From positions 26,870 through 90,869 of the forward strand of contig CALVYP010000002.1 of assembly GCA_944372365.1 (NCBI GenBank): DNA of 64,000 nt, written 5' to 3'. The translations under genes and the position numbers were made by a program. Numbering within the stretch: position 1 is the first letter of the stretch; each line of letters begins with the position of its first letter. Below the pieces are notes generated by a model. It was not told where the DNA came from, ran no database searches, and saw nothing but the letters and a program-made list of their open reading frames with translations. The stretch comes from an uncultured Clostridia bacterium. GTDB lineage: Bacteria > Bacillota > Clostridia > Christensenellales > UBA1242. Shown here piece by piece: positions 1 to 64,000 of the stretch.

Positions 1-51
1 CAAAACACCATGGAATGAGTTTAAAATTTCAAAATATTTTGTGAGGTAAAG

Positions 52-1815
52 ATGAAACGCAGTGCGATTGCAGAAAAATATAAATGGGATTTAACCGCCT
101 ATGCAAAAGATGACGAAGATTTTTTATCTCGCACAAAAGCGCTTGCAAAATATCAAAACATTTTTAAAAGTTTTGAAGGCAAGCTCAGCGACGATGAAAA
201 ATTGCTTGAATTATTAAATCTTTCAAGCGAATATGAAAAGCAACTTTCGCTTTTATATTGTTATGCGATGCGCAAGCGTGACGAAGATTTAACAAATTCA
301 AAGGCGATTGAAAATTTGGGAGTGATTGAAAAAATTGCCAATCAAAACGCCATAGCCGCTGCATTTATCACCCCGGAAGTTGGCAAGTTTTCCAATCAAA
401 AACTCAATTTTTTAATGAAAAACGCAAAATTTTCGCATTTTAGGCTGTTTTTTAAGGATATTATCAAAGAAAAGCCACACATCTTGCCAAAAAGCGAAGA
501 GAAACTTCTCTCTGGCATGGGCGAGTTTTTGGGCGGCTTTTCAGACAATCACGATGCGTTTAGCGATGCGGATTTAAAACTGAGCGATGTCAAAGACAGC
601 CACAACAAGACTCACAAATTTACGCAGGCGCTATATTCAAAATTCATGCACAGCGCAGACAGAGAACTTAGAAAAAACGCCTTTGCCGAGCAAAACGCTG
701 CGTATGGCAGATATATAAATTTGCTTGCCTCAAACTATATCAACGAAGTTAAGGCCAACTGCTATTTTGCAAAAATCAGGCATTATTCCAGTGCGCTTGA
801 AAGTGCGATTGAGAGCGAGGATGCAAAAATTGAAGTTTACAAAACTTTGATTGAAAGCGTGCATGCAAATTTAAAATTGATGTATAACTACTATGCTAAA
901 AAACAAAAAATTTTGGGTTACGACAAGTTTTATATATATGATCAGTTTGCTCCGCTTAAAAAAATGGCAACCAAAACCTACACTTTCGAGCAGGCGATTG
1001 AACTTATCAAAAGGGCAGTCGCTCCGCTTGGAGAAGAATATGTTTCGCTGATCGACAGAGCGGTTAAAGAAAAGTGGATTGATGTTATGCCAAACGATGG
1101 CAAGGCTGGCGGGGCGTATTCATCTGGCGCATACGGCGCGCATCCCGTTGTGCTTACAAACTTTACTGGCGATTTACAGTCTGTCACAACGCTGGCGCAT
1201 GAGCTCGGCCACGCCATGCACTCATATTATTCAAATGCAAACAACATCTTTGAAGAGAGCGACTATGTGATTTTTGTTGCAGAAGTTGCAAGCACTGTAA
1301 ATGAGATGTTGGTTAGGTTTATGCTGCTTGACGATTGTAAAAGCAGGTTGCAAAAAGCCGCAATGATCGATGAAATTTTCAGCGACATCAAAAGCACAAT
1401 TTTCAGGCAGACTATGTTTGCCGAGTTTGAGCAGTGGGCGCATGAAGAGCATGAAGCTGGCAGGCCGCTTTCAAAAGAGAAGTTGTGCAAAAAATATTTC
1501 GAGCTAAACAAGTTGTATTTTGGCAAAGGCGTTGCGCTTACAAAAGAAACCCAATTTGAATGGGCAAGGATCCCACATTTTTATAGAGCCTTTTATGTTT
1601 ATAAATATGCCACTGGCCTAATCAGCGCTTTAAATATTGTTAGTAGAATTTTAAAAGGCGAAGAAGGGGCAAAAGAAAAGTATATAAACTTTTTGAAAAG
1701 TGGTTGCAAAAAAGGACCTGTTGAACTTTTGCAAGATGCAGGTGTTGATTTAGAAAAACAAATAACATTTGATGAAGTTTTCAAATTTTTGGAAGATTTA
1801 TTAAAACAGATGTAA
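52..1815 (+). CDS. pepF: Oligoendopeptidase F (M3B zinc metallopeptidase)
   Basis: 587-aa ORF with the HEXXH zinc motif HELGHAMH. Length and overall sequence pattern are typical of PepF. GAGGT SD lies just upstream of the ATG. Confidence 0.88.
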   Translation: MKRSAIAEKYKWDLTAYAKDDEDFLSRTKALAKYQNIFKSFEGKLSDDEKLLELLNLSSEYEKQLSLLYCYAMRKRDEDLTNSKAIENLGVIEKIANQNAIAAAFITPEVGKFSNQKLNFLMKNAKFSHFRLFFKDIIKEKPHILPKSEEKLLSGMGEFLGGFSDNHDAFSDADLKLSDVKDSHNKTHKFTQALYSKFMHSADRELRKNAFAEQNAAYGRYINLLASNYINEVKANCYFAKIRHYSSALESAIESEDAKIEVYKTLIESVHANLKLMYNYYAKKQKILGYDKFYIYDQFAPLKKMATKTYTFEQAIELIKRAVAPLGEEYVSLIDRAVKEKWIDVMPNDGKAGGAYSSGAYGAHPVVLTNFTGDLQSVTTLAHELGHAMHSYYSNANNIFEESDYVIFVAEVASTVNEMLVRFMLLDDCKSRLQKAAMIDEIFSDIKSTIFRQTMFAEFEQWAHEEHEAGRPLSKEKLCKKYFELNKLYFGKGVALTKETQFEWARIPHFYRAFYVYKYATGLISALNIVSRILKGEEGAKEKYINFLKSGCKKGPVELLQDAGVDLEKQITFDEVFKFLEDLLKQM

Positions 1816-1820
1816 AAAAA

Positions 1821-1845
1821 ATGCTTAAAAATTTAAGCATTTTTT
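1821..1845. terminator. Bidirectional rho-independent terminator between pepF and the small convergent gene
   Basis: Inverted repeat ATGCTTAAA / TTTAAGCAT, flanked by an A-run upstream and a T-run downstream. Confidence 0.5.
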
Positions 1846-2032
1846 AATTGCATTTTTGCCCAAGCAGAAATCCGCCCGCAAAAATAAGTAAACCGATTGG
1901 TATTGCAATGTTTAAATATCCGCAGCCGCATGTTGGTTGAATTGGCGGGCATGTCGGTGGCGGGCATGGCGGAATGGGTGGGCAGTGGCACGGCATGTCA
2001 AAATAGCAGCCGCTGTTGTAGCATTTTTTCAT
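1844..2032 (-). CDS. Small Cys/Pro-rich protein with a C-terminal hydrophobic helix (unknown function)
   Basis: 62-aa ORF with a GGGAGG SD 8 nt before the ATG. The first 38 residues hold 8 Cys and 11 Pro (CHCPPIPPCPPPTCPPIQPTCGC). A TM-like segment IAIPIGLLIFAGGFLLG follows. Confidence 0.5.
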   Translation of the reverse strand: MKKCYNSGCYFDMPCHCPPIPPCPPPTCPPIQPTCGCGYLNIAIPIGLLIFAGGFLLGQKCN

Positions 2033-2078
2033 AGTTAGGGCCTCCCATTTTCATGATATGCCCAAAACAATATTTTTG

Positions 2079-2834
2079 CTATTTGACAAAAATTTTGCCT
2101 ATAACCTTGATAAACAGCGATTTTGGAACTAGGCGAGAGATAAAATAAAGATATTTCTGTTTGCCGATGATGACCATTGGTTTAAGTTTTTTGCGTTCGA
2201 TAAATTTTGTCATCTTTTTAACCGCGCTTTCAACGCTCATGCGCTTATCTTCGTGGCTGTCGACAAATTCGGTGGATTTTTTCACGCTGTCGCCGTATCT
2301 ATCATTTGTTTCAAAATGTTTGACACGGTTTTTTGTGAAATTGGTTTTAACTTCACCAGGGCAGATTGCAGCAACCTGAATGCCTGTTTTTTTAAGTTCC
2401 ATTCTCAGCCCGTCGGTTATCATGTTTACTGCAGCTTTGCTTGCGCAGTAGTAGGATCTAAACGGCAGCGGGAATATGGCGCAAGTGGAAGAAATGTTTA
2501 TTATTTTGCTTTTTTGCTTCATGTGCGGCAGCGCATTTTTTATCACTCTTAAAAGCGCAAAAAAGTTAAGCTCAAACTGCGCGCGAACATCTTCTTCGCT
2601 GGTTAGTTCCACCGTGCCAGAAAGCCCGCGCCCTGCGCAGTTGATGAGTATATCAAACTGGATGTTTTCAAGTTTTTTAAATGTTTTTTCAAGCTGCTCG
2701 GCGTTGGTTATGTCGCATGGATAGTCGGGCGAAGATAACGAAAGGTTGAAAACCTTGTCACCTTTGATTTCAAAATATTCTTTCAATGCTTTTCCAATGC
2801 CGCTTGTGCCGCCGGTTAGTAAAATGTTTCTCAT
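2079..2834 (-). CDS. Short-chain dehydrogenase/reductase (SDR family oxidoreductase)
   Basis: Cofactor-binding motif TGGTSGIG at the N-terminus and catalytic YxxxK (YCASK). Start moved to the internal ATG (MRNILLTGG) preceded by AGGAG. Confidence 0.85.
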   Translation of the reverse strand: MRNILLTGGTSGIGKALKEYFEIKGDKVFNLSLSSPDYPCDITNAEQLEKTFKKLENIQFDILINCAGRGLSGTVELTSEEDVRAQFELNFFALLRVIKNALPHMKQKSKIINISSTCAIFPLPFRSYYCASKAAVNMITDGLRMELKKTGIQVAAICPGEVKTNFTKNRVKHFETNDRYGDSVKKSTEFVDSHEDKRMSVESAVKKMTKFIERKKLKPMVIIGKQKYLYFISRLVPKSLFIKVIGKIFVK

Positions 2835-2906
2835 TTTTGCTCCTAGCAAGATTATATCATAATTTTTTGTTTGCTCTAAACAATGTATTGATTTTTTTCT
2901 AAATTT

Positions 2907-3494
2907 TTGTATAATATATCTATCATGAACACAACAAAAGCAACTTTGGTTAGAGTAAGCGGCATATTTGCAATTTTAGACTGTTTTGTCAGTTTGATCA
3001 CTGGCATAGTTTTGCTTACAACAACTGGATATTTTGGTGAAGCGCTAACAGGCTCGGGCATGGCGCTTGCACCGTTCAACATCCCAAAAGAAGTTTTCAT
3101 CGCCGTTGGCGCAGTTTTAGTGGTTTTAAGCGTGGCATCCATCATTGGCGGCATTTTGCTGTTGCAAGTGACGGGCGCGGGCAGGGTTTTTAAAAACACA
3201 ACCGCAAAATATAGGGCGGGTTGCGCGCTTACAATAATTGGCGGGGCGTTCTTTTCGGTGGCTAGCCTGCTTTTATACATCTCGTTCTTCTTTAAAAACC
3301 AGCCAGCAGCGGAACTTAGAAGCGGCGAGTTTAACCAGCATACAGAATATGACGACGACAATCCATATGATGAAGACTACGAAACAAAGCGCAAGATAAG
3401 CCTTTTGCGAGAGTTAAAAAGCAAGGGTGCGATTTCTGACAATCAGTTTAAAGAGATGCTGTTGAATGTGATAAGTAAAAAAGAGCAAAACTAA
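2907..3494 (+). CDS. Membrane protein with a C-terminal SHOCT-like domain
   Basis: About 4 predicted TM helices. An acidic linker is followed by ISLLRELKSKGAISDNQFKEMLLNVI, which resembles the SHOCT short C-terminal domain. Confidence 0.55.
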   Translation: MYNISIMNTTKATLVRVSGIFAILDCFVSLITGIVLLTTTGYFGEALTGSGMALAPFNIPKEVFIAVGAVLVVLSVASIIGGILLLQVTGAGRVFKNTTAKYRAGCALTIIGGAFFSVASLLLYISFFFKNQPAAELRSGEFNQHTEYDDDNPYDEDYETKRKISLLRELKSKGAISDNQFKEMLLNVISKKEQN

Positions 3495-3934
3495 TTTGCT
3501 CTTCTTTTTTTCTCAAAAAATTTTGTTAAAAGCCTTCCTGCTTTTTCATCTGGCAGATAAACCAAATTGACTTTATGGTTAAGCCGCTGCGAAGTGGCAA
3601 TTTGTTGTGAAATATCGTCTTGCGACGAAGTTTGTTTTGCTGCAAAATACACATTTTTTATTCTCGCGTTGATTGCTGCGCCAAGGCACATAGGGCAGGG
3701 CTCTAAACTTACATACAAGTCGCACTCATCAAGCCGCCAGCTTTTAAGTTTTTTGCAGGCTTTTTGAATTGCGATAATCTCGGCGTGGAAAGTTGCGTTT
3801 TGGCTGCTTTCGCGTTTGTTATAGCCGCGCGAAATAATTTCGCCGTTTTTTACTATAACCGCGCCAACTGGAATTTCCTGTTTTTCAAATGCTTTTTGCG
3901 CTTGGGCGATTGCCGCCGACATATATTTATTCAT
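3491..3934 (-). CDS. tadA: tRNA-specific adenosine deaminase
   Basis: 147 aa with the cytidine/deoxycytidylate deaminase zinc motifs HAE(IIAI) and PCPMC. Confidence 0.9.
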   Translation of the reverse strand: MNKYMSAAIAQAQKAFEKQEIPVGAVIVKNGEIISRGYNKRESSQNATFHAEIIAIQKACKKLKSWRLDECDLYVSLEPCPMCLGAAINARIKNVYFAAKQTSSQDDISQQIATSQRLNHKVNLVYLPDEKAGRLLTKFFEKKRRAN

Positions 3935-3973
3935 GCTAAAATTTTAACTCATTTGCTTTGAAAAGTCCAGCAT

Positions 3974-5020
3974 ATGTTGTATACTTTTGTTATGTCGAAG
4001 CAAAAAATTACACCTCAAACTTTTGAGAAAGCAAAGTTCTATAACCCGAAGGATATGGGGATTGCATACATATGCGCTTTGGTTGCGCCATATGTTATTT
4101 CGCTTTTGCTGTTTTTAGTGTGCCAACTCGTCATCTCATCGGGTGTTCCAAAGGACGATGTTTATGCAAATGTTGCTTACATAATTTTTGCAGCAATTTG
4201 CTCGCCAGCGGCACTTGCGATTATGTTTTTTGCGTTTAACAAGGTTAAAAAAGTGGAATTTTCAGCTGCAAAGGTCAAGTTTAAACTTAGCACGCTTAAT
4301 TTGATTGTATGTTTTGCCGTGTCGCTGATCAGCGTGTTTGGGCTTATGTATTTAATCGGTGGAGTGGATTATCTCCTGCAACAATGGGGATACGATCTGC
4401 AACAAATTTCGCTGCCGATGGACAATTTTGGTTGGTTGGTGCTTGCGCTGATTTTGATGGCTGCGCTTCCTGCCATCTTTGAAGAATTGGTGTTTAGAGG
4501 CATGATTTTAAACGGGCTTAGAAAGGGCATGAGCGATGTTTGTGCGCTGATCTTTTCATCGTTGATGTTTGCGCTTATTCACGGCTCAATTCAGCAGTTT
4601 ATCTATCCGTTTTTGCTTGGGCTTGTGCTTGGCTGGCTGGCAATGCGAACGGGGTCAACTTTCACAAGCATGCTTGTTCACTTTTTAAACAACGCCATCG
4701 TGCTTATCATCAATTATTTCTCGGTAAGACATGGGCTGGACATGACTGTGGCTTACACAAACGCTTGGGTTTGGGTTGTTGCAGTGGTGGTTGCTTTGGT
4801 TGCAGGCGCATTGTTGTTTGTTATTGAAAAGTTCTATTTCAAAGGCAAAAATCAAGACGAGCAGCCGCAAGAAGAGCAGCCTGAGCAAGCAAAACCTAAA
4901 AAACAAAAAACGCAACCTGCTTCAATTAAAAACATGCCGCTTTCATTTTGGATAAGCATAGGCGTGGCAGTTGTTTTGTGCATAATTGGCTCGGCGCTTG
5001 GTTTTATGCCTGCCGCTTGA
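3974..5020 (+). CDS. CPBP family intramembrane glutamic endopeptidase (CAAX protease-like)
   Basis: Polytopic membrane protein with the CPBP motifs EELVFRG, FALIH and HFLNN. It has a Q/E/K-rich C-terminal tail. Confidence 0.8.
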   Translation: MLYTFVMSKQKITPQTFEKAKFYNPKDMGIAYICALVAPYVISLLLFLVCQLVISSGVPKDDVYANVAYIIFAAICSPAALAIMFFAFNKVKKVEFSAAKVKFKLSTLNLIVCFAVSLISVFGLMYLIGGVDYLLQQWGYDLQQISLPMDNFGWLVLALILMAALPAIFEELVFRGMILNGLRKGMSDVCALIFSSLMFALIHGSIQQFIYPFLLGLVLGWLAMRTGSTFTSMLVHFLNNAIVLIINYFSVRHGLDMTVAYTNAWVWVVAVVVALVAGALLFVIEKFYFKGKNQDEQPQEEQPEQAKPKKQKTQPASIKNMPLSFWISIGVAVVLCIIGSALGFMPAA

Positions 5021-5027
5021 AAAATGA

Positions 5028-6164
5028 ATGTATATTAAACAAAGGGAATATAATATAAGCATGCTCGAACAAAAAAAATCGTTTAATAGTGCAATGTTGG
5101 CGTATTTTATCATCGTCATTTTGTTTGTCACGCTTAGGCTTCTTTCATCGTTTGGCTTGCTTTCGTTTATGGGGAATGCAGGCGACTATGTTTTCACGCT
5201 TGTTGTGCAAGTGCTGTTGATGTTTGGGTGCAGCGTTGTGCTTTATTCGGCGTTTAAAAAGCAAAAAATCAAACGCACTTTTGGTGAATATGGCGTTAAA
5301 AAAGTTTCGGGCAAAATTGTGCTTTTGTGCATTGCGCTCGGTGCGGTTGTATATTTTTTAAACACCTACGTTTCAAGTGCGTTTAACGGGCTTATAGGGC
5401 TGTTTGGCTACGAGCATTCATCGGGAACGCCAATTTATTCCTATTCATTTGGTTCGCTTATTGTCAATGTGATTTTCACTGCGCTTTTGCCGGCGATTTG
5501 TGAAGAAATTGCGCATCGCGGCATGCTTTTAAAATCACTTTCTCCACTTGGCGTAAGCAAGGCAATATGGATTTCAGCAATATTCTTTGGGCTTATGCAT
5601 TTAAATATAGAGCAGTTTTTCTATGCCACAATAATCGGGTTGTTTTTAGGGTTTTTAACGCTTGTTTCAAACTCAATTATTCCTGCGATGATCGTGCATT
5701 TTATGAACAACTTTTTAAGCACCTACCTTGTGTTTTCACAGGTAAACGGTCTGCCGATAGGAAGGGTTGTTATATGGTTTGAGAGCGTGCTTTCATCAAA
5801 TGTTTTTATAGCTGTAATTTTGACTATGTTGTTTATCGCTGTGCTGCTTTACTTGTTGTATTATCTCACTCGCAAAATTGGCTCGATGAGCTTGGAAAAA
5901 GACATCGCTCTTATGCAGCAAGAATTTGGCAGGCAGCTTTTAAGAGAAGCATATTTAATTGATCTTGAAAATGCCAAAAATCAGCTGACAGGAGAACAGC
6001 CACAAAGCGACTCGCTTGAACGGCTTAAACAGTTTGTTGTTTTTGATGATGGCGCAGTAAAAAACAAGTTTGTCATGCCAAAATATGGAAAGCTTTTGCT
6101 TGCGGTTACAATGGGGCTTGGCGTTGTGCTTACAATCTGCACATTTGTTTGGGGTGCGCTATGA
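5028..6164 (+). CDS. CPBP family intramembrane glutamic endopeptidase (second, tandem copy)
   Basis: Motifs CEEIAHRG, FGLMH and HFMNN in a polytopic membrane protein. The true start may be the internal ATG at 5061. Confidence 0.8.
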   Translation: MYIKQREYNISMLEQKKSFNSAMLAYFIIVILFVTLRLLSSFGLLSFMGNAGDYVFTLVVQVLLMFGCSVVLYSAFKKQKIKRTFGEYGVKKVSGKIVLLCIALGAVVYFLNTYVSSAFNGLIGLFGYEHSSGTPIYSYSFGSLIVNVIFTALLPAICEEIAHRGMLLKSLSPLGVSKAIWISAIFFGLMHLNIEQFFYATIIGLFLGFLTLVSNSIIPAMIVHFMNNFLSTYLVFSQVNGLPIGRVVIWFESVLSSNVFIAVILTMLFIAVLLYLLYYLTRKIGSMSLEKDIALMQQEFGRQLLREAYLIDLENAKNQLTGEQPQSDSLERLKQFVVFDDGAVKNKFVMPKYGKLLLAVTMGLGVVLTICTFVWGAL

Positions 6165-6619
6165 TTACAATCAATTTGCTTTGTGTTGGAAATTTAAAAG
6201 AAAAATTTTGGGTTGATGCCCAAAATGAATACATAAAACGCTTGCAAAAATTTTGTAAGTTTAATGTCATTGAAGTTGAAGAAAAAAATGTCGCGTCTTC
6301 GCCAAAGGATATTTTGCAAAAAGAGCAAAAACTTATTTTGGATAAATGCAAAGGCTGCTGCATTTTGTTTGATGTAAACGGACAGCAGATTTCAAGTGAA
6401 GATTTAAGCGTGCTGATCCAAAAACTCAGTCTTACCAGCAGCGAAATAACATTCATCATTGGTGGCTCTTATGGCGTGGGTGACGGCGTAAAAAATGCAG
6501 TGGCAAAAAAGTTGAGTTTTGGAAAAATAACCTTGCCGCACAACCTTGCAAGAATTGTTGCCATCGAACAAATTTATCGCGCTTTCAACATCGCAAATAA
6601 AACAAGCTATCATAAATAA
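6161..6619 (+). CDS. rlmH: 23S rRNA (pseudouridine1915-N3)-methyltransferase
   Basis: About 152 aa with a SPOUT-family pattern: MITINLLCVGNLKEKFW at the N-terminus, then IGGSYG and a C-terminal LPHNLARIVAIEQIYRA. Start moved to MITIN. Confidence 0.88.
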   Translation: MITINLLCVGNLKEKFWVDAQNEYIKRLQKFCKFNVIEVEEKNVASSPKDILQKEQKLILDKCKGCCILFDVNGQQISSEDLSVLIQKLSLTSSEITFIIGGSYGVGDGVKNAVAKKLSFGKITLPHNLARIVAIEQIYRAFNIANKTSYHK

Positions 6620-6644
6620 TCGCATGTTGGGGTGCAGGCTGGAC

Positions 6645-6715
6645 GGCAAGCCGCTTTAGCGGCTTGCCTTTTTTGTTGGCTGCGCCAACAAAAAAATCTC
6701 TTGCTGCGCAAGAGA
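6645..6715. terminator. Cluster of three GC-rich hairpins acting as convergent terminators
   Basis: GGCAAGCCGC-TTTA-GCGGCTTGCC followed by T6. Then GTTGGC-TGC-GCCAAC followed by A7. Then TCTCTTGC-TGC-GCAAGAGA. On the minus strand the third hairpin is followed by T7. Confidence 0.6.
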
Positions 6716-6735
6716 TTGTCCAGCCCGCCTTGCAA

Positions 6736-7338
6736 TCACAAATATTTTTCAATTTCATCTCTATGTGCAAAGGCATATTCAACCGCCTGTTGATGCGCTT
6801 CATCAACGCGCTTTGTGCCATGCGTTTTGCTTAGCAGAAAATGTATGCAAGTATGCCCATCCATGCCGGTGTTTTGAATGTAACTTTTGCCGTGCGGGTA
6901 GCCATTTATGCTTGCAGCAACAAAATTGCCGTCACCAAGCTCAACCCAAACCGGCCGCCGCGCCCAATTCCAAACGCCGCCATAAATTTGTTTGAAGATT
7001 GCAGTGTTTTCCATGTCGATGGGTTCAACATCCGCGTGGTTGTGTCCGCCGTTGCGATAGACATAATATGTAAGCCCGCTGTTGATGTCAATCACGCGGG
7101 TTTTTTGATATGTTTTAAACATAGTGTTTACAGTGTCAAACCAATTTAAATTTGAAACGCTTACTGGGGCGGAAGGCGAGGTAATATTTTCTTCACTTTC
7201 GTTGAAGTTGTTGATGTTGTAAACATCCTTTGAAGAAAGATTTGTATAGTTTGAAAACAGCGGATACGGCAAAATGCATGTCGTCAGCCCACATGTGATA
7301 AGCACGATTATTGCATAAAGCGGAAAAAACTTTTTCAT
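6736..7338 (-). CDS. Exported hypothetical protein (possible YkuD-like fold; very tentative)
   Basis: 200 aa with the N-terminal signal/anchor MKKFFPLYAIIVLITCGLTTC. The C-terminal half has His-rich conserved-looking blocks (NGGHNHADVEP, YPHGKSY, GMDGHTCIHF). No confident family assignment. Confidence 0.55.
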   Translation of the reverse strand: MKKFFPLYAIIVLITCGLTTCILPYPLFSNYTNLSSKDVYNINNFNESEENITSPSAPVSVSNLNWFDTVNTMFKTYQKTRVIDINSGLTYYVYRNGGHNHADVEPIDMENTAIFKQIYGGVWNWARRPVWVELGDGNFVAASINGYPHGKSYIQNTGMDGHTCIHFLLSKTHGTKRVDEAHQQAVEYAFAHRDEIEKYL

Positions 7339-7387
7339 GGCATTATTTTGCGTAATTTTTTAAAAATTAAAAAAATATATTTATTTT

Positions 7388-8353
7388 GTGAAAAAAACTT
7401 TTTCTGCCACCATGATTGTCATTGGCACGGTGATTGGCTCAGGTTTTGCAAGCGGCAAGGAGATAGCCGTGTTTTTTTCAAGATTTGGAATAGTGTCATA
7501 TTTTTTTATCGCGTTAACTTTTTTTGCTTTCTTCACAATAATATATGCATTTTTCAGTTTAGGCGAAAAAGCATTAAAAAAACTTGAAAAATCAAGGTTT
7601 TTTTCAATTATTTGCATAATTATTTCACTAATTTTCACTTCTTCCATGTTTGCAGGAACAATAAATGTGCTTCCAGAGAGCGTATTTCTAAAAATTTGTT
7701 TTGCACTAATTTTGTTGGTTGTATGCTGTCGGGTGTCTAAGCGCGGAGTGCCAATGCTTGCAAAACTAAACAATTTGCTTATACCCGCCACGCTTGTTTG
7801 CTTGCTTATTGTGTTGATTTCAAATTTCAAAGGTGCAAATTTAAGTGTAAACATAAACCAAAACGCGTTTGCAGGTTTGTTTTTTGCGGTGCTTTATTGG
7901 GTGTTAAATTTTTCAATCAGCGGTTTGGTTATTGCAAAAACAGGGCTTGAAATGACAAAAAGGCAAAAAGTTTTGGCAAGTTTTTTTTCAAGCCTAATTC
8001 TTTCAGCCTTTTTGCTTCTCACAAATTTTGTGATTCTTTCAAACCCCGAAAGCATGCAGCAGGGCATGCCGCTTGTGTTTTTATCCAGCGGAGTGATGTC
8101 GGTTTTAATAAAGTTTGTTGTTTTTTCAGGATGCATCACCACGCTTTTTTCATTGGTGTTTACAACCGCCGAAACACTTAAAAGATTTAATTTTTCGCAA
8201 AAAGCAATCTATTTTGTGTCGATAATTTTTCCAGCAGCCCTTTCGCTTTTTGGCTTTGGTGCGATTGTCAGTTTGCTGTATCCTTTTGCAAGTGTTTTAG
8301 GGTTTTTTCTTTTGCTTGTGCTGTTTTTTTCTCCTCAAAAAAATTCATCTTAG
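7388..8353 (+). CDS. YkvI-family membrane protein (transporter-like)
   Basis: 321 aa and polytopic. The N-terminus VIGTVIGSGFASGKEIAVFF matches the signature I know from Bacillus YkvI-type proteins. GTG start. Confidence 0.6.
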   Translation: MKKTFSATMIVIGTVIGSGFASGKEIAVFFSRFGIVSYFFIALTFFAFFTIIYAFFSLGEKALKKLEKSRFFSIICIIISLIFTSSMFAGTINVLPESVFLKICFALILLVVCCRVSKRGVPMLAKLNNLLIPATLVCLLIVLISNFKGANLSVNINQNAFAGLFFAVLYWVLNFSISGLVIAKTGLEMTKRQKVLASFFSSLILSAFLLLTNFVILSNPESMQQGMPLVFLSSGVMSVLIKFVVFSGCITTLFSLVFTTAETLKRFNFSQKAIYFVSIIFPAALSLFGFGAIVSLLYPFASVLGFFLLLVLFFSPQKNSS

Positions 8354-9171
8354 CGCTTGTGCCATTTTTCAAGCATGCAAATTGCAAAATACATAGCCGC
8401 TGCCAGCAAGCACAGCAAAACTGTGCTTGTCATAACCAGATCGATGTTAAAAATTTGGCTTCCATAAACGATTAAGTAACCCAAACCTGCACTTGATGAA
8501 AGATATTCACCCATAATAGTTCCAACCCAACTCATGCCGACGTTTATTTTTAAAACAGATATAAATTCATTTGTAGCGTTGGGGAGAATGAGCTTCCAAA
8601 AAATTTGGAATTTGTTTGCGTGCATAGATTTCATCAGTTGAATTTTATCTGTGTCGCAAGAGATAAACGCGTTAAGCATGGAAATTGTGGTTAAAACTAT
8701 GCATATAAGCACACACATTGTTATTATTGCGCTCATGCCAGAGCCAACCCAAAGGATAATAATAGGGCCAAGCGCAATTTTTGGAAGTGAATTTATCACC
8801 ACAATGTAAGGTTCTAGAATTTTTCTTAGTCGTCTGTTCCACCAAAGCAAAATTGCAATAAGCGTTCCGCCCAAAGTAGCGATCACAAAACCCACCAAAG
8901 TTTCAAGCAGGGTTATGCCAATATGTTGCCATATCGATCCATCTTGCACCATGCTTATAAACATATTAAACACTCTTGATGGGCTGCTAACGAAAAATGG
9001 ATCAACAACGCTGGTTGCTGCAAAAAGTTCCCATAAGCCAATTATTGCAACTAAAATTAAAATTTGAAAACAAATTACAAAAATTTTATCATTTGCAAGT
9101 TTTTTCAAATATTTTTCGTGCGCTTTGGAATATGGCGCAGCAGGTGATGGTTTAATCTTTTTGTTTTTCAT
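8350..9171 (-). CDS. ABC transporter permease (NitT/TauT-like importer family)
   Basis: 273 aa with about 6 TM helices. It overlaps the upstream ATPase gene, so the two are coupled. Pattern is typical of binding-protein-dependent permeases. Confidence 0.8.
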   Translation of the reverse strand: MKNKKIKPSPAAPYSKAHEKYLKKLANDKIFVICFQILILVAIIGLWELFAATSVVDPFFVSSPSRVFNMFISMVQDGSIWQHIGITLLETLVGFVIATLGGTLIAILLWWNRRLRKILEPYIVVINSLPKIALGPIIILWVGSGMSAIITMCVLICIVLTTISMLNAFISCDTDKIQLMKSMHANKFQIFWKLILPNATNEFISVLKINVGMSWVGTIMGEYLSSSAGLGYLIVYGSQIFNIDLVMTSTVLLCLLAAAMYFAICMLEKWHKR

Positions 9172-9925
9172 TAGTAAGTTTTTTCCATATCAAGTCAAAG
9201 TAGCTGCCAAAAGTTGGATCTTCGCGTCTTGATAGTGGAGTTTCTCCATTAAGATTTAGCATTTGCACATGTTTTACAGTGGCGGGGCGAGATGAAACCA
9301 CAATCACCTTATCCGACATTGAAATTGCTTCTGAGATGTCGTGAGTAACCAAAATTGCAGTTTTTTGTTCAGATTTGATTATTTGGTAAACATCGTCGCA
9401 AACTTTAAGCCTGGTTTGAAAATCAAGTGCTGAAAAAGGTTCATCAAGCAGCAAAAGCGTGGGTTGCATAACCAAAGTGCGAATAAGCGCAACACGCTGT
9501 CGCATTCCGCCACTTAAAGCTCGGGGCTTTGAAGAGATAAAGTCGTAGAGATCATATTTTTTTAGCAGGTCGCGTGCAAACTGCTTTTTTTTGTCAGCAT
9601 CTTTGGGCTTTGTCAGTTCAATTCCAAGCGTCACATTTTGCCAAATATTGCGCCATTCAAAAAGATGATCTCGTTGAAACATATAACCAATTTGTGAGTT
9701 TTTTGGCTCAATCTCTTTTCCGTTTAGCAATATTTGCCCCGAGCTTTTGTTTAAAAGCCCTGCAATCAACGATAGAATTGTGGTTTTGCCAGAGCCGCTT
9801 GGGCCAACAATTGATGTAAAACTTTGATTATCCACACAAAAGCTTAAATCTTTAAGTGCATGAATCTCTGCATTTTTTGTTTGATAAAAAAAATTAACAT
9901 CTTTAAATTCAAGCAGTGTGCTCAT
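9152..9925 (-). CDS. ABC transporter ATP-binding protein (NitT/TauT-like)
   Basis: Walker A GPSGSGKTT, signature LSGGMRQR, Walker B LLLLDEPFSALD and an H-loop VTHD. Confidence 0.9.
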   Translation of the reverse strand: MSTLLEFKDVNFFYQTKNAEIHALKDLSFCVDNQSFTSIVGPSGSGKTTILSLIAGLLNKSSGQILLNGKEIEPKNSQIGYMFQRDHLFEWRNIWQNVTLGIELTKPKDADKKKQFARDLLKKYDLYDFISSKPRALSGGMRQRVALIRTLVMQPTLLLLDEPFSALDFQTRLKVCDDVYQIIKSEQKTAILVTHDISEAISMSDKVIVVSSRPATVKHVQMLNLNGETPLSRREDPTFGSYFDLIWKKLTNEKQKD

Positions 9926-9989
9926 AAAAACCTCTACATAATCATTTTACTCACAACAACAAAATGTGTGAATAAGTTGGCACTCAAAT

Positions 9990-10019
9990 TTGAATTTGGC
10001 ATGCTTTGCGGGTTAAAAT
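9990..10019 (+). promoter_or_regulatory. Candidate sigma-A promoter for the phage-like module
   Basis: TTGAAT, a 17-18 nt spacer, then TAAAAT, about 30 nt upstream of the TTG start at 10049. Confidence 0.3.
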
Positions 10020-10048
10020 TGGCTAACTTTTGCAACGGAGGGGAAACT

Positions 10049-10360
10049 TTGAGTGATTTAAGTGAAGAAAAACTTAAAAAAGCCTTGCTGAAAAAAGCGC
10101 TCGGCTATGTTGCCAAGGAGCAGGTTTGCGAATACAGCATAGACGAAAACGGCGATGAAGTTCTTTCTAAAAAGAAAGTCACAAAAAAACAGCTTTCACC
10201 AGATCTTTCTGCTTTAAAAATTCTGCTTGAAAAATTTTATGGCGATTTTTCGGTGGAAGACATGAGCGATGAAGAGCTAGAGAAAGAAAAGTTTCGTCTT
10301 TTGCAACTTTTAAAAGAGGAGGAAGAAAATGCAAATAGAAAAATGCAAGAAACAAGTTAA
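10049..10360 (+). CDS. Putative phage small terminase-like / DNA-packaging accessory protein
   Basis: TTG start 4 nt after GGAGGGG. The 103-aa sequence LKKALLKKALGY..E...DENGDEV..KKKVTKKQLSPDLSALKILLEK resembles a TerS family seen in Firmicutes phages. It sits immediately upstream of the portal gene. Confidence 0.4.
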   Translation: MSDLSEEKLKKALLKKALGYVAKEQVCEYSIDENGDEVLSKKKVTKKQLSPDLSALKILLEKFYGDFSVEDMSDEELEKEKFRLLQLLKEEEENANRKMQETS

Positions 10361-10547
10361 GTGCGACTTTATTGGTTGCAACAATCTTGCTGATTATTCT
10401 TTCAGCACAAAAGGGTTGATTAGAAGAGAGCTGTCGTTTTGCAACGATTGTTTAAAGGGCATGTATCAAGAAATTGCAAAACTGCAAGTTCCAAAGCCAA
10501 CAACATCGCCATTTAAATTAAAACAAAGGTTGAAAAAGGAGAAATAA
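10329..10547 (+). CDS. Small Cys-rich (zinc-ribbon-like) protein
   Basis: 72 aa with a strong SD GAGGAGGA. Cys pairs CKKQVKC..GC and CNDC, plus a basic C-terminal tail. It occupies the slot where TerL normally sits. Confidence 0.5.
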   Translation: MQIEKCKKQVKCDFIGCNNLADYSFSTKGLIRRELSFCNDCLKGMYQEIAKLQVPKPTTSPFKLKQRLKKEK

Positions 10548-12421
10548 TGAAAAAGATGACTAAACAAGAACAGGAGATTGTAAAATTTGTTCAAGATGAT
10601 TTTGCCGTAAGGCAATATGCTCGCAAGCCGCTTGAAACTCAGTGGCTGATGAATATGAATTTTTACATGGGCAATCAGTTTTGCAACATAGGCTACGGCG
10701 GGATGCTTGAAGATCTTGACAAACAATACTTTTGGCAAGAGAGAGAAATTTTTAATCACATCGCGCCGGTTGTAGATTTAAGACTTGCAAAACTTGGAAA
10801 AATCAAACCAGTTGCAACTGTGCAGCCTGCATCAAATGATGAGCAAGATGTTTTTGCTGCCAAGGTGTCGAAAAAGATTTTAGACAGCACATTCAGCAAG
10901 TTGCAATTAAACAAAAAAATCATTCAAGCCATTGGGTGGAGTGAAATTTGCGGCACAAGTTTTTACAAGTTGAGTTGGGATATCCAAGCAGGTCAGGTTG
11001 TGGCACAGGATAAAGACGGCGTAGACATTAGAAGCGGCGAAGTTGATGTCACTGTTTGCTCACCATTTGAAATTTATCCAGACAGTTTGACATGTGAAAA
11101 TATTCAAGATTGCCAAAGCATAATCCATGCCAGAGCGATGGATGTGGGCGAAATTAAAGCCAAATACAACATGGATTTGGATGGCGAAGATTTAAACATC
11201 TTCTCACTTTCATCAACAAGCGTTGGGATTGGCGGACTTGGCTACTCGTCTGCCGCGCCAAAAATCACACAAGGCGTCAAAACCAACAGCGCACTTGTGA
11301 TTGAAAGATATCAAAAGCCGTCACCAGATTTTCCAAACGGCAGACTTACTATTGTTGTGGGCAACCAGCTGTTTTTCGATGGCGATTTGCCGTATGAAAT
11401 TGGCTGCGACGGAGCGAGAAGCTTTCCTTTTATTAAGCAAGTGTCTTTAAATCAGGTTGGCAGTTTTTGGGGAACAAGCGTCATCGACAGGCTTATTCCA
11501 GTGCAAAGGGCATACAACGCGGTAAAAAATCGCAAGCACGAGTTTATCAATCGTCTTACAATGGGCGTGCTGGCTGTTGAAGATGGCTCGGTTGACATAG
11601 AAAACCTTGAAGACGAAGGGCTTTGCCCAGGCAAGATTTTGGTTTATAGGCAGGGTGCATCCGTTCCAGAATTTTTGCAGGGCGAAAACCTGTCGGGCAG
11701 CTTTGATGAAGAAGAAGACAAGCTGCTTGCCGAGTTTAAGGATATAAGTGGAGTAAATCAGGTGTTTAATGGCAGCTTTACATCTTCAAACATATCAGGC
11801 ACAGCGCTTGAACTTATGCTTGAACAGGATGAACTCAGGCTGAATAACAGCGCAGAGAACATCAAGCAGTGCGTTAAAAATGCGGCACAGATGATTTTAA
11901 ATTTATACAAACAGTTTGCTCTGCTTCCGCGTCTTGCAAGAATTGTGGGCGATAATGGAGAAGTTGAATTGTTTTACTTTAATGCAAGCGACATTTCAAG
12001 CGATGACATCCAGTTGGAGACGCAGGTCGACTTAGGTGAAAGTGTTGCTCAGCGCAGGCAGATGGTGTTCAACTTGATTGATAAAGGCCTGCTTAACGAT
12101 CAAAACAACACTATGAGCAAAAAGATGAAAATTAAAGTGCTGCAACTTTTGGGGCTTGGCATATGGGAAAACGCGCAGGATACGGGTGAGCTTCACATCA
12201 AAAAGGCAGACAATGAAAATTTAAAACTATACAAAAATCAGCCAGTGAAAGTTTGCGAAATTGATGATCACGAATTGCACATCGACAGGCACATCGCATT
12301 TATGCTTGGCGGAGATTATGAAGAGCAACTCATTCAAGACAGCGCGCTTGAAGAAAGATTTTTGCAGCATATAAACCAACACAAAAAATTGTTAAAACAA
12401 AAAAATGAGGAGGTAAAATAA
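10547..12421 (+). CDS. Phage portal protein
   Basis: 624 aa. The N-terminal pattern RKPLETQWLMNMNFYMGNQF is the typical portal W..N..FY.GNQ motif. It sits directly before the scaffold and capsid genes. AAGGAG SD. Confidence 0.72.
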   Translation: MKKMTKQEQEIVKFVQDDFAVRQYARKPLETQWLMNMNFYMGNQFCNIGYGGMLEDLDKQYFWQEREIFNHIAPVVDLRLAKLGKIKPVATVQPASNDEQDVFAAKVSKKILDSTFSKLQLNKKIIQAIGWSEICGTSFYKLSWDIQAGQVVAQDKDGVDIRSGEVDVTVCSPFEIYPDSLTCENIQDCQSIIHARAMDVGEIKAKYNMDLDGEDLNIFSLSSTSVGIGGLGYSSAAPKITQGVKTNSALVIERYQKPSPDFPNGRLTIVVGNQLFFDGDLPYEIGCDGARSFPFIKQVSLNQVGSFWGTSVIDRLIPVQRAYNAVKNRKHEFINRLTMGVLAVEDGSVDIENLEDEGLCPGKILVYRQGASVPEFLQGENLSGSFDEEEDKLLAEFKDISGVNQVFNGSFTSSNISGTALELMLEQDELRLNNSAENIKQCVKNAAQMILNLYKQFALLPRLARIVGDNGEVELFYFNASDISSDDIQLETQVDLGESVAQRRQMVFNLIDKGLLNDQNNTMSKKMKIKVLQLLGLGIWENAQDTGELHIKKADNENLKLYKNQPVKVCEIDDHELHIDRHIAFMLGGDYEEQLIQDSALEERFLQHINQHKKLLKQKNEEVK

Positions 12422-13029
12422 TGCAAGAAGAAATTGTTAAGGAACAACCATCTTTAGAACAGGCGAATGCTGAAAATTCAGCGCTGCAAGAGAGCGCCGC
12501 TAGTCAAGAAGGCTCCTTAAAAGAAGAAAGCTTTGGAAAGTTTAAGTCTGCCTCGGCACTCTTAGATGCATATAAGGCGCTTGAGGCAGAATTCACACGA
12601 AAAAGCCAGCGGCTTAGCGAACTTGAAAAAAACTTAGAGCAAGCAACTCCTGACGAGCAAAACATCGACAGCGAACTTGCATCTTTTCTTTCAACACACA
12701 GCGACGCAGCACCATACGCTCAAAAGCTTAAAGATTTAAGTTTGCAGGGCGGAGGGAAAATAAATTTTGAGCAGCTTTGGGCAAAATGTTTGATCGATGA
12801 ACTTGGCTCGGAGCAATCAAAACTTGAAAACCCTATAATCAAACAATATGTAATAAATGATGAAGAACTTAAAAAATATGTCATCGAAAATTACATGAAA
12901 AATCTTAATGCAAAAAAACCACCACTTCTCATCAGCGGCGAGAGTGGCGAAAAAGTAACCGGTCAAAAGCCGGTTACGCCAACCTCGCTGAAAGATGCTA
13001 AAAAATTGGTGGAGCAAATGTTTAGTTAA
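12421..13029 (+). CDS. Putative capsid scaffolding protein
   Basis: 202 aa, acidic and predicted helical/coiled-coil. Located between the portal and major capsid genes, with an ATG overlapping the portal stop (TAATG). Confidence 0.5.
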   Translation: MQEEIVKEQPSLEQANAENSALQESAASQEGSLKEESFGKFKSASALLDAYKALEAEFTRKSQRLSELEKNLEQATPDEQNIDSELASFLSTHSDAAPYAQKLKDLSLQGGGKINFEQLWAKCLIDELGSEQSKLENPIIKQYVINDEELKKYVIENYMKNLNAKKPPLLISGESGEKVTGQKPVTPTSLKDAKKLVEQMFS

Positions 13030-13041
13030 TAGGAGGAAATT

Positions 13042-14271
13042 ATGGTTACATTAGAAACCGCTGACAACGCGCTTAAAAGTGTTTATCTTGGCGTGGTTGC
13101 AAATCAACTTAATGTTTCATCCAACCCACTTTATGCAAAAATCAAACGCTCAAACAAAGATATTTGGGGCAAGGAAATAATCAAACTTGCGCCTTATGGA
13201 ATCAACGGCGGCATAGGGGCTGGCTCTGAAACAGGCTCGTTGCCTGCCGCATATGAAAACAAATATGTGCAATTTAAGGCAACACTTAAAAACCTTTATG
13301 GCAGAATTGAAATCAGCGACAAGGCTATTCGCTCTTCTGCAAACAATATTGGTGCGTTTGTAAATCTTTTAACAGACGAAATGGAAGGGCTTATCAAAGC
13401 AAGCTCATTCAACCTTGGCAGAATGCTCTACGGCGACGGAACAGGCATTTTAGCACAAGCAACTGCTGCAAGCAACAATGTTGTCACATGTAATAAAGTA
13501 AACAACCTTATTGAAGGCATGGTGGTAGATTTTTACAACGATTCTGCTCCATATTTAACAAAAGCGAGGATTGAGTATGTTGACAGGGTAAACAAAAAAA
13601 TCACAATCGACAAAAATTTAACAATGCCTTCATCTTCAAATTTGGATATTTATATTCAAACATCGATAAACCGCGATATAACTGGGCTTGGCGCAATCTT
13701 TTCAAACTCAACCACGCTTTACGGCGTAAACAGAGCAGAACATCCATGGCTTAGCCCGTATTCATCAAGCGTTGAAACAGAAATCTCAGACAACCTTATC
13801 CAAACAGCAATCGACTTTTTGGAAGAAAATGCAGATTCAAGAATCAACTTTATCGCATGTTCAAGCGCTGTTAGAAGGGCTTATCAGCAATATTTGACAG
13901 CTTACAGAACAAACATCGATATAATGAATCTTGAAGGCGGGTTTAAAGCAATCTCTCACAACGGCATTCCGCTTGTTGCAGATAGATTTGTTGATGAAGA
14001 CACAATGTATTTGCTTAACACTGATGATTTTACTTTGCATGAGCTTTGCGACTGGACATGGCTTGAAGGCGCTGATGGCAGAATTTTAAAGCAAGCAAAT
14101 GTGCAGCCAATTTACACAGCGTCTCTTGTAAAGTATGCTGAACTTATCTGTGACAAACCAAATGGACAGGCTAAAATCAGCAAAATTAAATCAACAGTTA
14201 CAAATCCATTTTTGCCAGCAGACGACAGCGAAAACCAAAGCCAAGCTTCTGGCGACAACACACAAGGTTAA
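13042..14271 (+). CDS. Phage major capsid protein (HK97-fold type)
   Basis: 409 aa. The pattern LYGRIEISDKAIRSS...FVNLLTDEMEGLIKA...LGRMLYGDGTGILA is typical of major capsid proteins. Strong SD AGGAGG. A strong terminator follows. Confidence 0.72.
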   Translation: MVTLETADNALKSVYLGVVANQLNVSSNPLYAKIKRSNKDIWGKEIIKLAPYGINGGIGAGSETGSLPAAYENKYVQFKATLKNLYGRIEISDKAIRSSANNIGAFVNLLTDEMEGLIKASSFNLGRMLYGDGTGILAQATAASNNVVTCNKVNNLIEGMVVDFYNDSAPYLTKARIEYVDRVNKKITIDKNLTMPSSSNLDIYIQTSINRDITGLGAIFSNSTTLYGVNRAEHPWLSPYSSSVETEISDNLIQTAIDFLEENADSRINFIACSSAVRRAYQQYLTAYRTNIDIMNLEGGFKAISHNGIPLVADRFVDEDTMYLLNTDDFTLHELCDWTWLEGADGRILKQANVQPIYTASLVKYAELICDKPNGQAKISKIKSTVTNPFLPADDSENQSQASGDNTQG

Positions 14272-14274
14272 CAG

Positions 14275-14306
14275 GCAAGGGGTGAATTTTCGCCCCTTTG
14301 CTTTTT
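14275..14306 (+). terminator. Rho-independent terminator after the capsid gene
   Basis: GCAAGGGG...CCCCTTTGC stem followed by TTTTT. Confidence 0.55.
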
Positions 14307-14317
14307 AAGGAGAAAAA

Positions 14318-14632
14318 ATGAAAAACCAAATTTTGCTTGACTGCGATCCATTTTATATTTCAAGCCGAATTAAAGAAGTGGATGAAAATTATTTTATTGT
14401 TTTTAACACAGCTCGCAATGCATATGAATTGCACAGCAGTGCGCAAATTGGCAGCACTTACGCTCTCACAATTCCTTATTCGCAGCTTGATGAGCGAACA
14501 ATTTTTTTGGCACGCAAAACGCGCAAACAAAACTTTGACAAACTCATCAGGCAGATGGATGAAGAAAATCAAAGGCTGCAAAACAGTAAAATAAAAGATG
14601 CGGTTTTGCAAATAAAAGAGGTGTTTAAATGA
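14318..14632 (+). CDS. Hypothetical protein of the phage-like module
   Basis: 104-aa ORF with an AAGGAG SD. Its stop overlaps the next start. Confidence 0.5.
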   Translation: MKNQILLDCDPFYISSRIKEVDENYFIVFNTARNAYELHSSAQIGSTYALTIPYSQLDERTIFLARKTRKQNFDKLIRQMDEENQRLQNSKIKDAVLQIKEVFK

Positions 14633-15180
14633 AAATTAACGATATTATTCAACTTTGTTGCGATTTTTTAGGCGAAAACAGTTTAAAAACGCTTGTTGGC
14701 ACAAGTTCTGGTGACGATGTTCAAAAAGCCAAACTCAGCGCAATGCTAACATGCCTAAACCTTGCCTATGAAGAAATTGTGACGGAATATCTTCCAATCC
14801 TTTACACACAAACTGTTTCGGTGCAAGATGGAGTTGTAAATTTTTCAAGCCTTGCAAAACCTATCAGTGGAATTTGCTCAGTCAAAGATGAAGATGGGGC
14901 GCAGATAAACTATCTTCAATCCGCCGATCACATCAATGTAAACGCCAAACAGGTGCAAATCACCTATCAAATTGTGCCAGACAAATTTGAGTTTGGCGAC
15001 GAAGTTAAGGTGATTTTCCCTGACAGGCTGCTTGCTTACGGCACTGCAAGAGAATATTTGTTTATGCAAGGGCTTTCTGAGGAAGCGCTGATGTATGAAA
15101 AACGATTTAAGGATGCACTTATAAACTTTGTGCGAAAAAAATCTCCGCTTACGCTTGCAAAAAGGCAATGGCAAAATTAG
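14629..15180 (+). CDS. Putative head-tail adaptor/connector protein
   Basis: 183 aa. Position and size are comparable to the adaptor proteins of P22-like (gp4) and T7-like (gp11) podoviruses. Assigned by synteny only. Confidence 0.35.
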   Translation: MKINDIIQLCCDFLGENSLKTLVGTSSGDDVQKAKLSAMLTCLNLAYEEIVTEYLPILYTQTVSVQDGVVNFSSLAKPISGICSVKDEDGAQINYLQSADHINVNAKQVQITYQIVPDKFEFGDEVKVIFPDRLLAYGTAREYLFMQGLSEEALMYEKRFKDALINFVRKKSPLTLAKRQWQN

Positions 15181-15189
15181 GAGGTGAGT

Positions 15190-16659
15190 ATGTTTTACAA
15201 AAAAAGCCTTACCACTAAGCAAAACAAGCCGTTAAAAATCCGATTTGATAAGTTTGACGAGTGGAAAAGCGAAAACAAAGGCGATTTGCAGATAAATCAA
15301 GCCGAAAGTTGTTATAATTTTGCTTTTTCAAATGGGCAGCTCAGCCCGAGCTACGGCTTTGAGCAGCTGACTTTGCCAGTTTCGCTGGGCGGACAGGAGC
15401 AAACATTCAACCTAAACGCAACCGAAATTTTGCAAGCGTGGTTTTTCCCGATGTATGATAATTTTGACAATTGCGACAAATATTATGTGTTTTTTCTAGC
15501 TCAAGACATGAAAATTTACTTTTTCAATGTGCTTGATGAAAAATACATCTATCCAACAGATGCCACCTTTACGCAAATTCCAAACGGCGCTGCGTTTAGA
15601 ATAAACGGCGATAATGACACAATGTTTTTTGCTTCAAGCACCGATCAAACAGTTGGATTAAACGGGCTTGGCTATCAAGTTTATCAAAACATTCCAAAGT
15701 TTGTTTCTGGGTGTTGGTTTGGTCCATATTTCTTTTTGCTGACGATTGGCGACAACAATCAGCTGCAATACAGTCAAAGCAGAATTGACATTTGGAACGA
15801 TGACAACGTTACAAAAGCGCCGCTTGCCGACATTCGCGGTGGAATGACCAAACTTATTGCGTTAAAAGATTATCTGTATCTTTTCACAAACTATGGCATA
15901 ACCAGACTTTCACTTTACAGCTCAAGCGCAGATGTTGCCGAAACGCATGTATATCACTCGTCATCCTATATATATCCTTCGTCGATTTCCAAACACGGCG
16001 AAGAAATTGTGTTTTTGTCGGGCGACGGACTTTATCGTCTTAAAGGCAGCAGCGTCACCAAAATTGATTTGCCGTTTTCACAAAACATAACTTCGCAGGA
16101 TAACAGCAAGTGCAGCGGTGTGTGCTTTGACGGGAAATACTTTTTAGCGTGCAAATATAATTTTGCAGACGATCAAACGGTTGGTTGCGAAAGTCAGGAT
16201 TATGTAAACAACGCAATGGTTGTATATGATCTTGCAACGGGTGAGTTTGAAGTTGTTCGCGGAATCGACATCAACCAACTTTTTGCTTTGCAAGCTCCAA
16301 AAGCAAACAAACTTTGCGCGCTTTTTAGGGGCGAGAAAAAGGCGTTGATTGGTCAGCTTACTCACGACGGCAAATTTTTTGGAAGTCCGCTTGCCAAAAG
16401 ATGGGTTTCTGCGCAAACAGATTTTGGATATGCCGAAAACCAAAAATGCATAACCGAAGTTATTGTTCGTCCAAACACACAGGGTACAATAACAATTTGC
16501 TCTGAAAAAGAAAGCCAAAGCATTCAGGTTGCAAACTCAACCCAATGCACGCGATTTAGGCTGAGAATATACGGCAAAATTTTTTACTTGACTTTTGATT
16601 GTCAACAGCAATCTGTAAATATTTCATGCCCGCAACTTACAGCAGAGGTTATTTCGTGA
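15190..16659 (+). CDS. Putative tail hub / nozzle-like structural protein
   Basis: About 489 aa from the ATG 6 nt after AGGAGG. Beta-rich and Gly/aromatic-rich, with no NTPase motifs. Position and size are comparable to P22 gp10. Assigned by synteny only. Confidence 0.35.
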   Translation: MFYKKSLTTKQNKPLKIRFDKFDEWKSENKGDLQINQAESCYNFAFSNGQLSPSYGFEQLTLPVSLGGQEQTFNLNATEILQAWFFPMYDNFDNCDKYYVFFLAQDMKIYFFNVLDEKYIYPTDATFTQIPNGAAFRINGDNDTMFFASSTDQTVGLNGLGYQVYQNIPKFVSGCWFGPYFFLLTIGDNNQLQYSQSRIDIWNDDNVTKAPLADIRGGMTKLIALKDYLYLFTNYGITRLSLYSSSADVAETHVYHSSSYIYPSSISKHGEEIVFLSGDGLYRLKGSSVTKIDLPFSQNITSQDNSKCSGVCFDGKYFLACKYNFADDQTVGCESQDYVNNAMVVYDLATGEFEVVRGIDINQLFALQAPKANKLCALFRGEKKALIGQLTHDGKFFGSPLAKRWVSAQTDFGYAENQKCITEVIVRPNTQGTITICSEKESQSIQVANSTQCTRFRLRIYGKIFYLTFDCQQQSVNISCPQLTAEVIS

Positions 16660-16724
16660 AAATGTATGACAGATGTTCTTCAAAATTTTTAAAAAAACTT
16701 TTTGTTAAAGGAGAAAACAATGAG

Positions 16725-16940
16725 ATGAAAAGTTTATTGCAAGATATCGTTAAAGATGAAAGTGGAAAAAATTTAGTCTCTTCAAATTTGTTTGAAAAAC
16801 AAAAACAAGCATACGAGGCAACAGTTGAGTTTTTGAAGCATTTTGATAAAACAGTTGCTTTAAGTTTTGTGCAAACAAACGCACAACTGCGTGGCGAGCT
16901 TGGAATTTTTTACGATAAACTTATCAGTGAGTTGCAGTGA
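16725..16940 (+). CDS. Hypothetical small protein
   Basis: 71-aa ORF from an ATG preceded by AAGGAG. Predicted helical. Confidence 0.45.
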   Translation: MKSLLQDIVKDESGKNLVSSNLFEKQKQAYEATVEFLKHFDKTVALSFVQTNAQLRGELGIFYDKLISELQ

Positions 16941-17194
16941 TGAGTTTATGGCAAGATATTGTTAGTGTAATAATCAGCAACGGCATATTTGCAATTTTGT
17001 TTGTGGCGTTGTTTGTTTATCAACTAAAAGACAGCAAAAGGCGAGAAGAAAAATATCAGCGCACAATAGACGAACTCAGCGCGCACATCGGCATTGTGGA
17101 AAAAATTAAAGAAGATGTTGAATATCTCAAAGAAATTGTCACTCCAAAAAGGAGAAGAAAAAATGAAGATAAAAAACTTGATATGCTCATATAG
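16937..17194 (+). CDS. BhlA/UviB-family holin-like protein
   Basis: 85 aa. The single N-terminal TM plus SNGIFAILFVALFVYQLKDSKRREEKYQRTIDEL matches the BhlA/UviB pattern (QG.FA.LF..L..Y....KERE.KY). Confidence 0.65.
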   Translation: MMSLWQDIVSVIISNGIFAILFVALFVYQLKDSKRREEKYQRTIDELSAHIGIVEKIKEDVEYLKEIVTPKRRRKNEDKKLDMLI

Positions 17195-17402
17195 TTTTTG
17201 GACGGCGCTTGCAGGGGCGCTTGCTATGCTTGGCAGCGCCATTGGCAAAGCGTTCAGCGTTGACATTGAAGGGCAAACAATCGCCGACATTGTCATGAGT
17301 GTGGCAAGTGTTTTGGTTGCGGTTGGTATAATCAGCTTACCAAAAAAACAAACCCAAACATCTGATCAGGACAAAAACAATCAAAAAGATGAGCAAAAAT
17401 AG
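17163..17402 (+). CDS. Holin-like two-TM protein (phi LC3 / SPP1 holin-like)
   Basis: 79 aa from an ATG preceded by AAAGGAG. It has two hydrophobic helices and a charged, Q/K/D-rich C-terminal tail. It overlaps the previous gene. Confidence 0.5.
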   Translation: MKIKNLICSYSFWTALAGALAMLGSAIGKAFSVDIEGQTIADIVMSVASVLVAVGIISLPKKQTQTSDQDKNNQKDEQK

Positions 17403-17439
17403 CAAAAAGGGGGCAAAAAGCCCTCTTTTTTAATAATTA

Positions 17440-17468
17440 TTGACTTTTCTTTTGTTTTGTGGTATACT
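17440..17468 (+). promoter_or_regulatory. Candidate sigma-A promoter
   Basis: TTGACT, a 17-nt spacer, then TATACT with an upstream TG (TGGTATACT), about 19 nt upstream of the ATG at 17487. Confidence 0.45.
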
Positions 17469-17486
17469 TAAAAAGTAGGGGGCAAT

Positions 17487-17990
17487 ATGATTCAAGACAC
17501 AACAAGGCCACAGGCGCTTGACGAAAAATTTATAAAAAAATTGCAAGAAGTTCACATGCCAGATTCCACTGGCTGCGCATATGTTTTGTTGTCGCAGTAT
17601 GGCATAACTCACAAGGTTAACGCAGTTTATGATTTTAAAAATCATATGCTTCGCGACGATGTTGTGCCGCATTTTAGTAGGGAAACAAAAATCTCTGTTC
17701 CAGATATATGCACCAAAGAAGATGCCGGGCTGTATAGAGCGGCTTATGCAGAAGTTTGCGTAAATGGTGCGGATGGGCTGAAAAATTTAAATTGCAAATT
17801 AAACGCTCACCAGTTGGCGGTTGTTGAAATGGCATTTGCAAATGCGAAGGAGATATATTTAAAAAACCAGCCAATCAAACCAAATTGCTCGCTTTCGGCA
17901 AGACCAGAAGAATACAGCCAGCAGGCAAGAGATGAGATGGAAAAGCGCGGCAATGAAATTTTAAGAAATCATGGCATTGAAATAGATTAA
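17487..17990 (+). CDS. Hypothetical cytoplasmic protein
   Basis: 167-aa ORF with a GGGGG SD and its own promoter and terminator. No motif recognised. Confidence 0.6.
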   Translation: MIQDTTRPQALDEKFIKKLQEVHMPDSTGCAYVLLSQYGITHKVNAVYDFKNHMLRDDVVPHFSRETKISVPDICTKEDAGLYRAAYAEVCVNGADGLKNLNCKLNAHQLAVVEMAFANAKEIYLKNQPIKPNCSLSARPEEYSQQARDEMEKRGNEILRNHGIEID

Positions 17991-17995
17991 AAAAA

Positions 17996-18012
17996 CCGAA
18001 CAGTTTGTTCGG
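17996..18012. terminator. Bidirectional terminator (shared with rpsT)
   Basis: CCGAACA-GTT-TGTTCGG, flanked by A5 and T4ATTTTT. Confidence 0.6.
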
Positions 18013-18024
18013 TTTTATTTTTAA

Positions 18025-18294
18025 TTATTTGTTTCTAATTTTATCAAGAGCGATTGCAAATTTCGATTTTCTTCTTGCTGCGCAGTTTGCATGAATAACG
18101 CCATCTGCCACTGCTGAATCAAGAACAGATGTAATTTCGCTGTATGCTTTTTCACTGAGAGCAACATCACCAGATGCCAAAGCCTCTTTAAATTTGCGTG
18201 TGTAGGTGTTGATTTTTGATTTGATGGCTTTGTTTTTTTCACGGTTTTTTTGTGCAACCAAAATTCTTTTTTTAGCCGATTTGATGTTTGCCAT
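18025..18294 (-). CDS. rpsT: 30S ribosomal protein S20
   Basis: 89 aa. MANIKSAKKRILVAQKNREKNKAIKS is the classic S20 N-terminus. Confidence 0.95.
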   Translation of the reverse strand: MANIKSAKKRILVAQKNREKNKAIKSKINTYTRKFKEALASGDVALSEKAYSEITSVLDSAVADGVIHANCAARRKSKFAIALDKIRNK

Positions 18295-18373
18295 GTTCTT
18301 CTCCTTTTCAAGTCTAAGGTGATTATATCACAACAACATACATTTTGCAAGTAAAATAAATAATTTTTTTTGT

Positions 18374-19150
18374 TTGCAGCAAAATATTTGCATGTATGAT
18401 TTGATTGACGAATGCGGCAGCGATTTAAAAAACTTGGGTTATGAGCAAATTTCTCATGGCAAGTTTTCGCTTTGCGAGGGCAGAGTTGATATTTTCACCG
18501 ATCAAAAATCCAAACTAGTGGGGTTTGATAAGGGAAGTTATATAATTTACAATTGTCCGTTGATGCACGCGTATGGGCAGGAATGTTTTGATTATCTTTC
18601 AACTCAACTTGCAAAAGGTATTAGGCGTCTTGCACGAAAAAACAAACTCAACAAAAAATCGCGAATTCTTGTTGTTGGTTTGGGCAATCCAGCAATTTTG
18701 GCTGATTGCTTGGGAAGCAGGGTGCTGGATGAGATAAATTTGGATGTTTTAAAAAAGCCGCTTAGAGTTTTTAAGTTTGCGCCAAACATATTTTTTAACA
18801 CTGGGATCAATTCGTTTGACGCAATCAATATGCTTTGCATTTGGCTTGATGCCGATGGGGTGTGCGTGATTGACGCGCTTGGCACAAACAGCCCTTCACG
18901 CTTGACAACCAGCATCCAAATCAACGATGCTGGCATGACGCCTGCAAGCGCGGTGAATAATTTGGGCAACAAAATTTGCAAGTCATCGCTTGGTGTTGCG
19001 TGCATTTCAATAGGCGTGCCAACCATGTTGCTTGCGGGCAAAGTCAACCCGTCATATCCAGATAAATTGATACTAACGCCAAAGGATATCCACAGCGAAG
19101 TAAGCAATCTTGCAAAAATCATTTCAAAGGCAATAACTATGGCTTTGTAG
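18374..19150 (+). CDS. gpr: GPR-family spore germination protease (A25 peptidase), short form
   Basis: Motifs ILVVGLGNPAILADCLG, DALGTNSPSRLTTSIQINDAGMTP and ISIGVPTML match GPR endopeptidase. The divergent arrangement with rpsT matches the conserved rpsT-gpr synteny of Firmicutes. The start is uncertain (TTG 18374 or ATG 18392). Confidence 0.75.
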   Translation: MQQNICMYDLIDECGSDLKNLGYEQISHGKFSLCEGRVDIFTDQKSKLVGFDKGSYIIYNCPLMHAYGQECFDYLSTQLAKGIRRLARKNKLNKKSRILVVGLGNPAILADCLGSRVLDEINLDVLKKPLRVFKFAPNIFFNTGINSFDAINMLCIWLDADGVCVIDALGTNSPSRLTTSIQINDAGMTPASAVNNLGNKICKSSLGVACISIGVPTMLLAGKVNPSYPDKLILTPKDIHSEVSNLAKIISKAITMAL

Positions 19151-19163
19151 CATATATAACTAT

Positions 19164-19871
19164 GTGAAAAAAGTTGCGGTGATAGACAGCGGCAGCGGTG
19201 GGCTGAATGTGCTTTCAAAGCTTTTTGCTTCTGCGCATGACTGTCAGTTTTTATATCTTGCGGACGAAAAAAATGCACCGTATGGTGAAAAAAGTAAGCA
19301 AAATTTAATAAAAATTGCAAAAAATTTAGTTGAAATGCTAAATTATTCTTTTCATCCAGATGTCATCGTGTTTGCTTGCAACACTCTTACTGCTTGTGCG
19401 ATACGGGCTATGCGAAGGATTTATCCTAATATAAATTTTATAGGTTGCGAGCCGGCGATAAAACCCGCTTGCCAAAAATATAACCCCACCGAAGTGCTTT
19501 TGCTTGCCACAGATGCAACAATAAAACACAGCGCTCTCGTCAAAAAATATGCAGACATGCAAACGCTTGCAATCAAAAATCTGCCAACGCTTATTGACCA
19601 AAATTTGTTTGATTTAAACAGCCTTATTCCATATCTTCGCCAGCAGATTCTGCCATATTCGCCAAAAGCAATCGTGCTTGGCTGCACGCATTTTGAAGCA
19701 ATCAAAACTCAAATTTCATCATTTTGCACAGCTGAACTTTTTTCAAGCAGCGAAGGTATTTCAAAGCGGCTTGGCAGTTTTTGTGCGCCGCACGGCGGCA
19801 ACGATTGTTTTTTTATGACCACAGGCAGCGGAGAGAGCTTGCCAAAATTTTTTCACTATCTTTTCAATTAA
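19164..19871 (+). CDS. murI: Glutamate racemase
   Basis: VAVIDSGSGGL at the N-terminus, plus the catalytic Cys motifs FACNTLT and LGCTHF. GTG start. Confidence 0.85.
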   Translation: MKKVAVIDSGSGGLNVLSKLFASAHDCQFLYLADEKNAPYGEKSKQNLIKIAKNLVEMLNYSFHPDVIVFACNTLTACAIRAMRRIYPNINFIGCEPAIKPACQKYNPTEVLLLATDATIKHSALVKKYADMQTLAIKNLPTLIDQNLFDLNSLIPYLRQQILPYSPKAIVLGCTHFEAIKTQISSFCTAELFSSSEGISKRLGSFCAPHGGNDCFFMTTGSGESLPKFFHYLFN

Positions 19872-20589
19872 ACTCTTGGCTCATGTTAAAAATTATGTTC
19901 AAAATCTCCACAGAGCGATATTTCAAACTCTGCTCGGTGCAAGAGGCCAGCATAACACTTTCCATCACATCGGCAAGGTATTCACCAAAGGCTGTTGTTG
20001 TGTTGTCAAAATGGTTTTCAAACTGCTCGTGAAAATCATCATGTGCCTTTGTTAATGCGCTTTGCAGTTTATTAAGTTTTTCCTGCACAAAAGTTTGCGA
20101 ATAGACGCCTGCTTGCAAACCCGTTGCCAAGTCCGCCAGCGTTCTGTAACTTTGCCAAAAACTTTCATAGCTGTTGCGTATGGCTGCGTGCTTAGCTGCT
20201 GAAAGCTCCAAGTCGATTGTAAACGAAGGAATGCTTAAATTGACAATTTGACTTTCAATAAGCTGTTTTTGTAAATTTTTCTTAATTTTTTCTGCATCAA
20301 CGCTGTTTTCGTATGCATCATAAATTACATGATAGTATTTTTCGTACTGCCATATATATCCTGCGCCGCCCAAATTTTGACAGTCTTGCGCAAGCGCTTG
20401 CGCTTCAAGGCTGTGTTGCGATTTTGCTAAAGAGAGCAAATATATTGTGCTCGGCTGGCTGGAAAATCCGTTGCTGTAATTTTGCGAAGACGAGATATAA
20501 AGCGACGATGAAAAATAATTCGCGCACACGGCAGCACTGAAAATACCGCAAATTGCAATCACCAAAACCGCGATTTTAATTTTTTTCAT
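19864..20589 (-). CDS. Membrane-anchored protein with a possible SPOR-like domain
   Basis: N-terminal TM/signal MKKIKIAVLVIAICGIFSAAV. The segment STIYLLSLAKSQHSLEAQALAQDCQNLGGAGYIWQYEKYYHVIYDAYENSVDAEKIKKNL resembles a SPOR repeat. The C-terminal half is helical. Confidence 0.45.
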   Translation of the reverse strand: MKKIKIAVLVIAICGIFSAAVCANYFSSSLYISSSQNYSNGFSSQPSTIYLLSLAKSQHSLEAQALAQDCQNLGGAGYIWQYEKYYHVIYDAYENSVDAEKIKKNLQKQLIESQIVNLSIPSFTIDLELSAAKHAAIRNSYESFWQSYRTLADLATGLQAGVYSQTFVQEKLNKLQSALTKAHDDFHEQFENHFDNTTTAFGEYLADVMESVMLASCTEQSLKYRSVEILNIIFNMSQEFN

Positions 20590-20703
20590 ACTTAAATTTT
20601 ATGAGCATTTTTGACAAAGTATTCTGTTAAAACTGGCACTTTCGCTTTACAAAAAGCATACTTAGATGTAAACTTTAATAGTAAGATATTCAAGGAGGAA
20701 ATT

Positions 20704-20985
20704 ATGAAATTACATCCACTTTTTGACAGGGTTGTGCTTGAACCTAAAAAAGCAGAAGAATCCAAAGGCGGCATTTTATTGCCTTCGGTTGCGCAAGACA
20801 AGTCGCAAATTGCAAAGGTTGTTGCAGTTGGCGAAGGCGGAACGGCGGACGGCAAAGAAGTTAAAATGCTTGTCAAAGTGGGAGATGAAGTGCTTTACGC
20901 TAAATATTCAGGCGTAGAGATTGAAAACGGCGACAAAAAGTATGTTGTTGTAAGGCAGGGTGACATCCTTGCCATATTAAAGTAG
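20704..20985 (+). CDS. groES: Co-chaperonin GroES
   Basis: 93 aa: [14 protein letters not shown]...GGILLP...VVAVGEG. AAGGAGG SD. Confidence 0.95.
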
Positions 20986-22608
<1,623 letters not shown>

Positions 22609-22654
22609 TGTTTAAAACCCCATCGCGATGTCAATAAAATGTGGTGGGGTGTAT

Positions 22655-23158
22655 ATGAAAAAATTAAAGCACATTATTTTAGTTCTCGCTTTGGCTTGCG
22701 CGATTGCAGGTTGCGAAAGTTCCAACCAAATTATTGCGGCACACATTTCAAACATAACAAGCGCGGGCAGCAGCGATTACAGCTTGCAAGTAACATTTGA
22801 AAGCGACACGCGCATAGAGCAAAAATATTATGACGTTCAAGTCAAAAGCAGCATCGAAAACCTTGATTTCACATTTTTTAGGCAGGGCGAAGGCAAGTTT
22901 AGTGCCAACATCGCGCAAAAAGATAGGTGGAATTCTTTAACCAGCATAATTTATTCAAGCTTGGGGCAGCCTGACAGGCAAACTTTCAGCCAGCTTAAAG
23001 ATGCGCAAAACGCCATTTATGTTTTTAATGTTTCTCAGCCAGCCACATTGATTTTCAGGGTTGTTGCAGGTGAGTGCGAGAATGATGCTGATGGCGGTGG
23101 ACAGATTTTGGCGAACACACAGCAAATAAGTGAAGAATTTGTTTTAAAATGCGGTTAA
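22655..23158 (+). CDS. Lipoprotein (unknown function)
   Basis: Signal peptide with the lipobox MKKLKHIILVLALACAIAGC. About 167 aa. Confidence 0.7.
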   Translation: MKKLKHIILVLALACAIAGCESSNQIIAAHISNITSAGSSDYSLQVTFESDTRIEQKYYDVQVKSSIENLDFTFFRQGEGKFSANIAQKDRWNSLTSIIYSSLGQPDRQTFSQLKDAQNAIYVFNVSQPATLIFRVVAGECENDADGGGQILANTQQISEEFVLKCG

Positions 23159-23174
23159 AATTTGTTATATCAAT

Positions 23175-23200
23175 AAAAGCGAGTTAAATCGCTTTTATTT
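23175..23200 (+). terminator. Rho-independent terminator
   Basis: AAAAGCGA-GTTAAA-TCGCTTTT followed by a T-rich run. Confidence 0.55.
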
Positions 23201-23241
23201 TTTATTAAATTATAGTAAAATTTATACATAAGGAGTTGATA

Positions 23242-23907
23242 ATGCTTTCAATCAATCATCTGTTTTTGAAGTATACGCGTGAGTTTTACGCACTCTACGA
23301 CATCAATTTGCAGGTTGCCGATGGCGAAAAAGTTGCCTTTGTTGGCGCGGACAACAGCGGCAAAACAAGCTTGTTGCGCGTGATATCTAAGCTTGAAAAA
23401 CCAACAAAAGGCGAGATATATCTCCACGACAGGCCACTGAAAAAAGTTAATTTCAAAAACGATATCAGCGCGGGATATGTTCCAGCGTCGCCTGTGTTTT
23501 TGGAAAATAAAACAGTTTATGAAAACTTTAAATACATTTTAAACGAACGCAAAGTTCCGCCAGCAGAAATTGAAAACAAAATCAATGATGCCGTGATTGA
23601 GTTTTCACTTGAAAAAATTAAGGATGAAAAAATATCCAACCTTTCGGTTGAAGAAAAGTATATTTTGTCTTTAATCAGGCTTTCATTTAGAAAACTTGAC
23701 TTTTTAATGATTGACAACATCTTTGAAAACCTATCTGATTTTTACATTGAAATAATTGAAGAGATTTTGCAAAAGCTTGTTCAACCATCCACCACACTTA
23801 TTGTCGCAACAACCGATGAAAAGCTTGCCGACAGGTTTTGCAAACGCAAGATATATTTTAAAAACGGCTCGATAGTTTCAGCCAACGAATATAACAGTGC
23901 CGACTAA
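23242..23907 (+). CDS. ABC-type ATPase-like protein with degenerate catalytic motifs
   Basis: ABC fold pattern, but Walker A is GADNSGKTS, the signature is LSVEEKYIL instead of LSGGQ, and Walker B is FLMIDNIF (no catalytic Glu). There is no adjacent permease. ATG after AAGGAG. Confidence 0.65.
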   Translation: MLSINHLFLKYTREFYALYDINLQVADGEKVAFVGADNSGKTSLLRVISKLEKPTKGEIYLHDRPLKKVNFKNDISAGYVPASPVFLENKTVYENFKYILNERKVPPAEIENKINDAVIEFSLEKIKDEKISNLSVEEKYILSLIRLSFRKLDFLMIDNIFENLSDFYIEIIEEILQKLVQPSTTLIVATTDEKLADRFCKRKIYFKNGSIVSANEYNSAD

Positions 23908-24221
23908 TCAGGAAATTGTTTTTCTCCAACACTTGATGTTGGAGTTTTTTTATTGTTAAGCGATGAAAGCATGCCTAAAATCGGGTTTTGACTTGCAAGC
24001 GTTTTTGCGTCGTCAGGAAAGAGATTTTTGCCTGTCAGCGCGCTTATCAAAAGTGGCAGCAAAGGCGAGTTTTGCGAGTTTAACGCGCCAGAAAGCAAGC
24101 CGGCAAGCGGCGCGGGCTTAGATGCATCATCCAAAGCCTTACTCTCATCACTAAAAGCAAAGGTGTTGTTTTGCTGAGTGTATGCTTCTTGTGGATACAG
24201 CGGCGGGAAATTATTGTTCAT
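23904..24221 (-). CDS. Hypothetical low-complexity protein
   Basis: 105-aa version starting at MNNNFPPLYPQ, rich in L/S/N/P. No clear SD. The longer 162-aa ORF overlaps a better-supported plus-strand gene. Confidence 0.3.
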   Translation of the reverse strand: MNNNFPPLYPQEAYTQQNNTFAFSDESKALDDASKPAPLAGLLSGALNSQNSPLLPLLISALTGKNLFPDDAKTLASQNPILGMLSSLNNKKTPTSSVGEKQFPD

Positions 24222-24312
24222 GCTAAATTTATATGCTTTATCTATGCAATATGCAACTTGTTGTAGAGCAAAAATGTTTGCCAGCATATAATGCAACAGG
24301 GAGAAAAGACGA

Positions 24313-24585
24313 ATGAGCAAAAATTTTGCAGATTTCAAGTGCGGCCATCGCAACAAAGCGGACGCGGGCATAAGCCAGCAAGAAAAAATCAATCAAATAT
24401 ATCAGCAATACAAGAATATGGATTCGTCTTCGCTTGCCGAGGCTCTTGCAAGCACCGTGGCAAAGCAAAAGGCAGACGGAACATTTGATTATAACTTGCT
24501 AAACCAAAGTGTTGAGGCGGTTCGCGCATATTTGCCGGAGCAAACCTATCAAAATCTGAAAAATCTGTTAGAGAATTTAAGATGA
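24313..24585 (+). CDS. Hypothetical small protein coupled to the S8 peptidase
   Basis: 90-aa ORF with a GGGAG SD. Its stop overlaps the peptidase start (ATGA). Confidence 0.5.
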   Translation: MSKNFADFKCGHRNKADAGISQQEKINQIYQQYKNMDSSSLAEALASTVAKQKADGTFDYNLLNQSVEAVRAYLPEQTYQNLKNLLENLR

Positions 24586-25724
24586 ACTTACAAAAAGTTG
24601 ACGCCATGCTTGTTAAAAGCGCATGGAGTGCAGAAGATGACAAAAAATTAAATTGCCTTGTAAGTGGCAGAAATTTTAAACTGCTTAAAACAGCTATTGA
24701 AAAATTAAATATACAAATTTTAGATGAATATTTATTCATAAATTGTTTTTATGTCGCCGCAAATAAAAAGCAGATTTCGCTGCTTTCAAAATTGGCGGAA
24801 GTAAAATATATTTGCGCAAACATCTCTGCACTAGCGCTTATGCATGTTGCAAGAAAGGTGCTAAGGCTGCCGCAAAATGCATTAACCGGCAGGGGAGTTG
24901 GCGTTGCAATCATCGACACCGGTGTGTCGGCGCACTATGATTTTTGTTTGGGGCAAATGCGTATAAAACAGTTTGTCGATTTTGTTGGCAACGGCGAGAC
25001 TATGTATGACGACAATGGCCACGGCAGTTTTGTTTGCGGGGTGTGCGCTGGCAATGGCGCGGCAAGCGGAGGCAAATTTAAAGGCATCGCGCCAAATGCA
25101 GAAATCTATGCTTTGAAGGCGCTTGACAAAAACGGCGAGGCGTATTCAAACAACATTCTCTCAGCGATGGGCTGGGTGTATGACAATTGCAAACGCTGCG
25201 GCATCAAGGTTGTGTGCATGAGTTTTGGAAGTGAGCCGCTTGGGTTTAACGATCCAATCATGCTTGGCGCAGAAGAGCTTTGGAAGCGCGGCGTGATTGT
25301 GGTGGCGGCAGCGGGCAACAGCGGGCCTCAGTTTCAGTCAATAAAAAGCCCGGGGGTAAGCAGGCGGCTTATCACAGTTGGTGGAATGGACGACAATCGC
25401 ATAGGCGATGAGTTTGTGCCATCGCTTTTTGAGGTGGCGTCGTTCTCATCTCGCGGCCCTTCGTTTAGATCGTATAAGCCAGATGTTGTTGCACCGGCGG
25501 TTGAAGTTTGCAGTTGCGACAACAGGGGCGGATATATGAAATTGAGCGGCACATCTGTTGCCACGCCTATGATTGCTGGCGCGATGTGTTTGATTTGCGA
25601 AAAGCATCCAAGCATTTCGCCCGACGAGGCCAAGCGAAAACTCATTGCTTGTTGCAACCCAATTTGCTTTAACAAAAACCTTGAAGGATATGGCTATCCA
25701 AATTTAACTAAATTTTTTGATTAA
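24582..25724 (+). CDS. S8 family (subtilisin-like) serine peptidase with no signal peptide
   Basis: Catalytic triad motifs VAIIDTGV (Asp), HGSFVCG (His) and GTSVATPMIAG (Ser). The N-terminal 90 aa or so look like an I9-type propeptide. Confidence 0.85.
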   Translation: MNLQKVDAMLVKSAWSAEDDKKLNCLVSGRNFKLLKTAIEKLNIQILDEYLFINCFYVAANKKQISLLSKLAEVKYICANISALALMHVARKVLRLPQNALTGRGVGVAIIDTGVSAHYDFCLGQMRIKQFVDFVGNGETMYDDNGHGSFVCGVCAGNGAASGGKFKGIAPNAEIYALKALDKNGEAYSNNILSAMGWVYDNCKRCGIKVVCMSFGSEPLGFNDPIMLGAEELWKRGVIVVAAAGNSGPQFQSIKSPGVSRRLITVGGMDDNRIGDEFVPSLFEVASFSSRGPSFRSYKPDVVAPAVEVCSCDNRGGYMKLSGTSVATPMIAGAMCLICEKHPSISPDEAKRKLIACCNPICFNKNLEGYGYPNLTKFFD

Positions 25725-26735
25725 ATCAATAATTTGTTTATTTGCGTTTAAAATATTGCATTTTTGCATATTTTTTTTGTAAAAATTGGCATTTTTCATA
25801 ATTTTATTTATGTTATTTAGCAAACTTTGCTTCGATAAGTCTTCATCAAAAATAGCTTCCGCAAAGCCGTTCTGTTTAAAAATTTTTGCGTTTTCAATTT
25901 GATCGCCACGCGACGCACCCTTTGCAAGTGGAAGCAAAAGCATGGGTTTGTTTAGTGCCAAAAGCTCGTTTATAACTCCTGAGCCGGCGCGAGAAACAAC
26001 CAAATCGGCGGCGTCATAAAAATCGGCAATCGGGTTGAGATAGTCAAAAACAAAACAGCCGTTTTGTGGTTTAACTTTTGAAAAATTGTTTTTGCCAACC
26101 GCGATAATCACAACAAAATCCTTTGTCAAAAAGCTGGCATCCGACAAAAGCGAATTGATTTTTTGTGATCCCAAACTTCCACCTACAAACAAAATTATTG
26201 GTTTGTTTTGGTTTCCAATTTTTTTGAAAACAGTGTTTTTATTACCTTCAAAAATTTGTTTGCGAATTGGCTGACCGGTGTAAATAAAGTTTTTGTGACA
26301 GGCTGCGGTTTGTTGAAAAGTTGTGCAAACCACCTTGGCTTTTTTTGCGATAATTTTGTTGGCAAGCCCAAGTGACAAGTCGCTTTCATGGGTGATGATG
26401 TTGATGTTTTTTGCTGCAAGCACAACAGGCAGTGAAACATATCCGCCCTTAGAAAAAATTATATCAGGCTTAATTTGTTTTAAAATTCTTTTGGCTTGGC
26501 GAATGCTTTTTAAAAGTTTTATTGGCACAAAAAGGTTTTTTAAAATGTTTGACCTATCAAATTTCACCGCAGAAATTTGATGATATTTCACATTTTTTTG
26601 ACCGCTTAAAATTTGCTTTTCCATGCCGTCTGTGCCGATGTAGTGAATGTCGTAATCTTGCAGTTGCTCAATCAGTGCTATGTTTGGATAAACATGCCCA
26701 GCCGTTCCGCCGCCTGTGAATACTATTGTTTTCAT
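25704..26735 (-). CDS. murG: Undecaprenyldiphospho-muramoylpentapeptide beta-N-acetylglucosaminyltransferase
   Basis: 343 aa with the FTGGGTAGHVYPNIAL N-terminus and a GT28 pattern (GGSLGS, SRAGSG). Confidence 0.9.
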   Translation of the reverse strand: MKTIVFTGGGTAGHVYPNIALIEQLQDYDIHYIGTDGMEKQILSGQKNVKYHQISAVKFDRSNILKNLFVPIKLLKSIRQAKRILKQIKPDIIFSKGGYVSLPVVLAAKNINIITHESDLSLGLANKIIAKKAKVVCTTFQQTAACHKNFIYTGQPIRKQIFEGNKNTVFKKIGNQNKPIILFVGGSLGSQKINSLLSDASFLTKDFVVIIAVGKNNFSKVKPQNGCFVFDYLNPIADFYDAADLVVSRAGSGVINELLALNKPMLLLPLAKGASRGDQIENAKIFKQNGFAEAIFDEDLSKQSLLNNINKIMKNANFYKKNMQKCNILNANKQIIDLIKKFS

Positions 26736-26827
26736 GCTTATATGATATGCAATATTTGGCGCATTTATTTAAGTGTAATTATGCATAAAAATGAATAAAA
26801 ATACACATGTTGAAAAGTCAAAATTTC

Positions 26828-26856
26828 TTGGTTTAAAAATTTTAATGTGATATAAT
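26828..26856 (+). promoter_or_regulatory. Candidate sigma-A promoter of the topoisomerase operon
   Basis: TTGGTT, a 17-nt spacer, then an extended -10 TGATATAAT, about 30 nt upstream of the ATG at 26887. Confidence 0.45.
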
Positions 26857-26886
26857 AATTATATATTTGTTTAACTAGGAGATTTT

Positions 26887-28833
26887 ATGGCCGAATATAA
26901 ATCGAAAGATATCGTTGTTTTAGAAGGGCTGGATGCTGTTAGGCTTAGACCGGGTATGTATATCGGCACAACTGGCCCAAAAGGTTTTCATCACATTTTA
27001 TGGGAGATTGTAGACAACGCGATAGACGAAATTTCAAGTGGCTATGGCGACACAATTTCAATCATAATCAATCCAGATGGCAGCGCAACTGTTGAAGACA
27101 ACGGGCGCGGCATTCCTGTTGACATTCATCCAACCATGAAAAAAAGCGGTGTTGAAGTTGTTTACACCACATTGCATGCTGGTGGAAAGTTTAACAGCGC
27201 AAATTATAAATTCTCTGGCGGGTTGCACGGCGTGGGCGCATCGGTTACAAATGCGCTTTCTTTGTGGTGTGATGTAACCGTTTACAGAGACGGCAACGAG
27301 CATAATATGCGTTTTGAATCCAAACAGGGCGCGGACGGCAAAATACATGGTGGCGTGGTTGAAAAACCGCTTACAGTTGTTGGCAAAACAACCAAAACCG
27401 GCACAAAAGTCACTTTCATGCCTGACGAGCGTATTTTTGGCAAGCAAGAGTTTAGCTTTGACGCCATTTCTCGCAGGGCAAGAGAGCTTGCATTTTTGAA
27501 TAAAAACTTAAAGATAAATGTCATCGACAAAATCAATGGCGGGCAGGCAACTTTCCACTATGAAGGCGGAATAAGCGATTTTGCCGAGTATCTTGTTGAA
27601 GGCAAAACCAAACTTTATGCAAAGCCTATATACATCGAGCAAGAAGACAAAGATTTTCAAATGGAACTTGCTCTCATCTACACAGACGGCTACACAGAAA
27701 ACTGTTTTTCATATGTCAACAACATCCCAACCACAGAAGGCGGAACGCACGAGACGGGCGCAAAATCGGCAATAACCAAGGTGTTTAACGACTATGCTCG
27801 CGCAAACAACTTCTTGAAAGAAAAAGAAGCCAACTTTTTGGGCGAGGATTTTAGAGAAGGCGTTACAATAGTTTTATCCGTTAAAATGAACAACGTGCAG
27901 TTTGAAGGGCAAACAAAAACCAAACTTGGCAATCCAGAGGCAAGGGTTAAGGTTGAAGCGCTTACAATCAAAGGGCTGAACGAATTTTTAAGCAGCAAAA
28001 AATCATCTTCTGTTGCCGAAGCAATTTTAGGCAAGGCAAAAGCAGCTGCCAAAACGCGTGAAGCTGCAAAGCGTGCCAAAGAACTCACGCGTGCAAAAAA
28101 CTCGGCAGACAACTTTAACTTGGTTGGTAAACTTGCCGCATCATCATCTAGAAATCGTGAAAAAGCCGAACTTTTTATAGTGGAAGGCGATTCGGCGGGC
28201 GGAAGTGCAAAACAGGGCAGAGATCGCTCTTTCCAAGCAATTTTGCCGCTTAGAGGCAAGCCGCTTAACGCTGAGAAAAAGCGCATCGATCAGGTGCTTG
28301 GCAATGAGGAAATCCGCACAATCATCAGCGCGCTTGAAACAGGCATAGGCGAAGATTTTGACCTTTCAAGTTTAAGATACAACAAAGTTATCATCCTCTC
28401 TGATGCCGATCAAGACGGCGCACACATCAGGGCAATTTTGCTTACTTTCTTTTTTAGGTATATGCGTGAACTCATCAACGATGGGCATGTGTTTATTGGG
28501 CTTCCACCACTTTACAAGGTTTACAAAAAGGGCTTTGAAGAGTATGTTTACTCGGATGCCGAACTTCCTGCCGCTGTGGCTAGATGCGGCAAAGGCTACT
28601 TGATTCAAAGGTATAAAGGTTTGGGCGAAATGAACCCAGATCAACTTTACGAAACAACCATGGATCCTGAAAAACGCTCGCTTATTCAAGTGACGATTGA
28701 AGATGCCGCCGAAGCAGAAAAAATGGTTGTAACGCTTATGGGCGACGATATAGAAGCAAGAAAAGAATACATCTCTCAGCATGCCAACTTTGACAAGGTT
28801 GACAAGTTTATGGATGAGTATAAAGGGGGCTAA
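26887..28833 (+). CDS. Type IIA DNA topoisomerase subunit B (ParE or GyrB)
   Basis: 648 aa: [20 protein letters not shown] ATPase motifs, Toprim EGDSAGG and PLRGK. Confidence 0.92.
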
Positions 28834-28834
28834 A

Positions 28835-31213
28835 ATGGAAGAGATAATTTACAAATCACTTGACGAAGTGCTGCACGATTCCATGATCCCTTACACCGAG
28901 CATGTTGTACTGGACAGGGCGTTGCCAAGGGTTGAAGACGGGCTTAAACCTGTGCAAAGAAGAATTCTTTATTCCATGCTGGAACTTGGCTTGCAGCCAG
29001 AAAAACCATATAAAAAGTCGGCAAGAATTGTGGGCGAGTGCATGGGCAAGTATCATCCACACGGCGACAGCAGTGTGTATGATGCCATGGTAAGACTCAG
29101 CCAAGATTTTGTGTTGCGCGCTCCGCTGGTTGACGGGCACGGAAACTTTGGCTCGGTTGACGGCGACAGCGCAGCGGCTATGCGCTACACAGAAGCGCGC
29201 CTTGCTCCGCTTGCTATGGAACTTTTGCGTGACCTTGACAAAGACACTGTTAAATGGAGTTTAAACTTTGATGATTCGTTAAAAGAGCCCGACATGCTTC
29301 CAGGCAGATTTCCAAACCTGCTTGTCAACGGCGCATCTGGCATTGCGGTTGGCGTGGCAACCAACATTCCGCCGCATAATTTGGGCGAAGTGATTGACGG
29401 CGTTGTGGCATACATCAACAATCCGCGCATCACCCTTGAACAGATGATGACGATAATCAAAGGCCCAGATTTTCCAACGGGCGGCGAACTGATTTTTGAA
29501 GACGGGCTTAAACAGGCGTATCAAACTGGCAAAGGTAAAATTATAATCCGCGCCAAAGTTGGCATTGAAAACAATGGCGACAGGTGCAATCTTGTGATCA
29601 CCGAACTGCCATATCAAGTCAACAAAGCCGCGCTCTTACAAAAGATTGTGGAACTTAAAGAAGCAAATAAAGATAAACTTTCGCCGATCAGTGAAATTAG
29701 AGATGAAAGTGATAAAAATGGAATGCGCGCCATCATCAGGCTGAAAAAAGAAGCCAATCCAAACAAAATTTTAGAGATTTTGTTTAAATCCACCAATATG
29801 CAAATTTCATATGCCATAAACATGGTGGCAATTGCTGGTGGCAAGCCGCGCCTTATGGGGCTTTTGGAAATAATTTCCTATTACGCCAACTATCAGCGCG
29901 AAGTGATTGTAAGGCGCACGCGTTTTGATCTTAACGCTGCAAAGGATAGGGCACATATTGTTGAAGGCTTGCTTAAAGCCATCGCAAACATCGACGCGGT
30001 TATTAAAATAATCAAATCAAGTCCAACAGTCACCGAGGCTAAGGCAAGGTTGAAAGCTAAGTTTGGCTTTTCCGAAAAGCAAACGCAGGCAATTTTGGAT
30101 ATGCGTCTTGCAAGGCTTGTAAATTTGGAAGAAGATAAACTTAAAGCCGAATTAAATGATCTCAATCAAACCATCGACAGATTAACCAAAATTTTAAACA
30201 GCAAAACTTTGCAGTTTGAAGTTGTAAAAAAAGAGATGCTTGAAATCAAGCGTGCATATTCAACTCCAAGAAGAAGCCATGCACTGAAAAACGCAGAAAT
30301 TCAAGTTAAGCAGGCAGTAAGCGAAGTGCCAACGGCACAAAACTATGTGATCGCACTGACGGCAGGCGGCACGGTTAAAAAAGTCAGCGCCAAAAACTAT
30401 GCTATGTCAAACAAAGCGCTTGGCGAAACCTCTACGCTCACCGATGTTCACACACAAGTGATAAACTGCACAAGTGCCAACACAATTTTAATTTTCTCAG
30501 ACAGAGGCAATGTAATCAAACTTGCCGCCGACAAAGTTAAAGAGTGCAAGTGGCGCGACAAAGGCTTCTCAATGGTGGAACTTGATGGCTCAGCGCTGCC
30601 AACCGAGCGTGCAATCAAAGTTTTGATTGCCTCCAAAAAGGGCGAAGTGCTTTTCTTCACGCGTTCGGGCATGATCAAGCGCTCGTCAGCGGAAGAAACT
30701 TTAACGCAAAAATCCTACTATCAAGCAGTTAAAGTGCAGGATAACGACACGCTTTTGAATGTTGAATATCTCGACCCAGCCAAAAAAGTGCTTATGCTTT
30801 CGGCTGACGGCATGAGTTTGGCTTTTGAAAGCAGCGAAGCACCTTTGCAAGGTAGAATTTCCATTGGCGTGAAGGGCATAAATATGGAAGATGGCGACAG
30901 CGTTGTGTTTGCAGGGCAGTTTGCACAAGATGATGTTGTAACCGCTTGCACAAGCGATGGATATTTGAAAAAGATTGCTTGCAAAAATTTTGCACTTTCG
31001 TCTAGATATCGCAAAGGGCTGAAATATTTTGCGCTCAACAGCGGAGCAAAGGTTGGCTATGCATGTTTGAACGATGTTTCAAGCATTATAGCGGTTGATT
31101 TCGGCTTAAAAATCTTGCCACTTGAAACCAAAAAATTTAAGCTCAGCGAAAGATTGACGGCAGGCGAGCTTATAATCAAAAAGAAATTTTTGGGCGCATA
31201 TTTATACTGCTAA
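28835..31213 (+). CDS. Type IIA DNA topoisomerase subunit A (ParC-like; no GyrA box seen)
   Basis: About 792 aa from MEEIIYKSL after the GGGGG SD. It has [10 protein letters not shown] and the active-site [11 protein letters not shown]. The C-terminal beta-pinwheel region lacks a QxRGGxG GyrA box. Confidence 0.9.
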
Positions 31214-31229
31214 AAATACAATCCAAATC

Positions 31230-31259
31230 AAAAAGCATGCTTTTATGCATGCTTTTTTT
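31230..31259 (+). terminator. Rho-independent terminator
   Basis: AAAAGCATGC-TTTTAT-GCATGCTTTT followed by further T residues. Confidence 0.65.
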
Positions 31260-31399
31260 GGCATATTTTGGCGCTTTTGATAATATGTTAAACTATCGCA
31301 ATTTCTTCGACAGCACTCGACTAAACTAGACAAGTTTAACCGCGCGCTTATTTTTGAAGAGAGCGACCAATTTAATATTATTAAAAGCGAGGTTTGCAC

Positions 31400-32164
31400 A
31401 TGCATTTTGCAGTTGTTAAATCAAGAACAATCAAAATTTTCATAGCCATGGTTATTGTTTGCATTTTGCTTGCAGTAAGTTTGAATGGCGCTAAGCTTGC
31501 CGAAGTGTTTTTTGGCTATTCCACACGCCTTGTGCCTGTTTATAGTGTGGAAACTGACAAAAAACAAGTTGCCATCTCGTTTGATGCCGCTTGGGGGGCG
31601 GATAAAACGCAGGGCATTTTGGATATTTTGAAAGACTACAATGTTTCGGCAACATTTTTCTTGGTAGGCTTTTGGGTGGATGAATATCCAGATATGGTTA
31701 AGGCAATAGATGAAGCGGGGATTGAAATTGGCACGCATTCAAACAAACATCCAGACATGGCAAAACTTGACGCGCAGCAGATAAGTCAAGAGCTTTGCAC
31801 CTCGGTGCAGAAGATTCAAAACCTCACCGGCAAAACAGTGGAGCTGTTTAGAGCGCCGTTTGGCTCTTACAACAACACGCTTTTGCAAGAGGCAGAAAAG
31901 CAAAATTTGATAACCGTGCAGTGGGATGTTGACACTCTTGATTGGAAGGGTTTATCTGCAACTCAGATGTGTGATAGAGTGATGAAAAACGTTAAAAACG
32001 GCTCGATCATTTTAATGCACAACAACTCTGACAACATCTTAGATGGCCTTACTATGATTTTGGATAGGTTGACTATGCAGGGGTATGAAATCACTTCGGT
32101 TGGCAAGCTTGTGTATCACGATGGCTATGAGATAGATCGAAATGGCGTGCAACACCTAAAATAA
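31400..32164 (+). CDS. Polysaccharide deacetylase (NodB homology domain, CE4), membrane-anchored
   Basis: N-terminal TM, then VAISFDAAWG, ATFFLVG, GTHSNKHPDM and LFRAPFG. These are NodB motifs, with the first DD motif changed to DA. Confidence 0.82.
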   Translation: MHFAVVKSRTIKIFIAMVIVCILLAVSLNGAKLAEVFFGYSTRLVPVYSVETDKKQVAISFDAAWGADKTQGILDILKDYNVSATFFLVGFWVDEYPDMVKAIDEAGIEIGTHSNKHPDMAKLDAQQISQELCTSVQKIQNLTGKTVELFRAPFGSYNNTLLQEAEKQNLITVQWDVDTLDWKGLSATQMCDRVMKNVKNGSIILMHNNSDNILDGLTMILDRLTMQGYEITSVGKLVYHDGYEIDRNGVQHLK

Positions 32165-32177
32165 AAGGAGAAATTTA

Positions 32178-32849
32178 ATGGAATACGAAAAGACAAATTC
32201 AGTTTATCTTTCTGGCAGGATATCGCAAGCGCCAAAATTTAGCCACGAACTTTATGGCGGAGAAAAATTTTATGTTTTCTATCTTGATGTTCAGCGCCTG
32301 TCAGGCAATGTTGACACGCTGCCGATCACAATTTCCGAGAGGCTTATGCAGCTGCAAAAATTTGCATTTGATTGTGGCACAAAAATTGATGTGTATGGCG
32401 AATATCGCTCGCACAATCAGGATGAAAAAAATGGGAAAAGCAAACTTTTGCTAAGCGTGCTTTGCAAGGATGTTGCTGCAAAAACTGCCGAGCATGATTG
32501 CAACAACATCGAACTTACTGGCTATATTTGCAAGCCGCCAATTTACAGAGAAACGCCATTTAAAAGGCAGATATGCGACATATTGCTTGCAGTCAACAGA
32601 CCGTTTTTTAAAAAGAGCGACTACATTCCTTTGATTGCTTGGGGCAGGAATGCACTGCTTGCAAAAAACTTTATGGTGGGTGACAAAATATCCGTGCAGG
32701 GCAGAATTCAATCGCGAATTTTTACAAAAATAATCGATGAAATTTCGTATGAAAAAACCGCCTATGAAGTAAGCATTCAAGATATATCAAATTATCAAGA
32801 AAAAATTGATGCACACATCAGTTTGCAAGAAAAAGAATTTAGTTTATAA
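32178..32849 (+). CDS. Tandem OB-fold, SSB-like protein
   Basis: 223 aa with two repeats of an SSB-like pattern (NSVYLSGRISQAPKF...GEKFYVFYLDVQRLSG..D and NNIELTGYICKPPIYRETPF...DILLAVNR). It lacks the acidic SSB tail. Confidence 0.45.
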   Translation: MEYEKTNSVYLSGRISQAPKFSHELYGGEKFYVFYLDVQRLSGNVDTLPITISERLMQLQKFAFDCGTKIDVYGEYRSHNQDEKNGKSKLLLSVLCKDVAAKTAEHDCNNIELTGYICKPPIYRETPFKRQICDILLAVNRPFFKKSDYIPLIAWGRNALLAKNFMVGDKISVQGRIQSRIFTKIIDEISYEKTAYEVSIQDISNYQEKIDAHISLQEKEFSL

Positions 32850-32887
32850 ACAAATTATTCGCCTTTAAAAATAAGGCGAATAATTAT

Positions 32888-34390
32888 TTATTTTATCAAT
32901 GGTTTTTGCATGGATGGCGGGATTGGAATATTTAATAATTTAAGCACAGTTGGCGCTATGTTTGCAAGAGCACCATGCTTTATTTTTAATTTAATTTTAT
33001 TTTTTGAAACAATTATAAACGGCACATCAAAAGTGGTGTGAGATGTGATTGGATTGCCAAATTTATCATACATAAGTTCGGCATTTCCATGGTCGGCGGT
33101 TATGATGCAAGTGCCGCCAGCCATAAGCGTGGCAAGCGCAATCGCATACGCCTGTTTATCAACGCACTCAGCCGCTTCTTTTGCCGAATTAAAGTTGCCA
33201 GTGTGGCCAAGCATGTCGGTGTTGGAATAATTGATCAACACAAAATCGTATTTTTGGCTTGCAATGGCATCCAGTGCGTCGTTGGTTATTTCCAGCGCGC
33301 GCATTTTAGGGTATGGCGCAAAATCTGTTGTTTTGATGCTTTCAATCAGCTTGCGATCTTCGCCTTTATATGGTTGTTCGATCGTTCCATTGAAAAAGAA
33401 AGTTACATGCGCATACTTGGTTGTTTCAGCAATGTGAAATTGAGTTTTACCCGCCTTAGAAATCAATGCGCTTAAATTATCTTCAATTTTTTCAGGTGGA
33501 AAAATGACGTTGACATTTTTAAGTTTGTCGTCGTAACACTCCATGGTTGTAAACAACAAGTTTTTAAAAGCTTTGGTTTTAAAGTGAGTGAAACTAGGGT
33601 CGGTGAACGCGCTGGTCAACTCGCGTGCTCGATCCGATCGGAAGTTATAAAAAATCACGCTGTCATCATTTTTGATCAGCCCATTTTTATCAATTAAAAC
33701 AGGCTCAACAAACTCGTCGGTGATGCCTTTTGCATAGCTTTGCTGCAACGCATCAATAGGGCGATCAAATTTTTCGCCTTTGCCGGCTGTGTAAAGATCA
33801 TATGCCTTTTTCAATCTGTCATAGCGCTGCTCTCTGTCCATAGCATAAACTCTGCCGATAATTGTTGCAATGCGTGCGTTTGTGCCGCTGATCATCTCTT
33901 CAACATCCTGCACAAAATATTGCCCGTGTGTCGTGCCAGTGTCACGGCCGTCGGTGATTGCGTGCACATAAACCTTTTCAAGATCATGGCTTTGCGCAAG
34001 CTGCAAAAGAGCTTGCAAGTGAGAGATGTGCGAATGCACGCCGCCATCCGACAGCAAACCAATCAAATGCAGCGCAGAATGATTTTTCTTTGCGTGTGAG
34101 ATGGCTTTAAGCAAATTAGGCAAGGTGAAAAAACTTTCGTCTTCAATGGCCTTGTCAATTTTTTTAAGATTTTGCAGCATAACTCTTCCTGCACCCAAAG
34201 TCAAATGCCCAACTTCGCTGTTGCCCATCTGTCCATCTGGCAAACCAACAGCTTCGCCGCTTGCTTTAAGCGTGCCGTGCGGATATTTGTGTTTTAGTTT
34301 TTTCAAAAAAGGCGTGCCGCTTGCCTTTATGGCGTTGCCAAAGCGCGACTTATTTATTCCAAAACCATCCAAAATAACAAGTGTAACCAT
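32888..34390 (-). CDS. gpmI: 2,3-bisphosphoglycerate-independent phosphoglycerate mutase
   Basis: 500 aa: LVILDGFG, NSEVGHLTLGAGR, ITADHGNAE. Confidence 0.95.
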   Translation of the reverse strand: MVTLVILDGFGINKSRFGNAIKASGTPFLKKLKHKYPHGTLKASGEAVGLPDGQMGNSEVGHLTLGAGRVMLQNLKKIDKAIEDESFFTLPNLLKAISHAKKNHSALHLIGLLSDGGVHSHISHLQALLQLAQSHDLEKVYVHAITDGRDTGTTHGQYFVQDVEEMISGTNARIATIIGRVYAMDREQRYDRLKKAYDLYTAGKGEKFDRPIDALQQSYAKGITDEFVEPVLIDKNGLIKNDDSVIFYNFRSDRARELTSAFTDPSFTHFKTKAFKNLLFTTMECYDDKLKNVNVIFPPEKIEDNLSALISKAGKTQFHIAETTKYAHVTFFFNGTIEQPYKGEDRKLIESIKTTDFAPYPKMRALEITNDALDAIASQKYDFVLINYSNTDMLGHTGNFNSAKEAAECVDKQAYAIALATLMAGGTCIITADHGNAELMYDKFGNPITSHTTFDVPFIIVSKNKIKLKIKHGALANIAPTVLKLLNIPIPPSMQKPLIK

Positions 34391-34438
34391 AATTTTCCTC
34401 TTGCAAAAATTTTAACAAACGCAAAGAGAAAAGTCAAA

Positions 34439-34831
34439 CTATTTATCGTCAAAATGCTCGTCAAACAAACTTATTTGCCTGTTTGATGAGTGATTGTGCT
34501 TGTCATAATCAAACTCGTCGTCATATCCGCTCTCTTCGCGGCGACGCTGCTCTTTTGAAGCTTCTATATTATGCTGCGAGTATGCTTCTTTGGCTTTTGC
34601 CAGACGCTTTTTCCTTGCTCCCCAAACATGTATGCTGCCTTTGTCAGCGATAAGTTTAATCACCAAAAACACAGCGGCTGCGCCAACAACAATGTAAATC
34701 AATCTAGAAAAAACGCTGCCTTGAAAGCCAAATATTCCCGCAACAAAATCATATTGTAAAAGGCCGATAAGCAGCCAGTTTATGCAGCCTGCAATGGTTA
34801 AAGCAAAAGCGATGAATGTAAGCATAGCCAC
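34439..34831 (-). CDS. DUF378-family small membrane protein with an extended charged C-terminus
   Basis: The N-terminal two-TM region IAGCINWLLIGLLQYDFVAGIFG matches the DUF378 signature. A tail of about 65 aa rich in K/R/E/D/H follows. Confidence 0.65.
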   Translation of the reverse strand: MAMLTFIAFALTIAGCINWLLIGLLQYDFVAGIFGFQGSVFSRLIYIVVGAAAVFLVIKLIADKGSIHVWGARKKRLAKAKEAYSQHNIEASKEQRRREESGYDDEFDYDKHNHSSNRQISLFDEHFDDK

Positions 34832-34895
34832 CTCCTTACAAAAATTAGTATGTCAAAGAAGCCAAGAAAAAATTCTTGAAAATTTTTATTTTTGG

Positions 34896-34924
34896 TTGAC
34901 ATTTTTTTTGCACATGCATATAAT
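34896..34924 (+). promoter_or_regulatory. Consensus sigma-A promoter of greA
   Basis: Perfect TTGACA, a 17-nt spacer, then a perfect TATAAT, about 30 nt upstream of the greA ATG. Confidence 0.65.
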
Positions 34925-34953
34925 AACGGTATTATGCTTTGGAGGGGATGACT

Positions 34954-35424
34954 ATGGCAGTAAAATATTTAACACCAGAAGGTAAAAAACAATTAGAAGA
35001 AAAATTAAACTATCTTAAAACGGTAAAAAGGCCAGAAGTTGTTAAAAAAATTGGCGCAGCGCGTGAATTTGGCGATCTTTCTGAAAACTCTGAATACGAT
35101 GCGGCCAAGGATGAACAGGCGCTTGTTGAACGCCAAATTGCAGAGATTGAAGACACTTTGCTTAACGGCATCGTTATAAATAAAAGCGACATTGACACAT
35201 CAAAAGTAAGCCTTGGCACAAAGGTTAAGCTTTATGATGAAGAATTTGATGAAGAAGTGGAATACAAAATTGTAGGCTCTGACGAAAGCGATCCAAAAGC
35301 AGGGCTTATCTCAAACGAATCGCCTGTTGGTGCTGCTTTGCTTGGGCATAAAAAAGGCGAGATGGTTGTGGTAAGCACTCCAAACGGAGAAGTTAGATAC
35401 AAAATTTTAGCCATTGCAATATAA
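34954..35424 (+). CDS. greA: Transcription elongation factor GreA
   Basis: 156 aa: LTPEGKKQLEEKLNYLK...REFGDLSENSEYDAAKDEQ. GGAGGGG SD. Confidence 0.95.
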   Translation: MAVKYLTPEGKKQLEEKLNYLKTVKRPEVVKKIGAAREFGDLSENSEYDAAKDEQALVERQIAEIEDTLLNGIVINKSDIDTSKVSLGTKVKLYDEEFDEEVEYKIVGSDESDPKAGLISNESPVGAALLGHKKGEMVVVSTPNGEVRYKILAIAI

Positions 35425-35497
35425 AATATTTAATTGAAATGTCGCAATTTTCTTGCCTAAAAATTTTGCTTTTGTTATAATTGATTTAGGAAAAGTT

Positions 35498-36424
35498 ATG
35501 ACATTTAAAAACTATTTAAAAATCTCGTTTGCAAATTTTGATAAAACGTGGAAACTGATTTTTTATCGCATCATCGTATGGGCTGTTGTGATCGGCTTGA
35601 TTGCGCCTTTTTACAATGTTTTAAAAGATGTTGTGGTTGAAAATTGGAACGCTTCTTTGGCGCAAGATTTTATTGGCGCAGGGTTGTTTTACGGCAAAAA
35701 CATAGCCATAACTTTTGCTGCAGTTGTTGATGTTGCTCTCAGCGCTCTTTCAATGCTGTTTACGCAAAACCTTGCAGCGGCAATTTACATTTGTGTTGTT
35801 TTGTTTGTTTTAAGGCCGTTTTTCATGAATATTGGCAGATATGTTGTCAATGAAATGATGTATGGCTATATGTCTTCTCATGCAAAACATGCTTTTTCTT
35901 CAACATGGGTTAGAACCATGAAAAAATCATCACTGTATGCGCTGTTTAGAACGCTTTTCTGCCTTCCATTCAATGTGCTTTGCGCAGGAGTTTTCTACTT
36001 GTTGCTTTGCGTAAACGGAAGCGAGTTTGCAGTTGCAATGCCATTTATATTTTTAATGATCGCCACAATCTTGCTATCAATCAAACATTTTCTTACAATG
36101 GGCTGGGCACCTGCGATGGTGGTTAGCGGCGAAAGCGTTTACAGTGCATTTGGCATAGGCATAAAAGCAGTTGCAAGGGGCGGAGCAAGATCGCTGCTGT
36201 TTTGCATTGCAACCTATTTTGTTGCGGTGTTGCTGGCGCTAGGGTTTGGAGTGATAAGCATCATCGTGCTTGTTCCAATTTTTAATGTGGTTAGCTCTAT
36301 GTTTGAAATCATGAACTTCTTCTCATGCCAAGGCATGCGTTACTATGTTGATAAAGACACAATTCTTTCATCAAAAAAACTTGAAGAACAAGACACAATT
36401 TCAAAAGCAAAATTTTTGTTATAA
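35498..36424 (+). CDS. Polytopic membrane protein (unknown function)
   Basis: About 308 aa from MTFKNYLK, with 6 or more hydrophobic helices. No motif recognised. Confidence 0.6.
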   Translation: MTFKNYLKISFANFDKTWKLIFYRIIVWAVVIGLIAPFYNVLKDVVVENWNASLAQDFIGAGLFYGKNIAITFAAVVDVALSALSMLFTQNLAAAIYICVVLFVLRPFFMNIGRYVVNEMMYGYMSSHAKHAFSSTWVRTMKKSSLYALFRTLFCLPFNVLCAGVFYLLLCVNGSEFAVAMPFIFLMIATILLSIKHFLTMGWAPAMVVSGESVYSAFGIGIKAVARGGARSLLFCIATYFVAVLLALGFGVISIIVLVPIFNVVSSMFEIMNFFSCQGMRYYVDKDTILSSKKLEEQDTISKAKFLL

Positions 36425-36497
36425 AACTTTTTTGCTGACATTCAAAATGCCTCGTCACGGCTTTTTGCCGTAAATTTTATAATTTAAAAGGAGAAAA

Positions 36498-38153
36498 ATG
36501 AACAATAAACTAAAAATCACCTTTCTTGGCGGAGTGGGTGAAATCGGAAAAAATATGACCGCCTTTGAGTATAACGATGAAATCATCGTGGTAGATGCAG
36601 GTTTAACATTCCCAGGCGAAGAGTTGCCGGGCGTGGATATTGTTATTCCAGACATCAGCTATCTTTTGGCAAACAGAGATAAGGTTAAAGCGATAATTTT
36701 AACACACGGGCATGAAGACCACATCGGCGCGCTGCCATTTGTTTTAAAGGATTTAAACGTGCCAATCTATGGCTCTCGCTTAACTCTTGCGCTTGTTGAA
36801 AACAAGATGAAAGAGTTCGACAAAATCAAATACAAAGCAATCTCTGTAAAGCCTAAAAATGTGCTTAAACTTGGCTCGTTTACGATTGAGTTTATCAAAG
36901 TCAGCCATTCCATAGCAGGCTCGCTTGCGCTTTGCATTTCAACACCTGTTGGAAATGTTATTCACACTGGTGACTTTAAAATCGATTTCGAACCTATCGA
37001 CGGTACGATGACCGATCTTGCACGCTTTGGCGAGCTTGGCAAGCGCGGAGTTAAACTTCTGCTTTGCGAAAGCACTAATGTGTGCAGAAAAGGCTACTCA
37101 ATGAGTGAACGTTCGGTTGGCAGAACTCTTAACACAATTTTTGAAAAAAATCAGTCAAAAAGGCTGTTTATTGCAACTTTTGCGTCAAACATTCATCGTT
37201 TGCAACAAATTTTGGAACTAGCTGAAAAGTATAAACGAAAAGTTGCATTCACTGGCAGAAGCATGATCAACATCAGCGAAGTGGCAATGAAAATCGGAGA
37301 GCTTAAATACAACAAGGATAACATCATCGATATAGACAAAGTGGATAAGTATGCCGACAGCGAGCTTTTAATCATAACCACTGGCAGCCAAGGCGAGCCA
37401 ATGAGCGCTCTCACAAGAATGGCGGCGGGCGAGTTTAAAAAAATTCAGCTTCGCGATAACGATTTGATCGTGTTTTCAGCATCGCCAATCCCAGGCAATG
37501 AAAAATCGGTTTATAATGTTATCAACGCGCTGTATAAACTTGGTGCAGATGTAATATATGATGAACTTGCCGATGTGCATGTGTCAGGGCACGCCTGCCA
37601 AGAAGAACTTAAAACCATCCACGCACTTACAAAGCCAGAGTTTTTCATTCCAATCCACGGCGAGTTCAGACACCTTAAAATGCATTCGCAACTTGCTCAA
37701 CAACTTGGCATGGAGCAGCGCAACATTCTTCTGCCAACGCTTGGCATGCAAGTGGAAGTTGGAGCAAACTCAATCAAGCAATCAGGCTTTGTTACGGCAG
37801 GGCAAAGGCTTGTTGACGGCATTGGAATTGGCGATATGGACAGCAATGTGCTTAAAGAGCGCAAGCAGCTTTCAGAAGAAGGCATTTGTGTGGTGGTTGT
37901 AAACATCAACAATGTCAGCGGCTGCGTTTCAAGCGAGCCGTTCATCATCACCCGCGGCGTGGTTTATCAAGACGAGATGGAAGCGTTTGTGCAGGATGCA
38001 AAGGCGGCAATCATCGCGTCGCTTAAAGAGCAGGATTTACGCGGTGCAGAGCCAGCAGTGATTAAAAACACGATAAGGCGCAATGTTTCAAACTTTATTT
38101 TCAAACGCACCAAACGCCGTCCAATGATTTTAACAATAGTGACGCTAGACTGA
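36498..38153 (+). CDS. rnj: Ribonuclease J
   Basis: 551 aa. Metallo-beta-lactamase/beta-CASP with THGHEDHIG and an overall RNase J pattern. Confidence 0.93.
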   Translation: MNNKLKITFLGGVGEIGKNMTAFEYNDEIIVVDAGLTFPGEELPGVDIVIPDISYLLANRDKVKAIILTHGHEDHIGALPFVLKDLNVPIYGSRLTLALVENKMKEFDKIKYKAISVKPKNVLKLGSFTIEFIKVSHSIAGSLALCISTPVGNVIHTGDFKIDFEPIDGTMTDLARFGELGKRGVKLLLCESTNVCRKGYSMSERSVGRTLNTIFEKNQSKRLFIATFASNIHRLQQILELAEKYKRKVAFTGRSMINISEVAMKIGELKYNKDNIIDIDKVDKYADSELLIITTGSQGEPMSALTRMAAGEFKKIQLRDNDLIVFSASPIPGNEKSVYNVINALYKLGADVIYDELADVHVSGHACQEELKTIHALTKPEFFIPIHGEFRHLKMHSQLAQQLGMEQRNILLPTLGMQVEVGANSIKQSGFVTAGQRLVDGIGIGDMDSNVLKERKQLSEEGICVVVVNINNVSGCVSSEPFIITRGVVYQDEMEAFVQDAKAAIIASLKEQDLRGAEPAVIKNTIRRNVSNFIFKRTKRRPMILTIVTLD

Positions 38154-38740
38154 TGAAATTAAACCAAATAAAACAACTCTCTAAAACAAAATATCTGCCA
38201 ATAATACGGCCAGAAAGCCAAAAAATTGTTTGCCAAATTTTGCAAGCGGGCAATGTAAAGCGCATCCTAGAGATCGGCACATTTTATGGTTATTCTGGCA
38301 GTGTTATGCTTCTGTCAAGCCCAAACGCGCACCTGATAACCATAGAAAAAGATGCGCAAAACGCCGAAATTGCAATGCAAACTTTTGTTGATGAAAAACT
38401 TGTTGACAGAGTGAGGCTTATCCAAGAAGACGCCTTAGTTGCGCTTGAAAAACTTGTTTTGCAAGGCGAAAAGTTTGATTTTATTTTTCTTGATGGTGCG
38501 AAGGGGCAGTATTATAAATATTTTGCATATATAAAATCATTGCTTGAAGTTGGTGGCACTCTGGTTGCCGATGATGTTGATTTTCATGGCTATATGATTC
38601 AAAATCAAGTTAAGCATAAACATCGCACAATTGTAAACAACCTTAAAAAATTTATAAAGCTTGTAACGGATGACGAAAGTTTCGAAAGCAAAATTTTAAA
38701 TATTGAAGACGGGCTGCTGATTGCCCGAAAAACCAAATAA
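38153..38740 (+). CDS. Class I SAM-dependent O-methyltransferase (TrmR/YrrM-like)
   Basis: ILEIGTFYGYS SAM-binding motif and FDFIFLDGAK. The start overlaps the rnj stop. Confidence 0.75.
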   Translation: MKLNQIKQLSKTKYLPIIRPESQKIVCQILQAGNVKRILEIGTFYGYSGSVMLLSSPNAHLITIEKDAQNAEIAMQTFVDEKLVDRVRLIQEDALVALEKLVLQGEKFDFIFLDGAKGQYYKYFAYIKSLLEVGGTLVADDVDFHGYMIQNQVKHKHRTIVNNLKKFIKLVTDDESFESKILNIEDGLLIARKTK

Positions 38741-38788
38741 AAAGTCGCTTTGTTTGGTTTTTTTTATTTTTTTTGATAAAATAATCAT

Positions 38789-39334
38789 ATGAAATTTGAG
38801 GTTGACATCATTGTTGGGTTGCAAAGTGTGGCAAGCGCAGGCTTGACGGTTTTTTTTGAAATTATTTCGCTTTTAGGCAGCTATCTTGGCTTTATAATTG
38901 TATTTTTGATTTTTTTCATATTGCGTCGTAAACTTTCATATGTTTTTGGTGTATGTTTTTTAGGCGGCGTTGGGCTTAACTATATTCTCAAAGTGTTAAT
39001 TGGCAGAGATAGGCCGTATGTGGCACATCCTGAAATTGCCAATCTTTCCAACACCTTGGGCGAAAGCATGCCGTCTTCTCACGCCCTGTGCGCGATTATT
39101 TTGGCAATCTTTGTGTGTTATTTTGTGTTTACATCAACCAAAAAACCTCTGCCGAGAATAGTTGCTGCAACCGGCATGAGCATTCTTGCAGCGCTAACTT
39201 TTGTTTCAAGGCTATATTTAGGCTTGCATTATTTGACAGACATCCTTCTTGGGGCTATAATAGGGGCGATAATCGCATGTATGGGGATTATCTGGATGCA
39301 AAAAAGGAAGGTGAAAGATGCTAAGCAAAAGTGA
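38789..39334 (+). CDS. PAP2-family phosphatase (undecaprenyl-diphosphatase-like)
   Basis: Acid phosphatase motifs KVLIGRDRP, PSSHA and SRLYLGLHYLTD in a polytopic membrane protein. Confidence 0.8.
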   Translation: MKFEVDIIVGLQSVASAGLTVFFEIISLLGSYLGFIIVFLIFFILRRKLSYVFGVCFLGGVGLNYILKVLIGRDRPYVAHPEIANLSNTLGESMPSSHALCAIILAIFVCYFVFTSTKKPLPRIVAATGMSILAALTFVSRLYLGLHYLTDILLGAIIGAIIACMGIIWMQKRKVKDAKQK

Positions 39335-39740
39335 AAAGCAAACATTAGATATTGCATGCAAATTTGCAAAGCAGATTAAAAATCCGTGCATAATTTTGTT
39401 GCAAGGCGATTTGGGTGCGGGCAAAACTCATTTTGTTAAAGGCTTTGCCAAAGGCATGAAATGCAAAATGCTTGTCACAAGCCCAACTTTCACAATAATG
39501 AACATCTATGAAGGCGGCAAAATGCCAATCTATCATTTTGATTTATATCGTCTAACCGACTCGCAAGAAGCCACGATGCTGGGCTTTGAAGAATACTTTA
39601 ATCATGATTCACTTGACGGAGTCAGCATTGTCGAATGGCCGCAACAGGCCGAAGAGTTGGTAAATCAATGGGATTATAAAATCGACATTCAAAAGATTGA
39701 TGACAATCAAAGGCAAATTCAAATTACTAAAAGGGGATAA
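39318..39740 (+). CDS. tsaE: tRNA threonylcarbamoyladenosine biosynthesis ATPase TsaE
   Basis: 140 aa. P-loop GDLGAGKTHFVKG and the pattern SPTFTIMNIY...HFDLYRL. Confidence 0.85.
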   Translation: MLSKSEKQTLDIACKFAKQIKNPCIILLQGDLGAGKTHFVKGFAKGMKCKMLVTSPTFTIMNIYEGGKMPIYHFDLYRLTDSQEATMLGFEEYFNHDSLDGVSIVEWPQQAEELVNQWDYKIDIQKIDDNQRQIQITKRG

Positions 39741-39742
39741 AA

Positions 39743-40357
39743 ATGCTGGTTATTTCTTCTGCAACAAAAACTGCAATCATTGCAATAAGCGCAAACGATG
39801 CGTGCATTTACAGCGAAATTGAAGCAGATTGCAAACAAAGTGAAAAAATGATGCAAGAAATTGATTCGCTGCTTACAAAAAACAACCTGACTTTGCAGGA
39901 TGTTGGCAATTTTGGGCTTGTAATAGGGCCGGGTTCGTTTACTGGGCTTAGAATAGGCGGGGCACTGATCAAAGGCTTTTGCGCGGCAATGCCACAAAAA
40001 AAGGTTGTGCCAATTCCAACGCTGGATTTAATGGCGGCACAAGTTGTTAAGGATAACAAGCCCAAAACAAAATTTTCCTGCTATATGAAAGCGCAAAGCG
40101 GGCTGTTTTATGGCGCTACATATGATAAAAACGGCGTAAAGCTTATTGACGAGCATCTTTTGTCGGCGGCGGATGTGCTTAAAGGCGGCGAAAACAAATA
40201 TTGTTTGGCAGAAGAAGGCTTTTTGCCATATATAATAACAATCACTCCACAAACGCTGCTGGAAGTGGCTTGCAACGGCGAAAAAAATCAAAATTTGATT
40301 GCTGCAAAGGATATTTCAATCAAATATATCAGGCGTTCGGCAGCTGAAGAAAACTAA
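39743..40357 (+). CDS. tsaB: tRNA threonylcarbamoyladenosine biosynthesis protein TsaB
   Basis: 204 aa with the GPGSFTGLRIG motif. Located immediately after tsaE. Confidence 0.8.
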   Translation: MLVISSATKTAIIAISANDACIYSEIEADCKQSEKMMQEIDSLLTKNNLTLQDVGNFGLVIGPGSFTGLRIGGALIKGFCAAMPQKKVVPIPTLDLMAAQVVKDNKPKTKFSCYMKAQSGLFYGATYDKNGVKLIDEHLLSAADVLKGGENKYCLAEEGFLPYIITITPQTLLEVACNGEKNQNLIAAKDISIKYIRRSAAEEN

Positions 40358-40455
40358 AAAAAATATTTCAAAAATTTTTAAAAAATATGCGTAAATTGCT
40401 AGACATAACCTGTGAAATATGAGTATAATGGCATTAGATTTTTGGAGGAAATTTT

Positions 40456-40926
40456 ATGAAAAAACCTGAATATAAACGTTGCCCAAGATGCGAGCTTAAC
40501 TTTATTAAAAAAGGCGAAAAACTTTGCTCTGTTTGCCAAGCAGAACTTTCCAATAAAGATGATTACATCGACGATTTAGATTTAGAACTTTGCCCAATAT
40601 GTAAAACAAACTATATTCAGCCAGATGAGATTATGTGCTCAAGCTGTTTAAAAGAACACCAAACCGAAGATGGTGAAGTCAACACAGATTGGACTAAATA
40701 TATCGATCGTGATGAAGAAGACGATTATGTTTCACCAGATGAAGAAACAGGCGAGATGGCATCGGTAACTGACCTTGATGACGGCGACATCTTGGACGGC
40801 GATTTCGACGACGACATTGATTTTGATGATGAAGATCTCGACATAGACGAAGATTTGGATGACGATTTAGATTTTGATGATGACGATGAAGATGAAGAAG
40901 ACGATGACGAAGACGACGATGATTAA
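40456..40926 (+). CDS. Double zinc-ribbon protein with a poly-acidic C-terminal tail
   Basis: 156 aa with a GGAGG SD. Two CxxC...CxxC units (CPRC..CSVC and CPIC..CSSC). After these, about 70 residues are almost entirely Asp/Glu, ending in DDDDEDEEDDDEDDDD. Confidence 0.7.
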   Translation: MKKPEYKRCPRCELNFIKKGEKLCSVCQAELSNKDDYIDDLDLELCPICKTNYIQPDEIMCSSCLKEHQTEDGEVNTDWTKYIDRDEEDDYVSPDEETGEMASVTDLDDGDILDGDFDDDIDFDDEDLDIDEDLDDDLDFDDDDEDEEDDDEDDDD

Positions 40927-40942
40927 AATTTAAGCAAAAAAA

Positions 40943-40961
40943 AGAACCTATCAAAGGTTCT
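40943..40961. terminator. Bidirectional terminator between convergent genes
   Basis: AGAACCT-ATCAA-AGGTTCT, flanked by A8 and T7. Confidence 0.65.
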
Positions 40962-40968
40962 TTTTTTG

Positions 40969-43900
40969 TTATTGCTTAGGCTGTTTGGTTTGCTTAGCTT
41001 GTTTTTTCTTGCTTGCCAGAATGCGCTTTTCAATGCTGATCAAATAATCTTTGGTTTGAACAAACGCCTTGTGTTCTTCAAGTTGATCAACTGATTTTTG
41101 AAGCGCTGCGCGTTTGGAAGCAAATGTTTTAAATTGTTTTTCAACAGCACCAGTCACTTTGCCGTGCTCTCTTGCTTTTGCAATTGTTTGTTTGTTGTCT
41201 TCTTCAATTTCAGCAATTTGAGCCTTTATGCTTGCAATATGCTCGTCAATCTTTGCAATTTCTGCGTTTTGAATTTCTTTTGCTTGGTTGGTGATGATGT
41301 CTGCATGCAGTGATTCATCTCTGTCGTATTTTTGTTTTTCAACCTTTGCAGATTTTTTAATTTTAACATGTCTAAGCGCAAATGCAACGATTGCAAATAT
41401 AAGTGCAAGTGCAAGAATAATTGAAGGGATAAGCAGCCACAAGGTTTCATCATTGTTGCCATCTTCTGGCTGAGTGGTTGTGTCGTCGGTTGCAGAATCA
41501 TCGTCGTCTTCGGTTGCGGCAGTTGCAGTTGCTGTGAATAGCGTGCTGCCAAAGGCTTCTTGTCTGTTTGCTTGGTTGTATGTTTCTGCGTCACTTGCGT
41601 TCCAAGCAATGTCTGTTAAGAATGCGTAGCCGGTTGTATCAAGGCAGTCGCTGATCAAACTGAAAGTAAACGATGCATCGCTGTCTTCCGTCACACTAAA
41701 CAAGATTGTAAATTCTTGCCAGCCGTCGCTTGCTTTCAAACCTTCAACTTTATCAAAACCGCTGATTCCAATGCTCACGCCAAAAGTTGTGTCAACTTCT
41801 TCGTCATCATGCATATGCACGCCGTCGAATGAAGGGAAGGAAGTGAGAAGCCTAAAAGTCAATGCATAATATTGAGTTTCAGCCTTTGCTGCAACAGGGA
41901 AGTTTGATGTAAGAGTGTAGGTTGCAGGCAGATCGGTTTGAATTGCAAGCACATTTTTTGTAAGCGAACCATCGTCGATAGGAAATTCGCCGTTTGAGTT
42001 TACATATTTAAACGCATCGTTGCCAGCGCCTTTAATCACTCCGCCTTTTGCCGAGTTGCTGTTGCCTGAGTCAATCTTGCCGGTGAAAGCGTTGAAAGAA
42101 GTGATGTTGTTGCCAATTTGGTTGTTTGCATCAAGGTTTAACATAAATCCAGAAAGGTCAATTTGCACTTCTGCACTCTCAAACGCCTGCTCGGAAGATT
42201 CGGAGATAATAAAGTTATCAAAGAATGCGTAGCCTGAAACAAGGTTGTCTTGATTTCCAAATTCGATGGTAAGCGAAGCAGTTGAAGCGCCTTCGCCAGT
42301 GAAGATTTGGCATTGATAGGTTTTCCATTCGCCGCTTGCAATGTTTTGTTGATTTAAAAGCTGAATAGAATTGCTGTCGGTTATTTGAAGGTTAAACCAA
42401 GCGTCAGCCAAGGTTTTGTATTTGAAAGTAAGGGTATAATATGTGTTGGCTGTAAGTTCAAATGTGGATGATGATATTGATTGATAGTTTGCATTTTCAT
42501 TGTAAAGCATTAAAATGTTGTTTACATCATCAGTTGAAGAATATTCGTCTGGCGAGCCAGGATTTGCAAGGTTTTCGCTCCAATCATAGTCATATTCATC
42601 AAAATATTTTGAATAAACGTTGATTATGCCTGCTTTTTTCACGCCAGCGTTGTCTGGTTGAGTGATTGTCCAGTCTGCTGGTGCAACAGGCTTATCCAAA
42701 GTGTTGGTTTGGTTTTTTGCACTGTTAAAATATCCATTTTTAAAGGTTGTTTCGCTTGCAGTTGCGGTTGCAAGTTGCAAAACATTGCCTTCGGTTGAAA
42801 AGTTTTCGCTGTCAACAACTTCAACGATGATATTGTCTATAACCACAGCTCCGGAAGCATAATTTTGTGAAGAGCCAAGGTTAAATGCAATTTGAATTTG
42901 CGAGTCGTATCTGTCATGTCCTTGAACATAAAATTCAACTTGAGCATATTCGTTTATAAATTTGTCAGAGCCGTTTTCAGTGATCGCGGATGATGTTTTG
43001 CTTCCAAGAGTGTAGGAAGAAAGGTAGGAAAATTGATTTTTAATGTCATCGGTTTCATTCAATGAAATTGTAAATTCGCCTTGTGTAATTTCGCTTATTT
43101 TAACATTGAATGTGATTTTATATAACCCAAGTGATTTAATTTCAAGTGGAAGAGATTCAACCTTTACAAATCCATCCTCAGCCCAAAGAGTAAGTGCTTG
43201 GGTGTTGTTTGCAGAAAAATCGCTGCCAGGGTAGGTGAAGTTTGTTGTGCTTTCAAAAATGCCTTGGTTGAGCGGCAAAATTTGAGCGTAGCCGTTTACA
43301 CCTGTCGAATCTACTTTCCAATCAACAAGATTGTTCACAACGCCGTCTAAGCTTTTTTCAAAGTCAAAGTTAAGCGACGATGTGTCGATGATTGTGGCAT
43401 CGTTGATGTCGCCAGCAACCACGCAATCAACGCCACTTTGTTGATTTAATTGAATGTTTTTGTAGTATGCATTTTCTGAAAGTTGTTGAGCGCACACTTC
43501 GTCAAAGAACACCACGCCTGTTGAAGGGCGTTGATTTGTTCCAAGCCACAACTCAACCTGTACGGCTTGATCTTGGCTTCCAGTTGCGATGTAGAAATAG
43601 TATACTGTCCAGTCTGTTGCAGTTTCGGCTTCAATTTGCACATCCACAGCTTGATCGTTTTCATCAATCAGCCCAGAGATGTAAATAGAGCCAAAGGTGT
43701 TGTTCGACTCGCTAAACGAAGTTGTTTTCATAGCAACCGAAAATTCATAGTATGAGTTTGCCGAAAGAGAGATGCTGTTTGATATGTAGCCTTCGCTGAT
43801 TTCTTTTGGCGCAAAGTTATCTGAATTTGGGTTGGTGTTTGCCGAGTTGATCATCAAAATTTTGTTATCGCTGCCCACCTTGCCAGGATTGTTTTTAAGA

Positions 43901-44193
43901 TAGTAGGTGTTGGCCGAGTAGCGCTCAAAATCCGACTGCACATCGATTGCCATGGTTTTAGCACTTGTGTTGCCCCAGTTTCTTGTCCAACCAGAAAAAT
44001 CTCCATCGGTGTATGAAGATGAAGTTGCGTCAAAGCTTGAGTTGGTTATTGTAACACTTTCGCGATGTTCGCCATCAAAGGAAGATGCTTTAACAAGCAT
44101 GTTAGTTGGAAGCGCTGCCATAAGCCCCAAAGGAAGCATAATGGCAACAATTAAAATAAAAATAATTGAAAGTAAAGATTTTCTTTTAGTCAT
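40969..44193 (-). CDS. Large surface protein: signal peptide, repeated CBM/galactose-binding-like beta-sandwich modules, C-terminal TM helix and a cytoplasmic coiled-coil tail
   Basis: 1074 aa with an N-terminal signal/anchor. It has 5-6 modules of about 150 aa, each ending in an aromatic-FFD[NE] type motif (VVFFDEV, AVVIDNI, YAFFDNF, YAFLTDI). An acidic Thr/Asp linker follows, then the TM LWLLIPSIILALALIFAIVAFAL, then a K/E/Q-rich heptad-like tail of about 130 aa. Confidence 0.8.
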   Translation of the reverse strand: MTKRKSLLSIIFILIVAIMLPLGLMAALPTNMLVKASSFDGEHRESVTITNSSFDATSSSYTDGDFSGWTRNWGNTSAKTMAIDVQSDFERYSANTYYLKNNPGKVGSDNKILMINSANTNPNSDNFAPKEISEGYISNSISLSANSYYEFSVAMKTTSFSESNNTFGSIYISGLIDENDQAVDVQIEAETATDWTVYYFYIATGSQDQAVQVELWLGTNQRPSTGVVFFDEVCAQQLSENAYYKNIQLNQQSGVDCVVAGDINDATIIDTSSLNFDFEKSLDGVVNNLVDWKVDSTGVNGYAQILPLNQGIFESTTNFTYPGSDFSANNTQALTLWAEDGFVKVESLPLEIKSLGLYKITFNVKISEITQGEFTISLNETDDIKNQFSYLSSYTLGSKTSSAITENGSDKFINEYAQVEFYVQGHDRYDSQIQIAFNLGSSQNYASGAVVIDNIIVEVVDSENFSTEGNVLQLATATASETTFKNGYFNSAKNQTNTLDKPVAPADWTITQPDNAGVKKAGIINVYSKYFDEYDYDWSENLANPGSPDEYSSTDDVNNILMLYNENANYQSISSSTFELTANTYYTLTFKYKTLADAWFNLQITDSNSIQLLNQQNIASGEWKTYQCQIFTGEGASTASLTIEFGNQDNLVSGYAFFDNFIISESSEQAFESAEVQIDLSGFMLNLDANNQIGNNITSFNAFTGKIDSGNSNSAKGGVIKGAGNDAFKYVNSNGEFPIDDGSLTKNVLAIQTDLPATYTLTSNFPVAAKAETQYYALTFRLLTSFPSFDGVHMHDDEEVDTTFGVSIGISGFDKVEGLKASDGWQEFTILFSVTEDSDASFTFSLISDCLDTTGYAFLTDIAWNASDAETYNQANRQEAFGSTLFTATATAATEDDDDSATDDTTTQPEDGNNDETLWLLIPSIILALALIFAIVAFALRHVKIKKSAKVEKQKYDRDESLHADIITNQAKEIQNAEIAKIDEHIASIKAQIAEIEEDNKQTIAKAREHGKVTGAVEKQFKTFASKRAALQKSVDQLEEHKAFVQTKDYLISIEKRILASKKKQAKQTKQPKQ

Positions 44194-44285
44194 AAGTTCA
44201 CACCTTTTTTTGATATCACGTTTTAGTATACAACAAATTTACTCAATAATCAAATATTTTTTTATTAAATATTTATAATAATTGC

Positions 44286-44690
44286 ATGAAAAACAAAAAA
44301 TCAGTGCAAAGCAATATACAAAGCGGGCAAACATCGCTTAAAAAGAAGGTGATGCTTGTTTTTCTCGGCGGGCTTGTTGGGTTTTTGAATGGCTTTTTTG
44401 GTGGCGGAGGCGGGATGATTTGTGTGCCAACGCTTGAAAAGGGGTTGGGACTGGATAACAAGCGCGCACACGCCACAGCAATCGCGGTGATTTTTCCGCT
44501 TTCACTTGTAAGTTGTGCAATCTACATATTCAAAGGCGCGATACAATCTCTTCCACTTTTGACGGTTGGATTAGGGGTACTTGCAGGCGGGATAGCGGGC
44601 TCGTTTGCGCTTAAATTCATTCCTTCAAAAACGCTGCGCATCATCTTTGCTGTGATTATGCTTGTTGGCGGAGTGAGGCTTATAATATGA
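44286..44690 (+). CDS. TauE/SafE-family anion exporter, N-terminal half-size subunit
   Basis: 134 aa with about 4 TM helices and the glycine-rich motif GFLNGFFGGGGGMICVP typical of TauE/SafE. Confidence 0.7.
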   Translation: MKNKKSVQSNIQSGQTSLKKKVMLVFLGGLVGFLNGFFGGGGGMICVPTLEKGLGLDNKRAHATAIAVIFPLSLVSCAIYIFKGAIQSLPLLTVGLGVLAGGIAGSFALKFIPSKTLRIIFAVIMLVGGVRLII

Positions 44691-45058
44691 ACATCTTTTT
44701 GCAAATTTTATTTGGAGTTTTAGGTGGATTTTTTGGTGGATTGGGCATGGGCGGAGGCACTTTGCTTATTCCGCTGCTTACAATTTTTTTGCATTTTGAT
44801 CAGCAGTTAAGCCAAGGCATAAATCTGCTTACTTTTTTGTTTATGGCGGTTTTTTCGCTGTATATTCACTCTAAAAACAACCTTATTGTCACAAAAAATA
44901 TTGTGTATATCATCATTGGCGGTGTAATTTTTTCAGTTGCAGGTGCATTTTTGGCAACAGTTTTGCCAAGCATTATTTTAAGAAAATGTTTTGGTGGATT
45001 TTTGGTGATTTTGGCGGTGGTAGAGTTTGTTAAAGCGCTTAAAAAACAGGCAAATTAA
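44687..45058 (+). CDS. TauE/SafE-family anion exporter, C-terminal half-size subunit
   Basis: 123 aa with about 4 TM helices and the motif GGFFGGLGMGGGTLLIP. Its ATG overlaps the upstream stop (ATGA). Confidence 0.7.
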   Translation: MNIFLQILFGVLGGFFGGLGMGGGTLLIPLLTIFLHFDQQLSQGINLLTFLFMAVFSLYIHSKNNLIVTKNIVYIIIGGVIFSVAGAFLATVLPSIILRKCFGGFLVILAVVEFVKALKKQAN

Positions 45059-45093
45059 ACTGACAATTATTTAGCAAAATTTTCAATAAAAGG

Positions 45094-45123
45094 TGGACAA
45101 AACCCCTATGTTTATGCTATAAT
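45094..45123 (+). promoter_or_regulatory. Candidate sigma-A promoter
   Basis: TGGACA, an 18-nt spacer, then an extended -10 TGCTATAAT, about 22 nt upstream of the ferredoxin ATG. Confidence 0.5.
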
Positions 45124-45145
45124 ACACCCGTAAGAGGGGTGCAAT

Positions 45146-45316
45146 ATGATTGTAAATCAAAAAAAATGTATTGGCTGTGGCACATGCATTGCAATCTGCC
45201 CAGTTGAGGCAATCAGTTTTGATAAAAAGGGCAAAGCAGTTATTGATAAATCAAAGTGCATCAAATGCGGCGCATGCAAGGCAAGCTGCCCAGTTGGTGC
45301 AATAAGCGAAGACTAA
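45146..45316 (+). CDS. 2x[4Fe-4S] ferredoxin (56 aa; absent from the supplied ORF track)
   Basis: Hand translation gives MIVNQKKCIGCGTCIAICPVEAISFDKKGKAVIDKSKCIKCGACKASCPVGAISED. It has two CxxCxxCxxxCP motifs and a GAGGGG SD. Confidence 0.8.
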   Translation: MIVNQKKCIGCGTCIAICPVEAISFDKKGKAVIDKSKCIKCGACKASCPVGAISED

Positions 45317-45327
45317 AAGAGGGTTTT

Positions 45328-46806
45328 ATGGAAAAAATTGCGTTAATTGAATTGACAGGTGCAACCAGCGTTCTTTCAATCTATCAAACTCAAAATGGAA
45401 GAAGCAAGCTCATCAGGCAGGAAAGTGACGCTGTCAATGTTTCTAAGGATATAAATGAAGAAAAATTGTTAAAACCAAAAACAATAGCCGATGTTGTTGG
45501 CATTCTTAAACTTTACAGAGATATAGTTGAAGAAAACCAAGTTCAAAAAATAATTTGCACGGCCAACAATTGTGTTTTAGGAGCACGCAACCAGCGCGGC
45601 TTTTTTGAAGAAATCTACAACAACACGGGGCTTGGTTTTGTGTTTTTAAATGACGAAGATGTTGTGAAAAACATTTACAACTCGGTGGTATCAAAAATTG
45701 ACAATTCAAAAGGTGCGATTATATATGTTGACGCCTATTCAACCTATTTTATCAAATACAACCGCCGCACAACGCTTGGCTTTGATATTGTGCCATATGG
45801 TTATGAAAACATAATGAATGGCGGCGCAGATTTTGACCAAATGAAAGCACTTTTTGCTTCCAGCATGCAGCTTAAAAACTTTAATGTTGATGAAGACGAG
45901 GCATTTGTTGGCGTGGGTGATCCGTTCATCAATTTTGGCAGAGTTGCCAAAAAGGTGGATCATTATCCACTTGAAATCGACAACAACTATCCAGTAAGCA
46001 AGTCGCTTGCAAACAAAGTTGTAAATTTTGTTAAGGGGCTTGATTTAGAAAAAATCAAAAAGGTTAAAGGCCTTGTGGACGACAGGGCGGATGTTCTGCT
46101 TTCAGGGTTTGCAATCATCAGCGCTGTATATGAAAAATTGCACATGCATGAAATTGTTGTTTCATCGGCGTGCGTTAGAGATGGCGTGATTGCATCCAGC
46201 CTGTCAGCCGAAATTCAAGAGCGCTTTTCAGACCTTTTAGGTGCATCTTTTGACAGCATTCATGAATTTCAGAAAAACGATGCTTGCATCAACCTGCGCG
46301 TTGCAAATATGGCGGGGATATTGTTTAAGCAATTAAAAGTTATGCACAAACTTCCGCGCTCATATGTAAAGCCTTTGCGCGTGGCCGCCTATATGTTTGA
46401 CAGCGGCAAGCAAATCAACTTTGAAGATTATGAAAAGCATGGTTTTTATGCAATTTTAAACTCTGGGCTTTGCGGCGTAAGCCAAAAAGATTTGCTTTTA
46501 GGCGCGTTTATTTGTGAGTGCCAAACTGCTGACAATTTCAATCTTTCGCAGTGGATGAAATATAAAGATATGCTCACCGATGAAGATTTAAACGCAGTAA
46601 GAAAACTTGGTGTTATTGTAAAACTTGCAGTGGCGCTTAACAGTTCTAAACAACTTGTGGTGACGGATGTTGTATGCGATATCTTGGGCGATTCAATCAT
46701 TATGAAACTTATTGTAAACAGCGACCCAACTTATGAAATCATGCAGGGTATGAAAGTTGCACAGGATTATAGAAAGTTCTTCAAGAAAAATCTTCAACTT
46801 ATTTAA
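45328..46806 (+). CDS. Ppx/GppA-family (ASKHA-fold) phosphatase-like protein, divergent
   Basis: About 492 aa from MEKIALIEL after the AGAGGG SD. The N-terminal two-lobed actin-like pattern and the C-terminal helical domain resemble Ppx/GppA. The canonical DxGSNS motif is replaced by ELTGATS. Confidence 0.6.
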   Translation: MEKIALIELTGATSVLSIYQTQNGRSKLIRQESDAVNVSKDINEEKLLKPKTIADVVGILKLYRDIVEENQVQKIICTANNCVLGARNQRGFFEEIYNNTGLGFVFLNDEDVVKNIYNSVVSKIDNSKGAIIYVDAYSTYFIKYNRRTTLGFDIVPYGYENIMNGGADFDQMKALFASSMQLKNFNVDEDEAFVGVGDPFINFGRVAKKVDHYPLEIDNNYPVSKSLANKVVNFVKGLDLEKIKKVKGLVDDRADVLLSGFAIISAVYEKLHMHEIVVSSACVRDGVIASSLSAEIQERFSDLLGASFDSIHEFQKNDACINLRVANMAGILFKQLKVMHKLPRSYVKPLRVAAYMFDSGKQINFEDYEKHGFYAILNSGLCGVSQKDLLLGAFICECQTADNFNLSQWMKYKDMLTDEDLNAVRKLGVIVKLAVALNSSKQLVVTDVVCDILGDSIIMKLIVNSDPTYEIMQGMKVAQDYRKFFKKNLQLI

Positions 46807-46815
46807 GGGGGGATT

Positions 46816-47808
46816 ATGAAATATAATTACGCCATAGAATTAGGCGGAGCAAGCACAACAATATTTTCACGAGAAGATGGCTTTGTTTTAAAAGAGCCAA
46901 CTTTGGTTGCGGTTGAAACCACCACCGAAGGTTACAGGGTTAAAGCGGTGGGCGAGGATGCAAAAAAACTTGTATGGAAAACATTGGACGAGGTTGAAGT
47001 TTTTAATCCTATCGCAAACGGCGTGATAGAAAATTTTGAATACACTCTCATCATGCTTACAAACTTTTTCAAAAAGATTAAATATAAAAAATCATCCAAC
47101 ATTTTAATCTTAACACCTTGCGGGTTGCAAGCCGAAGAAAAGAAAAAATATTATCAGCTTTTTGATAAACTTGGGTTTAACGAAATAAGTTTAATTCCGT
47201 CGGTTTTGTGCTCGCTTTTGGGTTGCAATGTCAACATTCTTTCGCCAAAAGCCAGCATGATTGTGGATATTGGCGGGGCGACAACTGATGTTGCAGTTGT
47301 CAATCTTGGTTCAATCTTAAAAGGCGTGACGCTTGGCATAGGCGGCAGAGCGATGGACATCGCGCTTGCAAACTCACTTGCAATGGCAAAAGATGGCATT
47401 TTAATTGGTCTGCCAACAGCCGAAAAAGTGAAAAATGAAATTGGCTCGCTTTACAAAAACGACACTCTTAACATGGAAGTGATGGGCTTAGACGGTGCAA
47501 GCAACATGCCAAAAACAAAAATCGTTTCATGCCGAGAGATAAGGCATGTGTTTGAAGCATTTTTGGAAGAAATTGTAAGAACAATCAATGTCACAATCAA
47601 CACTCTTCCACCAGAAATTTCAGCAGATATAATCAAAAATGGCGTAATTTTTACTGGCGGCGTAAGCAAAATTGCAGGATTAGATGACTTTTTAAAGCGC
47701 ACTTTAACCTACAATTTTACAATAAGCGATGATTGCGAAAATGTTGCAATTTTGGGCGCTGGCAAGCTTTTAAACGATGACGCTTTGCTTAAAAAAGTGC
47801 TTTTGTAG
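46816..47808 (+). CDS. MreB/Mbl-family actin-like protein (divergent)
   Basis: 330 aa, collinear by eye with MreB (LKEPTLVAV, VGEDAKK, NPIANGVIENFE, DIGGATTDVAVVNLGSI, VIFTGGVSKIAGLDDFL). The phosphate-1 motif is IELGGAST instead of IDLGTANT. Confidence 0.7.
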   Translation: MKYNYAIELGGASTTIFSREDGFVLKEPTLVAVETTTEGYRVKAVGEDAKKLVWKTLDEVEVFNPIANGVIENFEYTLIMLTNFFKKIKYKKSSNILILTPCGLQAEEKKKYYQLFDKLGFNEISLIPSVLCSLLGCNVNILSPKASMIVDIGGATTDVAVVNLGSILKGVTLGIGGRAMDIALANSLAMAKDGILIGLPTAEKVKNEIGSLYKNDTLNMEVMGLDGASNMPKTKIVSCREIRHVFEAFLEEIVRTINVTINTLPPEISADIIKNGVIFTGGVSKIAGLDDFLKRTLTYNFTISDDCENVAILGAGKLLNDDALLKKVLL

Positions 47809-47827
47809 TTTTCAAAAAATTTTGACA

Positions 47828-47867
47828 AGAAAGAAAAATTTTAAACAAAATTTTTCTTTCTTTTTTT
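47828..47867 (+). terminator. Rho-independent terminator
   Basis: Perfect 15-bp stem AGAAAGAAAAATTTT / AAAATTTTTCTTTCT with loop AAAC, followed by a T-run. Confidence 0.6.
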
Positions 47868-47906
47868 ATTGCCGCTTGCTAAAATTTTAACTGTTTAAGG
47901 AGCGTT

Positions 47907-48698
47907 ATGGCAAGAAAAATTGTGTTGACAAGTGGCAAAGGCGGGGTTGGAAAAACCACCGTCTGTGCAAATTTGGGCGTAAATTTGGCGGCATTAGGTT
48001 TTAGAACAGTGCTTGTTGATGTGGACATTGGATTAAACAACCTTGATGTGGTTATGGGGCTTGAAAAACAGGTGGTGTTTGACATAACCGATGTGATAAT
48101 GGGCAGATGCAGGGCAAAACAAGCGCTGATTGAAGATGGCAGATTTGCAAATTTGTTCTTGTTGCCATCATCTCATTACAGCGGCAAAACGCGCATATTG
48201 GGCGAGCATGTTAAAAGCGTGCTAAACATGCTGGATTCAAGCTTCGACTATATTTTGATAGATTGCCCAGCAGGCGTTGACGCGGGCTTTCACAGGGCGG
48301 TTTTTTCGGCGAACGAGGCGATTGTGGTTGTCACGCCGCATCTTTCCAGCATTCGCGACGCCAACAAAGTTCTAAGCCTGTTGAATGAATATAATCTCAC
48401 AAGCAAAGGCTTGGTGATCAACAGAATGCGCGGCGATTTGCTTGCAAATGGCGAAATGCTGCGAGTTGAAGATATCGTGCGCGCGCTCAGGCTTCCGCTT
48501 TATGGAGTGATACCAGAAGATGACGCCATCAGCAGCGCCTGTTCGGTTGGGGGCTATCTAAATTCGCAAGAGTCTACTCGAGCGTTCACTTTGCTTTGTG
48601 AAAACATACACAATGGCACAAAAAAGATATACGATTGCGAGATGAAATATCGCGGATTTATGGGTTATATTCGAAGAAACCTTAAAAGGAAGGTGTAA
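47907..48698 (+). CDS. minD: Septum site-determining ATPase MinD
   Basis: 263 aa with the deviant Walker A SGKGGVGKTT, DCPAG, and a C-terminal amphipathic helix GFMGYIRRNLKRKV. Confidence 0.88.
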   Translation: MARKIVLTSGKGGVGKTTVCANLGVNLAALGFRTVLVDVDIGLNNLDVVMGLEKQVVFDITDVIMGRCRAKQALIEDGRFANLFLLPSSHYSGKTRILGEHVKSVLNMLDSSFDYILIDCPAGVDAGFHRAVFSANEAIVVVTPHLSSIRDANKVLSLLNEYNLTSKGLVINRMRGDLLANGEMLRVEDIVRALRLPLYGVIPEDDAISSACSVGGYLNSQESTRAFTLLCENIHNGTKKIYDCEMKYRGFMGYIRRNLKRKV

Positions 48699-48700
48699 AA

Positions 48701-48922
48701 ATGCAAAGGCTTGAAAATTTGCTTGAAAGCGATGTGCAATATGTAAGTCAGCAAATGCTGGAACTGTTGCAATATGAAATTCAAAAAACAGTTTCAAATT
48801 TTGTAAATTTGGCAAGTGGAGTTAAGGTTAGGTTTATAAAACAAGACGGCAAAATTAAATTTACAGCAGAATTTTTAAGCGATCGTGTGCGAGCGTTAGG
48901 CTTTATTCCAAAAGCATATTAA
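48701..48922 (+). CDS. Small MinD-coupled protein, possible MinE-like topological specificity factor
   Basis: 73 aa, starting 3 nt after the minD stop. Its central and C-terminal part loosely resembles the clostridial MinE dimerisation domain. The usual N-terminal membrane/MinD-binding segment is not evident. Confidence 0.3.
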   Translation: MQRLENLLESDVQYVSQQMLELLQYEIQKTVSNFVNLASGVKVRFIKQDGKIKFTAEFLSDRVRALGFIPKAY

Positions 48923-48972
48923 AAAGCATAAAAAAAACTCTAAATCAATTTTTGAAATAGAGTTTTTTTAAA

Positions 48973-49809
48973 TTATTTTTCAAACCAAACAATGCCATAG
49001 CATTTTGGGCCGACATGTGAGCCAACCACGCAGCCAATGTCGCAAACAACTTGATTTTTGGCATCGATATTAAGCATCGGCGCATATTTTGCAATAAATT
49101 TGTCGATGATGTCGCGGCAATCTGAGTGCCCAAAATAAACAGGGTAGTTGGTGTCGCGATTAAGCGCTTTGTTGATCATATACATGTTGGCTTTATTTTC
49201 GCCCATAATTTTTGCTTCGTTGTTAACTTTGCCGCCGTTGAGCGTTACAATAGGCTTGATGTTAAGCATATTGCCCATCACTTGGCTTGTTGCCGAAAGC
49301 CTTCCGCTTGCGCGCAGATATTTTAAATCGCCAATCACAGCCGCAAGTTTAACTTTTGAAATAAGCTCGTCAAGTTTATTTACAACATGCTCAAGATTGT
49401 CATCCTTTTCAATAAATTTGCAAAGTTCAATGATGATTGCACCCTGCGCCCAGGTTGTCACGCCAGATTGACGATAGGTGATGTTTTGCATTTTAAGCGC
49501 TTGCACAGCGCCTTCAACTTGGTGGATGGTTGCCGTCATTTCACTTGAAATTGTGATTGCAAGCACGTGCCATTCTGGTTTGTTCACATATGGAGTAAGC
49601 AGCTCTTCAAACAAAAACTGATTAGGCATTGAGGTTTTTGGAATAAGCCCAGTTTGATAGATTTTTTGATAGAATTCGTTTGTAGGCAAGCCTTGTGGAT
49701 AGGTTTCTTCGCCAAATCTCACTTCGATGGGTGCTAAAATAACGCCATATTTATCAACAAATTCTTGTGGAATATCGCAAGAAGCATCAGCGATAATTTT
49801 ATATTTCAT
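48973..49809 (-). CDS. DegV-family fatty-acid-binding protein
   Basis: 278 aa with MKYKIIADASCDIP at the N-terminus and an overall DegV pattern. Confidence 0.85.
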   Translation of the reverse strand: MKYKIIADASCDIPQEFVDKYGVILAPIEVRFGEETYPQGLPTNEFYQKIYQTGLIPKTSMPNQFLFEELLTPYVNKPEWHVLAITISSEMTATIHQVEGAVQALKMQNITYRQSGVTTWAQGAIIIELCKFIEKDDNLEHVVNKLDELISKVKLAAVIGDLKYLRASGRLSATSQVMGNMLNIKPIVTLNGGKVNNEAKIMGENKANMYMINKALNRDTNYPVYFGHSDCRDIIDKFIAKYAPMLNIDAKNQVVCDIGCVVGSHVGPKCYGIVWFEK

Positions 49810-50830
49810 CTTTTTTCTCCTTAGACTTTTTTTGAGTTTTATTTTGCTTTTCTTGCTGTTTTTGCAGTTTTTTTAACTCTTTTTCAGCTTTTTTTTGATG
49901 TTTTCCTACTTTTTTTAAGTTTTCAATGCCTTTTTCAAATAAATTTTGCTTTTTTTCTTGCTGCCTATTTTTTTCAATTCTCACTGGCAAAGGCGAGGCA
50001 TCAAACGGCATTTTAACATCATCATTTCTAAGCCTAACTTCAAGTTGATTAAACGGAATTGAAATGTCGTTCTTCTTAAACTCGTTAAACATGGTTTCCA
50101 TAATGTAGTAGTAAACATTCCAATAATCTTCGCCGTCAACCCAAACATTAAGCACAATTTTGATTGAGTTGTCGTTTAGGCTTTTAAGCCCAACAAAAGG
50201 TTTTGGATCTAAATAAATTCTGCCATCGCTTTTAACAACTTCGTCGATAATTTGTTTTGCCTTTTGTATGTCGGTGTCATATGCCACATCAAATTCAAAG
50301 TCCACGCGTCTGGTTTTTTCGCGGTTAAAGTTTGTCATTGGATTGTTTACAATATGCGAGTTTGGCAGGGTGATGGTTTTGTTGTCGTTGGTGAGAATGG
50401 TGGTTGAAAGCAGGTTGATGTTTTTTACAACTCCTTCAACGCCTTCAACATTGATGTAGTCACCCTCTTTAAAGAACTTGCCAGATACAATGATGATTCC
50501 GTTTGCAAGGTTTGAAAGGCTGTCTTGAAGCGCCAAACCAACTGCCAGCACAGCCGCAGAAAGTGCCGCAACAATGCCTGTGATAGAGATGCCAAGCTCT
50601 GCAAGCAAAATTAGAATCCAAATTAAATACAGCGCAACTTTAATTATGCTTAAAATAAATTTTTGCGCAATTCTTTCCATTTTGGTTTTAGCAAGCAGTT
50701 TTTTGCACAGTTTGATTAAAAGTTTAACAACAATAAAACCAACTATCAAGGTTACAAAAAAACCTAAGATAGCCCAGCCGTTACCTGTAAAAAAATCTTT
50801 AATATCTTGCCAAATAGCGTTCCAATCCAT
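49799..50830 (-). CDS. Small-conductance mechanosensitive channel (MscS family)
   Basis: 3 TM helices, then GDYINVEGVEGVVKNINLLSTTILTNDNKTITLPNSHI, which is the MscS beta-domain signature. It has a K/E-rich C-terminal tail. Start moved to MDWNAIW. Confidence 0.85.
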   Translation of the reverse strand: MDWNAIWQDIKDFFTGNGWAILGFFVTLIVGFIVVKLLIKLCKKLLAKTKMERIAQKFILSIIKVALYLIWILILLAELGISITGIVAALSAAVLAVGLALQDSLSNLANGIIIVSGKFFKEGDYINVEGVEGVVKNINLLSTTILTNDNKTITLPNSHIVNNPMTNFNREKTRRVDFEFDVAYDTDIQKAKQIIDEVVKSDGRIYLDPKPFVGLKSLNDNSIKIVLNVWVDGEDYWNVYYYIMETMFNEFKKNDISIPFNQLEVRLRNDDVKMPFDASPLPVRIEKNRQQEKKQNLFEKGIENLKKVGKHQKKAEKELKKLQKQQEKQNKTQKKSKEKKDEI

Positions 50831-50955
50831 ATGTATAGTATAACTTAAAATTAAACAATTACAAAACAAAAATGCAAAAAAACAAACAAATTATATTTTT
50901 CAAAAAAAATTTGCAAATAAATTTAAGTTATGTTAAAATAAACTTTGAGGTAGTT

Positions 50956-51945
50956 ATGAAAAGAGTTTTAACGGGCATAAAACCAACAGGGCATTCGCAC
51001 ATAGGCAACTATTTTGGGGCAATCAAACCGGCGATAGAGTTTACACAAAACCAAGATAATCAATGCTTCTATTTTATTGCAGATTATCATGCTTTAACAA
51101 CTCTTGAAAACAAGCAGCAGATGATTGATTATACATACGACATTGCTTGCACATGGCTTGCATGCGGTTTGGATGCTGACAAAGTGGTGTTCTATAAGCA
51201 ATCAGACATTCCAGAAACCTTCGAACTTAATTGGATTTTGTGTAATGTAACACCAAAAGGGCTGATGAACAGGGCGCATGCGTATAAGGCCTGTGTAGAA
51301 AAAAATCAAGAAGCTGGCGTTGACAAAGATTTTGGCGTTAACATGGGGTTATATAACTATCCAATTTTGATGGCGGCAGATATAATTTTGTTTGACAGCG
51401 ACATTGTTCCTGTGGGGCTTGATCAAAAGCAGCATGTTGAAATTGCAAGAGATATTGCCGACTACTTTAACAGAAAATTTGGCAAAACATTAAAATTGCC
51501 GGATGTTTACATTCAGCCAGAAACCGCAACGCTTGTTGGGCTTGATGGCAGAAAGATGAGCAAAAGCTATGGCAACACGATTGGGCTGTTTACAACCGAA
51601 GAGCAGCTTAGAAAATCTATAAACAGAATAGTAACCGACAGCCGCATGCCGGGCGAGCCAAAAGATTTAAACTGCACATTGTTTAAGCTTTACTCGCTGT
51701 TTGCTGGCAAAGAAAAATCCAAGCTTTTTGGGCAACAGCTGCAAGAGGGGCTTGGTTGGGGCGAAGCAAAAAAGCAGTTGTTTGAAGTTGCAAATGAATA
51801 TATCAAGCCAATGCGTGAAAAATATTTCTACTATCAAAACCACAGAGATGAAGTGGATAAAATTCTCGCCGATGGTGCAGCCAAGGCAAGAGCGATTGCG
51901 CAAAAAACCATTCAAAGGGTGAGAAAGTCAATAGGTGTAAAATAA
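50956..51945 (+). CDS. trpS: Tryptophan--tRNA ligase
   Basis: About 329 aa from MKRVLTGIKPTG. HIGH-type motif GHSHIGN and KMSKS are present. Confidence 0.93.
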   Translation: MKRVLTGIKPTGHSHIGNYFGAIKPAIEFTQNQDNQCFYFIADYHALTTLENKQQMIDYTYDIACTWLACGLDADKVVFYKQSDIPETFELNWILCNVTPKGLMNRAHAYKACVEKNQEAGVDKDFGVNMGLYNYPILMAADIILFDSDIVPVGLDQKQHVEIARDIADYFNRKFGKTLKLPDVYIQPETATLVGLDGRKMSKSYGNTIGLFTTEEQLRKSINRIVTDSRMPGEPKDLNCTLFKLYSLFAGKEKSKLFGQQLQEGLGWGEAKKQLFEVANEYIKPMREKYFYYQNHRDEVDKILADGAAKARAIAQKTIQRVRKSIGVK

Positions 51946-51968
51946 AACTCGGGTTGTCCCGAGTTTTT
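51945..51968. terminator. Bidirectional terminator between trpS and metG
   Basis: AAACTCGGG-TTGT-CCCGAGTTT, with flanking A and T runs. Confidence 0.65.
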
Positions 51969-51970
51969 AG

Positions 51971-53548
51971 TTATTCTTTATTTGCAATTTCGTCAAGTTC
52001 TTGTTGTTCTTTATTTAAGTCTAATCTTGCAAACAGTGGCTGAATTTTTTCAACTTTAATGCCATCAATTTTAAAGTTGCAGCAAGCATTTTCGTCGATT
52101 TTAACTTTCTCAATGCCAAACAATTTTAAAACGCTCGCAATTTTTTCTGGCAAAAACGCGTCAAGCAGAGTGTAGGCTTCAAGCATAGCCTGAGTTGCAT
52201 AGTATAAAATTGCGCTAATTCTTTGGCTGCCGTCATCTTGCTTAGCAAGCTCCCAAGGTTTGTTGACATCAATGTATGTGTTGCACTCATCGATGATTCT
52301 TAGGGCAGATTTATAACTTAAAGTTGGCTTCAATTCTTTAATTTTTTGAATGCAGTCGGCTTTAAGTTCTTTTATTTTAGCAACAAAAATTTCGTCTTCT
52401 GGCAGGGAATGTATCTTGCCATTGATAAGCCCATCATTATATTTGCAAATCATTCCAATCAGCCTTGAAGAGATGTTTCCAACCTTGTTTGCCAAAATTC
52501 CGTTAAACGAATTTAAAAACAACTCTTGCGAATATGGGCCGTCTTGGCCAAATGAAATTTCGCCAATCAAAAAGTTTCTTACAGCGTCGGAAGAGTATCT
52601 TGCGCATAGAACGCGAGGGTCAAGCATCTCTTTTTTATCAACGCCCTTGCTTTTGCTGAGCTTGCCGCCGCCATAAACCAGCCAGCCATGCCCAAAAATA
52701 AGCTTTGGAAGGGGAAGACCAAGCGACATTAAAATTGCAGGCCAAATGATGGAGTGAAAGCGCACGATTTCCTTGCCAACCACATGCACATCGGCAGGCC
52801 AATATTTTTTAAAGTTAGTTTCGTCATCGCTTAAATATCCAAGCGCGGTGATATAGTTTGAAAGCGCATCAATCCAAACATAAATGGTTTGATCTTTGTC
52901 AAACTCAACAGGGATGCCCCATTTAACGGTTTTTCTAGACACACACAAATCTTTTAAGCCTTTGTTAAAGAAGTTGTTGATCATTTCATTTGCGCGGCTT
53001 TCTGGCAGAAGGAAATTTTTGCCTTCTTGATATAGTTTTTTAAGCCTGTCTTCATACTTTGAAAGTTTAAAGAAGTAGCATTCTTCATCGGCGTCGACAA
53101 CTTCTCTGCCGCAGTCTGGACATTTGCCATCAACAAGTTGATCTTCGCTCCAAAACGATTCGCATGGCACGCAGTATTTGCCTTTGTAGGTTGATTTATA
53201 TATATCGCCGTTTTCATAAAGCTTGTTGAAGATTTTTTGAACAGCCTTTACATGATAGTCGTCAGTCGTGCGGATAAATTTATCATATGAAATGTTTAAA
53301 AGTTTCCATAAATCTTTGGTGTCGGCAACAATTTCATCAAGATAGTCAATTTCTTTCATGCCTTTTGCGGTTGCGATTTTTTCAATTTTTTGACCATGCT
53401 CGTCTGTGCCGGTTAAGAAAAACACATCGTCGCCAAGCGCGCGATGAAACCTTGCAATCGCATCGCAAAGTGCGGTTGTGTAGCAGTTTCCAAGCGTCAG
53501 TTTGTTGCTTGGATAGTAGATTGGTGTGGTGATGTAAAACTTGCTCAT
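51971..53548 (-). CDS. metG: Methionine--tRNA ligase (short form without a C-terminal tRNA-binding domain)
   Basis: 525 aa: FYITTPIYYPSNKLTLGN, zinc knuckle CVPC...CPDCG, and KLSKSKG. Confidence 0.93.
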   Translation of the reverse strand: MSKFYITTPIYYPSNKLTLGNCYTTALCDAIARFHRALGDDVFFLTGTDEHGQKIEKIATAKGMKEIDYLDEIVADTKDLWKLLNISYDKFIRTTDDYHVKAVQKIFNKLYENGDIYKSTYKGKYCVPCESFWSEDQLVDGKCPDCGREVVDADEECYFFKLSKYEDRLKKLYQEGKNFLLPESRANEMINNFFNKGLKDLCVSRKTVKWGIPVEFDKDQTIYVWIDALSNYITALGYLSDDETNFKKYWPADVHVVGKEIVRFHSIIWPAILMSLGLPLPKLIFGHGWLVYGGGKLSKSKGVDKKEMLDPRVLCARYSSDAVRNFLIGEISFGQDGPYSQELFLNSFNGILANKVGNISSRLIGMICKYNDGLINGKIHSLPEDEIFVAKIKELKADCIQKIKELKPTLSYKSALRIIDECNTYIDVNKPWELAKQDDGSQRISAILYYATQAMLEAYTLLDAFLPEKIASVLKLFGIEKVKIDENACCNFKIDGIKVEKIQPLFARLDLNKEQQELDEIANKE

Positions 53549-54420
53549 AAGGTCTCCTTATCCAGTGGATTTTTACTATTTTTCTTGTGTGGTTTAACAA
53601 ATGCGCTGATATATTCTTCTTGCAAATTTTCTTGCGCTTGGTTTTGAGAAGACGGGTCAACAACTGGTTTGGCTGCATTTTTTTCGCCTTCTTTAAGAAG
53701 TTTGTCATCCTGTTTTTGCTGCTTTTTTTCAAGCTGTTTTTGGTCGTGATAAACAAAAATCAGGTTTATGAGTTCATAGCAATCTCTAAACAGAATAATC
53801 GTGCATGGCAGTGCAATCAGCACCAAAATGCCAGTAGTAGATGTGATGAACGACATAATTTGAGTGATGAAATTCTGTTCCTGCACATATTCACCAATCA
53901 GGTAGTCTTGATAGATGATGTTTCTGTCGATCGCCGAGTTGTCTGTACCTTTGGTTTTATACCACAAATTTCCATTTGCATCAGTGATGATTTCAACAAT
54001 TTCGTGAAAGACAATTCGGTTTTTATTTGGGTTGCTGGTTGGTGTATCGCCATTTGCAACAGTTGGCGGGGTAGGGCAAGATGCATCCACATAGTCAAAA
54101 AACGCCACATAGTCGCCCACTTGATATTCTTCTAGCGGCTGACTTTTAATGAAGGTTTTCATTCCAACTTCAAAGCCTGCATCTTTCATGCTGCCAGAGT
54201 TGATTGTAACCATTGCATAGCTAAGCACCATTGGCACGCCTTTGGTTGCACGAGTGATGATAAGTGAAATTGAAAAAAACATTGCAAAAATCAAAACAGG
54301 AAATAAAATAGCGTCCAAAACAATGTAAAAAATTTGTTTTGGCGAAAGTTTTTTCTTTTGCTTTTTTGGTTTAGCAGAAGGTTGCAAAACTTCTTGATTT
54401 ACCTGTGATGAATTTTCCAT
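53545..54420 (-). CDS. sipW: ER/archaeal-type (S26B, SipW-like) signal peptidase I with long N- and C-terminal extensions
   Basis: 291 aa. After the N-terminal TM it has SGSMKDAGFEVG (Ser box), IVFHEIVEI (His box) and TKGTDNSAIDRN (the KGDNN..D box). A second TM lies near residues 195-215, followed by a K/Q/E-rich tail of about 75 aa. Its stop overlaps the metG start. Confidence 0.72.
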   Translation of the reverse strand: MENSSQVNQEVLQPSAKPKKQKKKLSPKQIFYIVLDAILFPVLIFAMFFSISLIITRATKGVPMVLSYAMVTINSGSMKDAGFEVGMKTFIKSQPLEEYQVGDYVAFFDYVDASCPTPPTVANGDTPTSNPNKNRIVFHEIVEIITDANGNLWYKTKGTDNSAIDRNIIYQDYLIGEYVQEQNFITQIMSFITSTTGILVLIALPCTIILFRDCYELINLIFVYHDQKQLEKKQQKQDDKLLKEGEKNAAKPVVDPSSQNQAQENLQEEYISAFVKPHKKNSKNPLDKETL

Positions 54421-54457
54421 AGATTTATAATATCATTTTTTTATAATTTTTACAAAT

Positions 54458-54487
54458 AAAAAAAACGGCATATCGCCGTTTTTTTTA
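54458..54487. terminator. Bidirectional terminator
   Basis: ACGGC-ATATC-GCCGT, flanked by A7 and T8. Confidence 0.55.
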
Positions 54488-54501
54488 ATCTTTAAAGTGT
54501 T

Positions 54502-55131
54502 TTAAGCCGTTTGGTCAAGCAGAACTTCAATGTTAAATGCTGTTTTAGCCATATCATTTAATTGGTCAAGGCTTACATTTGATGCAACAACAATGTAGAA
54601 TGTGCCAGTTCCGTTTGATGCGGTGAGAGTTACGTCTGCATCAATCGGTGTGTTGTTGCCAACTGCGGCAAGTGAGCCCCATTCTTGGCCAGTGTAGATT
54701 GTAAGTTGAGCGTTGTCAATTGCTGGGCCGGTGATGTGAGCGTATGCTTGCGTTGATCCTTCGTTTGTAAATTGTAATTTGTAAGCATAGTAGTTAATTC
54801 CATCACTTACAGAGAAATCCATTGCCTCTAAATTGCTAACTGTTTCTGTGTTATTGTCAGCATCTTTTGTTACAACTTCGCTCCATGTAGGTTGGCTTGC
54901 AGGTGCCGCAGAAACGGCGTCACTTGAAGTGTTTGAGCCTTGCGAAACAACCACTTTAACCTTGGTTTGACCAGCGGTTGTGATTGTGATGTTGTTGTTA
55001 AGGGTTACATTTTGGCTGAGTGCGGCATAAACTGAAACGCCGATCACCAAAATGCAGATAAGTGCACTAAAAAGTGTGATAATCAATCTTCTTTTGATGG
55101 ATGATTTGGTTTTTTCTGTGTTATTTTCCAT
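54502..55131 (-). CDS. Secreted TasA/camelysin-like protein, paralog 1 (SipW-type signal peptide)
   Basis: 209 aa with an AAGGAG SD. The N-terminus is KRRLIITLFSALICILVIGVSVYAALSQ. The mature part is beta-rich and shares blocks with the two neighbours (TTAGQTKVKVVVS, YYAYKLQFTN, TFYIVVA, AFNIEV). Confidence 0.65.
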   Translation of the reverse strand: MENNTEKTKSSIKRRLIITLFSALICILVIGVSVYAALSQNVTLNNNITITTAGQTKVKVVVSQGSNTSSDAVSAAPASQPTWSEVVTKDADNNTETVSNLEAMDFSVSDGINYYAYKLQFTNEGSTQAYAHITGPAIDNAQLTIYTGQEWGSLAAVGNNTPIDADVTLTASNGTGTFYIVVASNVSLDQLNDMAKTAFNIEVLLDQTA

Positions 55132-55144
55132 ATTTTATCTCCTT

Positions 55145-55801
55145 TTATGCTGAAACCTCTGCGGTTACAACTAAATTAAAGTTGTCAAGTGCTGCTGCGG
55201 TAAGTGATTCTGGTGCAGTGTTGAGTGCCACGATAACATAAACTGTGGTTGAAGCGCTTTTGGCAAGATTGCCACTCATTGCAGTTTGATCTTGTGCAAA
55301 AGTGAATGAATCAGTGCCTGCGGCAGAGTAGATTGAAACTTGACCGTCAAATGTGTAAGGGCCATTGCTTGCATCAGGATCGGTGAACTCTATTGTATAG
55401 TTAACGGCAGATGCTGCGGTGTTTGCAAAGTCAATTTTGTAGGCAACATATGTGTATTGGCCGTCTGCTGAGAACACAATGTCTGGCCCTTTTTGGCTTG
55501 CAGAGTCATTGTCTGCTGTTTTTTGAGCGATTTGAGTGTAGGAAAGGCCTTTAACAGTTGTGCCTTGGTCCCCAATGGCAGAAAACAGTGTTTCGTCATC
55601 AGCACCAAAAGCATAACTTGCAGTAATTCCCACTCTTGCTTGTCCGTCGGTGGTGATTAAAATTGTGTTTGGAGATGTTAATGATTGTGATGATGCTGCC
55701 CAAACAGAAACTCCAATTAAAAGCATGCAAAGCAACATACTTAAAGCAATAACAATAATTCTCCTTTTAAACTTTGATTGAACTTTTTCTTGATTTTCCA
55801 A
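55145..55801 (-). CDS. Secreted TasA/camelysin-like protein, paralog 2
   Basis: About 218 aa from a TTG preceded by AAGGAGGG. The N-terminus is FKRRIIVIALSMLLCMLLIGVSVWAASSQ. Shared blocks are TTDGQARVGITAS, YVAYKIDFAN, TVYVIVA and NFNLVV. Confidence 0.65.
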   Translation of the reverse strand: MENQEKVQSKFKRRIIVIALSMLLCMLLIGVSVWAASSQSLTSPNTILITTDGQARVGITASYAFGADDETLFSAIGDQGTTVKGLSYTQIAQKTADNDSASQKGPDIVFSADGQYTYVAYKIDFANTAASAVNYTIEFTDPDASNGPYTFDGQVSIYSAAGTDSFTFAQDQTAMSGNLAKSASTTVYVIVALNTAPESLTAAALDNFNLVVTAEVSA

Positions 55802-55957
55802 AAATTTACCCTCCTTTATACAAATGCATGTTATCATATATTTTGCGTTTTTCCAAACGATTTAAACAAAAATTTTGAAAAAATTTCAAAAAATATTGAT
55901 TCACTTGCAAAGCATGGCAAAAAAAATCAAATTTTTGCAATTTTTTTTGTAATTTAT

Positions 55958-55987
55958 TTGACATAATAAAACAAAATAAATTAAAAT
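55958..55987 (+). promoter_or_regulatory. Candidate sigma-A promoter of the paralog-3 / giant protein / SGNH operon
   Basis: TTGACA, an 18-nt spacer, then TAAAAT, about 30 nt upstream of the TTG start at 56018. Confidence 0.45.
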
Positions 55988-56017
55988 TATTATTAGTTAT
56001 AAATATAGGGGGGCTTT

Positions 56018-56632
56018 TTGCAAAACATCAAACTTAAAATTTCTTTGCTTGTTTTGGCAATAGTTTGTGTTTTAACGCTGCTGGGCGTAAGCGTTTGGGC
56101 TGTTGTAAGTCAAACCGTTGGGGTTGACACTTACATAAGCGTAAGCGATGACGGCCAAGCTAAGTGCGAAGTTGTGGTGTCGGATTATCTTGCGCCGTCA
56201 AACAACTCGTCGCTTTTGTCTCTTTCGCAAAAGCCAACCTTTTCACAGGCGCTTGTTAAACAGCGCGATCAAGATTATGCCGAAGGCACTTTTAATCACG
56301 ATGTTGAATTCAGCTATAAAAACTACTATCGCTACTTTCTTGTTCAAATTCAAATAGAAAATCTTTCGTCTGTTGCAATAAACTACAACATTTCGCTTTT
56401 GGATCAAAACAACAACAGTTTTGCTTTTTCGCATCCAATAGTTGCTTCGTTCTATCAAAATTCGTCTGCTGATGGTTTCAGCTTATCTCAGGCCAGCGGC
56501 GCGGGAAGCATAGGCGTCAGCCAAAGTGCAACAATCTATCTTTGCATACAGGTGGTTGACGGCTTTAACCTTTGGGATTTGCCAGACATCAGCGCGCAAA
56601 ACTTTAACCTTGCAGTGGAGGTGAGTGTTTGA
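56018..56632 (+). CDS. Secreted TasA/camelysin-like protein, paralog 3
   Basis: 204 aa with a TTG start after GGGGGG. The N-terminus is KISLLVLAIVCVLTLLGVSVWAVVSQ. Shared blocks are SDDGQAKCEVVVS, TIYLCIQV and NFNLAVEV. Its stop overlaps the start of the giant ORF. Confidence 0.65.
   Translation: MQNIKLKISLLVLAIVCVLTLLGVSVWAVVSQTVGVDTYISVSDDGQAKCEVVVSDYLAPSNNSSLLSLSQKPTFSQALVKQRDQDYAEGTFNHDVEFSYKNYYRYFLVQIQIENLSSVAINYNISLLDQNNNSFAFSHPIVASFYQNSSADGFSLSQASGAGSIGVSQSATIYLCIQVVDGFNLWDLPDISAQNFNLAVEVSV

Positions 56633-64000: not shown

Follow-up and report, generated by a model that had tools for sequence, protein, structure and literature searches.

A podovirus-derived, vertically inherited split locus of gut Clostridia as a candidate gene-transfer-agent-like element

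In the genome of an uncultured Clostridia bacterium, eleven genes of podovirus head, tail and holin type (locus A) lie within the 64-kb stretch of DNA that we analysed (the window, 64,000 nucleotides), and a large terminase (TerL) is encoded in a second locus (locus B) about 49 kb downstream in the same strain, just past the window end. Sequence comparisons indicate that locus A is ancient, chromosomally fixed and vertically inherited in hundreds of species of gut Clostridia. We hold it to be probable, with moderate confidence, that loci A and B, or these together with more loci, constitute a podovirus-derived, chromosomally fixed element resembling a gene transfer agent (GTA).

Locus A consists of eleven co-directional ORFs with intact reading frames on the + strand (window 10049-17402; Table 1). 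The coordinates in an earlier note on this DNA were verified, together with the stop/start overlaps that join g2 to the portal gene (10547), the portal gene to g4 (12421), g6 to g7 (ATGA, 14629) and g9 to g10 (16937). Host genes flank the locus: to its left lie those for an ABC ATPase and a permease, to its right rpsT, gpr and groEL. This agrees with the position between an ABC transporter and rpsT-gpr described earlier, and a terminator-like hairpin was found after the capsid gene, where a terminator had been placed. As the note had reported, no integrase, replication, fibre or lysin gene was found in locus A, nor were a repressor or primase; a repeat check of the locus gave no att-like repeat, and there is no tRNA within the 64-kb window. 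The region upstream of g1 picked out by a consensus scan may, we infer, act as a promoter. The motif TGGCA[CGT]-N6-TTGA was present at -54 to -79 in 35/83 orthologous upstream regions and occurs once in the window, where one occurrence is expected by chance at that stringency.

Table 1 Features of locus A, in window coordinates
Feature	Coordinates	Strand	Basis
Promoter-like region upstream of g1	9978..10019	+	TGGCAC-N6-TTGAAT(-35)-N18-TAAAAT(-10), consensus scan
g1, truncated small-terminase-like protein, 103 aa	10049..10360	+	phrog_309 TerS 5e-5
g2, Cys4 zinc-ribbon-like protein, 72 aa	10329..10547	+	Conserved position
g3, portal, 624 aa, P22/SU10 type	10547..12421	+	PF16510 P22_portal 5e-17
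g4, scaffold-like protein, 202 aa	12421..13029	+	Position and composition only
g5, major capsid protein, 409 aa, HK97-type	13042..14271	+	phrog_14242 major head protein 1e-54
Terminator-like hairpin after capsid gene	14277..14298	+	9-bp stem, 5 GC pairs, T run
g6, conserved protein, 104 aa	14318..14632	+	Position after capsid gene
g7, head-to-tail adaptor-like, 183 aa	14629..15180	+	Foldseek on AF2 model; directly upstream of nozzle
g8, podovirus tail nozzle/hub, 491 aa, beta-propeller	15184..16659	+	Fold
g9, remnant of DUF7934 gene, 71 aa	16725..16940	+	PF25588 DUF7934 positions 275-323
g10, BhlA-family holin, 85 aa	16937..17194	+	PF10960 4e-15, phrog_2429 1e-13
g11, second holin-like membrane protein, 79 aa	17163..17402	+	PF04531 Phage_holin_1
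Terminator-like hairpin closing operon	17404..17431	+	After last holin

The first gene, g1, starts with a TTG at 10049 preceded by a GGAGGGG Shine-Dalgarno sequence and, with a dN/dS of ~0.03, is among the best-conserved genes of the locus. The family phrog_309 was matched by 32/35 g1 orthologues (best 9e-8). The earlier description of this ORF as TerS-like holds in part: the profile search aligned g1 only to positions 195-244 of 319, some 50 in all, and in relatives the gene is located between TerL and portal, that is, downstream of TerL and not upstream. In work of 2019 by Sherlock et al., the TerS of the agent RcGTA reportedly lacks a DNA-binding domain, a parallel to the truncated g1. The product of g2 matched no family in Pfam or PHROGs; its reading frame is unbroken in 68/68 loci and its position unchanged in IMG/VR relatives. 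The portal, with more than 5900 homologues, also matches PF23899 SU10_portal (8e-8) and phrog_156 (2e-39), and g4, for which there was no family match, sits between portal and capsid genes in every case and is the fastest-evolving core gene (dN/dS 0.2-0.34). The tblastn matches of g5 were major capsid proteins of Jasminevirus podophages of Arthrobacter, the nearest catalogued phages (portal ~24% and capsid protein ~27% identity). Searches of Pfam, PHROGs and the PDB with g6 gave no match; this gene keeps its place 3' of the capsid gene as far out as the distant phage-like contigs L128-L154, and its product is a candidate head-completion or decoration protein.

The block had been called a head/neck module, which fits its head genes but not the 491-aa ORF g8, by its modelled fold a podovirus tail nozzle. 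The AF2 model of g8 (pLDDT 87, pTM 0.89) matched the Pa223 tail (9nwi_Y, E 2e-20) and VP1 (8zkk_O, TM 0.72) when compared with the PDB by Foldseek, with further matches to GP4, the SU10 nozzle (7z47_G), P22 gp10 (8eap_D) and T7 gp12; a profile match to the SU10 nozzle (E 0.009) and hhalign (E 2.6e-4) gave the same assignment. Nothing matched g7 at the sequence level. Its single-sequence AF2 model is of low confidence (pLDDT 62), and the top 8 Foldseek matches, all weak (E 3e-3 to 3e-2, TM 0.3-0.37), were all phage adaptor/connector chains (Pa223, crAss001, P1, SU10), making a head-to-tail adaptor probable. Like P22-, SU10-, Pa223- and VP1-like modules, locus A has a PF16510/PF23899 portal and runs portal-scaffold-capsid-adaptor-nozzle, upholding the earlier comparison to P22/T7-type morphogenetic blocks, but unlike these modules it has no tailspike or fibre, no ejection proteins and only a remnant of the gene in the needle position, and its TerL is displaced.

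That remnant is g9. All ORFs had been described as intact, which applies to ten of them, whereas g9 corresponds to the C-terminal part of a DUF7934 gene of ~300 aa, with a match to the 333-position profile at E 4e-4, below cut-off. A full-length DUF7934 gene (~300 aa) follows the nozzle gene in the loci L056 (1e-36) and L085 (9e-43); g9 was detected in only 7 loci, and the DUF7934 gene is absent across most of the clade. The DUF7934 protein is possibly a tail needle or plug, and its loss or reduction may mean that tail function is degenerating. Of the two holin-like proteins that the note had placed at the block end, g10 was found in 68/68 loci, and g11, with its ATG at 17163 in an ORF that opens at 17094, gave a marginal match to Phage_holin_1 (3.6e-4, 21.5 bits versus a cut-off of 22) that was equally weak for its relatives.

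The earlier note also held that TerL is missing. It is indeed absent from the block and from anywhere in the 64-kb window, but it is present beyond the window in the same genome. An overlapping sequence (L172; window 52486-64000, 99.98% identity) extends into a TerL of 477 aa that matches PF03237/PF17289 and phrog_2 (5e-28). Direct reading of this protein points to GGNRSGKS as its Walker A and VWFDEE as its Walker B motif, with ISIDPG and DDHALDELRY as nuclease motifs; the ATPase and nuclease motifs are apparently retained. Locus B spans the window-equivalent of about 65.0-70.2 kb; a late-activator-like gene (DUF1492, ArpU/RinA-like) precedes TerL, a membrane-anchored surface protein of 786 aa is encoded after it, and a divergent SH3-like membrane protein is also encoded. 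When traced by exact sequence, portal, capsid protein and TerL co-occur in identical samples, and the longest contig for each is of 250,882 bp, which suggests that all three are on one shared contig. The stretch of about 49 kb between the loci holds core host genes, groEL, gyrB/gyrA, RNase J and metG among them. Of the 4853 TerL homologues, many come from contigs 200-630 kb long, where their surroundings are conserved and not those of a prophage. The module is therefore not an orphan, as a conserved TerL and a phage-type late activator are found on the same chromosome. No promoter motif common to the g1 and TerL upstream regions was found, so their co-regulation is hypothetical.

Gene order in relatives shows that loci A and B were formerly contiguous. 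In IMG/VR relatives, whose portals are 40-51% identical, the genes run TerL-g1-g2-portal-scaffold-MCP-g6-g7-g8, and in L115 activator-like and SH3-like genes lie upstream as well. Intermediate states are also seen: in L056-type loci TerL is followed by a protein of ~800 aa and next by g1, and L079 has TerL and g1 separated by ABC transporter genes. Because TerL is directly upstream of g1 in the distant relatives, a single ancestral element was split.

Matches were found in 366 species genomes, and we fetched and compared 80 species representatives, plus metagenome loci. The gene order of locus A was identical in 80/80 fetched genomes, all of Christensenellales-type gut Clostridia, and in the metagenome loci; in the 80 genomes its chromosomal neighbourhood was also constant, at portal identities down to 54%. 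The large genes are unbroken in 68/68 loci, and dN/dS ranges from about 0.03 to 0.34 over locus A, similar to flanking housekeeping genes, these values being approximate because dS is saturated. Pairwise portal identity followed that of the adjacent ABC ATPase (Pearson 0.92, 62 genomes), a correlation equal to that between two host genes. The GC content of fetched loci spans 26% to 45%, and in many species the element is split in the same way, with host genes to either side. Together, the constant order, low dN/dS and portal/ABC co-divergence argue for vertical inheritance and domestication. These comparisons, which the note had proposed, bear out its view that function is maintained rather than decaying. 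Such conservation reveals selection for some function, not for gene transfer specifically.

Of the three products that had been proposed, a GTA-like particle is the most favoured, given the synteny, selection, co-divergence and lack of mobility genes; with TerL present 49 kb away in the genome, such particles are the most likely product. The late activator of locus B would turn on late genes, procapsids would be assembled from scaffold, capsid protein and portal, and TerL with g1, TerS-like and without a DNA-binding domain, would fill heads with cellular DNA with no sequence specificity. Adaptor and nozzle would then close the portal, forming a very short tail, and the holins would release particles together with a host autolysin or with a lysin whose gene lies elsewhere. 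The element is passed on vertically and kept through selection on the host; with essential host genes between the loci and no replication or integration genes, it cannot spread as a virus.

This arrangement resembles FpGTA of Faecalibacterium prausnitzii (Nat Commun 2026, PMC12946183), which is likewise chromosomal and near-ubiquitous within its clade of Gram-positive gut Clostridia, comprises at least two separate loci without replication or integration genes, and has a putative TerS that lacks a DNA-binding domain; the two are likened by gene content, namely TerL, portal, scaffold, capsid protein and short-tailed-phage proteins. FpGTA was judged most likely podovirus-like though tails were not seen (PMC12946183). 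The host orders differ (Christensenellales-type versus Oscillospirales), and, unlike in FpGTA, TerL is apart from the head genes, the holins are within the head locus, the TerS-like gene is ancestrally downstream of TerL, and no tail fibre, receptor-binding or endolysin gene was identified in the window or locus B. FpGTA is backed by electron microscopy, proteomics and packaged DNA (PMC12946183), whereas loci A and B are known from sequence. RcGTA, too, is a domesticated, vertically inherited phage structural cluster under purifying selection, with several loci, a truncated TerS and no self-transmission (see also the introduction of PMC12946183). RcGTA is siphovirus-like and long-tailed, has TerL inside the head-tail cluster, bears no sequence relationship to loci A and B and is regulated by CckA-ChpT-CtrA/GafA, whereas in podovirus-like locus A/B an ArpU/RinA-like activator adjoins TerL.

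A domesticated particle with a selected function other than gene transfer is a less probable reading that still deserves weight, since the conservation and selection data suit any host-beneficial role equally. Possible forms are PBSX-like killing or altruistic lysis (packaging with no delivery), a DNA-release or biofilm factor, and a protein or nucleic-acid container. Both holins are kept in every locus. Delivery may be impaired, since genes for a fibre or receptor-binding protein were not seen and the DUF7934 gene downstream of that for the nozzle has been lost. PBSX of Bacillus subtilis, also of Firmicute phage origin, packages host DNA, has a sigma-like late activator (Xpf) and lyses through holins. 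Loci A and B likewise have a Firmicute phage origin, a late activator and holins, packaging being only proposed for them; PBSX is a contiguous ~28 kb myovirus-like cluster whose particle has a contractile tail and kills in the manner of a bacteriocin, whereas loci A and B are podovirus-like, ~12 kb in total and split. Podovirus tails are not known to carry a PBSX-like contractile killing apparatus, which counts against a killer. The highly conserved TerL, the portal and the nozzle point instead to packaging and a closable exit channel; a compartment would require neither TerL nor nozzle, and the repurposed compartment proposed earlier is unlikely because these, the portal and the adaptor-like protein are all kept. 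FpGTA itself was left as either DNA delivery or PBSX-like (PMC12946183).

Neutral decay of a defective prophage, its intactness owed by chance to recent integration, would account for the missing integrase, replication, fibre and lysin genes, the g9 remnant and the distant TerL, but is very improbable given the constant order and neighbourhood at such divergence, the dN/dS of every gene well below 1, the unbroken large ORFs and the GC range. Slightly more improbable still is a satellite, one of the earlier proposals, in which a cf-PICI-like island makes its own capsids and takes terminase, tails and lysis from a helper: the small head-gene set, which includes a TerS-like gene but lacks fibres, resembles cf-PICIs superficially, yet these are mobile, helper-induced and self-packaging, with integrase, att sites and a replication module, none of which locus A has, and its position is fixed, it co-diverges with host genes, its nozzle and TerL are its own chromosome's, and loci A and B could not co-excise or be co-packaged. 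An ordinary functional temperate podophage with its remaining genes beyond the window, where TerL did turn up, is scarcely credible with ~49 kb of core host genes between the loci in a split that recurs in many species.

GTA-like packaging, with fragments of ~4.1 and 6.3 kb, has been published for Christensenellaceae MAGs, where it was not assigned to a gene cluster (PMC12946183). If the GTA-like reading is correct, this packaging may be due to loci A and B.

The eleven ORFs between window positions 10049 and 17402 (g1–g11) run in one direction with tight or overlapping junctions, beginning with a TTG start codon for g1 at 10049 that has the ribosome-binding site GGAGGGG in front of it. Family scans with Pfam and PHROGs assigned four of them (portal g3, major capsid protein g5 and two holins; see the table), and terminator-like hairpins are present at two sites, 3′ of the capsid gene and 3′ of the last holin. 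With a P22-like portal, an HK97-type capsid protein and a beta-propeller nozzle, the block has the features of a P22/SU10-type virion module. To its left lie an ABC transporter ATPase and permease, and to its right a fast-evolving 167-aa ORF followed by rpsT, gpr and groES/groEL; the remaining window holds housekeeping genes (gyrB/gyrA, RNase J, iPGM, metG, murG and others). Neither replication nor lysogeny-control genes came up when the whole window, block and flanks included, was scanned with Pfam and PHROGs, and the block encodes no tailspikes, fibres or tail needle/plug. A large terminase (TerL) was likewise not found in the window, whether each large ORF was compared with Pfam or TerL proteins of five types served as tblastn queries.

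The 167-aa ORF (17487–17990, +) has its own promoter-like site (17440–17468), terminators on both sides and no family matches. It is 37–46% identical in the closest relatives, compared with 75–90% for its neighbours, and most members of the clade lack it. Possibly it is a rapidly evolving gene of accessory or moron-like type. Elsewhere in the window we noted two tandem paralogous genes for Rce1-like CAAX proteases (348 and 378 aa; 3974–6164, +) and a 1074-aa ORF (40969–44193, −) without a Pfam or PHROGs match.

Structure prediction assigned one further ORF. The AlphaFold2 model of g8 (491 aa), built from 16 homologues, reached a pLDDT of 87 and a pTM of 0.89, and the PDB entries that it matches best all belong to tail nozzle or hub proteins of podoviruses: Pa223 (E 2e-20, TM 0.68), VP1 (TM 0.72), GP4, the SU10 nozzle, P22 gp10 and T7 gp12. 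A sequence profile of g8 also reaches the SU10 nozzle (E 0.009; hhalign E 2.6e-4). Given this nozzle/hub fold, the block encodes a short tail beyond head and neck, so that its earlier description as a head/neck module holds for the head and falls short at the tail. For g7 (183 aa), a low-confidence single-sequence model (pLDDT 62) gave eight top Foldseek matches that are all phage head-to-tail adaptors, those of Pa223 and SU10 included; because the scores are weak, we regard g7 as a probable head-to-tail adaptor only. Direct hhalign comparison of g7 with the SU10 adaptor was negative, 42 g7 orthologues showed no consistent PHROGs match, and PDB profile searches with g1, g6 and g7 returned chance matches only.

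The match of g1 (10049–10360) to a small-terminase (TerS) PHROG spans about 50 of 319 profile positions, and 32 of 35 g1 orthologues match TerS phrog_309 in its central segment only. We therefore interpret g1 as a truncated TerS-like protein without the N-terminal DNA-binding domain. Similarly, g9 (71 aa) matches only the C-terminal end of DUF7934, and relatives carry a full-length DUF7934 gene (~300 aa) 3′ of the nozzle (1e-36 in L056 and 9e-43 in L085, two related contigs), which identifies g9 as a gene remnant. No relatives of known function were detected for g2 (a Cys4 protein), g4 (scaffold-like) or g6.

Looking up the last complete gene of the window led to a contig, L172, that matches window positions 52486–64000 at 99.98% identity and runs on past the window end. 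It contains a second locus (locus B; L172 12201–17761, window-equivalent about 64686–70246) that encodes TerL, a DUF1492 protein (p170), a divergent SH3-like membrane protein (p265) and a surface protein (p786), with dinB 3′ of p786. Looked up as exact sequences, the portal, the capsid protein and TerL turn up together in the same samples, and the longest contig for each is 250,882 bp, consistent with all three lying on one shared NCBI contig of that length. The terminase is thus not missing: the element is split in two, with ~49 kb of essential host genes between the halves. The earlier note had reported an orphan block of co-directional phage ORFs lacking integrase, replication genes and TerL, and had suggested looking for TerL elsewhere in the genome. 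Its account of the window was accurate and the block is real, but walking off the window end located the gene that the orphan reading took to be absent.

Phage-derived features of locus A (window) and locus B (window-equivalent coordinates)
Feature	Position	Strand	Family matches and features
Portal, P22/SU10-type	10547–12421	+	PF16510 5e-17, PF23899 8e-8, phrog_156 2e-39
Major capsid protein	13042–14271	+	phrog_14242 1e-54
BhlA-family holin	16937–17194	+	4e-15
Second holin, marginal	17163–17402	+	PF04531, 21.5 bits vs cut-off 22
tRNA-Leu(CAA)	64686–64771	−	
p170, 170 aa	65047–65559	+	DUF1492; phrog_36, phrog_248 (phage transcriptional activators)
p265, divergent SH3-like membrane protein, 265 aa	65529–66326	−	
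TerL, 477 aa	66390–67823	+	PF03237, PF17289, phrog_2 5e-28
p786, 786-aa surface protein	67886–70246	+	Signal peptide, C-terminal membrane anchor

These searches establish the identities of the portal, capsid protein, nozzle, holin, TerL and activator family. As read from its sequence, TerL apparently retains the Walker A, Walker B and nuclease motifs, and p170 is predicted by its family to be a late activator of the ArpU/RinA kind. The p786 protein is fast-evolving. At the C terminus, both p265 and p786 have a transmembrane segment and, after it, a short basic tail that includes a motif with tyrosine (KDYY..., DDYKKFYY). The tRNA-Leu(CAA) is the break point of several assemblies.

Upstream of locus B, the window encodes a 204-aa and a 1948-aa protein (56018–62475, +), both membrane-anchored, without a Pfam or PHROG match and in DNA of raised GC (46–49%), and a 430-aa membrane-anchored GDSL/SGNH hydrolase (62486–63778, +) 2.6 kb upstream of the TerL locus. 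Peptidoglycan is a substrate of some SGNH hydrolases. A ~130-aa domain of the 1948-aa protein (40% identity) is common to p786 and other large surface proteins of related genomes; this domain is the sole link of the 1948-aa protein and the hydrolase to the element, no conserved synteny having been detected for them as members.

Upstream of the block, a TGGCAC-N6-TTGA motif lies 5′ of g1 only; it is found in none of 34 TerL upstream regions and matches the window once, no more than expected by chance. No promoter motif common to the g1 and TerL upstream regions was found. Just 5′ of the TGGCAC/−35 element of the g1 promoter, a second motif, TGTGTGAATAA (window 9940–9975, TGTGA core), shows conservation across many of the orthologous loci; a regulator may bind there.

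Related loci reveal how the two halves were once joined. In IMG/VR contigs whose portals are 40–51% identical, the order is TerL-g1-g2-portal-scaffold-MCP-g6-g7-g8, which places g1 and g2 ancestrally between TerL and the portal; one of them (L115) has an ECF-sigma/HTH-like gene and an SH3-like gene just upstream of TerL. Two arrangements are intermediates. One GTDB subclade (L056, L060, L062, L076, L080 and L082) has TerL, a secreted membrane-anchored ~800-aa protein and then g1, and in L079 ABC transporter genes lie between g1 and TerL with its ~800-aa protein. Among 4853 TerL homologues, the best 120 share 79–100% identity with the TerL of L079, on contigs of up to 634 kb. Three of them show the same kind of separate chromosomal locus, in the order sigma-r4-like, divergent ~262 aa, TerL, ~830 aa, orphan NMT1-type solute-binding protein, leuS. 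The transporter beside g1 (window 8350–9925, −) consists of ATPase and permease without a solute-binding protein, and in relatives the TerL locus has an orphan NMT1-type binding protein next to it (L166–L168, about 14230–15250, −); this separation looks like the footprint of a rearrangement that split a transporter operon and the phage-derived element alike.

True phage relatives are only distant. IMG/VR contigs with 31–40% portal identity carry fibre genes 3′ of the nozzle, L132 being an example, and the portals of Jasminevirus podophages of Arthrobacter are ~24% identical. In a 67-kb IMG/VR contig (L112, 5986–12191), TerL-g1-portal-scaffold-MCP is followed by a Dcm methylase, a MORC-like ATPase and an Mrr/ResIII helicase-nuclease in place of g6–g8, the tail genes having been replaced by a defence island. 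Many short ‘viral’ IMG/VR contigs among L085–L137 have the same type of element (TerL-g1-g2-portal and onwards, plus holins) and no tail-fibre genes, and may have entered the virus catalogue although they are domesticated elements of their hosts.

We found more than 5900 portal homologues, of which those 57–84% identical lie on 200–650 kb contigs of uncultured Clostridia. When GTDB was scanned with a single genome for each species, 366 genomes matched, and all 80 loci fetched from them, together with four metagenome loci, have the order g1-g2-portal-g4-MCP-g6-g7-g8-(g9)-holin-holin, most of the fetched loci with the same ABC transporter directly upstream. Record names of carriers include Christensenellaceae, Christensenella sp. 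and Candidatus Caccovivens, the last being GTDB genus UBA11517 of the order Christensenellales (PMC8035907). GC content of the fetched loci ranges from 26% to 45%. A tblastn-based count over the 68 loci long enough to contain the entire block found g2, the portal, the capsid protein, g7, g8 and BhlA without interruption in every one; apparent ‘stops’ in g1 and in the L029 portal proved to arise where alignments ran past the ends of genes. In comparison with the three closest genomes, block genes had dN/dS values of 0.03–0.34 and the adjacent host genes (ABC transporter, rpsT, gpr and groEL) values of 0.04–0.21, all approximate as dS is saturated. Pairwise identities of the portal and the adjacent host ATPase correlate over 62 genomes (Pearson 0.92), as strongly as those of two host genes. 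The GC spread, intact ORFs, low dN/dS and co-divergence with the host ATPase mark the block as an old, vertically inherited, selected element, and together these comparisons establish its ancestral contiguity, conservation, selection and co-divergence with the host.

The element fits what defines a gene transfer agent (GTA) or, more cautiously, a domesticated particle (viriform), because it combines TerS-like, TerL, head, adaptor-like, nozzle, holin and activator genes, lacks replication, integration and lysogeny genes, occupies split loci and has been fixed and under purifying selection throughout an order-level clade. Three GTA features are present: chromosomal structural genes of phage origin, unaccompanied by genes for integration, replication or lysogeny control; vertical inheritance and purifying selection across a host clade; and a gene set divided between loci that core host genes separate. 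On this model, p170 would control both loci, virus-like particles would be made from the element's gene products, TerL with g1 would package random host DNA, the holins would release the particles and the packaged DNA would be delivered to recipients. Joint carriage of both loci in one small capsid is predicted to be ruled out by the ~49 kb spacing.

A function other than transfer, whether PBSX-like lysis or killing or DNA release, stays a serious rival because no endolysin, fibre or RBP gene occurs in the window or locus B, the DUF7934 gene 3′ of the nozzle has been lost and the two loci share no promoter motif. A phage satellite or cf-PICI, as the earlier note had entertained, was rejected, as the block and both flanks contain no integrase, replication/primase module or helper-responsive regulator; the note's repurposed capsid compartment also found no support, and its proposal of a GTA-like particle is the one favoured by gene content, split loci, conservation and purifying selection. 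An ordinary integrated prophage was rejected because no integrase was found in the block, flanks, rest of the window or locus B contig (Pfam/PHROGs), the window has no tRNA, the block has no flanking att-like repeats (direct repeats were low-identity AT-rich chance matches) and other TerL loci do not conserve the tRNA-Leu beside locus B, which had been considered a possible remnant of an attachment site. Conserved order, intact ORFs, dN/dS and co-divergence contradict a decaying prophage: patchy distribution and inactivating mutations, named in advance as signs of decay, were not found in relatives (same order in 80/80 fetched loci, uninterrupted in 68/68), so the view of a maintained block was upheld, and the claim that all ORFs are intact holds for the large ORFs and fails for g9.

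Among systems described so far, FpGTA of Faecalibacterium prausnitzii comes closest by its published description. Both occupy two loci and have a TerS-like protein without a DNA-binding domain (PMC12946183). FpGTA was judged most likely podovirus-like although its particles have no visible tails; its capsids measure ~40 nm and its packaged DNA ~8.5–9 kb (PMC12946183). The same study reported GTA-like packaging of ~4.1 kb and 6.3 kb fragments in Christensenellaceae MAGs (HGM11616, QANA01), with the genes not identified (PMC12946183). Our element is an obvious candidate gene set for this packaging. No Faecalibacterium annotation emerged among its relatives from GC screening of IMG/VR contigs or from a cluster-name look-up for the high-GC L143, and full-text searches found no description of the cluster in the literature. 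We tentatively propose, leaning slightly towards doubt on the reading as a whole, an order-wide podovirus-type GTA family in Christensenellales that was fixed before hundreds of gut species diversified, was then split into head/nozzle/holin and regulator/TerL/surface-protein loci, and is the source of the 4–6 kb GTA-like packaging in Christensenellaceae from human faecal VLP fractions.

To our knowledge, gene sets are known for few gene transfer agents, nearly all of them in Alphaproteobacteria. The first example from a gut Firmicute, FpGTA, was reported in 2026 (PMC12946183). The cluster described here, conserved in at least 366 species-level genomes, is a concrete and testable candidate, and it documents the domestication of a podovirus in which fibres and needle were lost, TerS was truncated and TerL became physically separated. 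The gut lineage that carries it is abundant, health-associated and mostly uncultured. Virus-prediction catalogues of the IMG/VR type include contigs of this kind (for example L085–L137) that possibly belong to the host and are not viral. Our results offer a specific, widely conserved gene set for a GTA-like activity so far without assigned genes in an important gut lineage; if functional, the element would be a major route for chromosomal gene flow in the gut.
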